Source: Pyrinomonadaceae bacterium (lineage in GTDB: Bacteria > Acidobacteriota > Blastocatellia > Pyrinomonadales > Pyrinomonadaceae). From it: a stretch of DNA of 64,000 nt. The notes beneath the pieces were generated by a model. The model did not search any database. It was not told the DNA's origin and saw nothing but the letters and a program-made list of their open reading frames with translations. This document shows, one piece after another, positions 1-64,000 of the stretch. The first letter of the stretch is position 1. The number at the start of each line of letters is the position of its first letter. Position numbers and translations under genes: made by a program. The stretch spans positions 2,995 through 66,994 of the forward strand of contig DAIMCP010000020.1 in the NCBI GenBank assembly GCA_036726305.1, read 5' to 3'.

Positions 1-13
1 TGGAAAGTATCCT

Positions 14-3000
14 ATGCCTGTGAACGATCGCGACGACCGCTCTCCGCAATCAGCCTCAGAAGGCGACCAGCAGTCGTCGGCCGCTGAGGCTAGAGTCGCG
101 CGCGACGCCGAGCGACCAGAGCCGCTTACACCGCAGGGCCGGCGGCGTCGTTATCTAACCCGCCGCAACGCCTTCATCACCGCCGTTGGCTTTGGTGTTG
201 CGATTGTTGCCCTGCTGCTCATTGCGGTGATCGTTTATCGCCTGGGCTTTGTGGATAACTATCTGGTGGGCCAGATCAAGAGTGACTTTGCCAAGTATGG
301 CATCCGCGCCGAAATAAACAATTTTCATGCGAGCGTGCCGCCGAGTACCGTCGAGATGGACGGGATCGAGCTCTACGACTCGCTCAGCGGTGAGAAACTG
401 GGCCGGATCGATCGCATGGTGGCGGGCATTCGCATTCAAGACCTTTACGCCCTCAATCTGCGCCGGCAAATCGATCTGCAGAACCTTAGGATTGAGGGCC
501 TCGAAGTCTGGGTTAAGTTTGACGAGCAGGGCAGATCAAATTTCCGCAATCTGCGTCTGCCTCCGCCTGAACCTAACAAGCGAATTCTATTCGCTTACTC
601 GGCGGCACACATCGAGATCAATAACTCCCTGATTCATTATGGGGACGAGCTGCACACGCTGGCAGGTGAGGCCCGCAATCTCAAGCTGACTATCGATCCG
701 GACAATGCCGACAGGGCAGCGGAAAGCGCCATGAACCGGGTCACGCTGGGATTATCCAACTCGACCTTCGTTTATGACGGGCGGCCGGTGAACGACATCA
801 GTATCGATCTGCAGGCCCGTGCCAATCAGACTCGCGCTGAGATTCAGGAGCTGCTGCTGCGCTCGCCGATCGCGGAGGCCCGCCTTGAAGGCACAATGGA
901 TGATTGGCGCGCCCTGCGTTATCAGATGAAAATTACTTCGAGCGTGGATCTGACGCAGCTCTCGGACCTGTTGCAGGCGGGCGCGACCTTGCGCGGCGCG
1001 GGCAATTTCACCGGTACCGTGAGCGGCGAAGGCGACAGCTACAAAGTGCAGGGCAATATCAAGTCGGACGCGCTGGCAGCGGACAATCTGCGCTTGCAGG
1101 GGCTGAATGTTAATGCCACCGGGTCAGGTAACGGGAAAGCCTACGACATTAATGGCAACGCGGTAGTGGCCCTGCTGGCTGCGGGAGACTTCCAACTTAA
1201 TAGCGTGCAGCTGACGGGCAACGTCATGGGCACTGGTTCGGATTTTCGTTGGGTGGGCGAGTTGCGCGCGGCGGCTGAACGAAGCTACGGAACCACGATT
1301 ACCGGACTGATCCTGCAGGATGCCCGGGCAGAGATGAATGATGGGGTCATTACCGGCTCGTCTAGTCGCTTTACGGCCAACGCGCTCGCGTCTTCCGGCG
1401 CGAGCGTGAGGGGGATCTCGGCCTCCGATTTGCGCTTTAGCAGCACGGCGGGCGAAACCAGCGGTTCGCTAGCCAGCGTCAAGACGGGCGAAGTTGTGGT
1501 TTCCGGCGCCCGAGTAAAAGACGTGACCGCTAACGCGGTGGTCTTTACTGGCCAGGCTGGGTCCACCACCGTCAACATCAAAGAAATTCTCGTAGGCGGG
1601 ATTAACGCTCAAGGCGCTGAAGTGGGGAGCTTCAACATCGCCGGAGTGCGCATGTCTGTGCGCGCAGGTCGCATCGAAGGATCAACTGCGGACCTCGCGC
1701 CCGGCCCCATCAAGCTTGCTGACGGACGGCTGGAAGACCTGAAATTGGCGAAGCCGGTCTTTGTCGTCGAACCATCAGGACGCTATCGCGCCAGCGCCGA
1801 CCTCAGCATTGGCGGCGGGGTGTTGGGCCAAATGAGGATGGGGCAGGCAAAGGCCGCCGTGGTCGCGAGCAGCAGTCAGATTCAACTCAATGACTTTAGT
1901 GCCGACCTTTTTTCCGGCGGTGTGCGCGGTAATGCCACCATTGCCCTGACATCGTCCACGGCCTCGCGAGTCGTGGCAAGCTTTGAAGGGTTGGACGTAG
2001 CGGTTCCCATTACTATGCTGGCAGGTGCGGCCGTGCCCCTGGCTGGCAAGGCAGCCGGCAAGGTCGATCTGTCATTTCCCGGCACCAATTTCAAAAAAGC
2101 CTCGGGCAATATTGACACTCATCTCACCGCTGAGTCCGGCGCGCAAGGTGACCGCACGCCAATTTCCGGAGAGGTGGCGCTAAGCGCAAGCAGCGGACTC
2201 TTCCAGATTGAGCGCCTCGAGTTGCAAACCCCCGCCAGCCACTTGAAAGCGGGGGGCCAATTTTCCTTTGACGGCAATTCTGATCTGCAAATCGATCTCA
2301 ACTCCAGCGATGCCGCGGAACTCCAACGTGTCGTGATCTCATCGGGGGCGCTGCCGGATCTCGAGGACCAAATTAATCAATATGGACTGGAACTGCGGGG
2401 CGCATTCGCCTTTAACGGGACCGTTCGCGGCAAACTGAGTTCGCCCGACTTTGATGGCCAGGTTTCGCTCGGGTCACTGGTCATCAATGGCACCGATTTG
2501 GGAGCGTTGAGTGCATCGCTACTGGCCACGCAGACTGAATTTCGCATTGCAGACGGGAAGCTTAGCGAGCAGGACGGCGGTGGGATTCAGTTCAGTCTTA
2601 ACGCGCCACGGGCGGGTGAAAACAGCATTTCAGTAGATGCAACGCTCGATCGAGCAAACGCCGCCATGCTGCTGGCTGTGTTGCCGCTGGACAAAGATAC
2701 CAGGGAACGCCTGGGAGACACCCACTCGGACATTTCCGGTCACGTGGCAATTACCGGTCTACCCAGGGCCATGAAGGGGTCTGCTGACTTGAACTTTGGC
2801 GCCGGCAAGTTGGCGGGAGAGCCCTTTGAAAGTCTGACTGCGCGCGCCAGGTTCAATGGTTCCAAAGTGAACCTCGAGAGTCTTGACGGTCGATTTGCCG
2901 CCGGTCATCTTACCGCCAGCGGCAGCTTTGACGACGCGACGAAGTTGGTGGATCTCCAAGCCAATGGGCAGGCCGTACAGTTAGGCCGGCTCGCTGCACT

Positions 3001-4924
3001 GTCCGGTAAACCGTCGCTGCAGAACCTGAATGGTACTGCCGACATCACAGCGCACATTACCGGGAATTACACCGAAAAGGATTTTTCATCCTTCAAGATT
3101 ACGTTCGACGCGCAGGGCAGAGACGTTAGTTTCAATGGCCAGCCCCTGGGGACGCTCACTCTGGTGGGACGAACCGAGAACAAACAGCTCAACGTCACCT
3201 TTACCACTGGGATCTTCGGCCAGGCACAAACGGTCAACGCCCGCGTTGACCTGTCAAACGATCAGTTGCCCGCAACCATTGACGCCACGTTTAATGGCGC
3301 GGATCTGACGAAGGTCCTGGCCATTGCGTTGCCGAATGCCAACGTTAAGTTGACTGGGCGAGCAACTGGTACGATCAAAGCGAGCGGGAACCTGCTTGAT
3401 GAGGATGGCTATCCCACACTAGAAGGCTTGCGCGGCACTGCTGACTTTTCAGAACTCAGTTTTCGGGTGGAGGACATAGCCCTGTCCGCAGTTGCGCCCT
3501 TCGTAGTGCGACTAACGGCAAACGAACTCGTTTTTGATAAGGCGCAACTTACCGGTACCGGCACCAACATCACATTGGACGGCGCCCTGGCTGTCGCCGC
3601 CGGCGGCAAACAGACTCTAAGCGTTAATGGTCGCTTGAATTTGCGCGTGCTCAATGGTCTGTCGCCCGATGTCTTCCTGGCTGGGCCGGCTGATATCGCA
3701 GTGCGAGTTTCCGGCAGTTTCGACCAGCCGCGCGTCAACGGCACGGCCTCGCTCAACGGCGCTTCAGTCGCCGCCCTGGTGGGTAACGACCGCTGGCAAG
3801 TTTCCAACATCAAGTCGGTCCTGCGGTTCACCGCCGACCAGGCCCAGATCGAGTCCTTTGCCGGTACGCTGGGAGGTGGGCGCGTCACTGCTTCGGGCGG
3901 GGCCCTGCTGGATGGCCTGGCTGTCAGCCGCTTCCTGTTGAGCGTTCATGCCGATAATGTCACTGCGCCTTTCCCCCAGGATTTCAGTTCCACTCTCGAT
4001 GGGGACGTTGAAATCAAAGGTGATGGTAATGAACAACTGATTAGCGGCGTCGTTAACCTGATTCGGGCCGAATACGTCAAAGATATCGAGTTGGCCGATC
4101 TTATTAATCGCCGCCAGGAATCGATTGAAGAAGGCGGTGAGATCGCGTTTGTCAGGACAGCCCGTTTTGCTGATTTGCGAGTCGAAGGTCGCAACGCTCT
4201 GGTCGTGCGAAACAATCTTGCCGATCTCATCGGCTCGGTCTCACTGCAGGTCAATGGCCCAATCAAGGATCCGGTTATCGCCGGCCGGATAACCGCCAGC
4301 AGTGGCACGCTCACCTTCCGCAATGACCGCTACGAGATCAAGCGAGCATTTATGGATTTGCCGCCGCGGCGTGGTGCGGACCCGGTGGTCAATATTGAAG
4401 CCGAATCAGAAATTCGCGGCTATCGCGTGATCATCGATTTGACCGGTCAACTCTCGCAACCACAGGCGGCCGTGCGATCCGAACCGGCATTGCCCCAGGC
4501 CGATGTTGTTTCGCTGATCACGACTGGCACGCTTTCATCGGGCGACACCAGTACCTCCGCCCTGGCCTCGTCGGGCCTGGGTACGGCTACCAGTCTTTTG
4601 ACGGACGCCTTAATCAACGCCCCAGCGCAGCGGGCGACCAGCAAACTTTTTGGCCTCAGCCGTTTTGAGATTAATCCGGTGATCGGAGGAACCACGGGAG
4701 CTAATCCGGGAGCACGACTGACTCTGGGGAAACGAATCAGCAAAGAATTATCAGTCACGTATTCTACGAACGTTACATCCGACCCCAACCAGATCCTGGC
4801 GGTCGAGTATCGCCTTTCGGATCGGCTGTCTTTTGTCGCGCAGTATGAGCAGGCATCGACCCAGCAACTAAGCTCCCGCAACAACAGTTTCAGTTTTGAG
4901 ATTAGATTCAGGAAGAGATTTTGA
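14..4924 (+). CDS. tamB: TamB-like translocation and assembly module protein (AsmA-like, DUF490-type C-terminus)
   Basis: 1636-aa ORF. N-terminal TM anchor (FITAVGFGVAIVALLLIAVIVY). Long beta-rich repetitive body. The C-terminal 'LGKRISKELSVTYSTNV...LAVEYRLSDRLSFVAQYE' resembles the TamB end. Lies immediately upstream of an Omp85 gene. Confidence 0.75.
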   Translation: MPVNDRDDRSPQSASEGDQQSSAAEARVARDAERPEPLTPQGRRRRYLTRRNAFITAVGFGVAIVALLLIAVIVYRLGFVDNYLVGQIKSDFAKYGIRAEINNFHASVPPSTVEMDGIELYDSLSGEKLGRIDRMVAGIRIQDLYALNLRRQIDLQNLRIEGLEVWVKFDEQGRSNFRNLRLPPPEPNKRILFAYSAAHIEINNSLIHYGDELHTLAGEARNLKLTIDPDNADRAAESAMNRVTLGLSNSTFVYDGRPVNDISIDLQARANQTRAEIQELLLRSPIAEARLEGTMDDWRALRYQMKITSSVDLTQLSDLLQAGATLRGAGNFTGTVSGEGDSYKVQGNIKSDALAADNLRLQGLNVNATGSGNGKAYDINGNAVVALLAAGDFQLNSVQLTGNVMGTGSDFRWVGELRAAAERSYGTTITGLILQDARAEMNDGVITGSSSRFTANALASSGASVRGISASDLRFSSTAGETSGSLASVKTGEVVVSGARVKDVTANAVVFTGQAGSTTVNIKEILVGGINAQGAEVGSFNIAGVRMSVRAGRIEGSTADLAPGPIKLADGRLEDLKLAKPVFVVEPSGRYRASADLSIGGGVLGQMRMGQAKAAVVASSSQIQLNDFSADLFSGGVRGNATIALTSSTASRVVASFEGLDVAVPITMLAGAAVPLAGKAAGKVDLSFPGTNFKKASGNIDTHLTAESGAQGDRTPISGEVALSASSGLFQIERLELQTPASHLKAGGQFSFDGNSDLQIDLNSSDAAELQRVVISSGALPDLEDQINQYGLELRGAFAFNGTVRGKLSSPDFDGQVSLGSLVINGTDLGALSASLLATQTEFRIADGKLSEQDGGGIQFSLNAPRAGENSISVDATLDRANAAMLLAVLPLDKDTRERLGDTHSDISGHVAITGLPRAMKGSADLNFGAGKLAGEPFESLTARARFNGSKVNLESLDGRFAAGHLTASGSFDDATKLVDLQANGQAVQLGRLAALSGKPSLQNLNGTADITAHITGNYTEKDFSSFKITFDAQGRDVSFNGQPLGTLTLVGRTENKQLNVTFTTGIFGQAQTVNARVDLSNDQLPATIDATFNGADLTKVLAIALPNANVKLTGRATGTIKASGNLLDEDGYPTLEGLRGTADFSELSFRVEDIALSAVAPFVVRLTANELVFDKAQLTGTGTNITLDGALAVAAGGKQTLSVNGRLNLRVLNGLSPDVFLAGPADIAVRVSGSFDQPRVNGTASLNGASVAALVGNDRWQVSNIKSVLRFTADQAQIESFAGTLGGGRVTASGGALLDGLAVSRFLLSVHADNVTAPFPQDFSSTLDGDVEIKGDGNEQLISGVVNLIRAEYVKDIELADLINRRQESIEEGGEIAFVRTARFADLRVEGRNALVVRNNLADLIGSVSLQVNGPIKDPVIAGRITASSGTLTFRNDRYEIKRAFMDLPPRRGADPVVNIEAESEIRGYRVIIDLTGQLSQPQAAVRSEPALPQADVVSLITTGTLSSGDTSTSALASSGLGTATSLLTDALINAPAQRATSKLFGLSRFEINPVIGGTTGANPGARLTLGKRISKELSVTYSTNVTSDPNQILAVEYRLSDRLSFVAQYEQASTQQLSSRNNSFSFEIRFRKRF

Positions 4925-4998
4925 TCGAGGGCGCGATTAGGAATAAGGTGCGAGGACACTTGCGGCGAACTGAGTTGGCGAAGGCTGGCACAAGAGCC

Positions 4999-7900
4999 AT
5001 GCGTCACTTTCGTAATGGTCGCAACGTGCTCTGTGGCGTTGTTTTTCTCCTCCTGCTCTCAGCCCACTGGGCAGGATCAGTGCAGGGCACCACCGTGCTC
5101 AAGACCGGCAGCCGAGCCTTAATAAACGCCCCTGCCGTGCCGGACGGACAAGTCCGCGAGCCAATTGAACCCGTTGCACCGGTTCGCTTTACCGACAAAG
5201 GAACAAGTGCAACCGAGCCGGCGAGCTTTGCTGATAACGGCAACCTGGAAGGGCGGAATATCGCTTCAGTGGAAGTAGTTTTTGAGGGTTCCCCACCCGA
5301 TGAAGCGGTGCAGGCTGAATTTCAGGTGATGCTCAGAATCGCACCCAATAGCGAGTATTCGGCGGTGCGGATTCGCGATTCACTGCAGGCGTTGTTCGAT
5401 TCCGGGAGAGTTGCCTCTGCTCGCGTAGAAGTGACTGAAGCCAGCGGCAGAGCAGGGCCGCTCCGCATTCGCTTCATTGTCCAGCGCCAGGTTATCGTGG
5501 CCGACATCCAATTGAGTATTGGGCTGGCCAATGGCGCCCCGATCTCACCGGACGAGATCCGGGCGCGACTCAATCTGATCCGTCCGGGCGCACGAGCGTC
5601 ACGTCAGTCGGTGTTGCGCAACGTGGATGAGATTCAGGGTTATTTGCGCGATCGCGGTTACTTCAATGCGACTGTGTCCTCCTCGCAACAGGTCGACACG
5701 AGCGGCACGCGCGCGACGATCCTGTACCGGATCGTGCCGGGCGAAGCCACCCGCGTAGCGACTTTCAGCACTAGTATCAAGGGCTTTGACGCGAGTGTCT
5801 TGCGACCGACGCTGGTGTTGCAGCCAGGTGCCCCCTTCACGCGTCAGGCACTCAGTGAAGATGTTACTCGTATCCGCCAGGCCATCATCTCTCGCGGGTA
5901 TCTTGCTCCGACAATCGAAGACCCCCGCGTCGAGCGAGATATCGATAAGAACGAGATGACAATAGTGTTGACGGGAGCAGTCGGGCCGAAGGTCAACGTG
6001 GCCGTCGAGAATTATAAGATTAGCGACAAGCTTGCCCGTGAGCTTCTGCCGGTTAAGCGCGAAGGCAATATCGATCAATCCGCCATCGTCGAAGGCGCGC
6101 GACGCTTGCGCAACAAGCTTCAGGAGGACGGGTATTTCTTTGCCGAAGTGACACCGGTTTGCCAGGTTAATCCGCCCCTGCCGGATCTGCCTGAGAACGG
6201 CACTATCGGGACTTGTGAGACGTTGAATCCCGATGCGCTTGGCGATCGCACCGTCAATATTTCCTACCAGGTGGAACGCGGGCGACGATTCACCTTGAAG
6301 GACATCCGCATAACCGGGACAAACAAGATCACCTATGACGATGTCGCAGCCGAACTGAAGTCACAAAAAGCGAACGCCTTTGGTTTTATTCCTTACCTGG
6401 CTTACGGCCGTGGCTACACCAGCCTCGCCCTGCTCGAGCAGGACAAGCGAAGCGTTGCTGCCCACATGCGCGAGTTCGGTTATCGCCGCTCCCAGGTGCA
6501 AGTGATCCAGGGCGTAGCCATTAACGGTGAAGATCTGATCATCACTTTCAATGTCACCGAGGGCCCGCTGACACGTGTTGCCGGAGTCGAAATACGCGGG
6601 AACCAAATCTACACCGAGGAACGCTTGCGCCAGGAGCTGCGGACCGTTGTCGGGGCTCCCCTCTCTCGCGCCATGGCTCGGGTAGATGCCGATAGCTTGC
6701 ACGCGCTTTATGCGCGCGACGGCTATATAGATGCAGATATTGCTCCCTCATTGGTTGAACTGCCAAAAACAGGCGAGGATGAACAAGTCCGAGTCATTTA
6801 CACCATCCGGAATGAAGGCGACAAAGTCTTCATCAATCGCATCATTGTCAATGGCGTGAGCGGCAATGCGGGAACACAGCAAACCAAGCGAGATGCGATC
6901 GCGCGCGCCACGGCCCTGGTCCCGGGCGAGCTGCTGCGGGCCGATCGCATCAACGAAGCCGAACGAGCGCTTTATACGACCGATGCCTATGCCCAGGTCA
7001 CCATTCACACTGAGCCGGCCGGAGAGACAAGCGCAGGCTACAAAAAGCGAGACGTGATTATCGATGTCGAGGAAAAAAAGCCTCGAGTGATGGATTACGG
7101 CGGCGGTTATTCGACCGATACCGGCCCGCTGGGGCTTTTTGAACTGAGCAATGTGAACCTGATGAACAAACTACGCCAGGGCGCTATTCGCCTGCGCGTC
7201 AGCAGCCGGCAACAATCGCTACGCCTGGAATACTTTGATCCGCGCTTTGCTCGCTATGGTGAACACCAGTTCGCGCCACTGACGCTGTCCCTGCAGTACC
7301 GCCGTGATTCGACGGTCACACGCTTCTTTCGCTCGGCAATTGATCGGGGCACGCTGGGCATTGTGCAGCGCCTGGATGCAAAGGGAAATCCCATTGATCA
7401 GTTTGGTTTTAAGACTGGTCAGCCAACCATCAATCGGTTCACATTTAGCGCCGAGACGCAACGCGGCCTTAGTCAAAAATCCCGTTCGATCGTTTTTGCG
7501 CGTTACATGTATGAAGACGTGCGTCTGCTCAATCTCGAGAGTCTGGTGATCAAGGACATCCTGTCACCCGACCGGGTGGTGCGACTCTCTCGTTTCGGTT
7601 TGTCCTTTGCGCGCGACACGCGGGAAAGATGCGAGCCGGGTATTCCCGGCACGGCCGAAGAAGCGTCATCGCATGGCGGGGAAGTATGCCGCTATCACCA
7701 GTTGGATCCAACACAGGGAGATTTTCTGACGGCTGATTACTCGATCGCATTGCGCCAGCTCGGGGGCAACATTTCCTTCAACAAGTTACAGGGTTCTTAC
7801 CGACGCTATTATCGGCTACGTGGCTTTCGCGGAACAGTGCTGGCCGGAAATCTGACGCTCGGATTAGCCAACGTGTTCAATCCGCGCGATCGGGACGGTA

Positions 7901-8469
7901 ACGGCAGGATCGATGAGATCGATCGTACGCTTCCCATCAGCGAACGGTTCTTTTCCGGCGGTGCGACTACGCTGCGGGGATTTAATTACGAAGAGGCTGG
8001 GCCGAGGCAGGCGGTCATTACTGAAGGGAGTTTTCTGACCCAGAAAAAGAAGGTGGTTTTTCTGAATCCGTTTACGGTGCCCGTAGGTGGTAACGCGCTG
8101 GCAGTATTTAACCTCGAGGCACGAGTGCCGTTGACCAGGGAATTTCAAATTGTACCTCTCTATGACGGGGGTAATGTGTTTCGCCGGGTAAGCAACCTCT
8201 TCGGAAAGCATGAGAAGCCCGACACGACCAACAGCCTGTCGCTGATCAACTCGCTGAACCTTCGTTCTCATTGGACGCACACGGTGGGCCTCGGCTTTCG
8301 TATTCAGACGCCGTTGGGTGGCGCGCTGGCCGTTGACTATGGCTATTTGTTGAATCCTCCGGCATTCCTGGTGCCGCAAAGAGGACCAACGGGGAACTTT
8401 GATGGCACGCCGGCGGTTTACCGCCTCAATCGCGGTCAGGTGCAGGTCCGATTTTCGCAGACGTTTTAA
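4999..8469 (+). CDS. bamA: Omp85-family outer membrane protein assembly factor (BamA-like, multi-POTRA)
   Basis: ORF 4921..8469. The ATG at 4999 gives a signal peptide (VVFLLLLSAHWAGSVQG). Repeated POTRA-like modules. C-terminal barrel with 'SERFFSGGATTLRGF' (loop-6 RGF motif) and an aromatic terminal residue (...RFSQTF). Confidence 0.75.
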   Translation: MRHFRNGRNVLCGVVFLLLLSAHWAGSVQGTTVLKTGSRALINAPAVPDGQVREPIEPVAPVRFTDKGTSATEPASFADNGNLEGRNIASVEVVFEGSPPDEAVQAEFQVMLRIAPNSEYSAVRIRDSLQALFDSGRVASARVEVTEASGRAGPLRIRFIVQRQVIVADIQLSIGLANGAPISPDEIRARLNLIRPGARASRQSVLRNVDEIQGYLRDRGYFNATVSSSQQVDTSGTRATILYRIVPGEATRVATFSTSIKGFDASVLRPTLVLQPGAPFTRQALSEDVTRIRQAIISRGYLAPTIEDPRVERDIDKNEMTIVLTGAVGPKVNVAVENYKISDKLARELLPVKREGNIDQSAIVEGARRLRNKLQEDGYFFAEVTPVCQVNPPLPDLPENGTIGTCETLNPDALGDRTVNISYQVERGRRFTLKDIRITGTNKITYDDVAAELKSQKANAFGFIPYLAYGRGYTSLALLEQDKRSVAAHMREFGYRRSQVQVIQGVAINGEDLIITFNVTEGPLTRVAGVEIRGNQIYTEERLRQELRTVVGAPLSRAMARVDADSLHALYARDGYIDADIAPSLVELPKTGEDEQVRVIYTIRNEGDKVFINRIIVNGVSGNAGTQQTKRDAIARATALVPGELLRADRINEAERALYTTDAYAQVTIHTEPAGETSAGYKKRDVIIDVEEKKPRVMDYGGGYSTDTGPLGLFELSNVNLMNKLRQGAIRLRVSSRQQSLRLEYFDPRFARYGEHQFAPLTLSLQYRRDSTVTRFFRSAIDRGTLGIVQRLDAKGNPIDQFGFKTGQPTINRFTFSAETQRGLSQKSRSIVFARYMYEDVRLLNLESLVIKDILSPDRVVRLSRFGLSFARDTRERCEPGIPGTAEEASSHGGEVCRYHQLDPTQGDFLTADYSIALRQLGGNISFNKLQGSYRRYYRLRGFRGTVLAGNLTLGLANVFNPRDRDGNGRIDEIDRTLPISERFFSGGATTLRGFNYEEAGPRQAVITEGSFLTQKKKVVFLNPFTVPVGGNALAVFNLEARVPLTREFQIVPLYDGGNVFRRVSNLFGKHEKPDTTNSLSLINSLNLRSHWTHTVGLGFRIQTPLGGALAVDYGYLLNPPAFLVPQRGPTGNFDGTPAVYRLNRGQVQVRFSQTF

Positions 8470-8585
8470 GTTGTCAGTTATACTCGAATGGAGACTGAAC
8501 AAACGTGTGAATGCATTTGAGAAGAGAAGGGACGTCTATTAGAACACTTGCAGACGCGAAATCAATGACAAACGACAAACGTCAA

Positions 8586-9263
8586 ATGACGAAGGGAAAA
8601 TGGTCCGAACTCTCGGTGGTTATGAGTGCGCTTTTGTCCCTCTTCGCAGCTTCCGTCTGTGTCGCCCAGGAGGTGGTCGACAAAACGGTAGCTACTGTTA
8701 ATGGGGGCGTGCGCACTGATCTAATTACTTACTCGGATCTGTTGTGGCAGTTAGCGCTTCAGCCCCATACAGCTCTCGACCAACCAACGTCCGAAGCCCT
8801 GAACGGCGCCTTGCTGCTGGTCGAGGACCAGCGCCTGATCTTGCAGGAAGCGGTTAAGCTGCCAACGATTTCACCCAGCGAGCAGGAGATTGCCGAGGCC
8901 CGAGACGCTCTGGTCAAGCAATTCGTGTCGCGTGACGAGCTCGAGCAACGCATGATCAAGGTTGGGCTGACCAGCAGCAAGTTGAACGAGATTATCGAGC
9001 AGCGGCTGCAGATCGAAAAATATCTGGACTTCCGTTTTCGCAGTTTTATTGTCATTGCCCAAAAGGACGTTTCGGACTACTACCGCGATACCTGGGTGCC
9101 CCGCTTTAAGAGCCGTTCCCCCAGGAGCATTGTCCCCACTCTGGAAGAGGCCCGGCCGGAAATTGAAAGGACGCTGACGGAAACTAAAGTAGAATCTGAT
9201 ATCGACAGTTTCCTGGATAATGCTCGCGACCGCGCCGAGATCGTGGTACTGAATCCAGTATGA
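8586..9263 (+). CDS. SurA N-terminal-domain-like periplasmic chaperone (no PPIase domain)
   Basis: ORF 8511..9263. The ATG at 8586 gives a signal peptide (ELSVVMSALLSLFAASVCVAQE). 'VATVNGG..ITYSDLLWQL' resembles the SurA N-terminal chaperone module. Follows bamA. The start is uncertain; other ATGs lie at 8511, 8565 and 8622. Confidence 0.5.
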   Translation: MTKGKWSELSVVMSALLSLFAASVCVAQEVVDKTVATVNGGVRTDLITYSDLLWQLALQPHTALDQPTSEALNGALLLVEDQRLILQEAVKLPTISPSEQEIAEARDALVKQFVSRDELEQRMIKVGLTSSKLNEIIEQRLQIEKYLDFRFRSFIVIAQKDVSDYYRDTWVPRFKSRSPRSIVPTLEEARPEIERTLTETKVESDIDSFLDNARDRAEIVVLNPV

Positions 9264-9288
9264 CTTTGATTACTGGCGGCTATCTAAT

Positions 9289-10107
9289 TTGACTCAGGAA
9301 AAACACGCTCACCCCAAGATCGGTCTCGCCCTTTCGGGCGGCGCCGCCAGAGGCATTGCACACGTCGGCGTTCTCAAGGCCTTCGCCGAACATGAGATCA
9401 GGATTGATTGTGTGGCGGGCACGTCGGCGGGCTCGCTGGTCGGCGGAGCCTTTGCCTCGGGCCTTCCACTATCTGAAATTGAGGCCATCGGTAAGAGGAT
9501 GCGTTGGCGAGACGTCGGCCGCATGACCGTCTCGCGTCTCGGTGTCCAATCAAATGCTCGCATGGAAGATTACCTGCGGGCGCATCTACCCATAACTCGT
9601 TTTGAGGATTTGGCGATTCCTTTCGCCGCGGTAGCTACGGACCTGGCCTCGGGAGCCGCGGTCGTCATGCGTGACGAAGGTGATCTGCCCTTTGCGATTC
9701 GGGCCAGCTGTGCCATTCCGGGCTGGTACATTCCAGCGATTGACCCTGCAGGCCGGCAACTTCTCGATGGTGGGCTGGTCGCCATGATTCCTTCCGCGAC
9801 CGCGCGCACTCTCGGATGCGACATCTTAATCGCTGTAGATGTGAACGCTGAAGGCGCTACTTTCCTGGGTCCCCCGCAGTCGGTCATCGGAATCATTCTG
9901 CAGTCAATGCTGGTCGTGCAGAAAACCGTTGTCGCCCATCAATTGCACCAGGCTGACGTGGTTGTCAGGCCACGAACAGGTCATATTCGCTGGGACGAAC
10001 TTGGTCGGGCGGAGGAACTGATAAAGGCCGGATACGACGCAGGTCTGGAGAGCATCGCCGTAATCCGGAAGCTGATAGCCGCGCACACTTCGTTCCCGAG
10101 TACTTAA
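9289..10107 (+). CDS. patatin-like phospholipase
   Basis: Oxyanion hole 'SGGAARG', nucleophile elbow 'GTSAGS' (GxSxG) and catalytic Asp context 'LLDGGLV'. Confidence 0.8.
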   Translation: MTQEKHAHPKIGLALSGGAARGIAHVGVLKAFAEHEIRIDCVAGTSAGSLVGGAFASGLPLSEIEAIGKRMRWRDVGRMTVSRLGVQSNARMEDYLRAHLPITRFEDLAIPFAAVATDLASGAAVVMRDEGDLPFAIRASCAIPGWYIPAIDPAGRQLLDGGLVAMIPSATARTLGCDILIAVDVNAEGATFLGPPQSVIGIILQSMLVVQKTVVAHQLHQADVVVRPRTGHIRWDELGRAEELIKAGYDAGLESIAVIRKLIAAHTSFPST

Positions 10108-10279
10108 ATCTTACAAGTCCATCGTTTGAGCCCAGGGCCTGACGCTTTTCCCAATCTCCTGCACCTTCCGTTCCTAACTCGGGTCAATCTTTAGCTGACC
10201 TCTGCAATTAAAATCAGAATCTCGGTCGCATTCGCTCTTTATTAGCAGGACACAGGATTCGCATTCAGAAGAGCACTGA

Positions 10280-10300
10280 GGGGGGCGGGCGGCGGGCGGG
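10280..10300 (+). other. G-quadruplex-type G-run motif (GGGGGG-C-GGG-CGGC-GGG-C-GGG)
   Basis: Read directly: four G-runs of at least 3 separated by 1-4 nt, about 65 nt upstream of the probable PBP1A start. A further GGGGGG lies at 10310..10315. Confidence 0.4.
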
Positions 10301-10365
10301 CCTTTCTCTGGGGGGCCACAGCGGTGACCATTGAGGTTATATCCATCCGACCATCATGCACGGGG

Positions 10366-12810
10366 ATGATGCGCCGGCTTTTTCGGCTTTTCTACCCAGC
10401 GGACGGTCATGTGCGCCGGCAAACCCTGCTCGGGCTCATGTCTCTCCTGGTGGTAGTGACGCTGAGCACGGCAACGGTCACATTGGTGCAGTCATATCGA
10501 TTCTATGCGGAGGCGATTGAGGCCAGACTGGCCAGCGGGTACCTGACAAGTCGTCCAGGAATCTACGCCGCTCCACGCACAATCTCCCTCGGGCAGCGGT
10601 CCACGCGCGATGACCTGATCAAAGTGCTGCGGCGGGCGGGCTATGGCGAAACTCAGGTCAGTAATGTCTGGAGCGGTAGCTTCAGGGTAGCCGGCAACGT
10701 TATTGAAATTCATCCCAACCAGGTGCAGGAACCGGGCCCAGCCCTCGTGCGGTTCGTCATTAATGACGAAGGGCGAGTTTCAGAGATGACCGGCGACGGA
10801 CACCTGCTCGAGCGCTTTACGCTTGAACCGGAAGCGTTATCCAACGACCCTTCCAGCAAAAGCGGGCAGCGCGCGCAGCTGACTTACAATGATCTGCCTC
10901 CGGTGCTGGTGCAGGCCATCTTATCGATCGAAGACCGGCGCTTCTTTTCTCACCAGGGTCTGGACTTGTTTGGGGTCGCCCGCGCCCTGTTGCGAAATGT
11001 TGGTGACGAGCGGATCGGCCAGGGCGGTTCGACGATCACGCAACAACTCGTCAAGAATACCTACCTATCCCCCGAAAAAACGTATACCAGAAAATTTTCC
11101 GAAGCCATGCTCGCCTTTGCACTCGAGCGCCGGCTGGCCAAGGAAGATATCTTTGCGCTCTACTGCAACGAAGTATTTCTGGGTCAGCGCGGCGCCGTAG
11201 CGGTTCGTGGCGTCGAGCAGGCGGCACGTCTCTATTTTGACAAGGACGTTCGCAGTTTATCGGTGGCTGAGGCCGCCACGATTGCCGGCATGATTCAGGG
11301 CCCTACTCGCTACTCGCCGGATCGGCATCCTGAGGCATCCCGCGCGCGGCGCAATACTGTGCTCGGCACCATGACTCGTGATGGGTGGCTGACAGTCGAA
11401 CAAGCCGGCGCTGCGGCGGAAGAGCCGGTCACAGTCGCGCCAATCAACAACAATGCGGAAGGCTTGGCGCCTTACTTTACAGACTATGTCAACCGCAGTG
11501 CGGACTCTGAAGAGTTCACCGAGTTTCAGCAGGGACGGCGCATCTACACAACTATCGATCTCGATCTGCAGAGCCTGGCGGAGGCGGCCATCAGGAAACA
11601 GATGGACCGGCTGGACCAGACTTACAAAAACCGGGCGGCCAGGCCGCAGGCGGCCCTGGTGGCCCTCGACCCGCACACAGGCGCCGTCCTGGCAATGGTT
11701 GGAGGACGAGATTATGCCGAGACGCAATTAAACCGGGCTACAGACGCGCGCCGGCAACCAGGATCAACTTTTAAGCCATTTGTTTACGCCGCAGCTCTCG
11801 AGAGCGGAATCTCGCCGGTGCAAATGTTCCGTGATGCGCCGCAGGAATTTATCTACGACGGAAAGCGGTCTTACCGCCCGACTAATTTTGGGGGCGGCTT
11901 CTCGATGCGCGAGGTGACGATGCGGACCGGCCTCGTGAAATCCCTAAATGTGGTCACGGTTGACGTCGCCATGCAGACAGGATTGGCGCGGATCGCCAAT
12001 CTTGCGGAACAGTTTGGCCTGCCAAAGCCAGAACGGTTTCCCGCGCTCGCACTGGGAACGACTGAAGTCACGCCGTTACAACTTGCTGCTGCTTATGCCG
12101 CGTTCCTGAGAGGCGGCCGGACTGTCTCTCCATACGTCATCAGTAGTATCGGAAGTCCGGCAAGCCACACCCGAGACCTTCCCTCTCGTCAGGTAATCAA
12201 ACCGACGACCGCGTACATGATCACCAACATGCTCTCAGCAGTTATTGATCATGGCACCGCGCAAGCGGCCCGTGGTGCAGTCAAGTGGAGCGCGGTTGCA
12301 GGCAAAACAGGTACGTCTCGCGATGGCTGGTTCGTTGGCTTCACGCCAAATCTGATCTGCGTGGTTTGGATCGGATTTGATGATAATCAGCAACTCGGGT
12401 TGACCGGCGCCCAGGCAGCCTTGCCGGCCTGGACTGACTTTGTCAACGGGGCACTGCAGCTGCGCCCCGAGCTTGGTGGAAAAAGCTTTGCCTGTCCGGA
12501 AGGAATAAAATTTGTGGAGATCGACACTGAAGATGGCCTTATTTCGACTCTCTCTTGCCCCTCGCGAGAGTTGATTGCCGTCACTGAGTCATTGGCACCT
12601 AATGCGGAATGTTTCAAACATTCAAGTGTGCCCCCTGGCGTGGAAAACGAACCGGTGCAAGCCCTGGCGTCCCACAAGTCTCGTCCGGCCGCAGTCTCTC
12701 GCCCTGAGATGGAACCGGGATCACTGCTGCGCCAGGCTGCGCCGTGGGGTGCCACGCGTGTCGAGGTGGACCAGCGCGGTCGTCGCACCCTGGTTAACGC
12801 CATGCGCTAG
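10366..12810 (+). CDS. mrcA: class A penicillin-binding protein 1A (glycosyltransferase + transpeptidase)
   Basis: GT51 motifs 'EDRRFFSHQGLD', 'GGSTITQQLVKN' and 'RKFSEAMLAFALER'. Transpeptidase motifs 'STFKP', 'SLN' and 'KTGT'. N-terminal TM segment. The ORF opens at GTG 10324; the ATG at 10366 is preferred. Confidence 0.85.
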   Translation: MMRRLFRLFYPADGHVRRQTLLGLMSLLVVVTLSTATVTLVQSYRFYAEAIEARLASGYLTSRPGIYAAPRTISLGQRSTRDDLIKVLRRAGYGETQVSNVWSGSFRVAGNVIEIHPNQVQEPGPALVRFVINDEGRVSEMTGDGHLLERFTLEPEALSNDPSSKSGQRAQLTYNDLPPVLVQAILSIEDRRFFSHQGLDLFGVARALLRNVGDERIGQGGSTITQQLVKNTYLSPEKTYTRKFSEAMLAFALERRLAKEDIFALYCNEVFLGQRGAVAVRGVEQAARLYFDKDVRSLSVAEAATIAGMIQGPTRYSPDRHPEASRARRNTVLGTMTRDGWLTVEQAGAAAEEPVTVAPINNNAEGLAPYFTDYVNRSADSEEFTEFQQGRRIYTTIDLDLQSLAEAAIRKQMDRLDQTYKNRAARPQAALVALDPHTGAVLAMVGGRDYAETQLNRATDARRQPGSTFKPFVYAAALESGISPVQMFRDAPQEFIYDGKRSYRPTNFGGGFSMREVTMRTGLVKSLNVVTVDVAMQTGLARIANLAEQFGLPKPERFPALALGTTEVTPLQLAAAYAAFLRGGRTVSPYVISSIGSPASHTRDLPSRQVIKPTTAYMITNMLSAVIDHGTAQAARGAVKWSAVAGKTGTSRDGWFVGFTPNLICVVWIGFDDNQQLGLTGAQAALPAWTDFVNGALQLRPELGGKSFACPEGIKFVEIDTEDGLISTLSCPSRELIAVTESLAPNAECFKHSSVPPGVENEPVQALASHKSRPAAVSRPEMEPGSLLRQAAPWGATRVEVDQRGRRTLVNAMR

Positions 12811-12821
12811 CCCTCAATCTC

Positions 12822-13199
12822 TCAATTTTTTTCCAGCACGACCTGTGCGATTGCGTGCTCGCTGGTATGCGAAAGCGAAAGATGTGCGGTTGCCCCCGAT
12901 TTTTCAATTAACTCTCTCACTCCACCCGCGAAGACCAGGTAAGGAGCACCGTTCTCGAGTGCGGTGACTTCGACGTCCTGCCAGCCGATGCCCCCACGCC
13001 ACCCAGTTTGCAGGGCTTTCAGGACCGCTTCTTTTGCCGCAAAGCGAGCGGCATAATGTTGAGCGGCCTGGATTCCACGGCTATCGCAGTAGGTTCTTTC
13101 AGCGATGGTGAATACACGTTCGGCAAACCGCGGCGTGCGTGCCAGCACTTCGCGAATGCGCGCGACTTCGATAATGTCTATGCCTATGGAAACGATCAC
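12822..13199 (-). CDS. acpS: holo-[acyl-carrier-protein] synthase
   Basis: 125 aa. N-terminal 'MIVSIGIDIIEVARI' and 'FAAKEAVLKAL' are typical of AcpS. Confidence 0.85.
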   Translation of the reverse strand: MIVSIGIDIIEVARIREVLARTPRFAERVFTIAERTYCDSRGIQAAQHYAARFAAKEAVLKALQTGWRGGIGWQDVEVTALENGAPYLVFAGGVRELIEKSGATAHLSLSHTSEHAIAQVVLEKN

Positions 13200-14046
13200 A
13201 GAGTCTACAGAATTAACCGGCGCCGACTTCTACTGGCGCGAGCTTGATGGAGTCCGCGTCCTGGTGTGTGCGCCCCTGGAACGCGACGGATTCACGAATG
13301 GATTCTCGACCCGCGGTGGGGGTGTCAGTCCGATGCCCCACGCGGCCCTGAACCTGGCCGGATTCAACGAAGACTCGGCGGAAAACATTCTGGAGAATCG
13401 CCGCCGCTTTCTCAAGCTTTTTCCGGGTGAATGGGCGCTGGCGGGCTGCTGGCAGGTGCACGGAGCGCAAATTCGCTCGGTCCGCGAAGCCGAACAAGCA
13501 CAGGCGCGGCCCTATGCGACCGGCGACGAAGATCGCTGCGATGCCCTGGTCAGTGATCTCTCGCAGACGCTGCTGGGCATAAAAACCGCTGACTGTGTGC
13601 CGATTCTAATTGGCGACCCGCGCACCGGGGCGTTTGCCGCAGTACACGCCGGCTGGCGTGGCACTGTCGCTGAGATCGCCAGGCACGCGGTGCAACGCCT
13701 GATTCGTGAGTATGGCACACAACCAGAAGACCTGCGCGTAGCCATTGGACCGGCAGCCGGCGCATGTTGTTACGAAGTGGGCGCGCAGGTGCTCGATGAA
13801 TTCAGCGCCCGCCTCCCCGGCAGCGCGGATTTGTTCACACCTACCCGGGCCGGACATGCGCGCATCAATCTCTTCAAGGCAAATCAAAATCAATTGCTGA
13901 CGATGGGTGTGATAGACGAGCGCATTCATATAAGCTCGCTCTGCACCATGTGCCGCACGGATGAATTCTTCTCCTATCGACAGGAAAAGTCCGTACATGG
14001 GAAGGTCGGCCGGCTGATGGCCGTGATTGGAAGGAAGAACCCCTAA
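13174..14046 (+). CDS. pgeF: YfiH/PgeF-family laccase-domain protein (peptidoglycan editing factor)
   Basis: 'GFSTRGGGVS' and 'ADCVPILIGDP..GAFAAVHAGWRG' motifs, plus a C-terminal 'C..CRTDEFFSYR'. Start is ATG 13174 or 13186; either overlaps the divergent acpS start. Confidence 0.8.
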   Translation: MSMPMETITESTELTGADFYWRELDGVRVLVCAPLERDGFTNGFSTRGGGVSPMPHAALNLAGFNEDSAENILENRRRFLKLFPGEWALAGCWQVHGAQIRSVREAEQAQARPYATGDEDRCDALVSDLSQTLLGIKTADCVPILIGDPRTGAFAAVHAGWRGTVAEIARHAVQRLIREYGTQPEDLRVAIGPAAGACCYEVGAQVLDEFSARLPGSADLFTPTRAGHARINLFKANQNQLLTMGVIDERIHISSLCTMCRTDEFFSYRQEKSVHGKVGRLMAVIGRKNP

Positions 14047-14050
14047 GAGT

Positions 14051-14072
14051 GGAGCAAACGGAGTTTGGCTCC
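14051..14072. terminator. hairpin between convergent pgeF and the DsbD-N-like gene
   Basis: GGAGCAAAC-GGA-GTTTG(G)CTCC stem-loop read directly. The T-tail on the + strand is weak (TAATTGCTTTAT). Confidence 0.3.
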
Positions 14073-14107
14073 TAATTGCTTTATGATATAGAACTCTGGC
14101 TTACCCA

Positions 14108-14668
14108 TCACCGGCGGCCAAAATATTCACTATTGATTCGCCGCGCCGCTTCGTTCGCGCCCACTACCGGAACGTTGAGTTTCACTTCCCGCGTCTGCGG
14201 CGGAAAACACAGCGCGTCGCTGCAACTTTGATAGCGCAGCCTGGCCTTCACTTCCAACGAGTCCGCAGTGAAATTCGCCGGTACGGTGAGGCTAAAGCGC
14301 AAAACAGCGCGACCCTCGTAAACTGACAACTTCTCTTTCGAGAACTGAAAGCTCTGGAGACGCGGGCGAGGATATGTGACTGCTCCCACGCGTACCCCTT
14401 TCGGAGCATCTATCGACAGCTGGGTCGCTATGAGGAATTTTTCCAGAGGCCGATTGGAGTTGACGTGGTAACCGCCAGGGATATCCATCACAATCGCTGC
14501 CTGCAGCGCGCGCCCGCGCTGGGCTTTGTCGGCGGCGAGATAGCTATTGACGCCAATGTTGGGCGCTGATTGAGGCGCCGGGGTGGCAAAGAAATTTGTC
14601 GGGAGAATCAGGATCGCGGTGACCAGTATCACGCGTAAATATTGGCGGGCCAGCCTCTGTATTGTCAT
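14108..14668 (-). CDS. secreted protein with DsbD N-terminal (DsbC/DsbD-alpha-like) domain
   Basis: The ATG at 14668 is preceded by GAGGGG and gives a signal/anchor segment (VILVTAILILPTNFFA). The C-terminal 'YQSCSDALCFPP' resembles the C..C.P signature of the DsbD N-terminal domain family. Confidence 0.5.
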   Translation of the reverse strand: MTIQRLARQYLRVILVTAILILPTNFFATPAPQSAPNIGVNSYLAADKAQRGRALQAAIVMDIPGGYHVNSNRPLEKFLIATQLSIDAPKGVRVGAVTYPRPRLQSFQFSKEKLSVYEGRAVLRFSLTVPANFTADSLEVKARLRYQSCSDALCFPPQTREVKLNVPVVGANEAARRINSEYFGRR

Positions 14669-14765
14669 CAGGTATTTCCCCTCGGAATCGTTTTTTGTTT
14701 GAGCAAACATTGTAGCCTCTCAGGCCTAAACGCCGAAATATGATCCAGCGCAAAGAGAGGCGAGC

Positions 14766-15842
14766 TCAAACCTGGGTTGCCGGGCTTTCGTGGCGAGCAG
14801 CCAGCTGTCCGCAGGCGGCAAAGATATCGCGGCCGCGCGGTTGGCGCACGAACGCGCGTATTCCTTTTGCCTCAAGAATCGCCTTAAAGACTTCGATTCT
14901 TTCTGCCGGCGAAGGTTGATAGGGCAGGGGATCGGCAGGATTATGCGGAATTAGATTTACTTTGGCGCGCAGGCCATGACGATTCAACAGGTTTGCCAGT
15001 TGGCGTGCCTGCTCGTCCGCATCGTTGACGCCCTCGATCATGACATACTCAAAAGTAAAACGCTCTCCCGGCCTCAGAGATTTTTCAAACTCCTGGCAGG
15101 CGGCCAGCAACTCCGCCAGCGGCCATTTCTTGTTGATTGGCATGAGTTCATCGCGCAGTTCGTCCGTGGGCGCTGCCAGCGAAATAGCGAGATGGGGGCG
15201 ATTGGGAATCGTCGCTAGTTCACGGATGCGAGGCACGATGCCGGCGGTTGAGATCGTCACACGATTGGGTACGATAAAGAGTCCCCTGGGACTGGCCATG
15301 ACGCCGAGTGCTTTCAGCAGTTCGTCGAAGTTCAAAAAAGGCTCGCCTGCTCCCATGCCGACAAGGTTGACACCGCGCGGAGTTCTTACGCCAACGCCGT
15401 AGGCATCGTTGAGGGCATGGATGATCTGCTCGACAATTTCACCCGCCGTTAAGGAACGTAGTAAGCCTAGCTGCGCAGTCAGACAAAAAGTGCATTGCAG
15501 TGGGCAGCCCGATTGCGAGGAAAAGCAGATCGTATCGCGATGTTCCTCGGGAATAAAAACCGTCTCGACCGGCCGATTGTCGCGGGTTTTCATCAGGTAA
15601 CGGCGTGTGCCATCGGTTGAAATATAGCGCGATTCCAATGTGAGCGTGGCTGCGGTCGCGTGCTGGTTCAGCTGGGCGCGGAGTTCCCTGGGCAAATCCG
15701 TCATGGCGTCGAAGCACTGGAGACGGCGAGCGTGCAGGGCGGTGAAAACTTGCCGGCCGCGGTATGCAGCCTCGCCCAAAACCTCCATAAAGGCAACGAG
15801 TTCATTCTCAGTCAAGCCGGTCAGATGGGTGGGTTCGATCAT
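14766..15842 (-). CDS. rlmN: 23S rRNA/tRNA (adenine-C2)-methyltransferase, radical SAM
   Basis: Radical-SAM cluster 'CPLQCTFC', 'GMGEPFLN'-like 'GMGAGEPFLNF' and a C-terminal 'IFAACGQL'. Confidence 0.9.
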   Translation of the reverse strand: MIEPTHLTGLTENELVAFMEVLGEAAYRGRQVFTALHARRLQCFDAMTDLPRELRAQLNQHATAATLTLESRYISTDGTRRYLMKTRDNRPVETVFIPEEHRDTICFSSQSGCPLQCTFCLTAQLGLLRSLTAGEIVEQIIHALNDAYGVGVRTPRGVNLVGMGAGEPFLNFDELLKALGVMASPRGLFIVPNRVTISTAGIVPRIRELATIPNRPHLAISLAAPTDELRDELMPINKKWPLAELLAACQEFEKSLRPGERFTFEYVMIEGVNDADEQARQLANLLNRHGLRAKVNLIPHNPADPLPYQPSPAERIEVFKAILEAKGIRAFVRQPRGRDIFAACGQLAARHESPATQV

Positions 15843-16004
15843 CGACGGTATCTTACCATCGTGCTTACTTTGCTCGTACTCAGGGGAAGCTTTACAGGAG
15901 AGATCTGCAATAACACTCTCAATACCCTCACGCTACCACTGTGAACCTCGATGTGAGCCCGAATCGTTTCGCAGGCTCGAAAGTGGGAAGACGCAGGCGA
16001 ATTG

Positions 16005-16041
16005 AAAAAAAACAGGTTGCCGACTTTGCTTTCGGCAACCT
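16005..16041 (-). terminator. rho-independent terminator of the GWxTD gene
   Basis: On the minus strand: AGGTTGCCG-loop-CGGCAACCT followed by T8, immediately after the stop at 16048. Confidence 0.7.
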
Positions 16042-16047
16042 TTCTGG

Positions 16048-17676
16048 TTATTGCGCGATGGAAAATTTCGCAGTTGGTGAAAGTTGCTGGTTTGTTACGT
16101 GATCGCGGATCCGCACCTGAATCTCGTAGTCACCGTTAGTCAAGCCCCGGGTATCGATCAACCGAGCGAGTGTCAACCGTTGACCGGAATTGCCCATGCC
16201 GCGCCAATCCTCCGCCTGTTTACCGAGCTCCTTGCCGTTTTTGGTGAGCGCGTACTCGACATCAACCGACGGTCGAAGTGTGGTTTGGTCAATGCCCGCA
16301 TTGTAAATCTGCAGGTAAACACCCACTGCTTCACCTCGTCGATAAACTCCTGAGACATTCGGAATTACTTTTACCTGGCCGATCACAAACTGGCCCACCG
16401 CCGGTTGATCGCCGACGTTTTCGAGTTTTGAAGCCAGCACCAGGGTAGAGGTTGACAGCTTCTGCGGATCGTATTTCGGAACGGTGAACCCCTGATGAAT
16501 GATGCCAGTAGCTCCCGAAGTCACATCGCGAACTATGACGTCCACTTTGTAGGTTCCCGGCGCGAGCGGCATCGCCTTTTGATAAGCAGACTTGCGGTCT
16601 TTGGCGTCCGCCAGTTCCTCGGCCGTAGCGTTGGTAATGACCGGATCTTCAAACACTCCCACGCGTCGTCCGGCGACCGAGGTGATCTTCGCAAAAATGT
16701 TCATACGTGCCTGCTGCAAACCGCCACTATCCTGGAAGACCAGATCCTTGTTATCGGTCTGAATGGTGAATGCGGTTATGACTCGATCATCCGACTGCCG
16801 GAAAAAATCCACGCGCAGGTCAAATTTGAGCGGATTGTCTTCGATTACGGCCGTGCTGGTCAGTCCGGCCAGGTCGTTGAACTTCACCTGGGGCGGACGA
16901 TTCAAATCTGCAAGCAGGGCCAGGCGCGAGAATGGGCTGTCCTGCTCCCGAGTGTAATTGGCATTGCCGATGCCCCCAATGTTCGCGACGCGGCTCGACT
17001 TGTCCGATAAGCCCAGTTGCTCTGAGAGGGTCAGACCGGCTCCGGGAATATTCAACAACGCATCCTTCTCGTCCGGATTGCGCGCAATCCGGTACTCACC
17101 TGACCCGGTCGGATCGACGAATTCAATTTCAATACCTGAGCCAACGCCGGCCAGATAGCGATAAAACCACATCTCAAAAGGATAAGTGCTGGTTGAGCCA
17201 CCGCCTTCGCTTGAGGGTCGTTCGTAATTGCCTCCCATGGGGTGGGTTTCGCGTTCGTCGGGCTTGCCATACATGATCCAGATGCGACCGCGATCCGTTT
17301 TCCAGCCGGGAATTCCTGAGGCAAAGTGTTCGTTGGCGTATGCCACGCGCTCGTAATATTCCTCTTTGAACTCGTTTTCATCGGTATCCGGATCCGGGTC
17401 GCGCCGGCGCCAGAATTCCTCGATAAAGCGTTCCCGCTCTTCATCGGTTTGCAGCTTCTTAAAGGCCTTCCGCTCTTCATCCGTGATGATGTAAACCACG
17501 TCTTTTTCGAGCCAATCCTTGTAGGCTTTCTTGAGTTCAGGTTTTATGTTGCGCGGTTTATCGGCGGGATCCTGAGATACCTCCCTTGTTTTGGGGTGCG
17601 CGGAGACGGCCAACGCAGCCGGGATCAGCGCCAATACAAAGACTCCGAGGTGAAAAGAGAATTTTCGATGAATCAT
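16048..17676 (-). CDS. GWxTD domain-containing secreted protein
   Basis: Signal peptide (VFVLALIPAALAVSA). Diagnostic 'GWKTDRGRIWIMYGKPD' motif preceded by 'FWRRRDP'. Confidence 0.8.
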   Translation of the reverse strand: MIHRKFSFHLGVFVLALIPAALAVSAHPKTREVSQDPADKPRNIKPELKKAYKDWLEKDVVYIITDEERKAFKKLQTDEERERFIEEFWRRRDPDPDTDENEFKEEYYERVAYANEHFASGIPGWKTDRGRIWIMYGKPDERETHPMGGNYERPSSEGGGSTSTYPFEMWFYRYLAGVGSGIEIEFVDPTGSGEYRIARNPDEKDALLNIPGAGLTLSEQLGLSDKSSRVANIGGIGNANYTREQDSPFSRLALLADLNRPPQVKFNDLAGLTSTAVIEDNPLKFDLRVDFFRQSDDRVITAFTIQTDNKDLVFQDSGGLQQARMNIFAKITSVAGRRVGVFEDPVITNATAEELADAKDRKSAYQKAMPLAPGTYKVDVIVRDVTSGATGIIHQGFTVPKYDPQKLSTSTLVLASKLENVGDQPAVGQFVIGQVKVIPNVSGVYRRGEAVGVYLQIYNAGIDQTTLRPSVDVEYALTKNGKELGKQAEDWRGMGNSGQRLTLARLIDTRGLTNGDYEIQVRIRDHVTNQQLSPTAKFSIAQ

Positions 17677-17733
17677 TAAGAACTCCTGTTACAAACGCCA
17701 AAAAAGTCGCCACGCGTACCCCAGGTGGCCTGA

Positions 17734-17839
17734 TTGACCGAGGATAACTCCAAAGTGAAAGCCAAAAGCGGACCGACGGGCATTGACCGAGGCATTTAAC
17801 ACCCTAGCACTTAGGCGCCGATTCTAAGGGTTGACCGAG
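17734..17839 (+). repeat. three direct copies of TTGACCGAG spaced 49 and 48 nt apart in the intergenic region upstream of the GWxTD gene
   Basis: Read directly: copies at 17734..17742, 17783..17791 and 17831..17839. Confidence 0.6.
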
Positions 17840-17942
17840 AACACAGTCAAGATGCCACAAAGCCCCGGTTTCGTTGCCTTTTCAGAGCGTTCGCCGGTGG
17901 AGGCGCGGGTACCGTCCGGGGCCCAGAAGCAAGGGTCAGCGC

Positions 17943-19001
17943 TTAGGTTTTGGCCCGCGGTTTTCCGAAGATCCAGGCCACAAAAATCGAAATCACGTAG
18001 AGCCCCAGCATAGGCGCGGCGAAAAGCATCATGTTGGGAATGTCATTTGTGGGCGAGACAATGGCCGCCACGATTAGAATCACGATTGCCGAGGTCTTCC
18101 AAATGCGCACCATATAGCCCGCGGTGACGATGCCGATTCGCGCCAGAACATAGGTAATAGCAGGCATCTGGAAGATCAGACCCATGCCCAGCATGATTAT
18201 GATGATGAAGTCAAAGTAGTCGTCCGCCTTCAACAACAGTCGGAATTCGTGTCCCAGGCCCAACAGGTATTTGGCTGCCGGAGGAAAGATGATCTTGTAA
18301 GCAAAGGCCCCGCCGATGATGAATGATATGGACGACAGCCCGATGAAGGGAAAGACATAGCTTCGTTCGTGTGGATATAAGCCGGGCGAAACGAAGGCCC
18401 AAATCTGCCAGAGCAGAAAGGGGACCGACAAACAAACGGCCGCGTAGAGCGAGACTTTGACGTAAAGCGAAAAAGGTTCGATGGCCGTGTTCACGATTAA
18501 CCTGTCATTGAACCCAGCCTTCTTTGAACTGTTAAAATCGACCGGAACGCGAATACCCTTGGGTAGAATTTCGTTGGCTACATAAAGAGGCTCCTCGGTA
18601 AAGAGTCCCAACTGGCCACTGGCGTCTCGAGCATAGCGAGTCGTAACCGTTGCTCCCGCTGGTATTACCGCGGTGCCAATTTTCGTTTCTTCCGCGAACA
18701 CGTATCGGCCTACATCGTTTTCGTTCAAATAACTCAGCGGAACGATCGTTTCTTTTCCCGTTTGTCCAACGATCGGGACATCTCTGCGCTGTGCTTCGGC
18801 GAGAGCTCGTTCGATGGGAATGGCAAGAAAATTATAAATCCGCCCCGAGGCGAACCAACAGGCCATCGCTGCGACCACCACGAACACGATCGACCACATC
18901 AAACGTCGCCGCAGTTCGTCCAGATGCTCCAAAAAAGACATCTGGCCACCCAGGTCTTCAGCCGAGTTTTTTTCCAAGCGAGATCGAAAAAAAGTTGCCA
19001 T
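17943..19001 (-). CDS. tatC: twin-arginine translocase subunit TatC with an enlarged first periplasmic loop
   Basis: 'MSFLEHLDELRRRL' N-terminus (alternative start 18941). 'EPFSLYVKVSL', 'QIWAFVSPGLY..ER' and six TM segments. About 100 residues longer than usual. Confidence 0.85.
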   Translation of the reverse strand: MATFFRSRLEKNSAEDLGGQMSFLEHLDELRRRLMWSIVFVVVAAMACWFASGRIYNFLAIPIERALAEAQRRDVPIVGQTGKETIVPLSYLNENDVGRYVFAEETKIGTAVIPAGATVTTRYARDASGQLGLFTEEPLYVANEILPKGIRVPVDFNSSKKAGFNDRLIVNTAIEPFSLYVKVSLYAAVCLSVPFLLWQIWAFVSPGLYPHERSYVFPFIGLSSISFIIGGAFAYKIIFPPAAKYLLGLGHEFRLLLKADDYFDFIIIIMLGMGLIFQMPAITYVLARIGIVTAGYMVRIWKTSAIVILIVAAIVSPTNDIPNMMLFAAPMLGLYVISIFVAWIFGKPRAKT

Positions 19002-19021
19002 CGTAGGAAAGGGATGGAAGA

Positions 19022-19435
19022 CTATAACCAGTCTCGCTTCGGCGCGGGTTCCACCGTAGCTGGTTCACTCGCAGAACTATTTTCCGCAAATGGAGTCTGC
19101 GCGGCGGCTGTTTCAGGAGCACTGACGCTGGTTTCCATATCAGGTTCGGGCAAATGGTTCAGTGCCTGTCCCCGCCCAACGGTTGCGTCAGGGTAGGAAT
19201 TTGGAGCGAGGATCGAACGGTTCGAATCCTCCGTTTGTGTGCTCTCGACGGCCACCTCGCGTTCCCACGTGTGTTTGAAATCTTCCGAGGCTCTTCTCAG
19301 TTCCGCCAGAGTTTTGCCAATCTGACGGCTGATTTGCGGAAGCTTGCGCGGACCAAAAAAGATTAAGGCGACCACCAGTATGAGCAACATTTCGCTCGTA
19401 CCGAGAGAATCAAGGATAAGCAGTAATGCGGGCAC
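19022..19435 (-). CDS. tatA: twin-arginine translocase TatA/TatB-family protein
   Basis: 'LGTSEMLLILVVALIFFGPRKLPQISRQIGKTLAELRRASEDFK' is the TM plus amphipathic-helix signature. Lies upstream of tatC. Confidence 0.8.
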   Translation of the reverse strand: MPALLLILDSLGTSEMLLILVVALIFFGPRKLPQISRQIGKTLAELRRASEDFKHTWEREVAVESTQTEDSNRSILAPNSYPDATVGRGQALNHLPEPDMETSVSAPETAAAQTPFAENSSASEPATVEPAPKRDWL

Positions 19436-19642
19436 CGGTATTTGTTACCTCTACTGGGTCAATGCGTATGCGATAGCAGGGTCGCACTGGCAATTCGCTG
19501 GCGACAGTATATTACTTTCAAACCATTAACAGCTCGAGAAGAAGAATGCATCAGGTTGGAACCACGAAAAATTAAGTCTGAGGTTTCCTCGTTCGGTAGT
19601 CAACCTAACAGACGGAATTGGCGTGTTCGTCTTGGAACTCTC

Positions 19643-20326
19643 TTAAGCCCAGGCTTCACCGTAGGCTTCAGAAAAAACTATCCGGTTCAGGGGAAAGCGC
19701 CCCGGGTAGACCTTGTCTGGGGCGGTTGCGCGACCCAGGGCGATCAGCGCGACGACTTCGGCTTCCGCGGGGATATTAAATTCTGTCTTGACGCCCGCCG
19801 GATCGAAACCTTCCATAGGCGCCGTGTCAAAGCCGTAGGCCTCAGCAATCAGCATCAAAGAAGTTACCGCTATCATCGTATGTCGTGTCACCCAGACGGA
19901 CATCTCCTGAGCGCTGGTGATAAAGCCGAGTGCCGCATCGCGAGCCCCCTGCCACCCCTCGACCCGACCAGCGCCCCGCTCGGCGCCTTCCTTAAAAACT
20001 TCGTCCGCTCGAGCTTTCCATTCTTCTTTCATGCCGAGACAGATTATAACTACCGGAGCTTCGGCAACCTTGGGCTGATTAAAAGCGACCGCCTGGAGCC
20101 TCCTCCTGCTCTCTTCTTCGCGCACTACGATGAAGCGCCAGGGTTGCAGGTTGTAACCTGAAGGGGCCTGGGCTGCCAGGGTTAGAATAGCCTTCAGGTA
20201 TTCCTCAGGTACCGGCTCTGCCGCAAAGTGATTGGTCGCGCGCCGGTCAAGCATTACGTCAATGATTGATTTAAGGCCATCGCCACTGGGTTGTATCGTT
20301 GGAAGATTGGTCGGTTTATCCTGCAT
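19643..20326 (-). CDS. nitroreductase-family protein
   Basis: 'RRATNHF', 'APSGYNLQPWRFIVV' and a C-terminal 'ALIALG' pattern. The ATG at 20326 is preferred over the ORF start at 20386. Confidence 0.75.
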   Translation of the reverse strand: MQDKPTNLPTIQPSGDGLKSIIDVMLDRRATNHFAAEPVPEEYLKAILTLAAQAPSGYNLQPWRFIVVREEESRRRLQAVAFNQPKVAEAPVVIICLGMKEEWKARADEVFKEGAERGAGRVEGWQGARDAALGFITSAQEMSVWVTRHTMIAVTSLMLIAEAYGFDTAPMEGFDPAGVKTEFNIPAEAEVVALIALGRATAPDKVYPGRFPLNRIVFSEAYGEAWA

Positions 20327-20420
20327 GTTTGCCCCCCCGTTTTCGCGCTTCGCAGTAGCGGAGCTATGATTGTAACGCGCTGACAAACAGATACGAAGTC
20401 CGGGTTAAGCCGAAATAAGT

Positions 20421-22121
20421 ATGACCAAAGGTTTACCGTTGAAAGCTGAGCAAAGGAATACCCTGCCGCCATTGGCGTCGCTGGCGCGCCTCGCCCACAC
20501 GGCGGAGGCTGTAGCGGCAACCACCAGGAAGCTCGAAAAGACCGCCTTACTGGGCGAGTATTTCAAGCTCCTGACCGATGCCGATCTGACCAGGGCGGCG
20601 CGTTATTTCGCCGGACATCAATTTGCGTTGAACGATTCGCGGACGACGAAAGTGGGCGGTAGCATCATCAGTGAGGCGCTGGCCCAGGCCACAGGTTTTT
20701 CGCTTGAAAATCTCTTACCACGATATGTGCGTCTGGGGGATGCCGGCGAAGCCGCATACGAGTTGGTCAAAGACGCAGGGCACCCGTCCCGCGCGGCCAC
20801 AATTACGCTGGCGGAAACAGAATCTCTGATCGTCAGGCTGAGTGACACGCGCGGTACAAAAAACAAAACGGCGCTGTTGGCTACTTCATTGCGACAGGCG
20901 ACCGCACTGGAAGCCAAGTACCTTGTGAAACTGCTGGTCAGCGACCTTCGCATCGGGTTGAAAGAGGGGTTGGTGGAAGACGCTATCGCTCGCGCCTTTG
21001 GCCAGCCGCCCGCGGCTGTCGCCCACGCAAATATGTTGTTAGGCGACATTGGGGAGACGGCCGTGCGCGCCCGGGACAATGACCTCACCGCACTGCGCAT
21101 GCGCCTTTTTCATCCTCTGAAGTTCATGCTGGCTACGCCGGCATCTGACCTTGCCGACATCACGCGCACAATGCCCGGCGAGTTTCTGGTTGAAGACAAG
21201 TTTGACGGTATCCGCGCCCAGGCGCACGTCGGCAATGACCGGTTAGCCATGTTTTCGCGAACTATGGACGACATTACACATCGCTTTCCGGAGCTGCGTG
21301 AGCCTTTAATGAGATTGCCGACCGACGCGATTATCGATGGCGAGATAGTTCCGGCTCGTGGCGACACCATCCTCCCTTTCAGCGAATTGCAGAAGCGACT
21401 TGGACGCAAGACTGTCAGCGAGGATCTCTTGAAAGAGGTCCCGGTGATATTTGTGGCCTATGACCTTTTCTATGCCGAGGGTCGCGTCTTGATCGATGAA
21501 CCCCTCGACGTGCGCCGGCAAGTGATGGAAAGTCTGATTGCGTCCCAGGGAACTCTAAGACTTTCCCATGCCACCCGCTTTCAGGAGGCAGCAGCGCTCG
21601 ACGACGAATTTACCGCCGCGCGAGCCCGCGGAAACGAAGGCCTGATGATAAAGAACCCCGCCTCGAACTATCGGCCGGGTAGGCGAGGACGAGAGTGGCT
21701 GAAAGTCAAGCGGGCCATCGCCACTCTCGACGTAGTAGTGACGGCGGTGGAAGTAGGGCATGGAAAACGCCGTGACCTCCTTTCAGATTACACCTTCGCC
21801 GTCCGCCGATCGGAAAACGATGCTGAACTTCTGAATATCGGCAAGGCATATTCCGGTTTGACAGATGCGGAGTTAGCCGAAATGACCAAATGGTTTAAGG
21901 CCCACACGATCCAACAGTACGCGCACGGGCGCGTACGAATTGTCGAGCCAACGATGGTCATAGAGGTGACCTGCGACAGAATTCAGCCATCAAAGCGGCA
22001 TAAGAGCGGGTACGCTATGCGATTTCCACGAATACTGAGGCTTCGCCCCGACAAGACCGTCGCGGAAATCGACACTCTGGCGACGGTGCGAGCCCTGGCC
22101 GCCTCAGGCCAGGATGCATAG
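20421..22121 (+). CDS. ATP-dependent DNA ligase (N-terminal DNA-binding, adenylation and OB domains)
   Basis: Motif I 'EDKFDGIRAQ' (KxDG adenylation lysine), 'EGLMIK' and 'WLKVK' motifs. 566 aa. Confidence 0.85.
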   Translation: MTKGLPLKAEQRNTLPPLASLARLAHTAEAVAATTRKLEKTALLGEYFKLLTDADLTRAARYFAGHQFALNDSRTTKVGGSIISEALAQATGFSLENLLPRYVRLGDAGEAAYELVKDAGHPSRAATITLAETESLIVRLSDTRGTKNKTALLATSLRQATALEAKYLVKLLVSDLRIGLKEGLVEDAIARAFGQPPAAVAHANMLLGDIGETAVRARDNDLTALRMRLFHPLKFMLATPASDLADITRTMPGEFLVEDKFDGIRAQAHVGNDRLAMFSRTMDDITHRFPELREPLMRLPTDAIIDGEIVPARGDTILPFSELQKRLGRKTVSEDLLKEVPVIFVAYDLFYAEGRVLIDEPLDVRRQVMESLIASQGTLRLSHATRFQEAAALDDEFTAARARGNEGLMIKNPASNYRPGRRGREWLKVKRAIATLDVVVTAVEVGHGKRRDLLSDYTFAVRRSENDAELLNIGKAYSGLTDAELAEMTKWFKAHTIQQYAHGRVRIVEPTMVIEVTCDRIQPSKRHKSGYAMRFPRILRLRPDKTVAEIDTLATVRALAASGQDA

Positions 22122-22346
22122 CTTCGCCTCTCCAGCCGCGGCACACATGCTTGAAACCTTGCTTGGGGCGGAGAATCGCCTTTTTTGTTGCTTTACGCGG
22201 GCATAAGAGGATACGATGCACGCCTGTTGAGGCGTTCCTCATTGCTTCTTACGCGTTCATCACTGTACGAGCTCTCACTTATGTAAGAGCTGCACCAAAA
22301 GTGAAGCAACGACCGCCGAAACTGAAATAATGGACTAGCAGGGTGT

Positions 22347-22586
22347 TTAGTATATTGACAGCATGCTAATCAGCATATTCACCAGGGCCAGCGTCCCGTC
22401 CACTTCAGCGGAAGCAGCCGAAGCGAATCCACTACCGGTCGAATCGGAGGTCTCGGGCAATAAAATCTCCGTGGAATTGGGCGTTGGACAGGGAGCGGGT
22501 GGCGAATTCAACTCGCCGGCAAAAACCGACACGCCGATTACCAGGGTCAAAAAGATCGGGGCTACTACTTTGGAAAGCGTTTTCAT
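22347..22586 (-). CDS. small secreted protein (79 aa) of unknown function
   Basis: The ATG at 22586 is preceded by AAGGAGA. Signal peptide (MKTLSKVVAPIFLTLVIGVSVFA). Pro/Ser/Thr-rich middle with a single Cys. Hydrophobic C-terminus (LALVNMLISMLSIY). Confidence 0.45.
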   Translation of the reverse strand: MKTLSKVVAPIFLTLVIGVSVFAGELNSPPAPCPTPNSTEILLPETSDSTGSGFASAASAEVDGTLALVNMLISMLSIY

Positions 22587-22723
22587 CTTGGTCTCCTTGA
22601 AGGTTGTTTTGGAACAATTCAGTTGGCAGACAAGCTCAACTGGAAAGCCGGGCGTGCGCATAATACCCGCCTGGCAGAAGTCTTGCAAGAATCATTACAC
22701 TCGCTAGCAAAGGATTAATAGAC

Positions 22724-24304
22724 ATGCACTTACGTGATCAAGTTTCCACTAAAACAACCTCACCGACCGAGAACGAAGTAGTTATTGGTCGTGATGAGGA
22801 AGCTTTGCAACGCTGCTTCGAGGCAAAATCATGTCAAGAAGCAGGGGATTATGAGGCTGCGCGCCAGGCACTTGGGGGCCTTTGGCAGCGAGTTGGCGAC
22901 ACCCCGGCAGTCGAGGGTCTGGGCCCGTTGGCGCAAGCAGAGGTGCTGCTACGCGTCGGTTCGCTATCGGGCAGGATCGGTAGCGCCAACCAGATCGAAG
23001 GAGCTCAGGAGATAGCCAAAGATCTGATTTCCCACAGTAAAAGGCTGTTTGAGGAACTCGGATTGGTTGAAAAGGTGGCGGAGACCCAAGTGGATCTGGC
23101 AATTTGTTACTGGCGCTCCGGTGGACTCGATGAAGCGCGGATTACATTGCAGGGAGCACTGGAGAAAGTTGGCAATGTTGAAAGTGAGCAGCGTTTGCGC
23201 GCAATTGTCAGCTTGGCGATCTTTGAGATCTCCGCGGGACGGTATCGCGAGGCGTTGAGAGTTCAGAGTGAAAACGCGCCCCTGTTTGAGCGAAGCCGAA
23301 ACCATGCACTGAAAGGGACTTTTCACAATGAGTTAGCGCTTGCGTTACGGAATATTGGCGAAGCCGAGGGACGGCCCGATTACATCGATCATGCCTTAAT
23401 CGAGTATACGGCCGCGGTTTATCACTTTGAACAGGCTGATCACACTCGTTATCTTGCCCTGGTGGAAAACAATTTGGGATTTCTTTTCCTCAAGGCCGGC
23501 AAATTGATTGAAGCTCATCAACACCTCAACCGGGCACGCGCTTTGTTTGTGAGGTTGAAAGACAAAGGAAGAATTGCACCGGTAGATGAGACTCGGGCCC
23601 GGGCTTTCCTTGCGCAGGGGCTCAATTCTCAGGCAGAGACAACCGTGCGTGCCTCGGTCAGGACTCTGGAACAGGGGGATGAAAGTTCACTGTTGGCAGA
23701 GGCGTTGACAACACATGGAGTCGCTTTGGCGCGACTCGAGCGCTTCGAGCGGGCTCATGCTCAACTTAGGCGCGCGATTAACGTAGCAACGAATGCCGGC
23801 GATCCGGAAAAAGCCGGCTTGGCAGCCCTCACTATTGTTGAAGCACTGCGCTCGTATCTACCACCAGCAAGTTTGCGAGAATATTATGTTCAGGCCGAGT
23901 CACTCCTCGTTCAATCACAGGCTCCAGGCGCCGAAGACCGTTTAGGCCGTTGTGCCCGCACTATTCTCGCCCTGGGAGAATCGCGTGTTGGTGATCTGAA
24001 AAAACCTGATCTGTCAGACGCAGTACTCAACCATGTCCAGGGAGATGCCGGCACCAGTTCGCAGACGCTGACCGGCAAACCGAAGTGGACAGGTTGCTCA
24101 CTTGAGAATCAGGTGTTGCACTATGAAGGAGAGTTAATCCAACAAGCACTGGAAGCGGCTTCAGGAAGCGTGACTCGTGCGGCGCGTATGCTCGGCATTA
24201 CCCATCAGGGCTTGGCCTTCATTTTGAACGGCCGCCATAAGAGCCTGTTGACGGTAAGGACACCGGTCCGAAAACGGCGCAAGAGCATTTTTCGTAGCGA
24301 ATGA
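22724..24304 (+). CDS. TPR-repeat protein with C-terminal Fis-type helix-turn-helix
   Basis: TPR-like helical repeats throughout. C-terminal 'GSVTRAARMLGITHQGLAFIL' is a Fis-type HTH. No AAA+/sigma-54 domain seen. Confidence 0.6.
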   Translation: MHLRDQVSTKTTSPTENEVVIGRDEEALQRCFEAKSCQEAGDYEAARQALGGLWQRVGDTPAVEGLGPLAQAEVLLRVGSLSGRIGSANQIEGAQEIAKDLISHSKRLFEELGLVEKVAETQVDLAICYWRSGGLDEARITLQGALEKVGNVESEQRLRAIVSLAIFEISAGRYREALRVQSENAPLFERSRNHALKGTFHNELALALRNIGEAEGRPDYIDHALIEYTAAVYHFEQADHTRYLALVENNLGFLFLKAGKLIEAHQHLNRARALFVRLKDKGRIAPVDETRARAFLAQGLNSQAETTVRASVRTLEQGDESSLLAEALTTHGVALARLERFERAHAQLRRAINVATNAGDPEKAGLAALTIVEALRSYLPPASLREYYVQAESLLVQSQAPGAEDRLGRCARTILALGESRVGDLKKPDLSDAVLNHVQGDAGTSSQTLTGKPKWTGCSLENQVLHYEGELIQQALEAASGSVTRAARMLGITHQGLAFILNGRHKSLLTVRTPVRKRRKSIFRSE

Positions 24305-24505
24305 TAAAAGGAGATTCTTTGGCGCAGGTTAGAAGATTGAAATAACAATCTCATACCACCGTCCCGGTGCAACTGCTCGCCAGCACACGCCCGGTCTCTT
24401 GTCCCGTCTGGGCAACGGCCGGGCGTACGTTTGTCCTCCAACACCGGCATCCAATATTATGCGTACTTCGACTGGATCCCCCGACCTAGAGGTAATGTCT
24501 CTATC

Positions 24506-26059
24506 ATGAAGTATCTGACCTTAAAAGCCACCGTTGTTTTCCTGTTGGCGGCGACAAGCGCCTTTACGCAGACCCCGCGAAAGAGAGTAGCCGGAAGACA
24601 GCCGGCCAAGGCGGTTGTGCGTGAGCCGGCCGTGGAGCCAGTTTCGCAACCGACCCCTGCCGTGACCTCGTCCCTCATACCAATTGACACAACCATCCCC
24701 ACGACGCTGGCGGTTCTTAACGGGCAAGCTATTACCGTGTCTGATCTGGATCCTGCGGCCTCGCGGGAAATCCTGCAGTTAGGGGCGAGAGTCGCTCAGG
24801 CGCGGAGCCAAATACTCGATATCCAGATCAATACCATCCTGCTTGAGAACGAGGCAAAGCGACGCAAGCTGACTTCACAACAGGTTTACGAGGCGGAAGT
24901 TGCCAAGCGCATCATCGAACCAACTGAAGCAGAGATAAGCAAACTCCTTGAAGACAATCGTGCAAATCTCGCTGATAGTGATCCCAAAACCTTACACGCT
25001 GACGCGATCGCTTTCTTGAAGAGCCAGCAGGAGCAGAAGTTTTCCGCAGAACTCATCCGCAAGGCAAGGATTGCAACCCCGGTGATACCGGGCGTTGACA
25101 TCAACAGCCCGGATCTTAAGCCCAACAGCGTATTAGCGACTGTGGGAGGACAGACCATCACAGCCGCCAGCCTGACCGAAAGACTTAAGCCAATTGTTTT
25201 TCGTTTGCGGCTAAACACCTACCAACTTGCCAGTCAAGCACTGCGGCAGACCATCAAGGATCTCTTAGTACTGGCTGAGGCCAACCGCCGCAACATTCCT
25301 TCAGATAGTCTGATTCGGCTGGAGATAACCGACAAAGTTCGGACTCCGACTGATGCCGAGGTAGAAGCGTTTTACAATGAAAACAAAGCGCAAATTTCTG
25401 CCGATCTGGCGAGCGTTAAAAACCAGATCGCCAATTTTCTGAGAGAAAAGCAGGGGCAGCAATTGGAGGAGGCGCTTGCCGAGCGTCTCCGGAAAGGGGC
25501 CGATCTGCGCGTCCTGCTCACTGAACCAGAACCGCCGGTCCAGGTAATCAGTACGACAGGTGAACCAGCCCGGGGGGATGTCAACGCGCCGGTCACGATT
25601 ATTGAATTCACTGATTTTCAATGTCCGTCATGCGCGGCCATGCACCCGGTGTTGGAACAAGTCCTTGCCAAATATGGGGCCAAAGTACGACTGGTTGTCA
25701 GAAACTACCCCCTTGAGCGCCACGCCAATGCGCGCAAGGCGGCCGAAGCGGCCGATGCAGCTCATGCCCAGGGAAAGTTCTTTGAATACACGGCGTTGCT
25801 GTTTAAGCGACAGGACGCACTCGACGTTGCTTCGCTAAAGAAGTACGCTTCTGAAGTTGGGTTGAATCGCGTGCGTTTCGATGCCGAACTTGACCGTGGT
25901 ATCTATGCCGCGGAGGTCCGGCACGATATCAATGAGGGCCAGATCAGCGGCGTCGAATCCACGCCCACGCTCTTTGTCAATGGCGTGATGTTAATGGACC
26001 TTCGTGCTGAAGGATTGAGCGCCGCGATTGATAAGGCGCTTGCCAAGGCTGGCCGCTAG
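24506..26059 (+). CDS. secreted DsbA-family thiol:disulfide oxidoreductase with two SurA-N-like chaperone modules
   Basis: The ATG at 24506 gives a signal peptide (MKYLTLKATVVFLLAATSAFTQ). Two '(L)NGQ.IT..L' chaperone-like modules. C-terminal thioredoxin fold with 'FTDFQCPSCAAMHP' (CxxC) and 'TPTLFVNG'. Confidence 0.7.
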   Translation: MKYLTLKATVVFLLAATSAFTQTPRKRVAGRQPAKAVVREPAVEPVSQPTPAVTSSLIPIDTTIPTTLAVLNGQAITVSDLDPAASREILQLGARVAQARSQILDIQINTILLENEAKRRKLTSQQVYEAEVAKRIIEPTEAEISKLLEDNRANLADSDPKTLHADAIAFLKSQQEQKFSAELIRKARIATPVIPGVDINSPDLKPNSVLATVGGQTITAASLTERLKPIVFRLRLNTYQLASQALRQTIKDLLVLAEANRRNIPSDSLIRLEITDKVRTPTDAEVEAFYNENKAQISADLASVKNQIANFLREKQGQQLEEALAERLRKGADLRVLLTEPEPPVQVISTTGEPARGDVNAPVTIIEFTDFQCPSCAAMHPVLEQVLAKYGAKVRLVVRNYPLERHANARKAAEAADAAHAQGKFFEYTALLFKRQDALDVASLKKYASEVGLNRVRFDAELDRGIYAAEVRHDINEGQISGVESTPTLFVNGVMLMDLRAEGLSAAIDKALAKAGR

Positions 26060-26094
26060 TAGCGAGCTTTAGTCTTTGGCTTTTTTGGTAGTTT

Positions 26095-26646
<552 letters not shown>

Positions 26647-27000
26647 GCCTTTGTCCTCCCTTTCTTGAGTTCCATCACCGAGCGGGAACGCCACTTTCTT
26701 CGGCTCGTCAGGCAAGCTGAATTAGCGCCAATACCTGCAGCGCGGACTTCCCTGGGATGTCGGCAGCATAGTGCCTGATCAATATTCTCGCAAGCAATTT
26801 CCTGCCAGGTATCAACCCTTCCAGCTGGTCGCAATCGGGAACATATCTCGTTCATCCATGTTTAAAAACTCAAGAATTCCTCAAGGGTCATGCCGTAAGA
26901 CTTTTGGAGTGATCGGAAATCACGCCGTTCAAACTTGGAGCCTTCACCGGCGAATGCTTCGGATGTCAAGTTAACAGGGATCAAGGAACCAGAATTAACA

Positions 27001-27810
27001 ATGCTCATCATTGAAAACTTCACGAACCCGGGACCGGGCGCTATGCAGCTAATCCTCGAGAAAATAACTCTGCCTGCCAGTACTTTACACGTATTAAGAC
27101 CCCGGCTGCTCGACCTCCTCAACGACAGCCTCAATACTTGCGCGGCAACCATAATTAACGGCAGAGCCGGGTCAGGCAAAACAACCCTGATGACCGATTT
27201 TGCCGAAGAGTCAGGTCGGGCACTGGCGTGGTACAAGGTTGACGCACCCGACGGAGAGCTCCAGATCTTCTTCAGGTATTTAATCGCAAGCATACAACAA
27301 AGCCGTCCGGGATTTGGGCGCAAGAATCTACAGCCAATTCTTCATGCGGAGAATTTCGAGCAAATTGATCTGTTGGCTGAGGCGTTTGTTTATGAGTTGC
27401 TCGACGGCGGTTCACACGAGCCCCTCTTGATTGTCGTCGAAGATCTGCACCTGGTGTACGACGCGGAGTGGGTAGTTCCTTTCTTTCGCCGGTTGCTGCC
27501 TCTGCTGCCAAACGATGTTCACATCGTCATAACCAGCCGGACCCTCCCACCGGCTCCACTCTGGCGCATGCGCTCCAAGCAACGTTTGTTCGTAATCGAT
27601 GAGGCCGAATTGGCGTTTACTCGCCCGGAAGCCATTGAACTCTTTGAGAGCGTCGGCCTTTCTCGTGAGCAAGCCAGCATTGCCCTGGATCACACGCACG
27701 GTCGTGCCTCGGCTCTGCGTACTTGCGCGCAATCTCTGACGTCAGATTCAGATGAAAGGGCCGAGGATGTGGTCGCCGTGATGGAGAGTCAGATAACGGG
27801 GCGGCGCTGA
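27001..27810 (+). CDS. stand-alone MalT/STAND-type P-loop NTPase N-terminal module (no TPR or DNA-binding domain)
   Basis: 'LRPRLLDLL', Walker A 'GRAGSGKTT' and Walker B-like 'LLIVVEDLH'. Paralogous by eye to the N-terminus of the next gene but ends after about 270 aa. Confidence 0.55.
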   Translation: MLIIENFTNPGPGAMQLILEKITLPASTLHVLRPRLLDLLNDSLNTCAATIINGRAGSGKTTLMTDFAEESGRALAWYKVDAPDGELQIFFRYLIASIQQSRPGFGRKNLQPILHAENFEQIDLLAEAFVYELLDGGSHEPLLIVVEDLHLVYDAEWVVPFFRRLLPLLPNDVHIVITSRTLPPAPLWRMRSKQRLFVIDEAELAFTRPEAIELFESVGLSREQASIALDHTHGRASALRTCAQSLTSDSDERAEDVVAVMESQITGRR

Positions 27811-27830
27811 GCCAGTCCCCGAGAGTACTT

Positions 27831-30800
27831 ATGAATGCCAGGAACGAGACATCAGCGAGCACAATAGGCTGGATACCAGCTGCTGTGATTCGTTCCGCGG
27901 ATCGTGGCCGCAACCCGTTTCCTTGTGCTACTCTCGCAAAAAGTCGTATTGCTCCGAGGCACAAGTTGATGGCACCAAGAATCCGGCCGGGGAAGCCTCC
28001 GCAGGAGGCATTAACGCCCACCGTAGCCAACCCGCCCGGTTCGTTGCCCAGTTTCTTTCTCAGAACGAAACTGATGCCGCCTCGTCCTTCCCCGGAAATG
28101 CTCTCTCGGCCACGATTAACGGAAAGGCTGTTAGCAAACCTTGCGCACTCGGTCACCCTCGTAACAGCCAACGCGGGTTCGGGCAAGACGACCCTCGTTG
28201 CCGACTTTCTCAGAAGCCAGGACCGGCCTTTTGTCTGGTACCAGTTAGATCATACGGATGCTGATCCATTTGTATTTCTCGGCTACGTGACGCACGGCAT
28301 TCAACAGGTCGTACCAGATTTCGGTAAAGCCATGTTCTCATATCTGCACGAAGCTGCAGGCGAGCTGGCGCAACACCCTGAACGAGCGGTCGATGTGCTG
28401 CTGAACGAAGTACTTGAGCGAGTAGACCAGCAGCTGATTCTGGTTCTCGACGATTATCATCACCTTGGCAGCGACACTGCGGTTCATGGAGTGCTTGATA
28501 GGCTGTTGGCCTACTTGCCGGATGTGATGCACGTCATTGTCATCTCGCGAGAGGTGCCGCCCATTTCGATGTCGCGTTTGCGCGCCCAAGCCCCGCTGTC
28601 GACCATTGATCGCCCTGACCTTCTTTTCACAGACCAGGAGACGCAGGAACTTTTTCGTAAGGTCTTCGATCTTGAGCTAACAGCCACGCAATTGGCCGAA
28701 TACCGGCAGCGCACTCACGGCTGGATCACAGCATTGCAGCTGGTTAGACAATTCGCTCAACGGACACCAGCCAACCGGGAAAATGGAAGTAAGGTCGAGC
28801 CCGCCGACCTGGTTGAGGTCTTAACCAGATCCGAGCGCGACATTTTTGACTATTTTGCTGAGGAAGTTTTTGCCGATGAAGCCGCGGAAACTCAACAATT
28901 ACTACTGCGTCTCTCACTGCTGGAGAGCATTGAGCTGGACACCTGCACCGAGCTCTATGAGGGAATGAATTGTTCCCGCGTCCTACCCAGCCTTGTCAGG
29001 CGGAACGTTTTCCTCACCGTGGCCAGCGACGGGCATGGGGAAGAGTATCGACTGCACCCACTCTTTCAAAGTTTTCTGCGCCGGCGCTTCCGCAGCGAGG
29101 TTGGGAAGAGCGGGGTGGCCGCGGAACATGCGCGATACGCAGATTATTTTGTCAGCCGAAAAGCCTGGGAACCGGCCGTCAGACATCTGCTGGCTGCCGA
29201 GGTTTTCGATCGTGCGGCTGCCATTATCGCCGACCGTGGTCGTGAATGGATTGCGTCGGGAGCGATTGCTTCGCTCGCCTTACTAGCCGGGGCACTGCCG
29301 CAGGCTGAACTTGAACTACATCCGAAGGCCCTCGCACACCAGGGCGAAGTGGCAAGGCTCCGCGGTCAATACGATGTAGCGCAGACCTTTTTCCGCCGGG
29401 CCGTGACGTTGTTGCGGCAACAAAGTGATAAGGAAGGTGAGGCAGAGGCCCTGCATTCGCTGGCGACGCTCGCACGTCGCGAGGGTGAGTACGAGATGGC
29501 TTTTGCTTATCTGGATCGGGCTATTGAGCTCGCGGGAGAAAATTCAGCTCTCCATACAAAATGCGGCAACACGCGGGGCCTGTGTCTGGTTGCAATGGGA
29601 GAGTGGACAGCAGCCGAAAGAGAGTTTCGGGCTGCCCTGCAATCTGCAGAGGAACGGAATGACGAGTATTACATGCGGCTGATTGCTCACAACCTGGGCA
29701 CTCCCGCCGGCATTCGTGGTGATTTCGGCGAAGCATTGCGCTGGCTGGGACGCATGCTGCGAGCCGATATCCATGGAGCTCCGATGCCTCAGGAGGCGAT
29801 TGCGCACCTGAACATGGCCCGCTGTTATCTTTATCGTGGTGCGTTTGCGGATTGTGAAAAGCACCTTGAGAGCGCCCTTGACCGCTGCCAGGTTTTCAAC
29901 CTGGTTGCCTCACGCGGAGAAATCTTTGAAGCTTTCGGAAATCTTTACCGAGAACGCTGCGAAGTCGAGCGAGCCACCGAATTTTATGAACGAGCTGCGC
30001 GGGCATACGATGATGCCGGGATCGCCCTGAGTCGGGTTGAGCTGCTCGAGGAACTCGCTCTGCTGAGTCTGCAAGTGGGAAACGTGAATGCTGCCCGCAC
30101 GCACATCGATCGCCTGATCAGCTCACGTCCCGTTGAAAAGGGAGAAATCACTTATTTCACGGCTTCCCTGACCCGTGGCCGCGTGATCCTGGCACAAGGT
30201 GAATACCAGACCGCCGCGAAGGAATTGTCCCAGGCACTAAGATATTTTCATGAGAATGGCCTTTACTATTACGAAGCCCAGGCATCCATGGCACTGGCCG
30301 CCTGTGAGCTCAAGTTGGGCCAGGAACCGGGCATGCTCGCTCATCTGCGCCGCGCGCTGGAATTGGCAGCCCGCTATGACTATGAGTACTGGCTGCAACG
30401 CGAAGTCAGTCATCATCCCGACCTGTTTGGATCTGAGGAGGCGGCCGAACTCTTACCGGCAGAAGTTAGAGAGCAACTACCCTCGCTGCGTGTGCAAAGG
30501 TTCCCTGTAGTTCCCACCCCGCAGCTTGAAACCTCGATTGAGGCTAAGAGTCTCACGGATTTGAGTATTAACATGCTCGGTCCCATTGAGATATTTCGCG
30601 ATCCCACCAGGCCGTTGGGAGCTGATGCCTGGACGACTCGCCGAGCACGCGACATTCTGTGTTTTATCGCCTCCCGCCGGCATCGCCGAGCCTCGAAGGA
30701 TTCAATCATCGACGTATTTTGGGGCGAAACCGACCTGCGGGCCGTGGAAAAGAATTTTCACCCTACCGTGTCGCACATAAGGAAAGCGCTGAACAGCAAT

Positions 30801-31328
30801 CAGGCATTAAAGCAGAACTTCTTGCTTTATCGCGATGGGGATTATCAACTCAATCATGAATTTTCGTATCGCATTGACATTGAGGAGTTTGACCGACTGG
30901 TTGCGGAAGGCGAGAACGCTCGCCGAAGCCGCAGGTTCGAAGAGTGCATTAAGGCTTACGAATCCGCCCTCGCCCTTTATCGCGGCGAGTTCATGCAAGG
31001 CAGTTACGATTCGTGGGTGGAAGAGCAACGGACTTATTACAGCAAACAGTATCTGGGCCTACTTGAATCGCTTGCCGCAGTTGCTGAGAAAATGCAGGAC
31101 TGGAGCCGGTCGATGCAGCTCGCCCAGCGGATCCTTCAGGATGACCCTTTCCGGGAGGATGTCCATTGCTTGTTAATGCGGGCCCACGCAGCGGCTGGCA
31201 ACCGTGGGGCAGTTAGGGAACAGTTTGAAGGATTACGCCGATTATTAGCAAAAGAGCTGGGCGTAGAGCCGGGCAGCGAGGCGCGCAAGACCTTTCAGGA
31301 ACTGTTAAAAGACGGCCCAGCGTCATGA
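27831..31328 (+). CDS. STAND NTPase - TPR - C-terminal SARP (winged-helix + BTAD) transcriptional regulator
   Basis: 'LSRPRLTERL', Walker A 'NAGSGKTT' and 'LILVLDDYH'. Long TPR region. C-terminal 'LGPIEIFRD..W..RRARDILCFIA..' OmpR-type wHTH followed by BTAD ('ALALYRGEFMQG', 'DPFREDVHCLLMRAHAAAGNRGAV', 'ELGVEPG'). Confidence 0.7.
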   Translation: MNARNETSASTIGWIPAAVIRSADRGRNPFPCATLAKSRIAPRHKLMAPRIRPGKPPQEALTPTVANPPGSLPSFFLRTKLMPPRPSPEMLSRPRLTERLLANLAHSVTLVTANAGSGKTTLVADFLRSQDRPFVWYQLDHTDADPFVFLGYVTHGIQQVVPDFGKAMFSYLHEAAGELAQHPERAVDVLLNEVLERVDQQLILVLDDYHHLGSDTAVHGVLDRLLAYLPDVMHVIVISREVPPISMSRLRAQAPLSTIDRPDLLFTDQETQELFRKVFDLELTATQLAEYRQRTHGWITALQLVRQFAQRTPANRENGSKVEPADLVEVLTRSERDIFDYFAEEVFADEAAETQQLLLRLSLLESIELDTCTELYEGMNCSRVLPSLVRRNVFLTVASDGHGEEYRLHPLFQSFLRRRFRSEVGKSGVAAEHARYADYFVSRKAWEPAVRHLLAAEVFDRAAAIIADRGREWIASGAIASLALLAGALPQAELELHPKALAHQGEVARLRGQYDVAQTFFRRAVTLLRQQSDKEGEAEALHSLATLARREGEYEMAFAYLDRAIELAGENSALHTKCGNTRGLCLVAMGEWTAAEREFRAALQSAEERNDEYYMRLIAHNLGTPAGIRGDFGEALRWLGRMLRADIHGAPMPQEAIAHLNMARCYLYRGAFADCEKHLESALDRCQVFNLVASRGEIFEAFGNLYRERCEVERATEFYERAARAYDDAGIALSRVELLEELALLSLQVGNVNAARTHIDRLISSRPVEKGEITYFTASLTRGRVILAQGEYQTAAKELSQALRYFHENGLYYYEAQASMALAACELKLGQEPGMLAHLRRALELAARYDYEYWLQREVSHHPDLFGSEEAAELLPAEVREQLPSLRVQRFPVVPTPQLETSIEAKSLTDLSINMLGPIEIFRDPTRPLGADAWTTRRARDILCFIASRRHRRASKDSIIDVFWGETDLRAVEKNFHPTVSHIRKALNSNQALKQNFLLYRDGDYQLNHEFSYRIDIEEFDRLVAEGENARRSRRFEECIKAYESALALYRGEFMQGSYDSWVEEQRTYYSKQYLGLLESLAAVAEKMQDWSRSMQLAQRILQDDPFREDVHCLLMRAHAAAGNRGAVREQFEGLRRLLAKELGVEPGSEARKTFQELLKDGPAS

Positions 31329-31638
31329 AAGTTGGCCTTTGGTATTCCGAAGGAAGACATAAGGTCAAGATCATTACACATTTCGGCTTAGGACCGTATT
31401 CAACGCGAAAAAATGACTAGGAAATCGCAAGGCAGGTGCAACAACTCCAACGCCGGAGGGGATATAGAATACCTCCCACTCCGAAAGACACCGTACGCCG
31501 TCATCCTTTGTTACTTAGGCAGGCGGTGCTCAGCAGTTCCTGGCTCCAAAGGGGACCAGGAAGCCGGCTTAGTGCGGAAAAATGTCACTAAGGAGTAGTT
31601 AGCACGACTGCGCCGATAATCCCGACTAAGGTGATAGT

Positions 31639-34623
31639 TTGCTAAAAATGACTAATAGCCTACCAGGATTTCTATTACTCAGGTCAAAGAGAATTCTCGC
31701 TGCCGGCTTGGCGATCTTGCTGGCGGCGATGCCGGCTCTTGCGGGCCTTTCCATCAGCAACTCGAACGGCATTGTCATGACTGGCGCAGACGGCATTGTC
31801 ATGACCGGGGCCGACGGCATTGTGATGACTGGGGCGGACGGGTTCCTCGCTCTTGGGCCCAACGGCATAGTTATGACCGGGGCCGACGGGATCGTCATGA
31901 CCGGCGCCGACAATTTTTATTCGCCAAATAGTCTGCGAATGACTGGTGCTGCCGGCATAGTTATGACCGGGGCTGACGGGATTGTCATGACCGGGGCCGA
32001 TGGGATCGTTATGACCGGCGCCGACGGTGTTACTCATCAGGCCGATTCGGTGACCATTACCGAGGCCGACGGCATCGTGATGACGGGCGCCGATGGCATT
32101 GTGATGACGGGGGCCGACGGAATCCGGCGCACCGGCGCTGATGGGATTGTCATGACTGGCGCAGATGGTATCGTGATGACGGGAGCTGATGGCATCGTCA
32201 TGACCGGCGCTGATTCGCTACGCGCGTTGGGATCGGATGGAACGGTATATTCGATCCCCACCGATGGCCTCCGCTTTGGTGGGGTGACGGGTATCGTGAT
32301 GACAGGTGCCGATGGCATCGTCATGACTGGAGCCGATGGTATCGTGATGACCGGCGCTGATGGACTGTTGACAACGGGAATACCGGTTCAGAGCGGATTG
32401 AGAAGCTTGGATCCGGAACTTGCTGTGAAGTTAAACAGCCTGACTGACGACAGCAACATTAATGTTGTGCTTGTTTATCATCACCTCCCGACGGAGGCCG
32501 ATATCACCGACTTACAGGGGATTGGGATTGTCGGCGGTACTCGTTATCGCGCCTTGCCCTTGATTACCTTGACGGCAACCAAAAGCCAAATACTCGTTAT
32601 CTCACGGCTGCCCGCCGTCCGTTCAATTTATGGCACCCGTACATTGGAAGCCACCATTGAACCCGAAGTTCGCGCTGAGACGGGCGTTGATAGGGCCTGG
32701 AGGGATCAGTCAATTGCTCAACAGAACAGCGGACTTGGGGTGAGCGGCCGGGGAGTGGGCGTCGCGGTAATTGATACCGGGATCGACGCAATGCATGGAG
32801 ATTTGGCAAATCGGGTGGTGCAAAACGTGAAGCTGGCCGATACACAGAGTGCCAGCCCAGGTTTCAATTATCCCGTTAACGTGGAAAACCTCGCCGATAC
32901 CGATCAGGTTTACGGCCATGGAACATTCGTCGCAGGAGTGATTGCGGGCAGCGGTAGTCTTTCAGGCGGAAAGTATAGCGGCATAGCTCCAGGAGCGAAT
33001 ATTGTGGGCTTGGGCGCCGGTGACCTCAGTTTGGTATATGTTCTCGAAGGATTTGATTACCTGCTGGCTCATCCTGAGTTGGGAGTCCGTGTTGTTAATT
33101 GTAGTTTTTCGGCGGAAACGGTCTACGATACCAACGACCCAGTCAACGTCGCTACGCGAATGCTTACCGATCGCGGTATTAGCGTCGTTGTGTCGGCTGG
33201 AAATACCGGGTCCGGCATGCACACCTTGAATCCCTATGCCGTTGCCCCCTGGGTAATAAGCGTTGGGGCGACCGATACCCAGGCCAGACTTGCTAGCTTT
33301 TCTTCCCGGGGAGATTTTGCCAGCCCTTTGTTCCACCCCACCCTGGTCGCGCCAGGCGTCGCTGTGGTTAGCCTGCGCGGGTCGGGAATTGCAAATGTGA
33401 CGGGTGCAGAGGGCGTCGCCAACGCCGACACACAACGGTTAAGCGCGTCCGAGCTCCCCAACTATACAACGGCAAGCGGTACTAGTTTTTCTGCCCCCCA
33501 GGTGGCGGGTGCTATCGCCCTCATGCTTGAGGCCAACCCGCAGCTTACTCCGGCGAAGATCAAAGACATCCTGCAACAGACCGCAACGCCGCTGCCACCT
33601 TACTTCATGCATGAAGTGGGCGCGGGGATGTTGAACGTGCATGCAGCAGTACTGCAGGCGAGTTTTCCGTCACTCAAATTGGGAACCTGGCGCGGACTCG
33701 CCAATTGGGGTCAGGTGACATTCGTCAAGGACCCAATTCAGCAGTTTGTTGGCACCGTGCAACCCGGCGCACAAGCTGATGCTCAGCTAACGATTCCCAC
33801 CGGCGCCTTAACGGCATCACTTCAAGTCGCCTGGGGGCCGATGTGGAGCGCCAATGATCTGGGACTCTCCGCCTACGGCCCGGACGGAAATCTAAGTGCC
33901 CAGTCAAACAGGATCAACTTACCCGGGCTGACCGGCGATCGCGAACGCCTGGCACTAAAAGAGCCAGTCACCGGCCTTTGGCGCGCCACTATTAGAAACT
34001 CGCTTGGGGCTGCCGTAACTGCTCAGCCATTTGTCGGAACTCTGGAAGTTGGGCGTGCCAGTTACTCGCCGCTGAACGATGTTGTTGGCCAGAGTGCAGC
34101 GACGCGCTCCGATATCTATCAGAACATTCGCTCCCTGATGATGGCCCCAGCGGGAAAGAACTTTCGTCCGAATGCTGCCGCTTCGCGGGCCGATTTGGCG
34201 GCCGCGCTGGTAGCAGGGGCACGTGTGCCGCAATACATGCGCGGACAACAGAGTTATCAGGATGTTGCTGACGCGATTACCAGGTTGTTGGTCGATAGTG
34301 TTCAGGCGGCGCCAACCGGTCCGTTGTTCTACGACGTCGTGGGTACCAATAGATTCCGGCCCAACGAGGCGGTAAATCGTTTGACGGCCGCGGTAGCACT
34401 GGTAAGGGCTGCCGGATTGGCTTCTGAGGCTGAGACGAGAAGGAACGCCCCACTCGCTTTTCTTGATGCCTTGAGTATCCCTGCAGATCTGAGAGGCTAT
34501 GTGGCAGTCGCAGCTGAACGCGGGTTTATCTCGTCAGATACGTCATTTCATCCCCAGTTTTCGCTCACGCGTGCCGAGCTGGCACATGCGATGGTGGTCA
34601 CACTGACACTGGCAACCAACTGA
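31639..34623 (+). CDS. secreted S8 (subtilisin-family) serine peptidase with N-terminal octapeptide repeats and C-terminal SLH-like repeats
   Basis: Signal peptide (ILAAGLAILLAAMPALAG). Catalytic triad contexts 'VAVIDTGID', 'HGTFVAGVIAG' and 'GTSFSAPQVAGAIALM'. Three C-terminal 'F(R/H)P....(T/S)RA(D/E)LA.A(L/M)V' SLH-like units. Alternative start ATG at 31648. Confidence 0.85.
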   Translation: MLKMTNSLPGFLLLRSKRILAAGLAILLAAMPALAGLSISNSNGIVMTGADGIVMTGADGIVMTGADGFLALGPNGIVMTGADGIVMTGADNFYSPNSLRMTGAAGIVMTGADGIVMTGADGIVMTGADGVTHQADSVTITEADGIVMTGADGIVMTGADGIRRTGADGIVMTGADGIVMTGADGIVMTGADSLRALGSDGTVYSIPTDGLRFGGVTGIVMTGADGIVMTGADGIVMTGADGLLTTGIPVQSGLRSLDPELAVKLNSLTDDSNINVVLVYHHLPTEADITDLQGIGIVGGTRYRALPLITLTATKSQILVISRLPAVRSIYGTRTLEATIEPEVRAETGVDRAWRDQSIAQQNSGLGVSGRGVGVAVIDTGIDAMHGDLANRVVQNVKLADTQSASPGFNYPVNVENLADTDQVYGHGTFVAGVIAGSGSLSGGKYSGIAPGANIVGLGAGDLSLVYVLEGFDYLLAHPELGVRVVNCSFSAETVYDTNDPVNVATRMLTDRGISVVVSAGNTGSGMHTLNPYAVAPWVISVGATDTQARLASFSSRGDFASPLFHPTLVAPGVAVVSLRGSGIANVTGAEGVANADTQRLSASELPNYTTASGTSFSAPQVAGAIALMLEANPQLTPAKIKDILQQTATPLPPYFMHEVGAGMLNVHAAVLQASFPSLKLGTWRGLANWGQVTFVKDPIQQFVGTVQPGAQADAQLTIPTGALTASLQVAWGPMWSANDLGLSAYGPDGNLSAQSNRINLPGLTGDRERLALKEPVTGLWRATIRNSLGAAVTAQPFVGTLEVGRASYSPLNDVVGQSAATRSDIYQNIRSLMMAPAGKNFRPNAAASRADLAAALVAGARVPQYMRGQQSYQDVADAITRLLVDSVQAAPTGPLFYDVVGTNRFRPNEAVNRLTAAVALVRAAGLASEAETRRNAPLAFLDALSIPADLRGYVAVAAERGFISSDTSFHPQFSLTRAELAHAMVVTLTLATN
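31768..32361 (+). repeat. in-frame 24-nt tandem repeats encoding GIVMTGAD (16 perfect plus several degenerate units, in 6 blocks)
   Basis: Read directly from the DNA and the translation. The units differ at synonymous third positions (GGC/GGG/GGT/GGA, ATT/ATC/ATA, GTC/GTG/GTT, ACT/ACC/ACG, GCA/GCC/GCG/GCT, GAC/GAT). Confidence 0.9.
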
Positions 34624-34658
34624 GACTCCGGAGCATGAAATAGCCAGGTATTCTGCGC

Positions 34659-34964
34659 TTAGGTTTGGCTGCGCAACACCAGTTCGAGTGAGCGTATGTC
34701 TCTTTCGTTCCGCAGCGAAAATATCACCCCAAAGCCAATGCCCGGCTGGCTGGCAGTGACTTCACCGTGCAGTTGTATCCATTTTGATGAGAGCTTGATC
34801 TCTATGACGACTGCCTCGCCAACTTCTAACTGACTCTGCGTGTTGACGAAGCACCCTCCCATACTGATGTCTTCAATTCGCGCCTCGTGCATTCCAGACA
34901 ATCCGTCATACCTCGCCGGCAGGTTTAATGGGACGCGTCGGTTCGTCCTTCGCTCGTTGTTCAT
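34659..34964 (-). CDS. PilZ domain protein
   Basis: 101 aa with 'RRVPLNLPARY' (RxxxR) and 'DISMGGCFV' (D/NxSxxG) c-di-GMP-binding signatures. The start ATG overlaps the upstream stop by 1 nt (TAATG). Confidence 0.7.
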   Translation of the reverse strand: MNNERRTNRRVPLNLPARYDGLSGMHEARIEDISMGGCFVNTQSQLEVGEAVVIEIKLSSKWIQLHGEVTASQPGIGFGVIFSLRNERDIRSLELVLRSQT

Positions 34965-35845
34965 TAGTTTGAATCCGCTCTAAGGCTGGCCGCCATGGCA
35001 TCGCGGCTGAGCTCCAAATGAAACTGGCCTGGGAATCTTGAGTTGTAGAACCTCTGCAAAAACTCAAGCGCTTCTGCATCGTTCAAAGAATAGACTTCTT
35101 CCATGTCAAAGTTAAGCGCAAACTTCTCCTTGCGGTCGGGACGATTGAGATATCCATTGGCGTAAGCGGTTTTCGCATCCCTGCCCTGATTTCCAGCCAA
35201 CTCTTTTGGCGCCAGAAAAGCGTTATTGTATTCCAATTCCAATATGGTATAGCCAAAATCCTCACAGAGGTCCGCCAGCATGGAGATCGAGTACCCAAAG
35301 AAATGATGGCGAAGTTGGAAGTCCGGGTCGTATTTGATTACAAACCTCAGTGGCGGAGGAATCTTCTCGTTGATCTCTGTAACGACTAGTTGTGGACGGT
35401 ATTCCGAAAGGATGGCTCGTAAAACCCAATAATCGTTGCCGTCAATATCCAGACTCAACACACTGAAATTTTCAGCGACTTCGTAGGAACGCAACAAGGG
35501 CACGATGTTGGCAGGCGTGGCCCGGTTGCGACAAGCGAACACACCGGAGAAATACTTGTAAGCGCGCGCCAGCCTGACAAATTTTCGGCTGTCATATTCA
35601 ACCCCAATCCCCTGCCATCCCTTGAGAAAAAGGGCATAAGTGTTGGACCAGCGAATGCCGTCCCCGGCTCCAATATCGACCGCGGTGCGACTATGTTCCG
35701 GAGGCAGGAGTTCAGCGATGTACCTGGCGAGAATGCGGTCTTCGTTTTCGTTTGAGAATCCGTCTCGTCGCAAAGACAGCCGGGCGCGGTGCAGCTTGGA
35801 TTCAAGGTCCTGGAAACTTTGCCGGGCTGCTTTGGTCAATTTCAT
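34964..35845 (-). CDS. FkbM-like SAM-dependent methyltransferase (putative)
   Basis: 'AVDIGAGDG' glycine-rich SAM motif and 'LSLDIDGNDYWVLRAIL..RPQLVVTEIN'. The family assignment is tentative. Confidence 0.5.
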   Translation of the reverse strand: MKLTKAARQSFQDLESKLHRARLSLRRDGFSNENEDRILARYIAELLPPEHSRTAVDIGAGDGIRWSNTYALFLKGWQGIGVEYDSRKFVRLARAYKYFSGVFACRNRATPANIVPLLRSYEVAENFSVLSLDIDGNDYWVLRAILSEYRPQLVVTEINEKIPPPLRFVIKYDPDFQLRHHFFGYSISMLADLCEDFGYTILELEYNNAFLAPKELAGNQGRDAKTAYANGYLNRPDRKEKFALNFDMEEVYSLNDAEALEFLQRFYNSRFPGQFHLELSRDAMAASLRADSN

Positions 35846-35868
35846 GCGTTACTTTTCTGGGACCCAAA

Positions 35869-36705
35869 CTAACTGATCATTTTTCCGTAGTAAACTCTTG
35901 TATCGTACTCGATGGTAACTTTGCCGTCCTGGTTGTAAGTCTCGAAAATCGCGCGCAGGTTGGCTAACATCGACTCCAGATCAGGATGCCCGGGGTCGGG
36001 AGAGTATGACGCTGAACAAATACGGCCCTCCAATCCCTCGTAGTCAAGGTATTGTAAGTTTTCAAAGCTGGCGAGTCTAAAAGCGCTTTTCCCAAAGAAA
36101 GCCGCGATATCTTTGTAGACATTTTCGTGGCGCACCTGCAAATAATCGGTGCCGAACCGGACCAGAAGCTCTTCAATTGCCCTCAGAAAGTCGCTTGTTT
36201 CAAGCCGGCGCTCGTTCCAGATCAGCGCAACCCATCCCTCAGGCCGCAAAATGCGTAGAAATTCCCTCGCTGCTCTTGCCTGATCAAACCAATGGAAAGC
36301 CTGGCCGGCAGTAATCAGGTCAACGCTATGGTCCGCGAGCGTTGTGTCCTCCGCCGTTCCGGGTACGCTTTTGAATCGCGGATAGGACGCCAGCAGCCGT
36401 TCGGCCGCCTCGCGCATGTTCTGATTGGGCTCGACGGCATAAACCTGGAAGCCATTTTGTAGCAGCAATTCTGAGAGAATACCGGTCCCGGAACCCACGT
36501 CAGCCAATACTGCCTCACGTGTCAAACCACACTCCGCATAAAGAAGATCAACGATTTCGCGTGGATAACTCGGACGATACTTGGCGTAGGCCTCAGCTCT
36601 GCTTGAAAAGCGTCTAACGGAATCCACCATTGCTTTGTTATGCAACTCCTCCAAAGAATTTGGCGCTATTCTAAGTTCAGCCCGCCCAAAACGGAAAAGG
36701 CTCAC
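35869..36705 (-). CDS. class I SAM-dependent methyltransferase
   Basis: Motif I 'VLADVGSGTGILSELL', post-I 'VYAVEPNQNM' and 'DLITAGQAFHWF'. Confidence 0.75.
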   Translation of the reverse strand: MSLFRFGRAELRIAPNSLEELHNKAMVDSVRRFSSRAEAYAKYRPSYPREIVDLLYAECGLTREAVLADVGSGTGILSELLLQNGFQVYAVEPNQNMREAAERLLASYPRFKSVPGTAEDTTLADHSVDLITAGQAFHWFDQARAAREFLRILRPEGWVALIWNERRLETSDFLRAIEELLVRFGTDYLQVRHENVYKDIAAFFGKSAFRLASFENLQYLDYEGLEGRICSASYSPDPGHPDLESMLANLRAIFETYNQDGKVTIEYDTRVYYGKMIS

Positions 36706-36864
36706 TTGGGTCCTTCTTACGCTCTCGAAATCTTAAACGTCTTTGCGGCGAATGCGGACATGCCCGTCCGCGCATGAAATTACCCCGGCAAGAAAGAACA
36801 GGCAGGCCTGCTCTGGCAGCGGAATTCCCTATTTACGGGTTCTTTCGCGGAGAACGCGGACGCC

Positions 36865-37527
36865 TTACCGCGGCGGAAACAACGACGCGCTTTGTGGCGG
36901 TGGGGGAGGCGCAAACCTAACCAACAGGCGATAGCCCAGCAAAAGCGCAAGAACAAACGCAAATGTCAACGGCAGACGTGTGTCTGATTTGACCAGCATC
37001 CAGTAGTGAAGTACGCCTCCCGCGCCTGCAAAGTAAACCAGCCGGTGCAAGCGATTCCAACGCTTGCCACCCAGCCGCTTAATCATCTTGTTGGTAGAGG
37101 TTATCGCGAGGGGCGTGAGCATGAAGAAAGCTGCCATGCCTACTGTGATGAAAGGCCGTTTGATCACATCCGCGGGTATGGTTGAAAGATTAAACAGACG
37201 ATCAAAGGCGATGTAAGTCAACAGGTGAAGAAAGCCATAAAAGAAAGCGAAAAGACCGACCATGCGCCGAAATCTAATAAGCCAGTTTGCGCCGGTAACT
37301 TTGCGGAGGGGCGTGACCGCGAGTGACAGCAGCAGGAAGACGAGGGTCAACATACCGGTAGTGCGCGTTACGAACTCGAGCGGATTTGCTCCCACCTGCT
37401 TGCGATAGACATCCCACAAAAGCAGGGTTAGCGGTACAAGGCTGTTGACGAAGAGGACAGTTTTTGAAAAGCGTGTGTCGAGCATATGAAAGTCGTTCAG
37501 ATTGTCAGTAGTTAGACACGTGCTCAA
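36865..37527 (-). CDS. msrQ: protein-methionine-sulfoxide reductase heme-binding membrane subunit
   Basis: About 6 TM segments, ferric-reductase-like, with conserved His residues ('FLHLLTY', 'HRLVY'). 4-nt overlap with upstream msrP. Confidence 0.8.
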
Positions 37528-38507
37528 AAATCCCGATGCAGATCCATCCCCTCATACAAATGTGCTACCTGCTCGGCATACCCGTTAAACATCAGCGTCT
37601 TGCGCCGACTGTACTCTCCAATGCGCCGCTCGGTCGCCTGGCTCCAGCGTGGATGATCCACATCCGGATTGACATTTGAATAGAATCCGTACTCATTTGG
37701 GGCCTGGATGTTCCAGGTGGTCGGAGGTTGTTCGGCCACCAGTTTGATTTTGACGATTGATTTGATGCCTTTAAATCCATATTTCCAGGGTACGACCAGG
37801 CGAATCGGAGCGCCGTCCTGGGGAGGCAACGTTTCTCCGTAGAGTCCGGTGGCGAGTATGGCCAGTGGATGCAGGGCCTCATCTATTCGCAATCCTTCGA
37901 CGTACGGCAAGTCTAATCCGCTGGCGAAGGCGTTTGGCATCCGTTTGGGATCATAGAACGACTGGAAGGCAACGTAGCGCGCCGCCGGCAGGGGCTCCAC
38001 TCTTTGCAGTAGTTTGAACAGGGGAAAGCCGACCCAGGGAATCACCATCGACCAGCCTTCAACACAGCGCATCCGATAGACTCGCTCCTCTTGTTCAATC
38101 CGAAGCAATTCCTCAAGGTCAAAAACTGCGGGCTTGTTAACTAACCCCTCGACAGAGACACTCCAGGGGCGGGTCACAAAACCCTTAGCTTCCGTTGCTA
38201 CAGAGCTCTTGGAGGTCGAGAATTCATAAAAATTGTTGTAATTCGTTATGTCTTCAAGGGAGGTCAGCTTCTCATTCACGGTAAAACCTGAATTCGCGGC
38301 TGAACTCGTAACGGACTGCACTGTCGCAATCTTCTCGCCTTTGGGCAATTCCGGCGGTGGAGCATTGAGACTTCGGTAGAGTAACCCCGTCGCGGTCGCT
38401 GTACCTGCCAGGATCGCTCCCTTCATAAACCAACGACGGTTAAAATAGTCCCGTTTGTCGGTAATCTGGCTCGCGTTGATGTCGCTGTCGCTCTTCATTA
38501 ATCTCAA
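37524..38507 (-). CDS. msrP: protein-methionine-sulfoxide reductase catalytic (molybdopterin) subunit
   Basis: Tat signal '[19 protein letters not shown]'. '[10 protein letters not shown]' and '[14 protein letters not shown]' are typical of YedY/MsrP. Confidence 0.85.
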
Positions 38508-38693
38508 GTTCCCAATTTAGCTGCAGATAATACGCTCCATCCTGGGCTAACGGTTTTCGCCAGCATAACGCCTATCCCTTTCAGGCGATAATGAACAGTC
38601 GTAAAGAGACTTGCAAACATTACACCTACGACGGAAAGTTCTCGTCAGTCTGAGGAATAATCTGTAGAATCCCCGCAATTTTTTGCAAATGCA

Positions 38694-39902
38694 ATGAAAA
38701 CGGCATCACCAACTGAACAGACTCCGGAAGGACACTGGGCGGCATTGTTGGCGGGTTTTCTCGGCTGGACACTCGATGCCTTCGATTTTTTCCTCGTCGT
38801 ATTTTCCTTAACGGCGATTGCCGAGGAATTCCATCGGCCGGATAAGGACATCGCCTTATCAATTGCCGTTACTCTGGCCTTTCGTCCGGTGGGTGCTTTC
38901 ATCTTCGGGTTGCTTGCCGACCGGTACGGCCGGCGACTGCCACTGATAATAGATCTCATTTTCTTTTCCGCGGTCGAGGTGCTTTCCGGACTTGCACCGA
39001 ACTACACCACCTTTCTCGTCTTGCGGGCGCTGTTTGGTATTGGAATGGGTGGCGAGTGGGGCGTAGGCGCCTCTCTGGCTATGGAGAAGGTGCCTCCTCG
39101 CTGGCGCGGAGTGCTATCCGGCCTGCTCCAGGAAGGTTATGCGGCTGGTTATCTGCTGGCGGCCGCTTGCTACTTCTTTGTTTTCCCGCACTGGGGCTGG
39201 CGGCCGATGTTTTTCATCGGGGGCTTACCAGCCCTGCTGGCAATTTATGTTCGCCTGCACGTAAAAGAATCAGAAGTTTGGAAGAAGACACGCCATGAGA
39301 ACTGGAGCCAGTTAGGCCGCGCCATTGTTTCGCACTGGAAATTGTTTATTTACCTGGTGTTGTTAATGATGATGATGAACTTCGTCTCACACGGTACTCA
39401 GGACATGTACCCGACACTGCTGAAACGTCAGTGGGGATTTAGCCCTCAGAAAGTGGCCGCAGTAACGGCGCTCTCAATGGTCGGGGCAATTGCCGGCGGA
39501 CTCGTCTTCGGACTTCTCTCAGATCGCTTTGGTCGCAAACGCTCAATGATCGCAGCGCTGCTCTGCGCGTTGGGTGTCATACCCCTGTGGGCTTTCTCAC
39601 CGTCGCTTGGTCTGCTGGTCGCAGGCGGTTTTCTGATGCAATTCATGGTTCAAGGAGCCTGGGGGGTCATACCGGCGCATCTGACTGAATTGTCTCCGGA
39701 TTCGGTACGCGGTTTCTTGCCAGGGTTTGCTTACCAGTGCGGCGTATTGCTGGCGGGTTTCGTTGCTTATATCGAAGCGATTTTCGCTCAGCGTATGAGT
39801 TATGCAAGCGCAATGGCATTGACTGCTTTCACTGTGTTCGTGGGTGCAATAATCATCACCGCTCTGGGTAGGGAACGGCACGGCATTCACTTTGGCGGTT
39901 GA
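38694..39902 (+). CDS. MFS transporter
   Basis: 12 predicted TM segments. 'LADRYGRR' (MFS motif A) and a second-half 'LSDRFGRKR'. Confidence 0.8.
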   Translation: MKTASPTEQTPEGHWAALLAGFLGWTLDAFDFFLVVFSLTAIAEEFHRPDKDIALSIAVTLAFRPVGAFIFGLLADRYGRRLPLIIDLIFFSAVEVLSGLAPNYTTFLVLRALFGIGMGGEWGVGASLAMEKVPPRWRGVLSGLLQEGYAAGYLLAAACYFFVFPHWGWRPMFFIGGLPALLAIYVRLHVKESEVWKKTRHENWSQLGRAIVSHWKLFIYLVLLMMMMNFVSHGTQDMYPTLLKRQWGFSPQKVAAVTALSMVGAIAGGLVFGLLSDRFGRKRSMIAALLCALGVIPLWAFSPSLGLLVAGGFLMQFMVQGAWGVIPAHLTELSPDSVRGFLPGFAYQCGVLLAGFVAYIEAIFAQRMSYASAMALTAFTVFVGAIIITALGRERHGIHFGG

Positions 39903-39924
39903 TTCAATTGCGAGATATACGGCC

Positions 39925-40602
39925 ATGAAGCCAGAGCACAAGCTGGAGATTGACGAGCTTGAAACGGAAATTGTCGGGCAAATCACTTCAATGGTGGGTC
40001 AAACCACTGATAAGGTACGTGCAGTCCGCCGCCATTATTCAAATAAAATCGCGCGACTCCCTCCTGAGTTGGTCATCAATCTGGCAATCAGGTTGGTCGA
40101 CAGTTCGGACTTCCTGCTTCGCTTTGTTGCTTATGAACTCGTCCATTACCACAGGCCGGCCTTGCACAGCCTGAATGCGACGATTCTGGAACGTCTGGGG
40201 CGGAGACTGGACAGTTGGTCTGCCGTCGATATATTCGCCAGTTACCTTGCAGGTCCCGCCTGGCGCGAGGGGCAGGTTCCAGACAAGCTGATTCATCGAT
40301 GGGGCCGCTCGGCGAATCGTTGGTTGCGCCGGGCCGCGCTGGTCAGTACAGTCCCGCTGAATAACAAGGCGCGAGGGGGACGGGGCGACGTGACTCGCAC
40401 CCTGGAAATCTGCGCAGCACTCAAGAACGACAGGGACGACATGGTTGTGAAGGCCCTGTCGTGGGCACTACGCGAGCTTGCAAAACGCGAACCAGGTTCC
40501 GTACGCGATTTTGTTAAGACGCATCGGCAATCGCTTCCGGCGAGGGTGTTGCGTGAAGTTAACCACAAACTTCAAACTGGTAGAAAATCACCCAGCCGAT
40601 AA
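39925..40602 (+). CDS. DNA alkylation repair (AlkD-like HEAT-repeat) protein
   Basis: 'W.RSANRWLRRAALVST' and 'VVKALSWALRELAKREP..VRDFV' resemble the DNA_alkylation family. The TTG at 39892 overlaps the MFS stop, so the ATG at 39925 is preferred. Confidence 0.6.
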   Translation: MKPEHKLEIDELETEIVGQITSMVGQTTDKVRAVRRHYSNKIARLPPELVINLAIRLVDSSDFLLRFVAYELVHYHRPALHSLNATILERLGRRLDSWSAVDIFASYLAGPAWREGQVPDKLIHRWGRSANRWLRRAALVSTVPLNNKARGGRGDVTRTLEICAALKNDRDDMVVKALSWALRELAKREPGSVRDFVKTHRQSLPARVLREVNHKLQTGRKSPSR

Positions 40603-40671
40603 ACTAACCGAAGCAGGAGCAGTTACCTTAAGTGGCGATCTCGGCAAGTTGCAGGTCTGACGGAGGACAAT

Positions 40672-41088
40672 ATGGCCGGTTATTCTGGAACCCCACTGGT
40701 AAAAAAATTAGGTATCAAGGCAGGATTTCGGATCGCCTTCGTGGGTGCTCCTGCGAATTTCGAGCGCGATCTAGGCCCGTTACCGGTCAATGTCCAAATC
40801 ATGTCGCGTCCAAGGCGGCCAATGGATTTTGTCTTATTGTTCTCTAAGTCTGCGACGAGCCTGGAAAACGATTTCAAAAGAACGGCCGCCATGCTCTCAG
40901 CCAATGGAATGTTATGGGTTTCCTGGCCCAAAAAAGCTGCGAATATGGCGACTGATCTTTCCGAGAATATTGTGCGGGCAATTGGGCTCGATGCGGGCTT
41001 GGTTGATGTGAAGGTGTGTGCCGTCAACGAAATATGGTCGGGACTGAAGTTTGTTTACCGTTTGCGGGATCGTGATCGTTTGCAATAG
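40672..41088 (+). CDS. DUF3052 domain protein
   Basis: 'MAGYSGTPLVKKLGIKAG' N-terminus typical of DUF3052. 138 aa. Confidence 0.65.
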   Translation: MAGYSGTPLVKKLGIKAGFRIAFVGAPANFERDLGPLPVNVQIMSRPRRPMDFVLLFSKSATSLENDFKRTAAMLSANGMLWVSWPKKAANMATDLSENIVRAIGLDAGLVDVKVCAVNEIWSGLKFVYRLRDRDRLQ

Positions 41089-41503
41089 TTTCGCATCGGC
41101 CGCCGTCGCAGGGTTTCCTTATCGGATATCTTCCGTCCAACGCGAATCTCAAAACCCATCCTGGAATCTAATTAGTCGGCGTTGATCGATCATTGCGCGA
41201 AAACTTCGGGAGCGAAAACTACTAATAGTGGGACCAGCGAAGCCTTCATCGAACCGGTTGCGCCAAACATACGGCGAACGCTTTCTCAGGAAGTGCGGAT
41301 AGCCTGTTTTTGTGGGTGAATTCATAAGTCTAAAATGTTGTTGCTAACGATTGACCACACGCTAACCTAAAATTGAAATTGCCATGCGATCATCTATCTT
41401 CCAATCGCAGAAATATTTGCAGCGCAAAAACAACTGAAGTGTAATTTGCTGATCAAAAAATCAGCGTTCGCACTGGATGGACCAGCTGGTTGAAAGAAAG
41501 TAG

Positions 41504-41531
41504 TTGCAAAAACTTTTGCGATAACTATAAT
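41504..41531 (+). promoter_or_regulatory. candidate sigma-70-type promoter (TTGCAA-N16-TATAAT) inside an 0.8-kb ORF-free AT-rich region
   Basis: Read directly: -35 TTGCAA at 41504..41509 and a perfect -10 TATAAT at 41526..41531. The next + strand start codon is about 365 nt downstream (41897). Confidence 0.3.
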
Positions 41532-41896
41532 CCCGATCCCTCGCTAAGAGTGATGATTGAAGCAAGTAAGAATTGAAAAGCGCGGCTCGTCTGGATCTCG
41601 AGGATTTGTTAGTTTTGGGTTGCTAAGCTCTCATAATATTTTTCTCGCATGTAGCCCTGGACCTTAAACTGCAAGTTGGATTCAGATTGGCGCAGATTGC
41701 AAAAAGTGAAACTGCGCTGGGCAGTCTCAGGCGGTCCTCCAGAATAAATTAGGAGTTTCTCCGCCAAACAATCATCTCAGTAAGAGCAGGTACGGACTGG
41801 AGGATGCGAGTCCCCGGCCCGAGGAAAAGTTTTTTCCTTTTTTTCGAAACTCGCACTCAAGTTCGTTCCGTAATTTGAGGTTGACGGAGTACTGAA

Positions 41897-42547
41897 ATGA
41901 TCGAACCTGTTCAAACGCTTACAAAGCAATGCCCGATTTGTGCCCAGGACTTGCCCCTGACGGAGTATGGAGTTTGCCGAGCTCGTAAAGATGGTCGGAA
42001 CCTTTATTGCAAGAGTTGCATTCGCAAGAAGGTAAGCGCCAGTCGCCGTGCTTTTAAGGCGTACAAGTCTGTGCGTCATCAATATGTTGCGGATAAAACT
42101 GACTCAGCCGCCAGACAGAAGGAACTTCCCGGCCCCCTGCCACCCCGACGCCATTACGTGGTGCGACAGGTCAATAAAATGACCCCCGTGGAACGAGTGC
42201 GTGAGGCGATCAGGAATGGGGCCCGAACCCAGAAAGAAATAGCTCAGGGGACAAAGCTGGGAAAAGACGAAATTGGAGATGCGCTGGCGAGTCTATTGCT
42301 GTGGACTCGCGAGATAAGAACCGAAGTAGTTGAAAGCCATCGAATCTATCTGATTAATGATTCGTCACCGGAATTGATGCAACGCCAGGAAAACCTACTG
42401 GCAAAAGAAGAAAACAACGAGGAACTGGGTCAACTTCCGCCCAGGAAGCGTGACGTACAGAGTTCCTTCAGCGTCGTGCAGGACTTGATGCCGGGAAAGC
42501 GGCCTGAGGGAGAGACCGAAAGACCGCCAGGGTGGGTCGCTGCCTAG
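41897..42547 (+). CDS. hypothetical protein with N-terminal zinc ribbon (CPIC...CKSC) and a possible winged-helix segment
   Basis: The ATG is preceded by GAGG. Four-Cys ribbon 'CPICAQD..(22)..CKSC'. Basic linker. 'TPVERVREAIRNGARTQKEIAQGTKL' is HTH-like. No family recognised. Confidence 0.4.
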   Translation: MIEPVQTLTKQCPICAQDLPLTEYGVCRARKDGRNLYCKSCIRKKVSASRRAFKAYKSVRHQYVADKTDSAARQKELPGPLPPRRHYVVRQVNKMTPVERVREAIRNGARTQKEIAQGTKLGKDEIGDALASLLLWTREIRTEVVESHRIYLINDSSPELMQRQENLLAKEENNEELGQLPPRKRDVQSSFSVVQDLMPGKRPEGETERPPGWVAA

Positions 42548-42554
42548 CTCGTAA

Positions 42555-43013
42555 TTAGCTGTTGAAAGCTTCCAGGACTTCGCGTGCGTGTTCGTCAGGC
42601 TTAACTTTCTCGAAGATTCGTTTGATTTTGCCTTTCTGGTCGATTAGGAACGTCTTGCGATGCACACCCATGTATGTCCTGCCCATGAACTTTTTCTGAC
42701 CATAGGTTTCATACTTGTCCGCGATCGAGTGATCGACGTCAGTCAGGAGAGTAAAAGGGAGTTTAAACTTCTTCGTAAATTTCTGGTGTGAAGCCTCGTT
42801 ATCGGTTGAGATTCCCAGTACTTTGATGTCCGCCTTCTGAAAATCCGCGAAAGAATCGCGAAAAGAACACGCCTCTTTGGTGCAACCGGGTGTATCATCC
42901 TTGGGATAAAAATAAAGAACTACTCTTTGACCTCTAAAGTCTTTGAGGCTGACTGATTGACCGTCCGCATCAGTGGTTTTGAAAGCTGGCGCCGTGCTTC
43001 CTTCTTTGAGCAT
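42555..43013 (-). CDS. bcp: thioredoxin-dependent peroxiredoxin Bcp (Cys form)
   Basis: 'FYPKDDTPGCTKEACSFRD' with the peroxidatic Cys as TGC. The ATG at 43013 lies 5 nt after AGGAG. 152 aa. Confidence 0.85.
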   Translation of the reverse strand: MLKEGSTAPAFKTTDADGQSVSLKDFRGQRVVLYFYPKDDTPGCTKEACSFRDSFADFQKADIKVLGISTDNEASHQKFTKKFKLPFTLLTDVDHSIADKYETYGQKKFMGRTYMGVHRKTFLIDQKGKIKRIFEKVKPDEHAREVLEAFNS

Positions 43014-43104
43014 CATTTCTCCTATGAACCGCTTCTGGTTTTCCTGTAAAGCCTGCTGGCATTCTAAGCGGAGCCGCATGACTGAGCAAATCCAACAAAA
43101 ATAA

Positions 43105-43554
43105 ATGGCGACTAGAAGGCGAAATAGCTATTGGATGGTAAAACAGGAGCCGGAAACCTACTCCTGGGACGACTTTGTACGCGACGGCGAAACAGATTGG
43201 ACCGGGGTGCGAAATTATCAGGCCCGTAACAACCTGCGGGAAATGAAGGTTGGGGACAGCGTTCTCTTTTATCATTCGGGCAAAGAGAAGTCGGTCGTGG
43301 GTGTGGCAGAGGTTCACAAGTCCGCTTATGCTGATCCAACGGCAAATGATGCGCAGTGGGTAGCTGTCGATTTAAGACCGGTGAAGCAGTTGGACGCAGC
43401 CGTGCCCCTGGCGGCAATTCGTTATGACAAGAGACTTAGCGGACTACCCTTAATTCGCCAGTCACAGCTTTCCGTAATGCCGCTCACCAGAGACGAATTC
43501 GACGCTATCGTAACCATGGGGAAAAGTAAGACGAGAAAAAAAGGTCGCAAATGA
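43105..43554 (+). CDS. EVE (PUA-like) domain protein
   Basis: 'YWMVKQEPETYSWDDF..DWTGVRNYQARNNLREMKVGDSVLFYHS' matches the EVE domain pattern. Confidence 0.8.
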   Translation: MATRRRNSYWMVKQEPETYSWDDFVRDGETDWTGVRNYQARNNLREMKVGDSVLFYHSGKEKSVVGVAEVHKSAYADPTANDAQWVAVDLRPVKQLDAAVPLAAIRYDKRLSGLPLIRQSQLSVMPLTRDEFDAIVTMGKSKTRKKGRK

Positions 43555-43582
43555 TGCTTAATTGATTGGGAGAGTGAACCAG

Positions 43583-43966
43583 ATGTTCTCGCAAGTAGAT
43601 TACACAATGATTATCGTCTCGGATATGGATCGTTCAGTTGAGTTCTATCGGGACAAATTGGGTATTCCGCTGAAGTTTCAATCACCCGACTGGACTGAGT
43701 TTCAGACCGGGGCCACGACGCTCGCGCTGCATGGTGGTGGTATTCGTCAACAACAGCCGCCGAGTGGCGATCCATCCAAGCAGGCAGGCACCTGCTCAAT
43801 CGGTTTTAACGTGGAGGATGTCGATAAGACTTTTGCGGAGTTGCAAGCCAGGGGAATCATCTTCGTAATGCCGCCCACCCAAAGAGAAGGCGAGGGGATT
43901 AAGCTCGCGGTCTGCATCGACCCTGACGGCTTGCCGGTTTCCTTTGCGCAAATGATCGCCCAATAA
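43583..43966 (+). CDS. VOC/glyoxalase-family protein
   Basis: 'VDYTMIIVSDMDRSVEFYRDKLG' N-terminal beta-alpha-beta module and a C-terminal 'DPDGLPVSF'. The ATG at 43583 has a GGGAGAG RBS. Confidence 0.75.
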   Translation: MFSQVDYTMIIVSDMDRSVEFYRDKLGIPLKFQSPDWTEFQTGATTLALHGGGIRQQQPPSGDPSKQAGTCSIGFNVEDVDKTFAELQARGIIFVMPPTQREGEGIKLAVCIDPDGLPVSFAQMIAQ

Positions 43967-44039
43967 GCTCACGGTTTGCGCACCTTCCCGGATTTGGGAC
44001 AGCCCTCCAGGGAATAAAGCAATTAGAGCCCTTTGCTGA

Positions 44040-45023
44040 TTAGTTTGGCGCTGGCGGCTGGATCAGATCCGGGATGCTAGCGATTGCTGCTGCCGGCAAC
44101 GGCTTGAGCCTAAGTTGCTCTGCGAGAAAAGCAAGCCGGTCGCTCCGCGCCTCAGCATTTAGCGCATGCGGGGCCTCGTAAAGCTTGAATCGCTTTGGCT
44201 GGCTAACAATTGCTTCATATTGTTTGGCGCGTTCAGGGTTTAAAAATCTTTCCTGAGTGGCGAATTGCAAGAAAACAAAGGCCGGTGCCGCGTGGGAGAC
44301 GTATTTGCCTGGATCTGACCAATCGTGTTTCCTAACGAACGCGTCGAATTTGTCGGGGCCTACTTTCTGTCGATAGTTCTGGTATTCCGGACTTTTCAGA
44401 TCGACTTCGTCAGAAAGAGCACCGGCCATCAGAACAAACGCCTTGAATCTGCGGTCAATCCCACTAAGAAAGCCGCCCACCGCAGCGTTATAACTGTGGC
44501 CAACGTAGGCAATTCGTTTCGGATCAACATCCTTCCGGGCCAGCAACAGGTCAAGACCGCGGCGCATATCCACTACTTGCTGGACAAGGTCAACGAACTG
44601 CTGCTCATTGAGCGGTTGGTTATTTTCTACGTGGCCGGGACGCGCGATTGGTCCGTCGGTCAAGAGTGAAATCACGCCGCTCTGGGCCAGTGCCACCGCC
44701 TCGTCAAGAAATTGTGTGCGGTTGCGGGCCGTTGAATTGCTCCAGTACCAATGTCCCCAGATCACGGCCGCGAACGGGCCCTTTCCCGGAGGCACGACCA
44801 GATAAGCCGGGACTTCGCCGCCTTTGGGACTTGAATAGGTGATGTCAAAGATAGCTGTACCAGCGCGATGCTCAATACCTTTCTCTTTGAGACCGAGGGG
44901 CGCTTTCCTGTCGTAGTCAAAGTGCCGAAGCATGTCGGCGTCCTGTGCGAGCCCCGGCGAAGCGCAAAAAGCAGCAATGGTAGTCAAAAAAAACACCTGC
45001 AAAACAGGAAGTGGGCTTCGCAT
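44040..45023 (-). CDS. secreted alpha/beta hydrolase (dienelactone hydrolase / acetyl esterase-like)
   Basis: The ATG at 45023 has an AGGAGG RBS and a signal peptide (VFFLTTIAAFCASPGLAQ). 'IAYVGHSYNAAVGG' is a nucleophile-elbow-like motif. The assignment is approximate. Confidence 0.5.
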   Translation of the reverse strand: MRSPLPVLQVFFLTTIAAFCASPGLAQDADMLRHFDYDRKAPLGLKEKGIEHRAGTAIFDITYSSPKGGEVPAYLVVPPGKGPFAAVIWGHWYWSNSTARNRTQFLDEAVALAQSGVISLLTDGPIARPGHVENNQPLNEQQFVDLVQQVVDMRRGLDLLLARKDVDPKRIAYVGHSYNAAVGGFLSGIDRRFKAFVLMAGALSDEVDLKSPEYQNYRQKVGPDKFDAFVRKHDWSDPGKYVSHAAPAFVFLQFATQERFLNPERAKQYEAIVSQPKRFKLYEAPHALNAEARSDRLAFLAEQLRLKPLPAAAIASIPDLIQPPAPN

Positions 45024-45139
45024 CGGCGGTTCCTCCTTTTCTTGCGTTTGGGCTGGCGGCGATAATTGACAATAGTATAGCTCCGGTGCGACGCTCTGCG
45101 AACACTGCACTATGCAATGAAACGAAAGGAGAACCGTTA

Positions 45140-46171
45140 ATGCGTCTGACTGAAATGGTTTCGTGCTCTGGTTGAGCGGCTAAGCTCGATCCCGGCATAC
45201 TCGCTCAGGTTTTGAGCGGGCTACCACCACAGCCTTTTGACGGAAATGTGATGGTTGGCTTTGACAAAGCCGACGACGCCGGAGTGTATCGACTGCGTGA
45301 AGACCTCGCGATCGTGCAGACAGTAGATTTTTTCACACCCATTGTTGACGATCCATTTGTATTTGGTCAGATCGCCGCGCTCAATTCCATCAACGACGTC
45401 TGGGCCATGGCGGGAACACCGGTGACGGCGCTGGCGATAACTTGCTTTCCCAAAAAGGGCGTTGATCCGGCCATTCTTGGGGAGATCATGCGCGGTGGGC
45501 TCGAGACTTTGAACCAGTACGGTGTCACTTTGATTGGAGGCCATAGTGTTGACAACCAGCAGATCATGTTTGGCTATTCGGTTACTGGAGTAATCGATCC
45601 GGGAAAGATCGCCACGAACGCCGGCGCGCGTCCGGGAGATGTAATCATCCTCACGAAGCCGATCGGCACCGGCGTCATTTCCACCGGGATCAAGTTTGGC
45701 AAATCCTCTGCGGAGATCGCCGCCGCGTCAGTCGCTACGATGTTGACACCAGGCAAGCACGCTGCTGAGGCAATGCGGGAATTCGACGTCAAAGGCGCAA
45801 CCGACGTCACGGGCTTTTCCCTCCTTGGCCATGCCTGGGAGATGGCGCGGGCCAGCAACGTGACCATAAAGATCGAACCCGGTTCGGTACCGTTGCTGGC
45901 CGGTGCGTTGGAGTTGGCCGCCGCCGGGATGCTCACCAGTGGCGATGGGACGAACCGAGCTTATGTGGGGGAAGACATTGAGCTTGGCGATGCAGTCGAC
46001 GAAAACTTGCGCAAGCTGTTTTTTGACCCGCAAACCGCCGGGGGAATGTTGATTGCCGTTCCCTCTGATCGCGCACAGGCATTATTAATGAGGTTGCGTG
46101 CCCATTATCCCCAGGCAAGCATAGTCGGCGTAGTCGTCGAGCGCGGGCCACGATTAATTACAGTGAACTAA
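45140..46171 (+). CDS. selD: selenide, water dikinase (selenophosphate synthetase), selenocysteine-containing form (TGA 45173..45175)
   Basis: The ATG at 45140 lies 8 nt after AGGAG. The N-terminus is '[25 protein letters not shown]', i.e. the (C/U)xxK active-site loop of SelD. It runs in frame into track ORF 45212..46171 ('DDAGVYRL', '[11 protein letters not shown]', 'SINDVWAMG'-like). The total of 343 aa is the normal SelD size. Confidence 0.9.
45200..45220 (+). promoter_or_regulatory. candidate bacterial SECIS hairpin for the selD UGA
   Basis: CUCGCUCA-GGUUU-UGAGCGGG: an 8-bp stem including one G-U pair, with an apical loop GGUUU. The loop G residues lie about 33 nt after the UGA. Confidence 0.5.
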
Positions 46172-46194
46172 CCATTCCCGGTAAGCAGGTAACC

Positions 46195-47613
46195 ATGGCC
46201 TCTACAATTCAGCAAATAACGCCGGCGAAAGCGCATTCAATTAGCGAGCTCTATCGGGCAGTCCGCGCCCGAACCATGCAGATCGTGGCGCCGTTGGAAA
46301 TTGAGGACTATGTGATTCAGACCGCCGACTTTATGAGCCCGCCGCGCTGGCACATCGGCCATACCTCCTGGTTTTTTGAAACTCTGCTGCAGGCACACCA
46401 GCCCGGCTACAAAATCTACTCTGAAGAATATCTGTTCTACTTCAACTCCTACTATGAGGGACTTGGCGAGCGAATAGCGCGGCCCAAACGCGGCACCAGG
46501 TCACGGCCTACGGTCAGGGACACGATTAGATATCGTAATCATGTCGACGTCGAAATGCTGCGGTTTCTGGACACGATTGACGAGCATTCGCAGAGAGAAG
46601 CGGTGTTGTCGCTTGTTCGACTCGGCCTTGAGCACGAGATGCAGCACCAGGAACTGCTCGTCTACGACATCAAACACCTGCTAGGCGATCAGTTTGATGC
46701 GCCCATCCAGCCTGCGCCGGTATCGTCGACCGAAGTCACCGGAATGGCCGAGATAGAAGGCGGCATGTTTTGGCTCGGTTACGGCGCGCAAGTCCAGAAC
46801 CCAGAGACCAAAGGCCAAGGTCCTTCTCACTTTGACTTCGCTTTCGATAACGAGAAACCCGCGCACCAGGTTTTCCTCCACGACTTTGCCATTGATCGCG
46901 CGCTTGTCAGCAATGGTGATTATCTTGAATTCATGCGCGCCGGCGGCTATCAGAACTTTCGCTGGTGGTTTTCCGAAGGCTGGGAGACGGTCAATCGTGA
47001 GCAGTGGGCTGCACCGATGTATTGGGAACTACACGATGGCCAATGGATGATTCGCGATTTCACCGGACTGAACGCTGCTGCAAGCAAAGCTAACGAACCA
47101 GTCTCACACGTCAGTTTTTTCGAAGCCTCGGCGTTTGCCAAATGGGCGGGAAAACGCCTGCCGACAGAAGCTGAATGGGAGAGAGCTGCCTGCGGTTCGA
47201 GTCACAACAAACCCTCGCGACCCGCGGGAGCTGCGGTGATCGCCCCTTATGGAAGTGGGCGTCGAAATTTTCCCTGGGGAAGCACTGTACCTACCGCAGC
47301 TAACGCCAATCTTTTTGAGAATGGCCTTTGGTCGGTGGCTACCATCGGCTCCTATCCAGCCGGGCAAAATGATCTCGGTTGCCAGCAGCTAATTGGCGAT
47401 GTATGGGAATGGACCACGTCCGATTACGTTCCCTATCCCGGCTTTAAATCCGAGTTCGATGAATACAACGACAAGTGGTTCGTCAATCAGAAAGTATTGC
47501 GCGGTGGTTCGTTCGCCACGCCGCAACTTCATATCCGCTCAACCTACCGAAATTTCTTCCACGCGCACGAACGGTGGATGGTTTCCGGCTTTCGTTGCGC
47601 CCGGAATTTATAA
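46195..47613 (+). CDS. EgtB/SenA-family sulfoxide (or selenoxide) synthase (DinB-like + FGE-sulfatase-like domains)
   Basis: '[15 protein letters not shown]' and '[15 protein letters not shown]' (His iron triad of the EgtB DinB domain). C-terminal FGE-like 'GDVWEWT', 'RGGSFAT' and 'GFRCAR'. No OvoA-type methyltransferase domain. Starts 23 nt after the selD stop. Confidence 0.8.
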
Positions 47614-47744
47614 CGTAACTGGCTAAGGCTCTGGCGTCAGCTCGACCTGTCAACAATCGCTTACGTTACACCGCGGCGTTGCGTCTAGTGGCCAATGTTT
47701 CATCTATGCAAAATGAGCACGGCAATTGTATAATGCCCGGACCC

Positions 47745-50700
47745 ATGAAACCGAGTCTCTTTCATCCAGCGGTAGCTAACTGGTTTGCGAAGCAGTTCCC
47801 AGGCGCTACGCCACCACAGGAACGGGCATGGCCAGCCATCAAGAACCGTGAGAACACGCTAATCGCGGCGCCGACCGGTTCCGGCAAGACGCTCGCGGCA
47901 TTTCTCGCGGCCATCGACGACCTGGTGCGGCTTGGCCTGGAAGATAAGCTCGAGGACACAACCCACGTCATTTACGTCTCGCCGCTCAAGGCTTTGAGCA
48001 ATGATATTCAGATCAACCTGCAAAAACCGCTTGAAGGAATTGAGCGCGAATTGCAGGCGTTGGGATTGCCGCCGGTAAACATTCGTACGCTGGTCCGGAC
48101 GGGTGATACCCCCGCAGCCGAACGCACGGCGATGACCAAGCGCCCGCCGCACATTTGTGTCACGACGCCGGAATCGCTTTTCATCCTTTTGACCAGCGAA
48201 GGCGGGCGTCGGATGTTGCGTACGGCGCGCACCCTGATTGTTGACGAAATACACGCCCTGGTGGGTGACAAGCGTGGTTCACACCTCGCCCTCTCGATTG
48301 AAAGGCTTGAGCATCTCGCCGCTCAGCATGAACTCGAAATGCAAAGCTCTCAGATCCAGAACCCCAGGCTTGAATTCCAACAACCCGCAGCCAACCTTCG
48401 ACATTCCCGTTTGGTGCGTATTGGACTATCAGCCACCCAGCGGCCCATCGAGGAAGTGGCCCGCTTTCTGGTTGGCACAGCCAATTTAAACAACGATGGA
48501 ATGCCCAACTGCACGATAGTTGACAGCGGTCATGTGCGCCGGCTCGATGTCGCAATTGAACTCCCTGAATCTCCTCTGCAGGCGGTAATGTCGGGCGAGG
48601 TCTGGGACGAAGTCTACGACCGTCTGGCCCAACTCATTCGCGAACACCACACAACTTTGATCTTCGTCAATACACGCCGGCTCGCAGAGCGAGTCGCGCG
48701 CCACCTCGGCGAGCGCATCGGCGACGAGAATATTGCCGCGCATCATGGCAGTCTCGCCCGTGAACAGCGTCTGGCTGCGGAGCAGCGCCTGAAAGCCGGT
48801 GAGTTGAGTGCGCTGGTAGCCACAGCCTCGCTGGAGTTAGGGATAGATATTGGGGACGTGAATCTGGTTTGCCAGCTCGCCTCGACGCGTTCGATAGCCA
48901 GCTTCCTGCAACGCGTGGGGCGCTCGAATCACACTGTCGAAGGGTTTCCGAAAGGCAGAATCTTTCCGCTCTCGCGCGATGAGCTGGTGGAATGTGCGGC
49001 TTTGATCGATTCTGTGCGCCGGGGAGAGTTAGATCAGGTGTCGATTCCGCAGCAACCGCTCGACATCCTCGCGCAGCAAGTCGTAGCTGCGGTCGCCGCC
49101 GAAGAATGGATTGAAGACGATCTCTTTGCGATGGTGCGAGGCGCCTATCCGTACCGGAATCTGGAGCGCAAAGACTTTGACGAAGTAATTCGCATGCTGG
49201 CCGAGGGGTTCGCGACCAAACGTGGCCGGCGGTCCGCATACGTGCATCATGACGCGGTAAATCATCGCTTGCGCGGCCGCCGCGGCGCCCGCCTCGCGGC
49301 AATCACCTCCGGGGGTGCGATTCCTGACACCGCTGACTATGCAGTGGTGCTCGAGCCGGGCGGTCTGGTCATCGGCAGCGTCAATGAAGATTTCGCCATC
49401 GAGAGTTTGCAGGGAGATATTTTTCAGCTGGGCAATACCTCCTGGCGCGTCTTGCGAGTCGAGCAGGGAAAAGTCCGGGTTGAGGATGCGCATGGCCAGC
49501 CGCCTTCGATTCCCTTCTGGTTGGGCGAAGCCCCGGCGCGCACGCATGAGCTTTCTGCGGCGGTCTCGCGTTTGCGCTCAGAAGTGGCCGAACGCGTTTC
49601 CGTCAGTAGCGCTGACTTAGATCTGCGGGTTGAGGCAAACGGAACAACAGTCGCGGCTGAGGCTCAATACCCCGAAGAAACAAAGTCCTCCATCGACACG
49701 ACTTCAAGTCTGCATTACCTGACGGACGAAGTTGGCATATCTCGCCCCGCAGCCGAACAGATTGTTGAATATCTCGCAGCATCGAAGATCGCTCTCGGCG
49801 TCATGCCGACACAGCAGGATATCGTGCTGGAACGCTTCTTTGACGATAGCGGCAGCATGCAATTGATCGTCCATGCTCCCTTTGGCAGTCGTTTGAATCG
49901 GGCCTGGGGTCTGGCTTTGCGCAAACGTTTTTGTCGCCAATTCAACTTTGAACTCCAGGCCGCGGCTACCGAAGACGCAATCATTTTATCGCTTGGTCCC
50001 ACACACAGCTTTCCGCTTGGCGATGTCTTTCACTATCTGAATTCCAAAACGGTCCGTGACCTGTTGTGTCAGGCATTGCTCGACGCTCCGATGTGGAACA
50101 TCCGCTGGCGCTGGAATGTGACGCGGGCCCTTGCGGTCCTGCGCCGTCGCGGCGGCAAAAAGATTCCCGCCCAGCTGCAGCGCATGAATGCCGAAGATCT
50201 GTTGACCGCGGTCTTTCCCGATCAGGTTGCCTGTGTCGAAAATCTTGGCGGCGGCCCACGCGAGATTCCCGAGCATCCCCTGGTTGCGCAAACTGTCAAA
50301 GATTGTCTGGAAGAGGCAATGGATATCGAAGGCCTCGAATCATTACTGCAATCAATCGAGCGTAATGAAAGAAATCTAATCGCGCGAGATATGGTCGAAG
50401 CATCGCCGCTTGCGGCTGAAATTTTGAACGCTCGTCCCTACGCTTTCCTGGACGACGCTCCGCTCGAGGAGCGTCGGACGCGCGCGGTGTTTCAGAGGCG
50501 CTGGCTGGATCCGGAAAAGGCGGCGGACATTGGCAGATTGGATCCTGCGGCAATCGAGCGTGTGCGGGAAGAAGTTTGGCCAGAGGCGCAGAATCCGGAT
50601 GAGCTGCATGACGCTCTGGTGGAGTTAGGATTCCTGACTGAGGCCGAAGGTGCAGAATGGCAAGAGTGGTTTGCCCAGCTGCAGGTCGACCGGCGAGCTG

Positions 50701-52418
50701 CTGTGCTCGTGACTGGGACCGAACCTGGGACCGAACCTGGGAGCGCAGGCATCCTGCCTGCCCCCTCGTCGAATGCCATTCAATCGGCGGCAGGCAGGAT
50801 GCCTGCGCTCCCAGGCAGGCTTTGGGTGGCAGCGGAACGCTTACCGCAACTACAGGCAATCTTCCCTTTCGCTTCCCTTTCCCCGCAGATTACCGCGCCG
50901 GAGAGCTACGCGCAAACAACCTGGTCTGGCGAAGACGCATTGGTTGAGATCGTACGTGGAAGGCTCGAAGGACTTGGTCCTGTTACGGCAGAAAGTCTGG
51001 CCATTTCACTTGGCTTGCCGTCCAGGGATATCGAGGCCGCCCTGCTCAAATTGGAAGCTGAGGGCTTCGTTATTCGCGGCAGCTTCTCAACCGGCGCAAG
51101 TGCTGTTGAATGGTGTGCGCGCCGTTTACTGGCGCGTATTCACAGTTACACGCTGAACCGACTACGGCAGGAGATAGAACCGGTTTCCAGCTCGGATTTC
51201 ATTCGCTTTCTGCTGGCCTGGCAAAAGGTTGCTCCCGATCACCAGATCGAAGGACCGGAGAGTCTGCGCGTCGTGCTTGAACAGCTGGAAGGATTTGAGG
51301 CCCCCGCAGCGGCCTGGGAGGGCGAATTGTTGCCCAGCCGGCTCATCGAATACGATCCCGTCTGGTTGGATGCACTATGTTTGTCGGGTGAAGTGATGTG
51401 GGCGCGCCTGACTCCGCCGGCGGCCCCCAAAAATGGTCCGGAAAGGTCCCGTGGATCGGGCCCGGTGCGCACAACGCCGATAGCGCTGATTCGACGTAAA
51501 AATCTGGCGGTTTGGAATTCTGTTTTTCCGCAACCTTGGCTGGAAGACATCAGATTTTCAAGCATCACAGAAGTTGTCTATAGCTATCTGCGCACCCGCG
51601 GCGCTTCTTTTTTCCATGACATTGTGGACAGTACCAAAATGCTGCGCGCCCAGGTGGAAGAGTCACTGGCTGAGCTGGTGGCTTACGGCCTGATTACTTC
51701 TGACAGCTTTACCGGCTTGCGCGCATTACTGACCCCGGCAAACCGCAAGACGCGCGCTGCAGCTCGGCACAAACATCGCCAACCGGTCTACGACATGGCC
51801 AGCGCCGGTCGCTGGTCGCTCCTGTCGAGAAACGCAGGAATTGAGTCTTCCGAAAATCCTGCAAGCGTTCCGCCAGCCAAACCCTCCGCAACTACTCCCC
51901 GGTGGCAAACCTTTGCAGCGGTTCCAGCGGAAACAAAAGAAGCCGTCGCGCGCATCCTGTTGCAACGTTACGGCGTCGTCTTCAAGCGCTTGCTGGAACG
52001 CGAAGGAATTGTGCTTCCCTGGCGCGATTTGCTGCGCGTTTATCATCGCTTGGAGGCGCGCGGGGAGATTCGAGGTGGCCGCTTTGTCGCAGGCATTTCG
52101 GGGGAACAATTCGCACTTCCTGACGCGGTCGGGTTGGTCAGATCTATCCGGCGCGCCCCGGAAAAGGGAATCATGATTTCGATTAGCGCCGCTGATCCAC
52201 TGAACCTTGCCGGATTGATCACGCCGGGGCCGCGGGTTACTGCTCATACTGCAAATCGCGTCCTTTACAGTGATGGCGCTCCAGTCGCTGCACTGGAGTC
52301 GGGCGAGACGCGCTTTCTGGTTGAAATGAGTCGTACCATGGAGTGGCAGGCCAAGGCTGCCTTGCTGCGAAAGGCCACGCCCCCGGTGCTGCGTTCATAC
52401 CTCAGCCGGCGCGCCTGA
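47745..52418 (+). CDS. lhr: large ATP-dependent helicase Lhr (DEAH box, full-length type)
   Basis: '[10 protein letters not shown]' (motif I), 'LIVDEIHAL' (DExH), 'SATQ', '[10 protein letters not shown]' and '[10 protein letters not shown]'. Long C-terminal extension. The ATG at 47745 is preferred within ORF 47679..52418. Confidence 0.85.
50739..50812. repeat. perfect 24-bp inverted repeat (26-nt spacer) embedded in frame in lhr
   Basis: GGGAGCGCAGGCATCCTGCCTGCC at 50739..50762 and its exact reverse complement at 50789..50812. Preceded by a tandem 12-nt duplication GGGACCGAACCT x2 (50715..50738). Confidence 0.9.
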
Positions 52419-52588
52419 GCTTAAAATTATCTCGCCAACTAGTGCCTCCCGGACGTCTCATCTGTTGACCTGGAGGGCTGTAATGAAGCGATGACCGACT
52501 GGGTAAGCGTTGGGGTTCGCGCCGCAAGAACAACTACGCTACTATTGACTCAATCCAGGTCCTCCCTTTTCTGCTGTGTGAGGTAGCA

Positions 52589-54556
52589 ATGATGAATAAG
52601 ACCCCCATTTTGGCATTCATTACGAGTTTATCGATTGTCTTCACGATCGTATCGCCGACGAGGGCACAGGAGCCGGCTGCAGCGACCGCGACCAATGAAC
52701 AATCCGAGGAGCAAAAGCAGAAGGAAAAGGATGCGGCAGAGAAGAAGGCGGTCGCGCTATTGGAACAAATAGTCAGCGAAGTGCAGATGATGAAGCTTCC
52801 GGAAAATCGCATTCGTGTGCAAATCGCCGCTGGCGATCTTCTTTGGAAGCGGAACGAAGCGAGAGCGCGATCACTATTCTCCTTCGCATCTGAGGGTGTA
52901 GCCGAGATGATGCGCAACAGCGACGGCAACATGCAGCGCTGGGCCGCACAGTTGCGACAGGAATTGGTGCTGTCCGTGGCCCAACACGATGCCCCACTGG
53001 CTTATCAACTCTTGGCGGCGACCCGTTCACCAAACCCTGTTGCTGAGACCGCCAATGTTTTTCGCCGTCCAAACTTCGATGCGAACCTGGACCAGGCTTT
53101 GCTGGCGCGCGTAGCAGCTAAGGATCCCGGGCTGGCTGCACAAAAGGTCGAGGAGTCGCTGGCCAAAGGTGATTATCCGGGTTCGGTGGCTCAGGTTCTG
53201 TCGCAATTGCAAGCGCAGGATAAAGAAGCGGCCAGTAAACTTAGTGCCAAAGTGGTGAGCAAGTTACAGTCCGAGAACATGCTGGCCAATCTACAAGCAC
53301 AATCGCTGGCGATGAACCTTGTGCGACTGGGCCCCGCTCAGAGTGGGCCAACCCCAACGGCGAATCAGGTAAATGCAAGTCAGTCAAACAGGGGTAATGC
53401 GGGTCAGGCCGTGCTCAGCGAAGCAGCTTACCAGGAGTTGCTGAATACTCTTATTGATGCTGCGCTCAGAGCTACGCCCCAGACAGCGAACAATCAGCGC
53501 GGGCAGAATGCGCGCGGCAGGGGCAACTTTGGAGTTCCGCAAACCGCAGATCAAAATTCACTTTCAGACGGACAAATTGAGCAACAGAATGCACGGCGCC
53601 TGTTAAATGGATTGCAGACGCTGTTACCGCAGATCGACCTATATCTTCCATCGCGCGCAACTACTCTGCGTAACAAGATGACCGAAGTTGGCGTGGGGAA
53701 TAACCAACGACTGGCGGCCAATCAGTTGAACAGCCTGATGCAACAGGGAACTGCCGACAGTTTACTGGCAGCCGCCCCCAGTGCACCTCCGCCCTTGCAG
53801 GCGAGGCTTTACCAGCAAGCAGTCCAAAAGGCGCTTGCGGAAGGAAACGCAGACCGCGCTCGCCAGATAGCGAACGAGCATCTCGACCCAAGCATCCGTG
53901 ATGTGGTGCTGAAGCGCGTCGACTTTCAGCTGGTCGCGAAAAAGTTAGAAACAGAAAATATGGACCAACAGCGTCTAACTCTGGCTGGTTTGCGATCTGA
54001 CAACGAGCGTATTGACTTACTGCTGATGTTGGCCGCCGCGGCACAAAAGACGGTGGCCGACTCAAAGGCGGCTACCGCGTCCGAGCACGGTGCAAAGCCT
54101 GCTCTGGTGTTTCTTGAAGAGGCCCGGCGCCTGGCGAACCGCCGCGTCACCAGCTACGGACAATTCGATCAGCAACTAAGGGTTGCAGAAGCGTTGGCGG
54201 TCCTCGATCCGGCGCACAGTTTTGAAGTGCTTGATTCAGGAATCAATCAGCTTAACGAACTGTTATCGGCCGCTGCCACCTTGAGTGGCTTCGAAGTAAA
54301 TATTTTCAAGGATGGTGAGTTGCCGCTTGAAGGTGGTAGCCAGCTTGGCGATATGGTGGCGCGCTACGGGCGTGGAGTGGCCAATTTGGCAAAGATGGAC
54401 TTTGCTCGGGCCGAGAGCTCTGCCAATAAATTCCAATTGGCGGAACCGCGCCTGTTTACCCAATTGAGCATCGTGCGCCGAATCCTGGGAGGGCCTCAGG
54501 TTCCACCCGCTGATAATGGCTTTATCGGCGGTTTTGGGCCGCGACGAGGACAGTAG
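52589..54556 (+). CDS. hypothetical secreted alpha-helical (HEAT/ARM-like) protein
   Basis: Signal peptide (ILAFITSLSIVFTIVSPTRAQE). 655 aa, rich in Ala/Gln/Leu. No catalytic motif recognised. Confidence 0.35.
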   Translation: MMNKTPILAFITSLSIVFTIVSPTRAQEPAAATATNEQSEEQKQKEKDAAEKKAVALLEQIVSEVQMMKLPENRIRVQIAAGDLLWKRNEARARSLFSFASEGVAEMMRNSDGNMQRWAAQLRQELVLSVAQHDAPLAYQLLAATRSPNPVAETANVFRRPNFDANLDQALLARVAAKDPGLAAQKVEESLAKGDYPGSVAQVLSQLQAQDKEAASKLSAKVVSKLQSENMLANLQAQSLAMNLVRLGPAQSGPTPTANQVNASQSNRGNAGQAVLSEAAYQELLNTLIDAALRATPQTANNQRGQNARGRGNFGVPQTADQNSLSDGQIEQQNARRLLNGLQTLLPQIDLYLPSRATTLRNKMTEVGVGNNQRLAANQLNSLMQQGTADSLLAAAPSAPPPLQARLYQQAVQKALAEGNADRARQIANEHLDPSIRDVVLKRVDFQLVAKKLETENMDQQRLTLAGLRSDNERIDLLLMLAAAAQKTVADSKAATASEHGAKPALVFLEEARRLANRRVTSYGQFDQQLRVAEALAVLDPAHSFEVLDSGINQLNELLSAAATLSGFEVNIFKDGELPLEGGSQLGDMVARYGRGVANLAKMDFARAESSANKFQLAEPRLFTQLSIVRRILGGPQVPPADNGFIGGFGPRRGQ

Positions 54557-54706
54557 AAGCGGCCGAAGCAGTTGAGTAACTGGACTGGGCGTTCCGCTTT
54601 CGTGCTGGGCTTTGCGCGCCTGCCTCATTTACCTATAATTTCTTCAAGCCACGTGAGATGCATTTGAATAAGCCCGCGGCCGCAGGGGTGTCAACAAGGA
54701 ATCTGA

Positions 54707-55408
54707 TTGATGAACTTTATTCTCTTGCTGCTTCTAGCTCTTGCTTTCTGCATGCCGGCCACGGTTGAGCAAAAAGACGAGCCCCAACACAAGCTGGTTC
54801 AGTTCCAAATGGTGCTGCTAAAGAAAGGTCCGAAATGGACTGCCACCCGCACCAAAGAGACTGAGCAGTTACATCAGGCGCATGTTGCACATGTAACGGC
54901 GCTGTTGGAATCAGGCCAGGCCATTATTGCTGGTCCCTTGACTGACGATGGTGAGATCCGCGGCATCTACATCTTTCGCGCCGCCTCGGCTGATGAGGCC
55001 AGGGCCTGGGCCGGCGCTGATCCTGCGGTCGCGTCTGGTCATTTGCTGGCTGAGATGCATCCCTGGTGGTCAGAAGACGTGATGAAAAAAGCCCCTGCGC
55101 CCTTTAAGATGACGACTGCATATCTGGCGTTTCTCACACGCGGGCCTGCCTGGACTCCCGAAAAAACACCCGCGAGTGCAGAACTGCAAAAAGCGCACAT
55201 GGCCAATATCAACCGTCTCGCCGAGCTGAAAAAGCTGGTCGTGGCGGGTCCGTTTGGTGACGATGGCCAGTTGCGCGGCATCTTTGTCTTTCGCGTCGCT
55301 ACGCTGGCAGAAGCCAGAGCGCTTACCGAGACAGACCCGGCAGTCAAGGCCGGACGGCTGGCCCTTGAGCTTCATCCCTGGCAGGTTCCGGAAGGCATTC
55401 TGCCATGA
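54707..55408 (+). CDS. secreted protein with two tandem YciI-like domains
   Basis: Signal peptide (MMNFILLLLLALAFCMPA). Two copies of '..HQAH(V/M)A....L...G....AGP..DDG..RGI(Y/F)(I/V)FR..(S/T)..EAR....DPAV..G.L..E(M/L)HPW'. Confidence 0.7.
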   Translation: MMNFILLLLLALAFCMPATVEQKDEPQHKLVQFQMVLLKKGPKWTATRTKETEQLHQAHVAHVTALLESGQAIIAGPLTDDGEIRGIYIFRAASADEARAWAGADPAVASGHLLAEMHPWWSEDVMKKAPAPFKMTTAYLAFLTRGPAWTPEKTPASAELQKAHMANINRLAELKKLVVAGPFGDDGQLRGIFVFRVATLAEARALTETDPAVKAGRLALELHPWQVPEGILP

Positions 55409-55482
55409 TCTCTCACCGGGGCAATTTCATGTTCCTATATTGTATTCGCAGTTAAATCGTTAAGTTCAACGGAAGGGCTACA

Positions 55483-55764
55483 ATGAAAGCAAGCTGGAAC
55501 AACGTCGTACTCGCCGAAAGCGCAAACACTATTGTGGTCGAGGGTAATCATTATTTCCCGGCCAACGCAATTAAGCTGGAATATTTCCAAAAGAGCAGCA
55601 CCCACACGGTCTGTCCCTGGAAGGGCCAGGCCAGTTACTACGATGTGGTGGTCGACGGCAAGGTGAACAAAGATGCCGCCTGGTATTATCCAGATCCGAA
55701 ACCCGAGGCCGCCAACATCAAGGATTACCTTGCTTTCTGGCGCGGAGTGAAGGTGGAAGAGTAA
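55483..55764 (+). CDS. DUF427 domain protein
   Basis: 'VVEGNHYFPANAI......S.THTVCPWKGQASYYDV' matches the DUF427 pattern. 93 aa. Confidence 0.8.
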   Translation: MKASWNNVVLAESANTIVVEGNHYFPANAIKLEYFQKSSTHTVCPWKGQASYYDVVVDGKVNKDAAWYYPDPKPEAANIKDYLAFWRGVKVEE

Positions 55765-55877
55765 AGTCCGGCAAGCTTCTCGCAGGCGCCACTCTCTCTA
55801 TCCCTGCAAACGATCCTGGGACACACTCTTCGGGACAATATTTCGAACCCCACTCCTGACCAGTCCGTATCACCATT

Positions 55878-56537
55878 ATGTACTGTCCCGGTTGCGGTTC
55901 CGAAGAACGTCAGATGAGTCAGTACTGCCGCGCCTGCGGCACGGATCTGCGTGTAGTGCGCGCTGGCCTGGAGCGACCCGATTCGGTTACTACTTCGGCA
56001 GTGACGGCGCGCGAGGAGATTGGGCGCGTATTTGCCGAAAAGATTCGTGAAGTTGAGGATTCGCGTGATCTCAAACGCATCGCCGAAGACGTCCTGCCCC
56101 AAATCGAAAAATTTCTCGAGTCTCCGGCAGAGAAGCGCCTGCGGCGAATGCGGGCGGGGGTGATTACTGCGGCAAGCGGCCTGGGAGCGACGCTGCTAGC
56201 TGGCCTGCTGCTTGCGGTGATCAGGAATCCTCAGGATCCGGATGCGATTCCACTGCTGATCTTCTTTGCCGGGTTGGGTGTGGTTGCTTTCACCATTGGT
56301 TTGGGACTTGTCTTGAATGGTTTATGGTTGACGCGTCTTCCCCAGGGCCTGGAAGATAAATCGCTGGAAGCGCGCACGCAAAATCTTCTGGACTCGGGAT
56401 ACGCGCCACCGCAGTTACGGCCAGGGGATGAGCGGCTTAATTTCCGCACCCCCACCACTTCCGATCTCGCTAAAGCCGATCTGCGCGGCTCGTCCGTCAC
56501 CGAGCAGACTACGCATCACCTGAAACGAGAACCGTGA
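55878..56537 (+). CDS. zinc-ribbon domain membrane protein
   Basis: N-terminal 'MYCPGCGSE....YCRACGTDL' ribbon and two central TM segments. Confidence 0.5.
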   Translation: MYCPGCGSEERQMSQYCRACGTDLRVVRAGLERPDSVTTSAVTAREEIGRVFAEKIREVEDSRDLKRIAEDVLPQIEKFLESPAEKRLRRMRAGVITAASGLGATLLAGLLLAVIRNPQDPDAIPLLIFFAGLGVVAFTIGLGLVLNGLWLTRLPQGLEDKSLEARTQNLLDSGYAPPQLRPGDERLNFRTPTTSDLAKADLRGSSVTEQTTHHLKREP

Positions 56538-56556
56538 GATAAAAACGTTTAGAGTA

Positions 56557-56578
56557 CCGCCTTCAGGCGGGCTTTCTT
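56557..56578 (+). terminator. candidate rho-independent terminator after the zinc-ribbon gene
   Basis: CCGCC-TTCA-GGCGG followed by GCTTTCTT. The stem is short (5 bp). Confidence 0.4.
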
Positions 56579-56782
56579 CCCCAATGCAATCCACCTGTCT
56601 GAATGTGAGGATATGCGGCCTGCCTCGCTCGTCCTGGTTGCGCCAATTTTATCTCCGAGCTTCTTAATCGAATATCGAATCGGGAAACGTTTTCGTAGTG
56701 CCTGACATTCTTTAGCAGATGGTATCGGGAGAACCATAAAGTTGCCGAACTTTTACAAGTGGCGTTAGCGGGAACTTTTCTA

Positions 56783-56812
56783 TTGACACATACGGTTACG
56801 CAGACTTAGCCT
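56783..56812 (+). promoter_or_regulatory. candidate promoter upstream of the C11 peptidase gene (TTGACA-N18-TAGCCT)
   Basis: A perfect -35 hexamer is read directly. The -10 keeps only the TAnnnT positions. Lies about 150 nt upstream of the ATG at 56963. Confidence 0.25.
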
Positions 56813-56962
56813 TTCGCAGCTCATATATTTGTCCGGCGCCTCCGAACCTTCGATAACCACTGCTGCCAGTTCTTTCGTTCAGGATGAAGTCGATCTTGGA
56901 AGTGTCGGAAAAGCTGTCACAGGAATCGGTCTTTCGATTCCCCATTTTGAAGGAGTCTATCC

Positions 56963-58714
56963 ATGGATCAAAAAGAATTTGACCGTCCCAACAAACCTAC
57001 GGAGTGGACGCTAATGTTTTATTTCGCCAGCGACAATCCACTGGCGCCGGGAGTTATCTCGCAACTGAAAGCACTTAAGAACGCGGGGTATCATCGCGGC
57101 GTCAATGTTCTGGCGTATTTTGATCCTGAGGTTCGGGAAACACCGACGCACATCTTCGATGTTAACGCCATCGAGAAGATAGAGAGTGAGAAGCCACAAA
57201 TCGGTTTTGCAAATGATCCTTTCGTCAGGAACTTGATGTACGACAAATTATGGGGAGACGAGCTTTCCCGTGACGGCAAGACCCCAATCAGGCAGTTGCT
57301 GATCCAGCAACTGGAAAAGAGGAACTTTAAATTCAATCCACGGAAGCCTCCAGCGTCAAACGACGACGGAAATGACGATCATGGCCGGGCAAGTGATGAC
57401 AGGAGAACGCGGCCTCAATCGGGCCCGAAAGAGTCATTAGCCATGTTTTTGAACTTCTGTGCTGAGAAGTATCCGGCCGAGCACTATATGCTCTTCATTA
57501 TTGGACACGGGCAGATCGTGGGCGATGATGTGTTTCTCTATGACGAGCACGCAGCCAAACATGCGGTGACTTTGACGGAACTGGGCGAGGAGCTCAAGAA
57601 GTTCAAAGCTCATGAAAATGTTCGCAAGGCGGAGTTTGATTTAGTGAGTTTTCATAGCTGCTCAATGAGCAGCGTGGAGATCACTTCGGAACTGAAGGGG
57701 ACCGCAAAATTCATGTTGGCTTCACAAGGCACAGCGTTTGTGGGTAGTTGGCCCTATCTCTCGATATTGATCAGAATCTTCAATGATTTTGGGGAGCCTT
57801 CCCTGGATATCAAAGAAATGATCAAAAAGATGTTCTTCTACGTTCGCCACAATAGTACAGACTTTGTATTGGCCGGCTACTCGTTCGATCTTTGCCTTTG
57901 TGAGTTGGGAGAAGGCGGAGTGACGGCTGTTGAGAAGGCAATCAAAGATTTGGCCGCAGAGTTGAAAAGAGGTTTGGCTGAAGGAACTTCGCCGATTATC
58001 GCGGATGCCATTTTGCTGGCGCACTGGAGATCGCAGAGTTATTGGCAAGAGAATTACACTGATGTCTATGACTTCTGCTTTTGCCTTGAGCACTACTGTA
58101 ATGAGCTGGGAAATAACGTCGGGAATATGGGATCTATTCAAACAGCTGCTGGTAAGGTAATGGACGCGCTGATAGCCGAGAGACCTGGAGACGACAAGTA
58201 CGGTGAACGGTTAGTAACTATAGCGCAATTCGTCGGTCCGGGTTCCCAATATTCCCATGGCTTATCGGTTTTCTTTCCCTGGTCTGAGCCTCCGCAGGAC
58301 CGGCCGATCATGTCCCAATACCCAGGTTACGCTTTTCAAGAGAAAACCGACTGGTTTGGTTTTCTCAAAGAATATTTCAGGAGCACCATGCGCAAGAGTC
58401 GCAGGGAGGAGTCTGATCCGAGAATTCCTGCCCCGCACCAGAGTCCTGCTGAGGCACTGCGCGAAGACATGGCTGCAATCATGTTTGGCGCCGCCGGCGG
58501 CGCGAGCGTCCCCGGAGCCCTCGACGATGACGACCCGCCACCAGTTAAGACTCGACCGACAGATCCCATGGGTAAAGTCAGTCCACGCGATCCGATGGGG
58601 GGTGACTGTGCTTGTGGATCCATAAAGAACTTTCCACACGACACTCGTCCGCGCCTGTTACGAGCAAGAAACGCACAGTTAGATAAGGATGGCCCAACCT
58701 TCTTCAGCTTTTAG
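56963..58714 (+). CDS. clostripain-like (peptidase family C11, clan CD) cysteine peptidase, cytoplasmic
   Basis: GAAGGAG RBS. 'WTLMFYFASDNPL', catalytic-His context 'MLFIIGHGQ' and catalytic-Cys context 'LVSFHSCSMSSVE...ASQG', in the order typical of C11. No signal peptide. Confidence 0.7.
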   Translation: MDQKEFDRPNKPTEWTLMFYFASDNPLAPGVISQLKALKNAGYHRGVNVLAYFDPEVRETPTHIFDVNAIEKIESEKPQIGFANDPFVRNLMYDKLWGDELSRDGKTPIRQLLIQQLEKRNFKFNPRKPPASNDDGNDDHGRASDDRRTRPQSGPKESLAMFLNFCAEKYPAEHYMLFIIGHGQIVGDDVFLYDEHAAKHAVTLTELGEELKKFKAHENVRKAEFDLVSFHSCSMSSVEITSELKGTAKFMLASQGTAFVGSWPYLSILIRIFNDFGEPSLDIKEMIKKMFFYVRHNSTDFVLAGYSFDLCLCELGEGGVTAVEKAIKDLAAELKRGLAEGTSPIIADAILLAHWRSQSYWQENYTDVYDFCFCLEHYCNELGNNVGNMGSIQTAAGKVMDALIAERPGDDKYGERLVTIAQFVGPGSQYSHGLSVFFPWSEPPQDRPIMSQYPGYAFQEKTDWFGFLKEYFRSTMRKSRREESDPRIPAPHQSPAEALREDMAAIMFGAAGGASVPGALDDDDPPPVKTRPTDPMGKVSPRDPMGGDCACGSIKNFPHDTRPRLLRARNAQLDKDGPTFFSF

Positions 58715-58730
58715 TGAGGTCCGGTAGGAA

Positions 58731-58760
58731 AAGGGGCGGCATGACCGCCCTTTTTCTTTC
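58731..58760 (+). terminator. strong rho-independent terminator between the C11 and CHAT genes
   Basis: AAGGGGCGG-CATGA-CCGCCCTT followed by TTTCTTTC, 17 nt after the C11 stop codon. Confidence 0.75.
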
Positions 58761-58787
58761 ATTTTCTCTCGCTATCAGAGTGAAAAC

Positions 58788-61625
58788 ATGCAGTACTCCA
58801 CATTAATTCTTGTGGCACTCTTCCCATTTCTTATTCCAGTGGCTCTGGCGCAGCAGCAACCCGTGGGCGCCACGGAAGATACTACTCGACACGCTAACGA
58901 TCTACTCAAACTTAGTGCCCAACAGAATTTCGAAAACCATGCGGTAGCACTGCAAACTGCACAACAGGCGCTAGTACTATGGCAAAGTGTGGGAGATAAA
59001 GGCGGAATCGCTCGCACTTATGACCAGATTGGTCGCTGTTACCTGGTGCAGAGCAAATTGCCAGACGCGACCAAAAACTACGAGCAGGCGCTCCAAATCT
59101 GGCAGGAGCTGAATAACAACAAACAGGTTGCTTCAACCTTAATAATGCTTGGATTTATTGAAGTCCGTAAGGGCGAATGGTCTGCTGCTATTTCCCTCCT
59201 TACCCAAGCCCAGAGTTTGCTGGAAGAAAATGACGCGAGCCAGCTTGGTCAAATCTCCGCAGCCTTAGCTGATATTTTCAATGAAAGCGGGTTACCGAAA
59301 GACGGGCTCATTCACACGCGCCGCGCACTCGAATACTACCGACGCACGCCTGACGAACGCGATGACAAGCGCATGATCCTCGATATCGGTAAGAGCTATT
59401 TTCTGCTGGGGAAGTACAGCGAAGCCTTGGCATATATCCAACAAGCGCTCGACAGCTTTGCCCCGGACAACCTTGATTCAGCCGACTGTCACGAATCCCT
59501 CGGTCGAGTCTACAGCGCCACCGGCCAACTCGATCTGGCGCTCGAACACTTGCAAGCTGCCATCCCCGTCTATGAACGAATCGGAAATCCCGCGGAAGCA
59601 GCGCGCGCCCGTGCTCTGGTCGGACAGGTCTATTATCAAATGGGACAGTTGGAGCGGGCGCGGCACACTTACCAGCAGGCGCTCTCAGCCTTTCAACGCC
59701 TGTCCGATCAGCTGAACGAATCGGCGCTTCATTACGCGCTTGGTCGCCTGGAATTGAAGCGTGGTAACTACGACGAGGCGGAACAGTATTTGCGCCATTC
59801 CATCGATGAAACAGAAAACATCCGCCGGATTCCTGCCAGCCGCGACCTAACGGCCGCCTTTTCTGCCACCGTGCACGACCGATATGCAGGTTATATCGAG
59901 TGCCTGATGCACAAGCATCAGATCAATCCCTCAAAAGGTTTTGACGTCCTCGCTCTCGAGACCAGTGAATTGGCGCGGGCGCGCTCGCTTGCCGAGTTTT
60001 TGCGGGATACGCAAATCACTGCGGTTGGAAACCTCGAGCCAGAGCTGGCAGCTCAGGAAAAAACAATACGGCAATCACAGCGGATTAAGGAGGACTATCG
60101 GGTTGCGTTGTTAGCGAGGAATTACAAGAAGGAGGAACTCGACGCTCTGGATGCGGATTTGCAGCGACTCGAAAAAGAGTACAAGCAAGTAAGCGACACC
60201 ATCCGAGAACGTTATCCCTCGTTTGAACAGATTACGCGACCTACGGCGCTAACGCTCTCTCAAATCCAGGCGCAGGTGCTGCGGGACGATCAATCCATCC
60301 TGCTCGAATACAGCCTGGGTTTGGACCGCAGTTTCCTTTGGGCCGTGACGCGTACGCAGGTTTCGAGTTTTGAGCTGCCGGCACGCGCGGAAATTGAAGA
60401 CCTTGCGCTTCAAGTCTACGGATCGCTTACGGCGTATCAGCCCAAGTCGGGCGAAACGCCGGCTCAGCGGAACGAGCGGGCCGCTTTATCTCTCACGCAG
60501 CTGCCCGGCCAACTCGCCGGGCTGAGCGAGATTTTGTTGCGGCCGGTCGCCGCCCAACTCGGAACGAAACGTTTGATAATCGTGGCAGACGGAGCCCTGC
60601 AATACATTCCCTTTCAAGCCCTTACCTTACGAACTCCAGGACGGGCCGGGCAAGGTTATGATACAGGTCGGGCTCTGCTTTGGGATCACGAAATCGTCAA
60701 CGAACCTTCAGCGTCAACCCTAGCCCTGTTGATAAGCGGCTCTGCGCAGCGAGCACCCGCCAGCGGCACGGTGGCTGTACTGGCCGACCCTGTTTTCGCA
60801 GCGGATGATTCGCGCGTCAGGACGCAAGACCCTGGTTCAACTTTGGTCCCGTTAAAACCGCTGCACAATGGCGAACTCCTGGCGGCATTGCGGGATATGG
60901 ATGAAGATCCTGCAGATCAGAATATTCCGCGCTTGCTGGAATCACGAGTAGAAGCCGATGCCATTATGTCCATTGTCCCCTGGCGCACGGGATTCAGAGC
61001 GACTGACTTTAATGCCAATCGCGAAATCGCTGCGAGGAATGATTTGGGGCAATATCGAATTGTGCATTTTGCGACCCACGCTTTCCTAAATAACAAACAC
61101 CCACAGTTTTCAGGAATTGTGCTTTCGCTGGTGGATCAAAATGGACAGCCACAGGATGGCTTCCTGCGCTTACAGGACATCTACAACCTGAAACTCCCCG
61201 TTGATCTGGTAGTACTCAGCGCCTGCCAAACCGGGCTGGGCAAAGACGTCAAGGGCGAGGGCTTGATCGGGTTGACGCGCGGTTTTATGTATGCGGGGGC
61301 TTCGGGAGTAGTGGCGTCGCTGTGGAAAGTAGATGACGAAGCGACCGCGGCATTGATGAAACATTTTTACGCCGGGATGTTTGAGCAGGGCCTGTCCCCG
61401 GCGGCGGCGCTGCGTCAAGCGCAGCTTGCGGTGCGGCGCGAGAAACGCTGGCAGGAGCCCTATTACTGGGCTGGGTTCGTGATCCAGGGGCAATATGCCA
61501 ACCAGAGACCGGCTGGTTTTCAACTAACTCCCGCGGTAAAGGTCACAGCTCTGGTTGGCGCGACGATGATTTTGTTCTTATCGGGATTTTTTGTGTTCTG
61601 GCGCAGACGTAGACGGAATCTTTAG
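58788..61625 (+). CDS. exported TPR-repeat CHAT-domain (caspase-fold) protease with C-terminal membrane anchor
   Basis: Signal peptide (LILVALFPFLIPVALAQQ). About 350 aa of TPR. CHAT core with 'IVHFATHAF' (His) and 'DLVVLSACQTG' (Cys), then 'YWAGFVIQG'. C-terminal TM (ALVGATMILFLSGFFVFW) followed by RRRRRNL. Confidence 0.85.
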   Translation: MQYSTLILVALFPFLIPVALAQQQPVGATEDTTRHANDLLKLSAQQNFENHAVALQTAQQALVLWQSVGDKGGIARTYDQIGRCYLVQSKLPDATKNYEQALQIWQELNNNKQVASTLIMLGFIEVRKGEWSAAISLLTQAQSLLEENDASQLGQISAALADIFNESGLPKDGLIHTRRALEYYRRTPDERDDKRMILDIGKSYFLLGKYSEALAYIQQALDSFAPDNLDSADCHESLGRVYSATGQLDLALEHLQAAIPVYERIGNPAEAARARALVGQVYYQMGQLERARHTYQQALSAFQRLSDQLNESALHYALGRLELKRGNYDEAEQYLRHSIDETENIRRIPASRDLTAAFSATVHDRYAGYIECLMHKHQINPSKGFDVLALETSELARARSLAEFLRDTQITAVGNLEPELAAQEKTIRQSQRIKEDYRVALLARNYKKEELDALDADLQRLEKEYKQVSDTIRERYPSFEQITRPTALTLSQIQAQVLRDDQSILLEYSLGLDRSFLWAVTRTQVSSFELPARAEIEDLALQVYGSLTAYQPKSGETPAQRNERAALSLTQLPGQLAGLSEILLRPVAAQLGTKRLIIVADGALQYIPFQALTLRTPGRAGQGYDTGRALLWDHEIVNEPSASTLALLISGSAQRAPASGTVAVLADPVFAADDSRVRTQDPGSTLVPLKPLHNGELLAALRDMDEDPADQNIPRLLESRVEADAIMSIVPWRTGFRATDFNANREIAARNDLGQYRIVHFATHAFLNNKHPQFSGIVLSLVDQNGQPQDGFLRLQDIYNLKLPVDLVVLSACQTGLGKDVKGEGLIGLTRGFMYAGASGVVASLWKVDDEATAALMKHFYAGMFEQGLSPAAALRQAQLAVRREKRWQEPYYWAGFVIQGQYANQRPAGFQLTPAVKVTALVGATMILFLSGFFVFWRRRRRNL

Positions 61626-61698
61626 GTACAATGCCGCGGACACAACTAACGCGGCTTCCGGTCTCGCTCGAAGGCTATACCTTCGCCAGAACGCCCCC

Positions 61699-62250
61699 AT
61701 GAAGAAAGATTGGATCCTAACCCAGGAACTGTTCGACGAACTCTTGTCGTGGCTCAACGCTGATCGCGAACAAGCCGGACACGACTATGAAGCGATCCGC
61801 CGGCGACTCATCAAGCTCTTTACCTGCCGAAACTGTTACGAATCTGAGGATCTGGCCGACGAGACCATTAATCGCGTGGCCAATAAGATCGCCGAGATCA
61901 AGGACCACTTTGAGGGACCGCGGGCACCCTATTTTTACGCGGTAGCCAACAAGGTTCATCTCGAATACCTGAGACGAAAGCCCGAGCCCTTCTTGCCTCC
62001 TTTACGTCCGTCAGAAGACATTGAGCTGGAATATGCTTGTCTTGAGCAGTGCATGGAAAGGCAGACACCCTCGAATCGTAAGCTCGTGCTTGAATATTAC
62101 CAGGGCGAGAAAAAAGCGAAGATTGATCATCGCCGGAGTTTGGCCGAAGGGTATGGAATAGCGCTAAATGCCCTGCGAATCAGGGCCCATCGAATCCGTG
62201 CCTCGCTCCAGGAATGCGTGGAGAACTGCCTAAGTCAGGCGACAGCATGA
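61699..62250 (+). CDS. ECF-type sigma-70 family RNA polymerase sigma factor
   Basis: 183 aa from the ATG at 61699. Region-2-like 'EDLADETINRV' and region-4 HTH 'LAEGYGIALNALRIRAHRIRASL'. Divergent from the consensus, so the family call is moderate. Confidence 0.65.
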   Translation: MKKDWILTQELFDELLSWLNADREQAGHDYEAIRRRLIKLFTCRNCYESEDLADETINRVANKIAEIKDHFEGPRAPYFYAVANKVHLEYLRRKPEPFLPPLRPSEDIELEYACLEQCMERQTPSNRKLVLEYYQGEKKAKIDHRRSLAEGYGIALNALRIRAHRIRASLQECVENCLSQATA

Positions 62251-62342
62251 AATACCCCGAAGGAATCCGGCATTAAGTATAGGGACTGTTTCGCGGAAAG
62301 TGGCCACCCTTGAAAGCGGAAAACAAACAGCAGGAATCAATC

Positions 62343-63137
62343 ATGCTTTACCTCCTGGGACTATTGCGGCCCGAGGACTCGACCTCTGTGGAAGAGCGGC
62401 TGGTGGCGGACAGCGAATTCTACGACGAAGTGCTGATTGCTGAAGACGAGTTGATTGACCAGTACCTGGCCGGTGAGCTTTCGGAGGTTGAGCGCGAGAG
62501 ATTCGAAAACCACTTCTTGCTCGTTCCTGAGCGGCAAGGCAAAATGCGTTTCGGACGGGCTTTGAACAGGTATATCAGTGCCGCGGACCCATTGCCGGAC
62601 GAGAATCCGGTTACCGAGGATGTAGCCGACGAGACTCGCCCGGTCCCCAAACCGCCACCGAAGCCCTGGTACTCAATATTCCTCCCCAGCCAAAATCCGG
62701 TCCTCTCGTATTCTTTGGCTGCCGCTGTCGTGATAATTGTCGCCGGTATATCCTGGTTGGCTTGGCAGAACTTTAGAAATCCGCCTCCAACCTCTGGCGA
62801 ATTGCTCGCCGTGACGCTTAGGGCAGGAACCACACGCGGCGACGGGGATGTTCAACGGATTTCAATTCCACCTGGCACGAGCACGGTGCAACTGCGGCTC
62901 TCCCTAACGAAAAGTGACTACCCTAAGTACCGCGCCGTTGTATTGGGAGAGTCTCGATCGCCGGTTTTGATTATTAACAATCTGCAACCGCAGATTGCGT
63001 CGGGTGCACTCTTTGTCGGGATGAATGCTCCTGCCCACTCCCTGCCTCCAGGTGATTACCAGGTAAAGCTCAGCGGTCAACTCTCGAATGGCGAGTTTGA
63101 AGACCTGTCCAGCTATCGCTTCCGCGTCGGTCGTTAA
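62343..63137 (+). CDS. single-pass membrane protein, putative anti-sigma factor (non-ZAS)
   Basis: Immediately follows the sigma gene. N-terminal 'YLLGLL.PEDSTSVEERL..D.EFYDEV..AEDELIDQYL.GEL...ERERFENHFL'. One TM (LSYSLAAAVVIIVAGISWLAW). About 115-aa extracytoplasmic domain. No HxxxCxxC motif. Confidence 0.5.
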   Translation: MLYLLGLLRPEDSTSVEERLVADSEFYDEVLIAEDELIDQYLAGELSEVERERFENHFLLVPERQGKMRFGRALNRYISAADPLPDENPVTEDVADETRPVPKPPPKPWYSIFLPSQNPVLSYSLAAAVVIIVAGISWLAWQNFRNPPPTSGELLAVTLRAGTTRGDGDVQRISIPPGTSTVQLRLSLTKSDYPKYRAVVLGESRSPVLIINNLQPQIASGALFVGMNAPAHSLPPGDYQVKLSGQLSNGEFEDLSSYRFRVGR

Positions 63138-63140
63138 GTG

Positions 63141-63162
63141 TCTGGCCTTCCGGTCAGATTTT
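63141..63162 (+). terminator. candidate rho-independent terminator closing the CHAT/sigma/anti-sigma unit
   Basis: TCTGGCC-TTCC-GGTCAGA followed by TTTT, 4 nt after the stop at 63137. Confidence 0.5.
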
Positions 63163-63448
63163 CCCCTTATCCCGGTAACCATGAGTGCTTCTTGAGATTG
63201 GTTGACATTAAGTAAGAAGACCAGCGGGAGAAGCGCACGTCACCCCTTGAGATCGATATCGAATTCTTTGATATCGGCGGGACGTTGGGGGATCTTGACG
63301 CGCCGGGGAGATTTCCCAATTCAGCAGTCCTTATATGTATCAATTCACTAACCGATAGCGTACCAAGGAATCATTGAAGGAGCATTGAAAAGCGCCCAAG
63401 TGAGGTTCCTGTCAAATTTTTGATCTCAACAATCCTAAGTGCATTTGA

Positions 63449-64000
63449 ACCGTTGTTGGGCCTGCCAACAGATATTTCCTCGGAGCGCTCGCTCCCAAGA
63501 ATAACTCTCAATGGCACGGGCCCTGGGATTGTGCCGAGTTTGTTTCCTGGTGCGTTTTTCAGGCCGGCGCAAGTCTGTACGGCTGCGATTCAAACAACGG
63601 AAACCCCGCGGGCGCGGATGCGTACACCGGATATTGGGCGAGAGATGCCGAGCAACGTGGAAGGAGAATAAGTCTGGCCGAAGCGGCCCGAACTCCAGGC
63701 GCGGCGATCTTGGGAATCCCGCGCGGTTCGGCGAATGGACACATAGTCCTGTCTGATGGAGCGGGTGGAACAATTGAAGCCATGTCGCCGGCTCAACGCG
63801 TGAGGCGCCACACCATAACTAACAGAAGATGGGACATGGGAATCCTGGTTCCTGGCATATCGTATGAAGTAAGCCAAGGTACTAACATCGCTGAATCACC
63901 CACTGTTTACCGGATTACGACGCCCTTCATGCGAGGCGATGCGGTTCAGAGGATTCAACAAGCACTATTGGAAGTCGGAATCGATCCAGGGCCTGTAGAT
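63449..64000 (+). CDS. NlpC/P60-CHAP-like cysteine peptidase with peptidoglycan-binding domain (3' end outside window; 5' start unresolved)
   Basis: My own translation of the frame not listed in the track, which is open to the window end. It gives '..RYFLGALAPKNNSQWHGPWDCAEFVSWCVFQAG...GHIVLSDGAGGTIEA...' and then 'MRGDAVQRIQQALLEVGIDPGPVD' (PG_binding_1-like). No ATG/GTG/TTG lies between the upstream stop (63446) and the catalytic Cys. Confidence 0.5.

Follow-up and report, generated by a model that had tools for sequence, protein, structure and literature searches.

The 64,000-nucleotide stretch of DNA from a Pyrinomonadaceae bacterium analyzed here (GCA_036726305.1, DAIMCP010000020.1:2995-66994; hereafter, the window) carries a selD gene interrupted by an in-frame UGA codon, and sequence comparisons indicate that this gene very probably encodes a full-length selenophosphate synthetase with selenocysteine (Sec) as the catalytic residue of its N-terminal loop. 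The assignment draws on the homology of the read-through product, on the conservation of the UGA among orthologues, on a covarying hairpin downstream of it, and on the Sec-decoding machinery present in the genome, an uncultured-type assembly of 149 contigs that is 93.7% complete. Coordinates of selD, its signals and its neighbors are collected in Table 1.

Table 1. Features of the window discussed in the text.
Feature	Position	Strand	Basis
Peroxiredoxin-like ORF, motif FTGGUTKE, in-frame TGA read as Sec at the peroxidatic position, N-terminal signal-like segment; predicted second selenoprotein gene of the window	26095-26715	-	
Divergent ORF, likely start near 45023, signal-peptide-like N-terminus, GHSYN nucleophile-elbow-like motif (alpha/beta-hydrolase-like)	44040-45110	-	
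AGGAG, Shine-Dalgarno-like, 8 nt 5' of the selD ATG	45127-45131	+	read from sequence
selD, selenophosphate synthetase (selenide, water dikinase), 343 aa, predicted Sec at residue 12	45140-46171	+	profile and structure matches
In-frame UGA, predicted Sec codon U12 (E. coli Cys17 equivalent)	45173-45175	+	gap-free alignment to 3u0o, offset +5
Lys15 codon, counterpart of E. coli Lys20	45182-45184	+	alignment
Putative bacterial SECIS hairpin, stem 45200-45207 with 45213-45220, 7-bp core, apical loop GGUUU 45208-45212	45200-45220	+	covariation, RNAalifold
egtB, type II EgtB, DinB_2 and FGE-sulfatase domains, begins 23 nt after selD	46195-47613	+	profile and structure matches
DEAH-box helicase, 1579 aa, Lhr-like, after egtB	47679-52418	+	PRK13767 671 bits, PRK09751 604 bits, both below cut-off

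Sec-type selD genes with an in-frame UGA and a hairpin have long been known, and ORF callers routinely shorten them. The mechanical ORF list for the window does so too, placing selD at 45212-46171 with a TTG start and a product of 319 aa. Read from the ATG at 45140, the frame contains a single TGA and then stays open to a TAA at 46169-46171, yielding 343 aa when the TGA is translated as Sec (U), and SelD homology starts at residue 1 or 2 of this longer ORF. The first-pass annotation of the window had described the same frame, with its one TGA, its 343-aa product, the AGGAG ahead of its ATG and the truncation at 45212 in the ORF track, and all of these coordinates proved correct when the sequence was read again.

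The read-through product scores 357 bits against the TIGR00476 profile (cut-off 125), with residues 2-311 lying on profile positions 1-310 of 311, and 299.6 bits against NF002098, barely above the cut-off of 299. Its best matches among solved structures are the SelD proteins of Escherichia coli (3u0o, E = 6.7e-60) and Aquifex aeolicus (2yye/2zod, E = 1e-59). In the 3u0o alignment, U12 falls on Cys17 and K15 on Lys20, which sets the Sec/Cys three residues before the catalytic Lys and agrees with the glycine-rich N-terminal loop recognized in the first pass. Residues D46, D63, N82, D86 and D222 align with E. coli D51, D68, N87, D91 and D227, which we take from the published structures to be the metal- and ATP-binding Asp/Asn residues of the PurM-like fold. 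The gene is single-copy, a profile search of the whole genome having returned one match above the cut-off, which carries 1 TGA. The product is thus a full-length member of the SelD family, predicted to form selenophosphate from selenide in an ATP-dependent reaction. SelD catalysis needs a Sec/Cys-x-x-Lys loop, which a product initiated at the TTG at 45212 would not contain.

The TGA is a stable character of the gene across its relatives. A SelD orthologue was present in all 40 of the relatives' genomes searched; the top 30 (100-53% identity) each carry exactly one TGA, and in all 30 it lies inside the motif (E/Q)(M/L)Vxx(S/A)G-TGA-xxK. Scanning named contigs returned 80 selD loci, all labelled Pyrinomonadaceae, Blastocatellia or Acidobacteriota, with the motif identifiable in 76; the Sec codon is TGA in 75 of these and TGC in the remaining one (L079). 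Five more distant Sec-type selD genes that were fetched (52% and 41-43% identity) also contain the TGA, which in the class-level orthologues at 41-43% identity is embedded in GAG-TGA-ACK. The union set spans Pyrinomonadaceae and further families of the class and comprises 87 distinct sequences; 86 of them have TGA, and the single exception has TGC (Cys). The 11 codons 5' of the TGA and the 12 codons 3' of it show protein-level conservation in more than 100 genomes. Since the upstream 11 codons, including those for the conserved peptide EMVSCSG that precedes the TGA, vary synonymously while the protein sequence is maintained, this segment is evidently translated.

The exceptional sequence, L079 (JAMQPI010000422.1), has TGC at selD codon 12 and retains the full hairpin, and it looks like a natural Sec-to-Cys replacement, a recent conversion with a remnant SECIS. 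A second genome of the same family, G014 (locus L133, G014:C147), possesses a Cys-type selD with TGC at the Sec position and only a weak 4-bp stem remnant, and the class-level Cys-type orthologues (L134-L137), whose loop the motif pattern did not pick up, have no internal stop. When aligned with SelD proteins bearing Cys or Sec at the position of E. coli Cys17, as the first-pass annotation had suggested, the Sec codon of the window falls on the Cys of E. coli, L079 and G014. The first pass had tied its choice of the upstream start to a G(C/U)xxK loop in the orthologues, and they do keep this loop. The UGA thus displays both features that the bacterial SECIS (bSECIS) model expects of a Sec codon, namely, Cys in homologues and retention in orthologues. 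The conservation of the TGA position together with that of the hairpin described below is, as judged from these alignments, far beyond chance. The relatives compared are not independent samples.

In the bacterial Sec pathway, SelD provides selenophosphate, SelA converts Ser-tRNA(Sec) into Sec-tRNA(Sec), and SelB binds a hairpin in the coding region and brings Sec to the UGA (PMC13188914, PMC1794560). Profile searches of the genome recovered selA (523 bits, open frame of 496 aa) and selB (367 bits, open frame of 648 aa, contig C60), as well as one tRNA-Sec, which scores 69.7 bits on RF01852 (gathering score 47) and is called by ARAGORN as tRNA-SeC with anticodon UCA. Hence, selA, selB, selC and selD all reside in the same genome, as is expected of a genome with a bSECIS gene. 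The first-pass annotation had held that UGA is recoded in this organism and had looked to Sec-insertion genes elsewhere in the genome to bear this out; these genes are present with intact frames, the tRNA has the UCA anticodon, and, along with the conserved UGA and the covarying hairpin, they support the claim. At the level of the genome as a whole, TGA remains a stop codon: it ends 595 of the 1477 stop-to-stop frames of at least 400 codons, more than any other stop, and global UGA reassignment is ruled out on this ground.

We consider it highly unlikely that the UGA is read as Cys, Ser, Trp or another non-Sec residue, whether by a suppressor tRNA (a selC*-type tRNA-Cys(UCA) or an acidobacterial allo-tRNA) or by near-cognate read-through. 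Sec-tRNA-like tRNA-Cys(UCA) species are able to translate the opal codon in a selD of the Sec type, and Acidobacteria carry unusual allo-tRNAs that could act as suppressors, but selC* genes have been reported in Firmicutes, Thermodesulfobacteria, Nitrospirae and Proteobacteria, not in Acidobacteria (PMC5389517). A SelD with Cys at this position would work, as it does in E. coli, and ARAGORN calls one unusual tRNA, with a 4-base anticodon, on contig C88; however, the sole UCA tRNA found is the tRNA-Sec, which exceeds its gathering score, no second UCA anticodon occurs among the 48 tRNAs called by ARAGORN in the whole genome, and the intact selA means that the UCA tRNA can be converted to Sec-tRNA. 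Furthermore, the presence of TGA rather than TGC or TGT in all but one of the distinct orthologue sequences argues for selection for Sec itself.

Two further observations concern the tRNA complement. The odd call on contig C88 is an 82-nt 'tRNA-???' with the four-base anticodon gcga (G000:C88:2640-2721, minus strand), which could be an allo-tRNA or a false call. In addition, 12 tRNA genes are packed within approximately 1.5 kb of one strand at another locus (L014, G000:C32:1966-5048): those for His, Glu, Leu (four), Gln, Arg, Ser (two), Trp and Tyr.

The hairpin that we regard as the putative SECIS of selD lies 24 nt 3' of the UGA. Its RNA reads CUCGCUCA-GGUUU-UGAGCGGG, corresponding in the DNA to the inverted repeat CTCGCTCA/TGAGCGGG around the loop GGTTT, and it lies within the codons for L-A-Q-V-L-S-G. 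A possible closing G:U pair within GGUUU would leave a GUU triloop, and the element can accordingly be drawn with 8 bp and a 5-nt loop or with 9 bp and a 3-nt loop. In a gap-free alignment of 30 orthologous segments, in which the helix corresponds to columns 40-47 paired with 53-60, paired cells make up 89.7% of the total; shifting the partners by 1-3 columns lowers this share to 29-50%. Double-sided changes occur at three pairs (19 cells), and the covariation score was not attained in any of 500 shuffles. RNAalifold independently returns the same helix, with a closing pair at columns 48-52.

The signal extends to the larger set of 87 distinct sequences, 82 of which make 7 or all 8 of the pairs. 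The pair 45205/45215, which links the third base of a synonymous Ala codon (GCU/GCC) to the first base of Ser AGC or Gly GGC, is U-A in about 68-69 sequences, C-G in 12 and U-G in 4, with the C-A mismatch in only 2; among the aligned positions, it is the strongest single covariation signal for the predicted hairpin. At 45202/45218, C-G (76 sequences) alternates with U-A (5) and G-C (1), and the first and last loop positions, N1 and N2, covary as G:U (37), A:U (25) and G:C (23). The conserved peptide LAQVL also constrains much of the hairpin sequence, and only the covarying positions constitute independent evidence at the RNA level.

The bSECIS model of Zhang & Gladyshev, as summarized in PMC13188914, specifies an upper stem of 4-16 bp with an apical loop of 3-9 nt, separated from the UGA by 16-37 nt; one of the first two loop nucleotides is a G, and the usual arrangement is N1-G-[G/U]-N-N2 with N1 and N2 paired. 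The element in the window has stem and loop lengths within these ranges in either of its two drawings, its loop reads G-G-U-U-U (A-GUU-U, G-GUU-C and G-GUG-U in relatives), and 32 nt (45176-45207) separate the UGA from the loop. In four distant Sec-type orthologues of the same class but other families (L138-L141, from genomes G040, G036, G028 and G032; 41-43% identity), the region following the UGA encodes the peptide DLVEVL and contains a different 7-bp hairpin, unrelated in sequence, with a G-rich loop (for example, GGUCG) located approximately 6 nt closer to the UGA; the spacing is 26 nt in L138, the one in which it was counted. Between these genes and the selD of the window, the structure of the predicted SECIS is conserved, whereas its sequence is not. 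Searches of Rfam matched no family, either across the whole window at the gathering threshold or within 45100-45300 at E <= 10, and the database is therefore neutral on the hairpin, neither for nor against it.

Thermodynamic folding of the sequence on its own gives a different picture. The 63-nt segment is not significantly stable (z-score -1.24), and its minimum-free-energy (MFE) structure is a competing hairpin. The heptamer UGAGCGG is repeated in selD, and its pairing gives rise to two mutually exclusive hairpins, of which the UGA-containing one is the MFE structure here and in the closest relatives and is not conserved more widely.

It is extremely unlikely, in our assessment, that the UGA-containing hairpin at 45173-45207 is the recoding signal or that the two exclusive folds act as a switch. 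This hairpin is the MFE fold of the window sequence at -21.3 kcal/mol, either copy of UGAGCGG (45173-45179 or 45213-45219) can pair with CUCGCUCA at 45200-45207, and the close relatives L026-L028 fold likewise. Among 29 distinct sequences, however, its helix has 73.7% of cells paired with covariation barely above that of shuffles, alignment pair 15-45 is broken in 13 of the 29, the inner pairs are mostly broken, and several pairs are broken in one third to two thirds of the sequences. Moreover, RNAalifold does not recover this helix, and the hairpin begins 13-14 nt after the UGA, outside the bSECIS range of 16-37 nt (PMC13188914). The first-pass annotation had placed an 8-bp hairpin with the loop GGUUU at 45200-45220, 24 nt after the UGA, and had proposed a fold of the region as a check; the position is right, and the helix covaries in orthologues and fits the bSECIS model, so that this check, like the alignment and the search for Sec-insertion genes, came out as predicted, with the qualification that the single-sequence MFE prefers the competing hairpin. 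It is by the comparative data, and by these only, that 45200-45220 is identified as the selected hairpin.

The reading of the TGA as a true stop, which would leave a pseudogene or a truncated SelD initiated at the TTG at 45212 without the N-terminal loop, has practically no chance of being correct, even though it is the default under table 11 and TGA is the commonest stop in the genome: the shorter product has no Sec/Cys-x-x-Lys loop, the codons flanking the TGA show protein-level conservation in more than 100 genomes, the HMM match begins at residue 2, the gene is the only selD of a genome that retains selA, selB and tRNA-Sec, and a ribosome-binding site precedes the ATG at 45140, with none so placed before 45212.

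Under the preferred interpretation, that is, Sec insertion at the UGA guided by the hairpin at 45200-45220, SelA would make Sec-tRNA(Sec) from Ser-tRNA(Sec) and selenophosphate. SelB carrying this tRNA would bind the hairpin, whose apical loop is separated from the UGA by 32 nt, and the bound complex would deliver Sec at 45173-45175 in place of termination. We infer both the incorporation of selenium at the UGA and the binding of SelB to the hairpin by analogy with described bacterial systems. As the sole selD of the genome would itself be Sec-dependent, synthesis of SelD would require its own product, a self-referential loop that is known for Sec-type SelD.

Other potential consumers of selenophosphate were sought in the genome with profile models. 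At its 93.7% completeness, it yielded no match over the cut-off for selU (tRNA 2-selenouridine synthase), and the one model tried for the formate dehydrogenase alpha subunit (TIGR01553) likewise produced no match over the cut-off, its weak matches being without an internal stop. For SenB (TIGR04348), the best genomic match, at 64 bits, fell short of the cut-off of 300, and none was located near selD. Given that selU, SenB and a Sec-type formate dehydrogenase all lack a match, selenophosphate appears to serve Sec synthesis only, and its users appear to be SelD itself, the Sec peroxiredoxin encoded in the window, and any selenoproteins not yet found.

The gene following selD on the same strand belongs to the EgtB family, and no terminator-like site was detected on the plus strand between the two. 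Its product passes the EgtB model TIGR03440 (463.9 bits, cut-off 360) and fails the SenA model NF041186 (341.9 bits, cut-off 420); the nearest structure is the type II EgtB of Chloracidobacterium thermophilum (6o6l/6qki, E = 5e-95), compared with E = 2.4e-32 for SenA. It is the only EgtB of the genome, with egtD located elsewhere, on contig C5. The sequence evidence thus marks egtB as an ordinary type II ergothioneine synthase. The neighborhood is a family-wide trait: an EgtB homologue lies downstream of selD within approximately 3 kb in 77 of 80 Pyrinomonadaceae loci. Of the 67 loci whose flanks are long enough, 38 have the two genes side by side; genes that intervene in relatives encode a photolyase and hypothetical proteins, not SenB. 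On the other side of selD, the divergent ORF at 44040-45110 has no Pfam or NCBIfam match and is conserved in only some genus-level relatives.

The selenoneine biosynthesis cluster senABC contains a SelD homologue, SenC, and a SenB of the family TIGR04348 (Kayrouz et al., bioRxiv 10.1101/2022.04.13.486033). We rejected the assignment of the selD-egtB locus to such a cluster in view of the missing SenB, the type II nature of the neighboring EgtB, the location of egtD on contig C5 and the presence of a single EgtB. A functional coupling of selD and egtB through a SenB-independent route, in which selenophosphate or Sec derived from it would reach the type II EgtB and give rise to selenoneine or a related organoselenium compound, strikes us as very unlikely; it is suggested by the family-wide and often operon-like linkage of the only selD to the only egtB. 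If true, this would give the Sec-type SelD a role in the selenium metabolism of small molecules in addition to that of proteins. Instead, we attribute the linkage to inheritance of the gene order surrounding an ordinary ergothioneine gene.

Among the selenoprotein families of prokaryotes, SelD ranks second in breadth of distribution (PMC13188914, PMC1794560), bSECIS elements of Sec-type selD genes have already been described (PMC4561486), and Acidobacteria were credited with 3 selenoprotein families in 2006 (PMC1794560). Against this background, the Sec-type selD reported here is an annotation fix and introduces no new principle; neither this Pyrinomonadaceae lineage nor its hairpin sequence is described in the literature on Sec-type SelD cited here. 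In practical terms, the gene model should begin at 45140 and include a Sec codon, the version starting at 45212 representing an enzyme without its catalytic loop, and the same truncation is to be expected for selD in the many Pyrinomonadaceae and Blastocatellia assemblies that carry the TGA. In biological terms, the sequence data point to what looks like a working Sec-decoding trait in a soil acidobacterial lineage, the Pyrinomonadaceae. This trait appears to persist in the absence of selenouridine and of a Sec-type formate dehydrogenase, with SelD and at least one Sec peroxiredoxin as its apparent anchors, a pattern consistent with the published proposal that SelD is able to sustain the Sec trait (PMC1794560, PMC13188914).

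Comparison with characterized systems places the gene among known Sec-type enzymes. The locus resembles senABC in that selD stands right beside an EgtB-family gene, with a 23-nt gap here, and differs from the arrangement around SenC in having no SenB, a neighboring EgtB that is not of the SenA type, and a sole selD that coexists with selA and selB. With the Sec-type SelD of other bacteria, the gene shares a UGA lying in frame within the flexible loop at the N-terminus, a stem-loop in the coding region just downstream and the dependence on selA, selB and selC; the difference is that SelD occurs here without an accompanying Sec-FdhA or selU. The E. coli enzyme (3U0O) has the same fold family, metal- and ATP-binding Asp/Asn residues and catalytic Lys, and can be aligned without gaps across residues 2-104, but it has Cys (TGC) where the Pyrinomonadaceae gene has Sec, specified by TGA plus the predicted SECIS. 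The SelD of A. aeolicus (PDB 2ZOD/2YYE), which we take to be natively a Sec13 protein crystallized as a Cys mutant, comes from another phylum; at the protein level, it matches across nearly the whole length (345 aa against 343 aa here, E = 1e-59), with the loop SGCAAK corresponding to SGUAAK in the window.

Follow-up and report, generated by a model that had tools for sequence, protein, structure and literature searches.

When a gene for selenophosphate synthetase (selD) is followed closely by a gene for an EgtB-like sulfoxide synthase, the question arises whether the two enzymes cooperate in forming a carbon–selenium bond or serve separate pathways. Such a pair was found in a 64,000-nt stretch of a Pyrinomonadaceae genome (contig DAIMCP010000020.1), referred to here as the window. 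A sequence-only reading had taken it for a possible selenoneine-type pairing, in which a SenA-like, C–Se bond-forming synthase would act together with a SenC-like SelD while no senB was visible. The comparison is an obvious one: in the sen cluster (Kayrouz and Seyedsayamdost, 2022), a SelD homologue and an EgtB homologue likewise lie adjacent on the same strand. Research on small molecules that contain selenium is still young: the sen pathway was described in 2022 and the ovs pathway in 2024, and they were found via the neighbours of selD or via unusual active-site motifs.

Layout of the locus

The arrangement was reproduced by the open reading frames and their translations, with selD followed by the synthase gene on the same strand as originally described (Table 1). 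A terminator scan of positions 45140–47613 returned no site on the + strand, the spacer between the two genes included. As the gap is only 23 nt long and lacks a terminator, selD and egtB are probably co-transcribed.

The neighbours had been named as lhr downstream and a divergent hydrolase upstream, and both assignments held. An orthologue of the downstream gene carried the Pfam domains DEAD, Helicase_C, WHD_Lhr and DEAD_assoc. The upstream gene, which probably begins at Met30 (45023), had no match in Pfam and NCBIfam searches, and its weak PDB matches were an S9 peptidase, MHETase and an alpha/beta hydrolase. Searches of the window for tRNAs and Rfam families gave no tRNA and no Rfam match, and a tRNA-Sec was accordingly not found in the 64 kb.

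Table 1. Features of the selD–egtB locus, with positions counted from the first nucleotide of the window.
Feature	Position	Strand	Basis or remark
Alpha/beta-hydrolase-like gene, secreted, divergent	44040..45110	-	ORF; partly conserved selD neighbour
selD, selenide, water dikinase (selenophosphate synthetase), selenocysteine type	45140..46171	+	TIGR00476; Pfam AIRS, AIRS_C
In-frame UGA read as Sec, codon 12, motif SG-U-AAK	45173..45175	+	Conserved TGA in orthologues
SECIS-like hairpin, 9-bp stem	45200..45220	+	RNAalifold consensus
Spacer selD/egtB, 23 nt	46172..46194	+	Sequence
egtB-like gene, 472 aa, type II non-haem iron sulfoxide synthase	46195..47613	+	TIGR03440, PDB, motif
DinB_2 domain, aa 20–154	46252..46656	+	Pfam PF12867; alignment
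FGE-sulfatase (C-type lectin-like) domain, aa 181–470	46735..47604	+	Pfam PF03781, 161 bits
Insert of ~40 extra residues within aa 333–398 relative to canonical EgtB-II	47191..47388	+	PDB alignment split
lhr-type large helicase, immediate downstream neighbour	47679..52418	+	Pfam matches on orthologue

The selenophosphate synthetase and its selenocysteine codon

The selD frame opens with an ATG at 45140 and ends with a stop codon at 46171, and a TGA within it (45173–45175) is read through. With selenocysteine replaced by cysteine, its product scored 357 bits against TIGR00476 (cut-off 125), and it also passed NF002098, where 299.6 was reached at a cut-off of 299. In related loci, the selD orthologue that precedes egtB is 67–83% identical. 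All 64 orthologues in which the N-terminus is present have the TGA at the same codon, and the surrounding peptide is conserved on both sides. The spacing of U and K in the motif SG-U-AAK is one that we take to match Cys17 and Lys20 of E. coli SelD.

Starting 27 nt past the UGA, the transcript can form a hairpin with the stem CUCGCUCAG/UUGAGCGGG and an apical loop of 3 nt (GUU in the window). In the RNAalifold consensus of 29 sequences, hardly any variation of its pairs is seen at synonymous sites, and one compensatory exchange from U-A to C-G occurs. With so little variation in the stem, the support from covariation is thin. A single-sequence fold produced the same hairpin. That SelD is a selenoprotein itself did not figure among the remarks of the sequence-only reading.

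With housekeeping SelD of the selenocysteine type, the enzyme shares the passed equivalog models, the U-x-x-K pattern at the N-terminal active-site loop and the hairpin after the UGA. The two differ in their surroundings, as the usual neighbours of housekeeping selD are selA, selB, selU or yedF, whereas the conserved neighbour of the window gene is egtB. An organism whose SelD is a selenoprotein has to decode selenocysteine, and SelD would have its ordinary job in that process.

The 472-residue protein as a type II EgtB

Against TIGR03440, the EgtB equivalog model, the product of the second gene scored 463.9 at a cut-off of 360, while canonical members reach 575–602. Its best PDB match was EgtB of Chloracidobacterium thermophilum (322 bits, E = 5e-95), the characterised type II enzyme (PDB 6O6L, 6QKI and 8QF6), followed by OvsA (170 bits), type I EgtB (160 bits) and SenA (116 bits). 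Pfam found a DinB_2 and an FGE-sulfatase domain and no methyltransferase domain. Together with a motif search, this agrees with what had been noticed earlier in the letters, namely a DinB-like His triad, the segment EHEMQHQE and an FGE domain in a protein that has no OvoA-type methyltransferase.

The composite motif of EgtB-II has been given as xSHHYYRRHQHxYNFFx (PMC11030361). All 14 residues that it specifies are present (S48, H53, H56, Y86, Y87, R96, R99, H147, Q150, H151, Y424, N453, F454 and F455), and F421 occupies an x position. A pattern search covering 13 of them (all but Y424) found these residues in at least 67 of 80 orthologues. The DinB_2 domain contains H56, H147 and H151 as iron ligands and Y86/Y87 as the catalytic Tyr pair of type II, and the FGE domain contains the hercynine-binding Y424, N453 and F454. 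The 14 residues include the two Arg that bind the thiol and the Tyr-Tyr insertion of EgtB-II, which is missing from SenA. The C. thermophilum enzyme shares its architecture with the 472-residue protein, as well as the Tyr-Tyr, both Arg residues and the Y/N/F that bind hercynine, and from this residue identity we infer cysteine and hercynine as its substrates.

The phylogeny that had been suggested as a check was built as an NJ tree and placed the protein with EgtB-II rather than with SenA or EgtB-I. Within a limited outgroup sample, all EgtB-II sequences, the selD-linked clade included, were separated from SenA and EgtB-I with 100% bootstrap. The selD-linked clade itself also received 100%, and the basal members of its branch are egtD-linked.

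The clade is nevertheless divergent, with 39–45% identity to canonical EgtB-II compared with 57–65% among canonical members, across phyla. The PDB alignment falls into two stretches (query residues 18–332 and 399–471). The insert between them varies in length within the clade, and canonical EgtB-II proteins match in two stretches, clade relatives in one. Close to conserved motifs, the clade has changes of its own, namely the segment EHEMQHQE, the loss of three residues ahead of the EYN motif (before Y424) and several substitutions; E146, F440 and H456/H458 are among the clade-specific changes. With this divergence and with changes so close to the motifs, altered substrate use is conceivable. 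Canonical EgtB-II enzymes differ further in that they lack the insert of about 40 residues and are egtD-adjacent, whereas the 472-residue protein is selD-adjacent. An exact sequence look-up of the protein returned no record, and its context was taken from orthologues. Judged by its residues, the protein belongs to a divergent branch of type II EgtB and is predicted to act on cysteine and hercynine.

Comparison with SenA, OvoA and OvsA

The proposal of a SenA-like, C–Se bond-forming synthase beside a SenC-like SelD did not stand up to model cut-offs, motifs and active-site residues, nor to the gene content of one relative. Against the SenA model NF041186, the 472-residue protein scored 341.9, below the cut-off of 420. 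Among the controls, SenA of the related locus L011 reached 508 and M. populi SenA 426.8. The cysteine-using C. thermophilum EgtB reached 359, so the value of 341.9 shows no shift toward SenA.

The composite motif of SenA, xNEH--HRHxHYYN(F/Y)(F/Y)R (PMC11030361), is not matched either: S48 and H53 stand for N and E, Y86/Y87 fill a position at which SenA is gapped, R96 replaces His at the first thiol-site position, Q150 departs from the motif, and F421 is found at the position of the catalytic Tyr. Binding of the selenosugar (SeGlcNAc) in SenA involves Asn63, Glu68 and Arg120 in V. paradoxus numbering (PMC11237966). Asn63 and Glu68 correspond to Ser48 and His53, and only the Arg (R99) is shared, a residue also found in EgtB enzymes. 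The identity to the characterised V. paradoxus SenA is 26%. An identity as SenA was rejected in view of the cut-offs, the motif, the selenosugar residues, the low overall identity and the coexistence with a true SenA in L011.

This relative carries an orthologue of the 472-residue protein that scores 466 as EgtB and 347 as SenA, followed directly by a true SenA (508 at a cut-off of 420) and a SenB (390 at a cut-off of 300). With the orthologue and a genuine senA–senB side by side, the two synthases are distinct. The L011 contig ends 85 nt past senB, and so L011 may have a senC of its own. A metagenome scan with L011 SenB returned 14 loci; among the informative ones there were only canonical senC/senA/senB clusters and short fragments, and an EgtB-II-like gene was present in none of them. 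As the arrangement did not recur, L011 was treated as a one-off acquisition.

An identity as OvoA or OvsA was likewise rejected. The protein scored 113 bits with ovoA_Nterm (cut-off 400), has no methyltransferase domain and keeps the hercynine-type aromatics. The OvsA motif (N-E-H, His-Arg and M-Q-A at the histidine site) is absent, and the bulky aromatic F454/F455 are typical of hercynine-accepting enzymes.

At the level of gene clusters, the ovs system (ovsA–ovsM with senB/senC, leading to ovoselenol; PMC11030361) likewise associates SelD with a non-haem iron enzyme from the superfamily of the 472-residue protein, but the window has neither an OvsM-like methyltransferase nor senB nearby. It also departs from the sen cluster, as senB (TIGR04348) is absent from the window and the EgtB homologue fails the SenA model, the SenA motif and the selenosugar residues. 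Of the full set senA, senB and senC, the window contains a SelD homologue only. V. paradoxus SenC has Cys at the Sec position, whereas the window SelD is of the selenocysteine type and 36% identical to it.

Search for egtD, senB and selenocysteine genes

Among the window ORFs of at least 200 aa, profiles found no EgtD (PF10017), glycosyltransferase, SelA, SelB or SelU. Searching the window by tblastn with five EgtD queries (four plus V. paradoxus EgtD) gave nothing, and the same was true for SenB of M. populi, V. paradoxus and L011. The earlier observation that no senB-type glycosyltransferase lies beside the pair was thereby confirmed. By tblastn, egtD was found neither in the 64-kb window nor within 10 kb of 82 related loci, and senB was absent from 81 of the 82 when three SenB queries were used, L011 being the sole exception. 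One candidate for EgtD at 35869–36705 turned out to be a generic Methyltransf_11 gene that is not EgtD-like.

It had also been remarked that egtB usually sits next to egtD and does not do so here. This is correct and informative, since the other, more distant EgtB-II loci examined (6–7) were all egtD-adjacent, among them P0362 and P0364, the nearest outgroups of the selD-linked clade. An egtD neighbour is the usual context of EgtB-II, though it does not strictly define the type. A homology search for EgtD gave no match attributable to Pyrinomonadaceae. Two contigs of approximately 2.66 Mb, one with EgtD and one with an EgtB of the clade, came from different samples.

Conservation of the selD–egtB linkage

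Conservation in related genomes had been proposed as a further check, and the pair proved to be conserved: all 53 Pyrinomonadaceae loci whose upstream sequence extends for 3.2 kb or more have a co-oriented selD upstream of egtB, cases that are not independent events because the genomes sampled all come from a single family. In the most divergent tier, selD was kept in 14 of 14 loci, compared with 7 of 14 for the hydrolase (Fisher p = 0.006) and 7 of 19 for lhr (Fisher p = 0.0002). Over all loci with at least 8 kb of upstream sequence, the hydrolase gene was present in 18 of 45. In closer relatives, the whole block p216–Bcp–EVE–VOC–hydrolase–selD–egtB–lhr is syntenic.

The junction between selD and egtB is open to insertion. 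Unrelated inserts were found in 23 of 71 loci and comprise photolyase (9 loci), an FAD oxidoreductase (4 loci), a kinase, a Uma2-like gene and one gene on the opposite strand. They measure up to 2.9 kb, and the pair was never separated further and never inverted. The adjacency of selD and egtB exceeds chance and is conserved beyond background synteny. Since the linkage to selD was retained better than either flanking junction, selection is suggested, which the absence of a shared pathway does not explain.

A selenium role had been expected to fall if the protein nested among cysteine-using EgtB enzymes that never neighbour selD and if the adjacency were lost in relatives. The outcome was divided: the protein does nest in cysteine-type EgtB-II, with 100% bootstrap against SenA, but its sub-clade always adjoins selD and the adjacency is conserved.

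Function of the pair

With a probability of roughly 60%, we read the locus as two enzymes of known kinds, encoded by a conserved and probably co-transcribed gene pair without a shared pathway. SelD would supply selenophosphate for Sec-tRNA and possibly for 2-selenouridine. The type II EgtB, using Fe(II) and O2, would join the sulfur of free L-cysteine to C2 of hercynine, and the product would be hercynylcysteine sulfoxide en route to ergothioneine. Hercynine would be provided by an egtD elsewhere in the genome, and the linkage may reflect co-expression in a redox and stress-defence neighbourhood instead of shared chemistry. The sequence-only reading had left three options, namely senB or egtD encoded elsewhere, a different selenium donor, or a coincidental adjacency of a selD that is needed for selenocysteine anyway. 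The best fit combines an egtD elsewhere with an adjacency that involves no shared pathway.

A neutral linkage would go further and make selD and egtB unrelated in regulation as well as in function, adjacent once in an ancestor of the Pyrinomonadaceae and kept by closeness and co-orientation. The synteny of the entire block from p216 to lhr in closer relatives, the unrelated inserts at the junction and the sampling of a single family with 53 non-independent cases speak for such a history, and EgtB is not among the top ten selD-overlapping gene families (Kayrouz and Seyedsayamdost, Supplementary Table 1). We nonetheless regard it as rather unlikely, as the divergent tier kept the pair in every locus (14/14) while the flanks fell to 7/14 and 7/19 (p = 0.006 and 0.0002), and as inserts of up to 2.9 kb neither separated the pair further nor inverted it.

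A route to selenoneine that bypasses SenB and the selenosugar appears improbable. Here, the EgtB-II sub-clade would couple hercynine to a selenium compound whose supply depends on SelD, for instance free selenocysteine or a different selenol derived from selenophosphate. The stronger conservation of selD relative to the flanks speaks for it, as do the divergence of the clade with changes close to the active-site motifs, the loss of an otherwise universal egtD adjacency when selD was gained, and the co-occurrence of egt and sen pathways above expectation (PMC11030361). The only precedent for selenoneine without SenB is Egt1 of S. pombe, a sulfoxide synthase of the cysteine type that also forms a C–Se bond and, in the presence of added selenium, produces selenoneine through hercynylselenocysteine (PMC4020840). 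However, Egt1 is a eukaryotic EgtD–EgtB fusion with non-specific selenium entry and no linkage to SelD. The Kayrouz preprint reports that bacterial ergothioneine enzymes failed to form selenoneine in vitro and that strains with egt alone produced none. Furthermore, all thiol-binding and catalytic residues of the 472-residue protein fit the cysteine-using type II pattern, and neither the window nor the related loci revealed an enzyme that would convert selenophosphate, the product of SelD, to a free small-molecule selenol. The senA–senB acquired by L011 would also be redundant, because the pair would already make selenoneine. The sub-clade exchanged its ancestral egtD neighbour for a selenoprotein SelD and kept the new neighbour through extensive rearrangement. 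That it is the core of such a route without SenB, leading to selenoneine or a different selenol derived from hercynine, with the selenium donor accepted in the cysteine pocket, is decidedly improbable.

The classical sen pathway, with senB elsewhere, the 472-residue protein as SenA on the selenosugar and SelD as SenC, is very unlikely and largely refuted already by sequence. The order of selD and an EgtB homologue does resemble senC–senA (locus L103), and the genes of the related ovs system need not lie together on the chromosome (PMC11030361). The protein, however, does not pass the SenA model (342 vs 420, L011 SenA 508), has Ser/His for Asn/Glu, Arg for the thiol-site His and the type II Tyr-Tyr insertion, and is distant from V. 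paradoxus SenA (26%). Moreover, senB is absent from the window and from 81 of 82 related loci, the SenB of L011 being accompanied by a separate SenA.

Implications of the linkage

The locus illustrates a limit of guilt by association, as the selD–egtB pair resembles a truncated sen cluster and yet would encode an ergothioneine enzyme of the cysteine type, and the published motif and model cut-offs part EgtB-II from SenA cleanly. In the literature searched, we did not find a description of a divergent EgtB-II that is locked to a selenocysteine-type selD and unlinked from egtD, as in this family of soil Acidobacteria. Co-regulation as the cause of the linkage would tie selenoprotein supply to ergothioneine in redox defence, and shared chemistry would make the pair a third route to C–Se bonds. 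The genes that neighbour the pair or are inserted into it are mostly related to stress and repair, and comprise Bcp, VOC, DNA-alkylation repair, Lhr, photolyase and an FAD disulfide reductase.

Gene pair and selenoprotein SelD

The pairing of selD with an EgtB/SenA-like gene 23 nt further on, with neither egtD nor a glycosyltransferase nearby, had been described in the sequence-only reading and was upheld by the ORFs, the Pfam domains (DinB_2 and FGE-sulfatase, methyltransferase domain absent) and the ORF survey of the window. Among its larger ORFs, no EgtD-type methyltransferase, glycosyltransferase, SelA, SelB or SelU was found, and the window gave no matches to tRNA or Rfam families. A terminator scan revealed no terminator-like site between the two genes on the + strand. 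The features are compiled in the following table; the Peptidase_C11 and TPR-CHAT pair may represent a caspase-like or CHAT protease module and is unrelated to selD-egtB.

Coordinates of features in the window and in compared loci
Sequence	Feature	Position	Strand	Remark
Window	AAA_16 ATPase, then AAA-TPR-BTAD regulator	26935-31328		regulator 1165 aa
Window	Subtilase with SLH domain	31639-34623		after the regulator
Window	Run of redox and repair genes	36865-43966		upstream of selD-egtB
Window	MsrPQ-like molybdopterin oxidoreductase and ferric-reductase-like membrane partner	36865-38507	minus	then MFS transporter
Window	DNA alkylation repair protein	39892-40602		
Window	Bcp/AhpC peroxiredoxin	42555-43079	minus	
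Window	EVE-domain protein	43105-43554		
Window	VOC/glyoxalase protein	43562-43966		
Window	selD	45140-46171	plus	ATG at 45140; mechanical ORF list begins at 45212
Window	In-frame TGA of selD	45173-45175	plus	
Window	Hairpin after UGA	45200-45220		9-bp, begins 27 nt past UGA
Window	egtB-like ORF	46195-47613	plus	472 aa, starts 23 nt after selD stop
Window	Extended region of EgtB-like protein	47191-47388	plus	aa 333-398
Window	Clostripain-family (Peptidase_C11) protein, then directly TPR-CHAT protein	56963-61625		TPR-CHAT 945 aa
L011	selD-to-senB run	7096-13853	one strand	SenA NF041186, SenB TIGR04348
L011	Disulfide oxidoreductase	8321-9709		between selD and egtB
L108	Outgroup egtB region	217-7084		
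L087	senA region	3990-6976		

The selD frame is open through a single in-frame TGA, spanned by the peptide [18 protein letters not shown]. Scored with Cys in place of U, the protein reached 357 bits on the equivalog TIGR00476 (cut-off 125) and also passed NF002098. TGA occupies the same codon in 64/64 orthologues with an available N-terminus, with the peptide conserved on both sides, and across 29 sequences the hairpin shows almost invariant synonymous sites and one compensatory change. SelD is thus a true selenoprotein, which requires selenocysteine decoding by the organism.

Enzyme class of the EgtB-like protein

Judged by its sequence, the window protein falls inside type II EgtB (EgtB-II) and outside SenA, and four independent tests agree. 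Its SenA-model score was not above that of the cysteine-using Chloracidobacterium thermophilum enzyme, indicating no drift toward SenA.

Bit scores on the curated models for EgtB and SenA
Protein	TIGR03440 (EgtB, cut-off 360)	NF041186 (SenA, cut-off 420)
Window protein	463.9	341.9
L011 orthologue of window protein	466	347
C. thermophilum EgtB (characterised)	575	359
L011 SenA	349	508
M. populi SenA	281	427

The best PDB match was this C. thermophilum EgtB (322 bits, E 5e-95), with further matches to OvsA (170 bits), type I EgtB (160) and SenA (116). For the classification of these enzymes, the ovoselenol paper (PMC11030361) defines composite motifs of 17 positions: xSHHYYRRHQHxYNFFx for EgtB-II and xNEH--HRHxHYYN(F/Y)(F/Y)R for SenA. 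For the window protein, a joint alignment showed S48, H53, H56, Y86, Y87, R96, R99, H147, Q150, H151, (F421), Y424, N453, F454 and F455, matching EgtB-II at 14/14 specified positions with the two terminal x positions left unread. A structural study of SenA (PMC11237966) shows that selenosugar use needs Asn63 and Glu68; the window protein has Ser and His at the corresponding sites. It was 26% identical to the SenA of V. paradoxus, which has been characterised biochemically (sequence from a preprint supplement), and all EgtB-II jointly split from SenA plus EgtB-I at 100% (200 bootstraps). The selenoneine reading of the gene as SenA-like was not borne out, as models, PDB matches, motif and SenA identity all favour EgtB-II.

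The extended region holds about 40 residues more than canonical type II EgtB and varies in length within the clade, whose proteins span 455-496 aa. The orthologue on L011, a Pyrinomonadaceae MAG contig, carries an additional insert near aa 196-236.

Conservation of the selD-egtB linkage

The best 80 genomic relatives of the window protein (63-78% identity) were all Pyrinomonadaceae/Blastocatellia (Acidobacteriota) MAGs, and homologues are labelled EgtB in source annotations. The adjacency in related genomes, which the sequence-only reading had left to be checked, was kept: where 3.2 kb or more of upstream sequence is available, selD precedes egtB on the same strand in 53/53 loci, and the nine loci without selD are all truncated. 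We favour, with a probability of roughly 0.6, the reading that selD and egtB encode two ordinary enzymes and form a conserved unit that is probably co-transcribed, linked by co-expression rather than shared chemistry. SelD would be the housekeeping Sec-type selenophosphate synthetase, and the window protein a predicted cysteine/hercynine type II EgtB for ergothioneine. Most plausibly, the linkage would reflect co-expression within a redox, stress and repair neighbourhood of Bcp, VOC, DNA-alkylation repair and Lhr together with inserted photolyase and disulfide reductase genes.

The main rival, an ancestral adjacency persisting neutrally, is a serious but clearly less probable explanation. In close relatives, the entire block p216-Bcp-EVE-VOC-hydrolase-selD-egtB-lhr is syntenic, so that adjacency by itself proves little there. 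Among the most divergent loci (EgtB identity 60-69%), most of the outer block is gone and the pair is kept: selD was retained in 14/14 loci versus 7/14 for the hydrolase flanking it (Fisher p 0.006), 7/19 for lhr flanking egtB (0.0002) and 4/14 each for EVE, Bcp and p216 (0.0002 for EVE), p-values that overstate independence because the genomes compared are related. The junction is not inviolable: the gap is 100 nt or less in 33 loci, lies between 100 and 450 nt in 15 others and exceeds 450 nt in 23. Among the inserts are genes for a photolyase in 9 loci, for an FAD disulfide oxidoreductase in 4 and for a protein kinase, as well as one gene on the opposite strand.

The photolyase-like insert (about 460 aa, Pfam DNA_photolyase, same strand) occurs in L027, L028, L031, L033, L034, L042, L046, L056 and L064. 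The pyridine-nucleotide disulfide oxidoreductase, found in L011, L049, L066 and L080, resembles RclA, MerA or lipoamide dehydrogenase and stays under every NCBIfam cut-off; it could be a thiol/selenol-disulfide reductase tied to ergothioneine/selenoneine-type metabolites.

Proposed exchange of neighbours and the sen genes of L011

Canonical EgtB-II genes lie directly 5' of egtD (PF10017) in Chloracidobacterium, another Blastocatellia MAG, Bryobacterales, Nitrosococcus and a 2.66-Mb contig, with a 2-nt gap in Bryobacterales and an overlap of 1 or 4 nt in the other four loci; selD was found near none of these five. They share 57-65% identity across phyla, while the window clade reaches only 39-45% to any of them. 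Among 1.84 billion cluster representatives scanned, graded single-stretch relatives at 57%, 51% and 47% identity came ahead of the canonical mass, the latter two both adjoining egtD without selD. The selD-linked clade has 100% support and joins these egtD-linked intermediates at 60-76% (200 bootstraps), and tblastn with EgtD sequences placed egtD within 10 kb in 0/82 loci. In the simplest history, an ancestral egtB paired with egtD in the ordinary way would have lost this neighbour and gained selD instead at the root of the Pyrinomonadaceae.

In the outgroup loci L108 and L109, the 47%-identical EgtB gene follows prolyl-tRNA synthetase with a 4-nt overlap and also overlaps a convergently oriented gene for a 372-aa EgtD; L108 has TusA and a PALP (cysteine synthase-like) gene upstream.

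SelD and EgtB are known families and annotated as such in public sources. Our literature search found no description of a distinct EgtB-II sub-clade that lacks linkage to egtD and, throughout a bacterial family, stays beside a SelD that is a selenoprotein. The published ranking of gene families overlapping selD does not include EgtB in its top ten (Kayrouz and Seyedsayamdost, Supplementary Table 1). The analysis corrects the selenoneine reading of the locus and leaves one testable question.

A SenB-independent selenium route through the divergent EgtB-II enzyme is improbable. It is favoured by how strongly the pair is linked, by the replacement of egtD with selD as neighbour, by clade-specific substitutions and by the precedent in S. 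pombe, where selenoneine forms via selenocysteine (PMC4020840), but the cysteine-type pocket is intact, no enzyme converting selenophosphate to a small selenol was seen in the window and related loci, and such a route would make the senA-senB of L011 redundant. L011 was the only related locus matched by tblastn with the PGAP-named SenB of the Methylorubrum populi plasmid. Its order is hydrolase, selD, FAD disulfide oxidoreductase, the window-gene orthologue, SenA (508 bits) and SenB (390 bits, cut-off 300). The occurrence of the window-type enzyme and SenA in neighbouring genes shows that the two are not functionally equivalent. A classical sen pathway in which the window protein serves as SenA is essentially excluded.

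The sen genes docked next to the selD-egtB unit once, in L011, which fits the reported enrichment of egt/sen co-occurrence (PMC11030361). Metagenomic relatives of its SenB sit in canonical sen clusters without an EgtB-II-like gene, marking L011 as an isolated acquisition. The run would be an ergothioneine/selenoneine island; the contig stops 85 nt after senB, and L011 may have its own senC past this end.

On the M. populi plasmid pMPPM01 (L087), the 3' end of the gene that PGAP annotates as senA overlaps with an IS6-family transposase, and the C-terminal part of its product can no longer be aligned with other SenA proteins. The 11-kb stretch contains no senC, and L087 is probably a decaying sen cluster.

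Follow-up and report, generated by a model that had tools for sequence, protein, structure and literature searches.

A conserved four-gene module of two predicted cysteine proteases and an ECF-type sigma/anti-sigma pair in a soil acidobacterium, possibly a Myxococcus DdvA-DdvS switch in split form

[quoted passage not shown] It lies in a window (the whole stretch of DNA that was analysed, 64,000 nucleotides) of a member of the Pyrinomonadaceae, for which the ORF list gives three same-strand ORFs (58788-61625, 61699-62250 and 62310/62343-63137; all features below are on the + strand). The initial annotation had described these as three genes bounded by terminators. The genes are real, and the window calls are matched by those made independently on identical metagenome contigs, but the boundaries did not hold, as comparative data also place the upstream gene at 56963-58714 inside the functional unit. 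The gene content, observed directly, thus points to a conserved four-gene module in this soil acidobacterium, consisting of a putative C11 protease, a TPR-CHAT protein, an ECF-type sigma factor and an anti-sigma factor.

The TPR-CHAT gene (58788..61625) encodes a membrane-tethered protease of 945 aa that is predicted to be periplasmic (Pfam CHAT 2e-66, TPR_12 6e-38). It starts with a signal peptide (aa 1-21, 58788-58850; hydrophobic at aa 3-21 and ending in ...VALA before QQQ), followed by an array with many TPR matches (about aa 50-345, 58935-59822), the CHAT domain (aa 579-902, 60522-61493) with the dyad His764 and Cys813, a TM segment (aa 919-938, 61542-61601) and a cytoplasmic tail, RRRRRNL (61602-61622). 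Homologues keep the signal at the N-terminus as well as the TM and R/K tail at the C-terminus, and with them the predicted topology in which TPR array and CHAT domain face the periplasm, as was originally proposed. The dyad is intact and does not vary across 74 aligned sequences, 61 of them split and 13 fused (72 homologues, with identities to the window protein of about 25-63%, plus the latter counted once per set as reference), which argues for retained catalysis. It also bears on the idea that TPR-CHAT serves the anti-sigma ectodomain only as a co-sensor or scaffold, without catalysis, with the usual site-1 and site-2 proteases, encoded elsewhere, freeing the sigma factor. TPR arrays are protein-binding modules, and in Myxococcus DdvA the dyad adopts a resting geometry and can be mutated without effect in unperturbed cells (PMC11506125), but in view of the invariant dyad we consider a purely structural role highly improbable.

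The sigma gene (61699..62250) encodes a divergent, Cys-rich protein of 183 aa, with sigma2 at about aa 9-93, sigma4 at about aa 105-182, twin CX3C motifs in sigma4 (C114/C118 and C173/C177) and a CxxC motif (C43/C46). Its ECF-type identity proved weaker than first stated, since the protein has no match in Pfam and its NCBIfam matches are all sub-threshold (TIGR02989, 1e-8; type III-E CRISPR-associated sigma, 2e-5; sigma70-ECF, 3e-5). The assignment as ECF-type rests on the modelled structure: the AlphaFold model (pLDDT 72) has only ECF sigma factors among its top 21 PDB matches. A database search yielded 3150 homologues, assigned to Acidobacteria/Pyrinomonadaceae where the source gives a name.

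The last gene (62310..63137) encodes a single-pass anti-sigma factor that starts at TTG 62310 (275 aa) or ATG 62343 (264 aa), the former being favoured because about 11 residues precede the YLLG motif in homologues. Its AF2 model (pLDDT 83; 264-aa numbering) comprises a four-helix N-domain (aa 10-80), a cytoplasmic linker that is disordered over about 25 aa (aa 85-108), a TM segment (aa 119-145, 62697-62777) and an Ig/FN3-like beta-sandwich ectodomain of about 115 aa (aa 153-263, 62799-63131) that matches folds such as CopC and FN3. The model is in line with the topology assigned initially (cytoplasmic N-domain, one TM, ectodomain). The reported lack of the HxxxCxxC ZAS motif also stands, as the protein contains no Cys, even though it scores above the cutoff for Pfam zf-HC2 (25.5 bits, 1.4e-5; cutoff 22.2); the match to NCBIfam 'antisigma' (1.6e-10, 41.4 bits) falls below the 100-bit cutoff.

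A profile of the sigma factor was used to collect 80 species-level genomes/loci, nearly all from Blastocatellia/Pyrinomonadaceae, of which 7 were uninformative. The initial annotation had proposed a survey of CHAT-sigma-anti-sigma synteny, and the outcome was strongly positive: a CHAT gene adjoins the sigma gene in 67 of the 73 informative loci and is not adjacent in 6. The arrangement is collinear (CHAT followed by sigma) in 45 loci, convergent (sigma and anti-sigma facing CHAT and C11) in 12, and in 10 the sigma gene is followed by a gene for a fused protein of about 1200 aa. Second, paralogous sigma factors (36-45% identity) occur in 13 loci and mostly adjoin anti-sigma and/or CHAT genes too, and one genome has two full modules on either side of a thymidine kinase (TK) gene. 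This TK flank is common to 35 loci. As most loci belong to one class and many occupy the same chromosomal position by TK/NTPase, much of the synteny is inherited and not independently evolved; one clade of sigma factors lacks a neighbouring CHAT gene.

The CHAT protein and the anti-sigma factor are linked by the fusions, which were observed directly: sister loci join the anti-sigma domain and TM to TPR-CHAT in one polypeptide, in the same order (anti-sigma domain-TM-TPR-CHAT) as in DdvA. The N-domain of the fused proteins has the pattern YLLG...EDELID..YL...FE.HFL..PER of the split anti-sigma factor, the TM is at about aa 115-140, Pfam CHAT matches all 12 of them (best 1e-67), and a fused-protein profile matches PDB 8rot/8rw5, a 991-aa 'CHAT domain-containing protein' with the length of DdvA. 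In an unbootstrapped neighbour-joining tree of the sigma factors, the partners of fused and split forms interleave in at least four places. Given the synteny, the fusions and the conserved predicted periplasmic topology, membership of the CHAT protein in the sigma/anti-sigma switch, which had been put forward as a hypothesis, is well supported by these comparisons.

The unit extends to the gene directly upstream of CHAT (56963..58714), which encodes a clostripain-family (Peptidase_C11) cysteine protease of 583 aa (Pfam PF03415, 1.1e-21) with catalytic residues His182 and Cys233, invariant in 49 of 49 sequences. The protein is predicted to be cytoplasmic because a signal peptide and a TM are absent; the window protein has no hydrophobic segment, and among some 48 homologues none has an N-terminal one and a few have a borderline internal stretch. 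We observed directly that the C11 gene goes with the CHAT tail: it lies immediately upstream of 48 of the 51 CHAT genes with a C-terminal TM/poly-Arg tail (49 of 52 with the borderline locus L063 included), but precedes none of the 4 tail-less and none of the 11 fused CHAT genes. In the three exceptions a signal-less papain-like protease (Peptidase_C70/C39_2) takes its place. By this distribution, the predicted cytoplasmic C11 protease is an obligate partner of the tail-bearing CHAT type.

The initial annotation had placed terminators with a T-run on both sides of the three genes. The upstream one is a strong, intrinsic-terminator-like hairpin in the gap between C11 and CHAT (58726..58758, T-rich tract to 58770; 14-bp stem, dG about -22.1 kcal/mol, z -3.6). 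The downstream one, after the anti-sigma gene (63140..63159, to 63163 with UUUU; 8-bp stem with a G.U pair), is marginal (dG -11.1, z -2.0, only four U) and was not reported in a terminator scan of the window. The upstream hairpin is lineage-specific, the C11-CHAT gap often being short elsewhere (in 16 of 47 loci the genes overlap or are at most 16 nt apart; median about 41 nt), and is probably an attenuator and not an operon boundary. The comparative data include C11 in the functional unit despite the hairpin in this genome. The presence of so strong a hairpin between C11 and CHAT counts against the mechanism proposed below.

C11 has a strong AGGAGG-type ribosome-binding site before its start codon, and about 150 nt 5' of this codon we found a putative promoter, TTGACA-N18-TAGCCT (56783..56812), as a single match in the window (0.03 expected); TTGACA-N17/18-(A/T)TAGCC occurs 125-196 nt 5' of C11 in 10 related loci. 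A second element, TTTAGGTACAAT (61621..61632, 67 nt 5' of the sigma ATG), consists of the CHAT stop codon and a -10-like TACAAT. It occurs once in the window and is kept in the majority of collinear loci, where conservation extends to non-coding bases 3' of the stop codon, and the TACAAT may serve as an internal promoter for the sigma and anti-sigma genes. A search for an ECF-type or common promoter motif that would define a regulon or autoregulation found none. The apparently separate promoters for C11 (sigma-70-like) and sigma, the hairpin, the sigma clade with no CHAT neighbour and the near restriction of the loci to Blastocatellia, 35 of them with the TK flank, would also fit a reading in which C11-CHAT works independently as an envelope protease cassette, or belongs to the output of the sigma regulon, plays no part in sigma activation and is adjacent by inherited gene order. 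We regard this as unlikely, since 10-12 loci, whose partner sigma factors are of the same family, fuse anti-sigma domain and TM with TPR-CHAT, since the linkage persists where the genes are inverted (the convergent form), where paralogues have been duplicated and where the sigma factors have diverged to as little as 36% identity, and since DdvA provides a precedent (PMC11506125).

Our best reading, of which we are about half convinced, is that of a proteolytic sigma switch which resembles DdvA but is split and has a protease on either side of the membrane. The four-helix cytoplasmic domain of the anti-sigma factor would keep the ECF-type sigma factor at the membrane, and the exported TPR-CHAT protein, tethered by its C-terminal TM, would be the periplasmic sensor and protease that upon a signal engages and cuts the anti-sigma ectodomain or juxtamembrane region (a site-1-like step). 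C11 would work from the cytoplasmic side, its most likely target being the disordered linker or the N-domain, and complete sigma release. We infer each cleavage event, its substrate, the order of the steps, the signal and the regulon. In the sister loci, anti-sigma domain, TM and TPR-CHAT form one polypeptide, as in DdvA, and the cytoplasmic protease gene is absent. The role of C11, tied genetically by its distribution to the C-terminal TM and poly-Arg cytoplasmic tail of CHAT, is the weakest step, CHAT and C11 being predicted in different compartments and the tail having only about 7 residues.

The tight correlation between protease gene and tail could also mean that the C-terminal TM and poly-Arg form a sorting or processing signal, with the adjacent cysteine protease releasing or maturing CHAT and sigma control being indirect. 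Clostripain-family enzymes cleave after Arg, the tail is RRRRR, and it weakly matches LPXTG and PEP-CTERM models. These matches cover only the generic TM and basic part, however, and no LPXTG, PEP or other signature motif was found before the TM; moreover, sorting enzymes are to our knowledge membrane or extracytoplasmic proteins, whereas C11 has neither TM nor signal, and at the three loci where a C70/C39-like protease, not Arg-specific, replaces C11 the tail is unchanged. This makes a sorting signal very unlikely.

In the canonical case of regulated intramembrane proteolysis, an anti-sigma factor such as RseA is cut by DegS and then by RseP (see the summary in PMC11506125). The split switch that we favour resembles this system in that a single-pass anti-sigma factor would hold the sigma factor by its cytoplasmic domain and would need to lose its ectodomain for release, but the candidate for the site-1 step is a dedicated caspase-fold protease encoded alongside, and not a serine protease, and RseP and Clp may be replaced or supplemented by the cytoplasmic cysteine protease of the module. 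A bioinformatic link between an ECF sigma factor and a CHAT protein exists for the ECF54 group, whose gene context includes carboxypeptidase, subtilase and CHAT proteins and which was described as having no anti-sigma factor (PMC8999054), unlike the module studied here.

CHAT-to-sigma links are also known from two CRISPR systems. In the type III-E Craspase, Csx29 (TPR-CHAT) cleaves Csx30, which holds RpoE/CASP-sigma (PMC10028731), and in type III-B of Haliangium a cascade runs from SAVED-CHAT via PCaspase to PCc-sigma/PCi (bioRxiv 10.1101/2023.06.23.546230). Like Craspase, our module links a TPR-CHAT protease genetically to an ECF-like sigma factor, with a weak match to the NCBIfam type III-E sigma model, and to a presumed sigma-binding inhibitor, the proteolysis of which is here proposed to free the sigma factor; like Haliangium, it encodes two clan-CD cysteine proteases with a sigma factor. 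These parallels, together with the dyads kept in both proteases, would suit a caspase-like defence or cell-death cascade in which CHAT activates C11, as SAVED-CHAT activates PCaspase, and C11 degrades cellular proteins, the sigma factor being a transcriptional side arm. Such a cascade seems quite unlikely, as CHAT is predicted in the periplasm and C11 in the cytoplasm, which makes direct cutting of C11 by CHAT topologically improbable, as the window has no CRISPR array and the ORFs scanned include no cas or CBASS genes, as PADLOC gives only generic TPR models and a marginal DrmD match, and as the module occupies a conserved core-genome position and not a variable island. Craspase is furthermore cytoplasmic, RNA-guided and Cas7-11-bound, whereas our CHAT protein is predicted to be periplasmic, with a membrane anti-sigma factor as inhibitor; the second protease is C14 in Haliangium and C11 here, with neither a SAVED domain nor a cyclic-nucleotide signal.

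The initial annotation could name no characterised example, but DdvA-DdvS of Myxococcus is a characterised analogue, as the fused sister loci share the one-polypeptide architecture of DdvA. DdvA-like proteins have been reported only in Myxococcota and one Comamonas, and in DdvA the TPR-CHAT part, which is periplasmic, blocks RseP and is a proposed site-1 protease (PMC11506125). Both systems combine an ECF-type sigma factor, a single-pass anti-sigma factor and a TPR-CHAT with an intact His/Cys dyad on the (here predicted) periplasmic side, and in both the proposed logic is that CHAT is sensor and site-1 protease. Direct sequence matches between the window sigma and DdvS, or between the window CHAT and the DdvA CHAT domain, were not found, only the TPR region aligning. 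DdvA has a CHCC site whereas the window anti-sigma factor has no zinc ligands, a CBASS or CRISPR regulon is not found near the window module, and the host phylum is Acidobacteriota. We read the module, at about even odds, as envelope-to-transcription signalling of Blastocatellia through a split form of the DdvA-DdvS type switch. Unlike in DdvA, anti-sigma factor and TPR-CHAT are separate proteins, the CHAT protein carries a signal peptide of its own and ends in a TM with poly-Arg tail, and a predicted cytoplasmic C11 protease is added as obligate partner. With this split layout, the idea that a protease triggers the sigma factor becomes testable with separate proteins.

The plus strand between 56.9 and 63.2 kb holds four genes, with the same gene calls on identical metagenome contigs: a Peptidase_C11 (clostripain-family) protein of 583 aa (56963-58714; Pfam Peptidase_C11), a TPR-CHAT protein of 945 aa (58788-61625; Pfam CHAT and many TPR matches), a sigma-like protein of 183 aa (61699-62250; an ORF with sub-threshold NCBIfam matches) and an anti-sigma-like membrane protein of 275 or 264 aa (62310 or 62343 to 63137; Pfam zf-HC2). 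The initial annotation had described the last three as a terminator-bounded unit. That observation is real and largely right, but the boundaries of the unit need correction, since the C11 gene upstream is a fourth component. The upstream hairpin (58726-58758; 14-bp stem, dG -22 kcal/mol, z -3.6, T-rich tail) is convincing as a terminator-like structure, whereas the hairpin that follows the anti-sigma gene (63140-63159 plus UUUU; dG -11, z -2.0) was missed by the terminator scan and is marginal as a terminator. The description as terminator-bounded thus holds only by half.

The neighbouring genes that were scanned are housekeeping genes, and no Rfam families or tRNAs were found at 55.5-64 kb. 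The ~700 nt (63138-63840) that separate the anti-sigma gene from a PG_binding_1 gene have no gene called on the identical contigs and neither an Rfam match nor a tRNA; the PG_binding_1 gene runs past the window end. The remaining window resembles ordinary chromosome, with genes (at 14-8469, 10324-12810, 27831-31328 and 47679-52418) for TamB-like and Omp85/POTRA proteins, for a class A penicillin-binding protein, for an AAA-TPR-BTAD regulator and for an Lhr-type helicase. The ORF at 31639-34623 codes for a subtilase (Peptidase_S8) that has an SLH domain at its C-terminus; tandem 24-nt repeats near its N-terminus (31756-32373) encode an octapeptide close to TGADGIVM, and the gene for the AAA-TPR-BTAD regulator lies directly upstream.

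The CHAT domain (Pfam CHAT, 2e-66, aa 579-902) follows many TPR matches. A hydropathy scan found an N-terminal signal at aa 3-21, ending in VALA before QQQ, and a C-terminal TM segment followed by RRRRRNL. On the basis of the signal peptide and of the C-terminal TM segment with its positive-inside tail, the CHAT domain is predicted to be periplasmic. All of 61 split and 13 fused sequences (the window protein is counted in each set) retain the catalytic residues His764 and Cys813, an invariance that disfavours a purely scaffolding role of the domain. Reading the tail as a C-terminal sorting signal (LPXTG or PEP-CTERM) fails as well: only the TM and basic part resembles the models (LPXTG_anchor aligns at model positions 13-33 only, and PEP_CTERM gives an E of 0.11), no signature motif precedes the TM segment here or is conserved there among homologues, and the protease is not a membrane protein. 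A third architecture, whose sole hydrophobic segment or anchor is N-terminal and which ends in ...YYWAGFxLQGEW(R/N) in place of a C-terminal TM segment or tail, occurs in four loci around sigma homologues (L039:14580-18176, L043:14222-17923, L060:6390-9908 and L041:359-4072). These genes have no upstream C11 gene (for L041, the short contig does not allow a judgement), and downstream of all of them lie a family sigma gene, which in L039 and L043 is a second paralogue, and a gene for an anti-sigma-like protein.

The sigma-like protein has no match in Pfam, and its NCBIfam matches stay below threshold (TIGR02937, 23.8 bits against a cutoff of 42.9; TIGR02989, 34.9 against 124.6; likewise sigma70-ECF and a type III-E CRISPR-associated sigma model); PF08281 is present in a few homologues. 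Its AF2 model (pLDDT 72) folds into two helical domains, all of the 21 best Foldseek matches in the PDB are ECF sigmas (SigE, SigH, SigL, SigW, sigmaE, AlgU and BldN) and its sigma4 domain superposes on that of SigL (3hug) with a TM of 0.7. The predicted composition of sigma2 and sigma4 only is that of group IV, and because of the modelled fold and the PDB matches we accept the protein as a divergent ECF-type sigma factor despite its failure at the curated HMM cutoffs. Two CX3C motifs in sigma4 (C114/C118 and C173/C177) are conserved almost without exception in 92 family members, among them paralogues of 36-45% identity, and a CxxC in sigma2 (C43/C46) is found in ~77-89% of the members. The sole two sequences without C114 (in L053 and L061) lack C177 too, which suggests that these residues may be paired in a disulfide or a metal site.

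The anti-sigma protein matches Pfam zf-HC2 (1.4e-5, 25.5 bits against a cutoff of 22.2). Its AF2 model (mean pLDDT 83) consists of four N-terminal helices (aa 10-80, pLDDT above 90) that correspond to the helical anti-sigma domain of ZAS proteins, a disordered segment (85-108), one TM helix (119-145) and a beta-sandwich (153-263) that is modelled with confidence and resembles Ig/FN3/CopC-like folds. The hydropathy scan also gave a single TM segment, and none in the C11 and sigma proteins, so that the anti-sigma topology proposed before is upheld. So is the missing ZAS motif: the protein contains no cysteine, the H-x3-C-x2-C zinc ligands are therefore absent, and no Cys or His stands in the conserved columns of a 47-sequence alignment. 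An ECF-type sigma factor with conserved cysteine pairs is thus combined with an anti-sigma that has none.

The sigma protein has 3150 detectable relatives in the protein collection, whose named sources are Acidobacteria/Pyrinomonadaceae. A sigma profile (A1) built from 21 relatives yielded 80 loci in species-representative genomes, almost all of them metagenome-assembled genomes of Pyrinomonadaceae/Blastocatellia, and the neighbourhoods were classified by searching their ORF calls with the four window proteins. The resulting counts, which do not represent independent events since 35 loci share a thymidine kinase (TK) flank and many are therefore orthologous positions, were 45 loci with CHAT and sigma (and anti-sigma) genes collinear as in the window, 12 with sigma and anti-sigma genes facing a convergent C11-CHAT pair, 10 with sigma followed by a single fused protein of ~1200 aa, 6 without an adjacent CHAT gene and 7 too short for judging. 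The synteny of CHAT, sigma and anti-sigma genes that had been anticipated is thus found in the collinear, convergent and fused loci. Four of the 6 loci without an adjacent CHAT gene have a C11-CHAT pair 4-5 kb away, beside a second sigma/anti-sigma pair, and an anti-sigma-like gene lies directly 3' of sigma in essentially all loci with downstream sequence. A second sigma paralogue (36-45% identity) is present in 13 loci, mostly adjoining anti-sigma and/or CHAT genes, and on one contig two complete modules flank the TK gene. The linkage is conserved across rearrangement and paralogy. Beyond the four genes, the only conserved neighbour is the downstream TK/NTPase gene, which marks a shared chromosomal position and not a function; the upstream neighbours (Lhr, YCII, DUF427 and a zinc-ribbon protein) are not conserved across loci. 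Outside their own clade, the window C11 and CHAT proteins have their nearest relatives in convergent modules (45-51% identity; L029, L071, L081 and L064), and the window sigma and anti-sigma are nearest to collinear modules, whose C11 is only 23-29% identical to that of the window. These identities suggest that C11-CHAT and sigma-anti-sigma cassettes may have been shuffled.

The C11 protein is a clear family member (PF03415, 1.1e-21, 78 bits against a cutoff of 25.8) with a His-Gly...Cys dyad (H182 and C233) that is invariant in 49 sequences. Clostripain and PmC11 are secreted enzymes that bear signal peptides. In contrast, no N-terminal hydrophobic segment, signal peptide or membrane anchor was found in the window C11 or in ~48 homologues, whose start positions are fixed by strong AGGAGG-type ribosome-binding sites, with start codons a few residues before the first conserved strand. 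The gene order is always C11 followed by CHAT, in collinear and convergent modules alike, with a median gap of ~41 nt (16 nt or less, or overlapping, in 16 of 47). A C11 gene lies immediately upstream of 48 of the 51 CHAT genes that encode a C-terminal TM segment plus R/K tail (49 of 52 when L063, with a borderline tail, is counted), of none of the 4 split CHAT genes without a tail and of none of the 11 in which CHAT is fused to the anti-sigma domain. The C-terminal anchor and tail of CHAT are thus coupled with the gene for a protease on the predicted cytoplasmic side of the membrane. In the three exceptions with a tail (L012:2002-3233, L033:4898-6198 and L066:4981-6542), the place upstream of CHAT is taken by genes for a papain-like protease without a signal and for an uncharacterised protein of ~200-320 aa. 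The proteases match Peptidase_C70 in L033 and L066 (up to 1.5e-11) and Peptidase_C39_2 in all three (below its cutoff in L012). This looks like a non-orthologous replacement of C11, which argues that a cytoplasmic cysteine protease is itself a required part. Clostripain-family enzymes prefer Arg at P1 (MEROPS), and trimming of the Arg tail of CHAT by C11 is an alternative role; as the loci with a C70/C39 replacement keep the same tail, docking or transduction is favoured over Arg-specific processing.

The CHAT stop codon together with the bases after it reads CTTTAGGTACAAT in most collinear loci, a conserved stretch (61621-61632, unique in the window) that gives a -10-like TACAAT ~65 nt before the sigma ATG. 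A second site, TTGACA-N17/18-TAGCCT (56783-56812 in the window), precedes C11 by 125-196 nt here and in 10 relatives; the motif searches returned it in 12 sequences, and the other 36 C11 upstream regions shared no motif above shuffled controls. Both sites look like housekeeping-type promoters. Searches for bipartite and k-mer motifs 5' of C11 and sigma returned solely sigma-70-like boxes and no ECF-type AAC...CGT motif. The putative 5' leader of the sigma gene (61633-61698; dG -23, z -2.1) contains two hairpins, GCCGCG...CGCGGC and CGAAGG-CUAUA-CCUUCG, with similar ones visible in the closest relatives (L005 and L006). Separate promoters, together with sampling from a single lineage, are what one would expect if the proteases formed an independent cassette kept nearby by descent, but such a cassette leaves the fusions unexplained.

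The fused proteins of ~1200 aa start with the N-domain of the window anti-sigma (YLLGxL...EDELIDxYL...FExHFLxTPER), followed by a TM segment at about residue 115-140, and end with the CHAT domain, without a C-terminal TM segment. All 12 that were aligned match Pfam CHAT (best 1e-67) and TPR families, and alignments of the window CHAT protein with several of them cover its periplasmic part, beginning as early as about aa 23-54 and reaching about aa 904 (24-30% identity). Anti-sigma domain, TM segment, TPR array and CHAT domain thus form one polypeptide in 10 related loci and two further paralogues, and are split over two genes in the window (58788-61625 and 62310-63137). In a neighbour-joining tree of 92 sigmas, made without bootstrap, partners of fused and convergent split proteins interleave in at least four places, which suggests that the two formats may have been switched repeatedly. 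The fusions are the strongest evidence for a joint function of TPR-CHAT and anti-sigma, and with the other comparative evidence they support the central idea of the initial annotation, in which CHAT is part of a sigma/anti-sigma switch.

Computation yielded the parts of the module with intact active sites and with their predicted sides of the membrane, and we consider it probable that the four genes are functionally coupled. In the scheme that we propose, the anti-sigma would sequester the sigma factor, and the tethered periplasmic TPR-CHAT protein would sense a signal, probably a protein, via its TPR array and cut or unmask the anti-sigma outside, as proposed for the anti-sigma DdvA of Myxococcus (PMC11506125). 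The cytoplasmic protease, coupled via the CHAT TM segment and tail, would complete the job inside, with the disordered anti-sigma linker as an obvious candidate site. These specific cleavages are tentative, somewhat short of an even chance, and the overall description of the module as a split, two-protease, DdvA-like sigma switch, abundant in soil Blastocatellia, seems to us evenly balanced. Rather unlikely is a further-reaching version, in which a two-compartment relay replaces canonical regulated intramembrane proteolysis and runs from CHAT through the TM segment and poly-Arg tail to a docked C11 that cuts the anti-sigma. Here the periplasmic TPR-CHAT would sense a protein signal, the docked cytoplasmic clan-CD protease would be C11 (or C70 in some lineages), the cut on the cytoplasmic side would free a redox- or metal-sensitive twin-CX3C ECF sigma, and fused DdvA-like proteins and split ones would serve one and the same purpose interchangeably.

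The gene content would also fit a defence-type cascade from CHAT to a second caspase, comparable to the SAVED-CHAT/PCaspase/PCc-sigma system of Haliangium (bioRxiv 10.1101/2023.06.23.546230). However, CHAT and C11 are in opposite predicted compartments, PADLOC returned only generic TPR models and a marginal DrmD match for the four module proteins, the 64 kb window contains neither a CRISPR array nor cas-like large ORFs, and the location is in the core genome. The type III-B SAVED-CHAT cascade of that study is a looser analogy to the proposed sigma switch, as is the type III-E Craspase (Csx29-Csx30-RpoE; PMC10028731), whose association with Cas7-11/gRAMP and a CRISPR array is absent here. Among ECF groups, ECF54 is reported to have CHAT proteins in its gene context and to lack an anti-sigma (PMC8999054); CHAT does not appear in the main text of the ECF re-classification paper, and in the literature collection searched we found no paper joining clostripain, a CHAT domain and a sigma factor. 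The tightly linked cytoplasmic cysteine protease is unexpected, and it points to caspase-fold proteases that act on either face of the membrane.

Among known systems, DdvA-DdvS of Myxococcus (PMC11506125) comes closest, and the earlier statement that no characterised example could be named needs correcting, as this switch is an analogue. The likeness lies in the proposed mode of working, but the window genes do not belong to that family. The window TPR-CHAT protein has the DdvA-type periplasmic part with a canonical His-Cys dyad, as judged from its predicted topology and conserved residues. Compared with DdvA, anti-sigma and CHAT are separate, the zinc site is missing, an additional protease is encoded, no defence island adjoins the genes, and homology of the window genes is undetectable beyond the TPR region. 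The profile of the fused family matched PDB 8rot/8rw5 (8rot_B, 991 aa, 4e-11) in the TPR region only; this 'CHAT domain-containing protein' has the same length as DdvA. No PDB sequence match linked the sigma or the CHAT domain to DdvS, DdvA, Csx29 or separase, the matches being to TPRs only. The fused relatives have the domain architecture of DdvA and extend such proteins to Acidobacteriota. DdvA-like proteins were reported only in Myxococcota and one Comamonas, from a search that demanded a zinc anti-sigma domain (PMC11506125), which the acidobacterial fused proteins lack. DdvA-like anti-sigmas are hereby extended to a second phylum, whose members abound in soil. In the DdvA study, the periplasmic CHAT domain was proposed as the site-1 protease of its own anti-sigma (PMC11506125); with protease and substrate in a single chain and no signal known, the proposal could not be tested there. 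In this acidobacterial family, protease and substrate are separate and fused and split versions exist side by side, so that cleavage can be assayed directly in trans; the main value of the module lies in revealing a cytoplasmic protease partner and in making the hypothesis of CHAT as a site-1 protease testable in this way.
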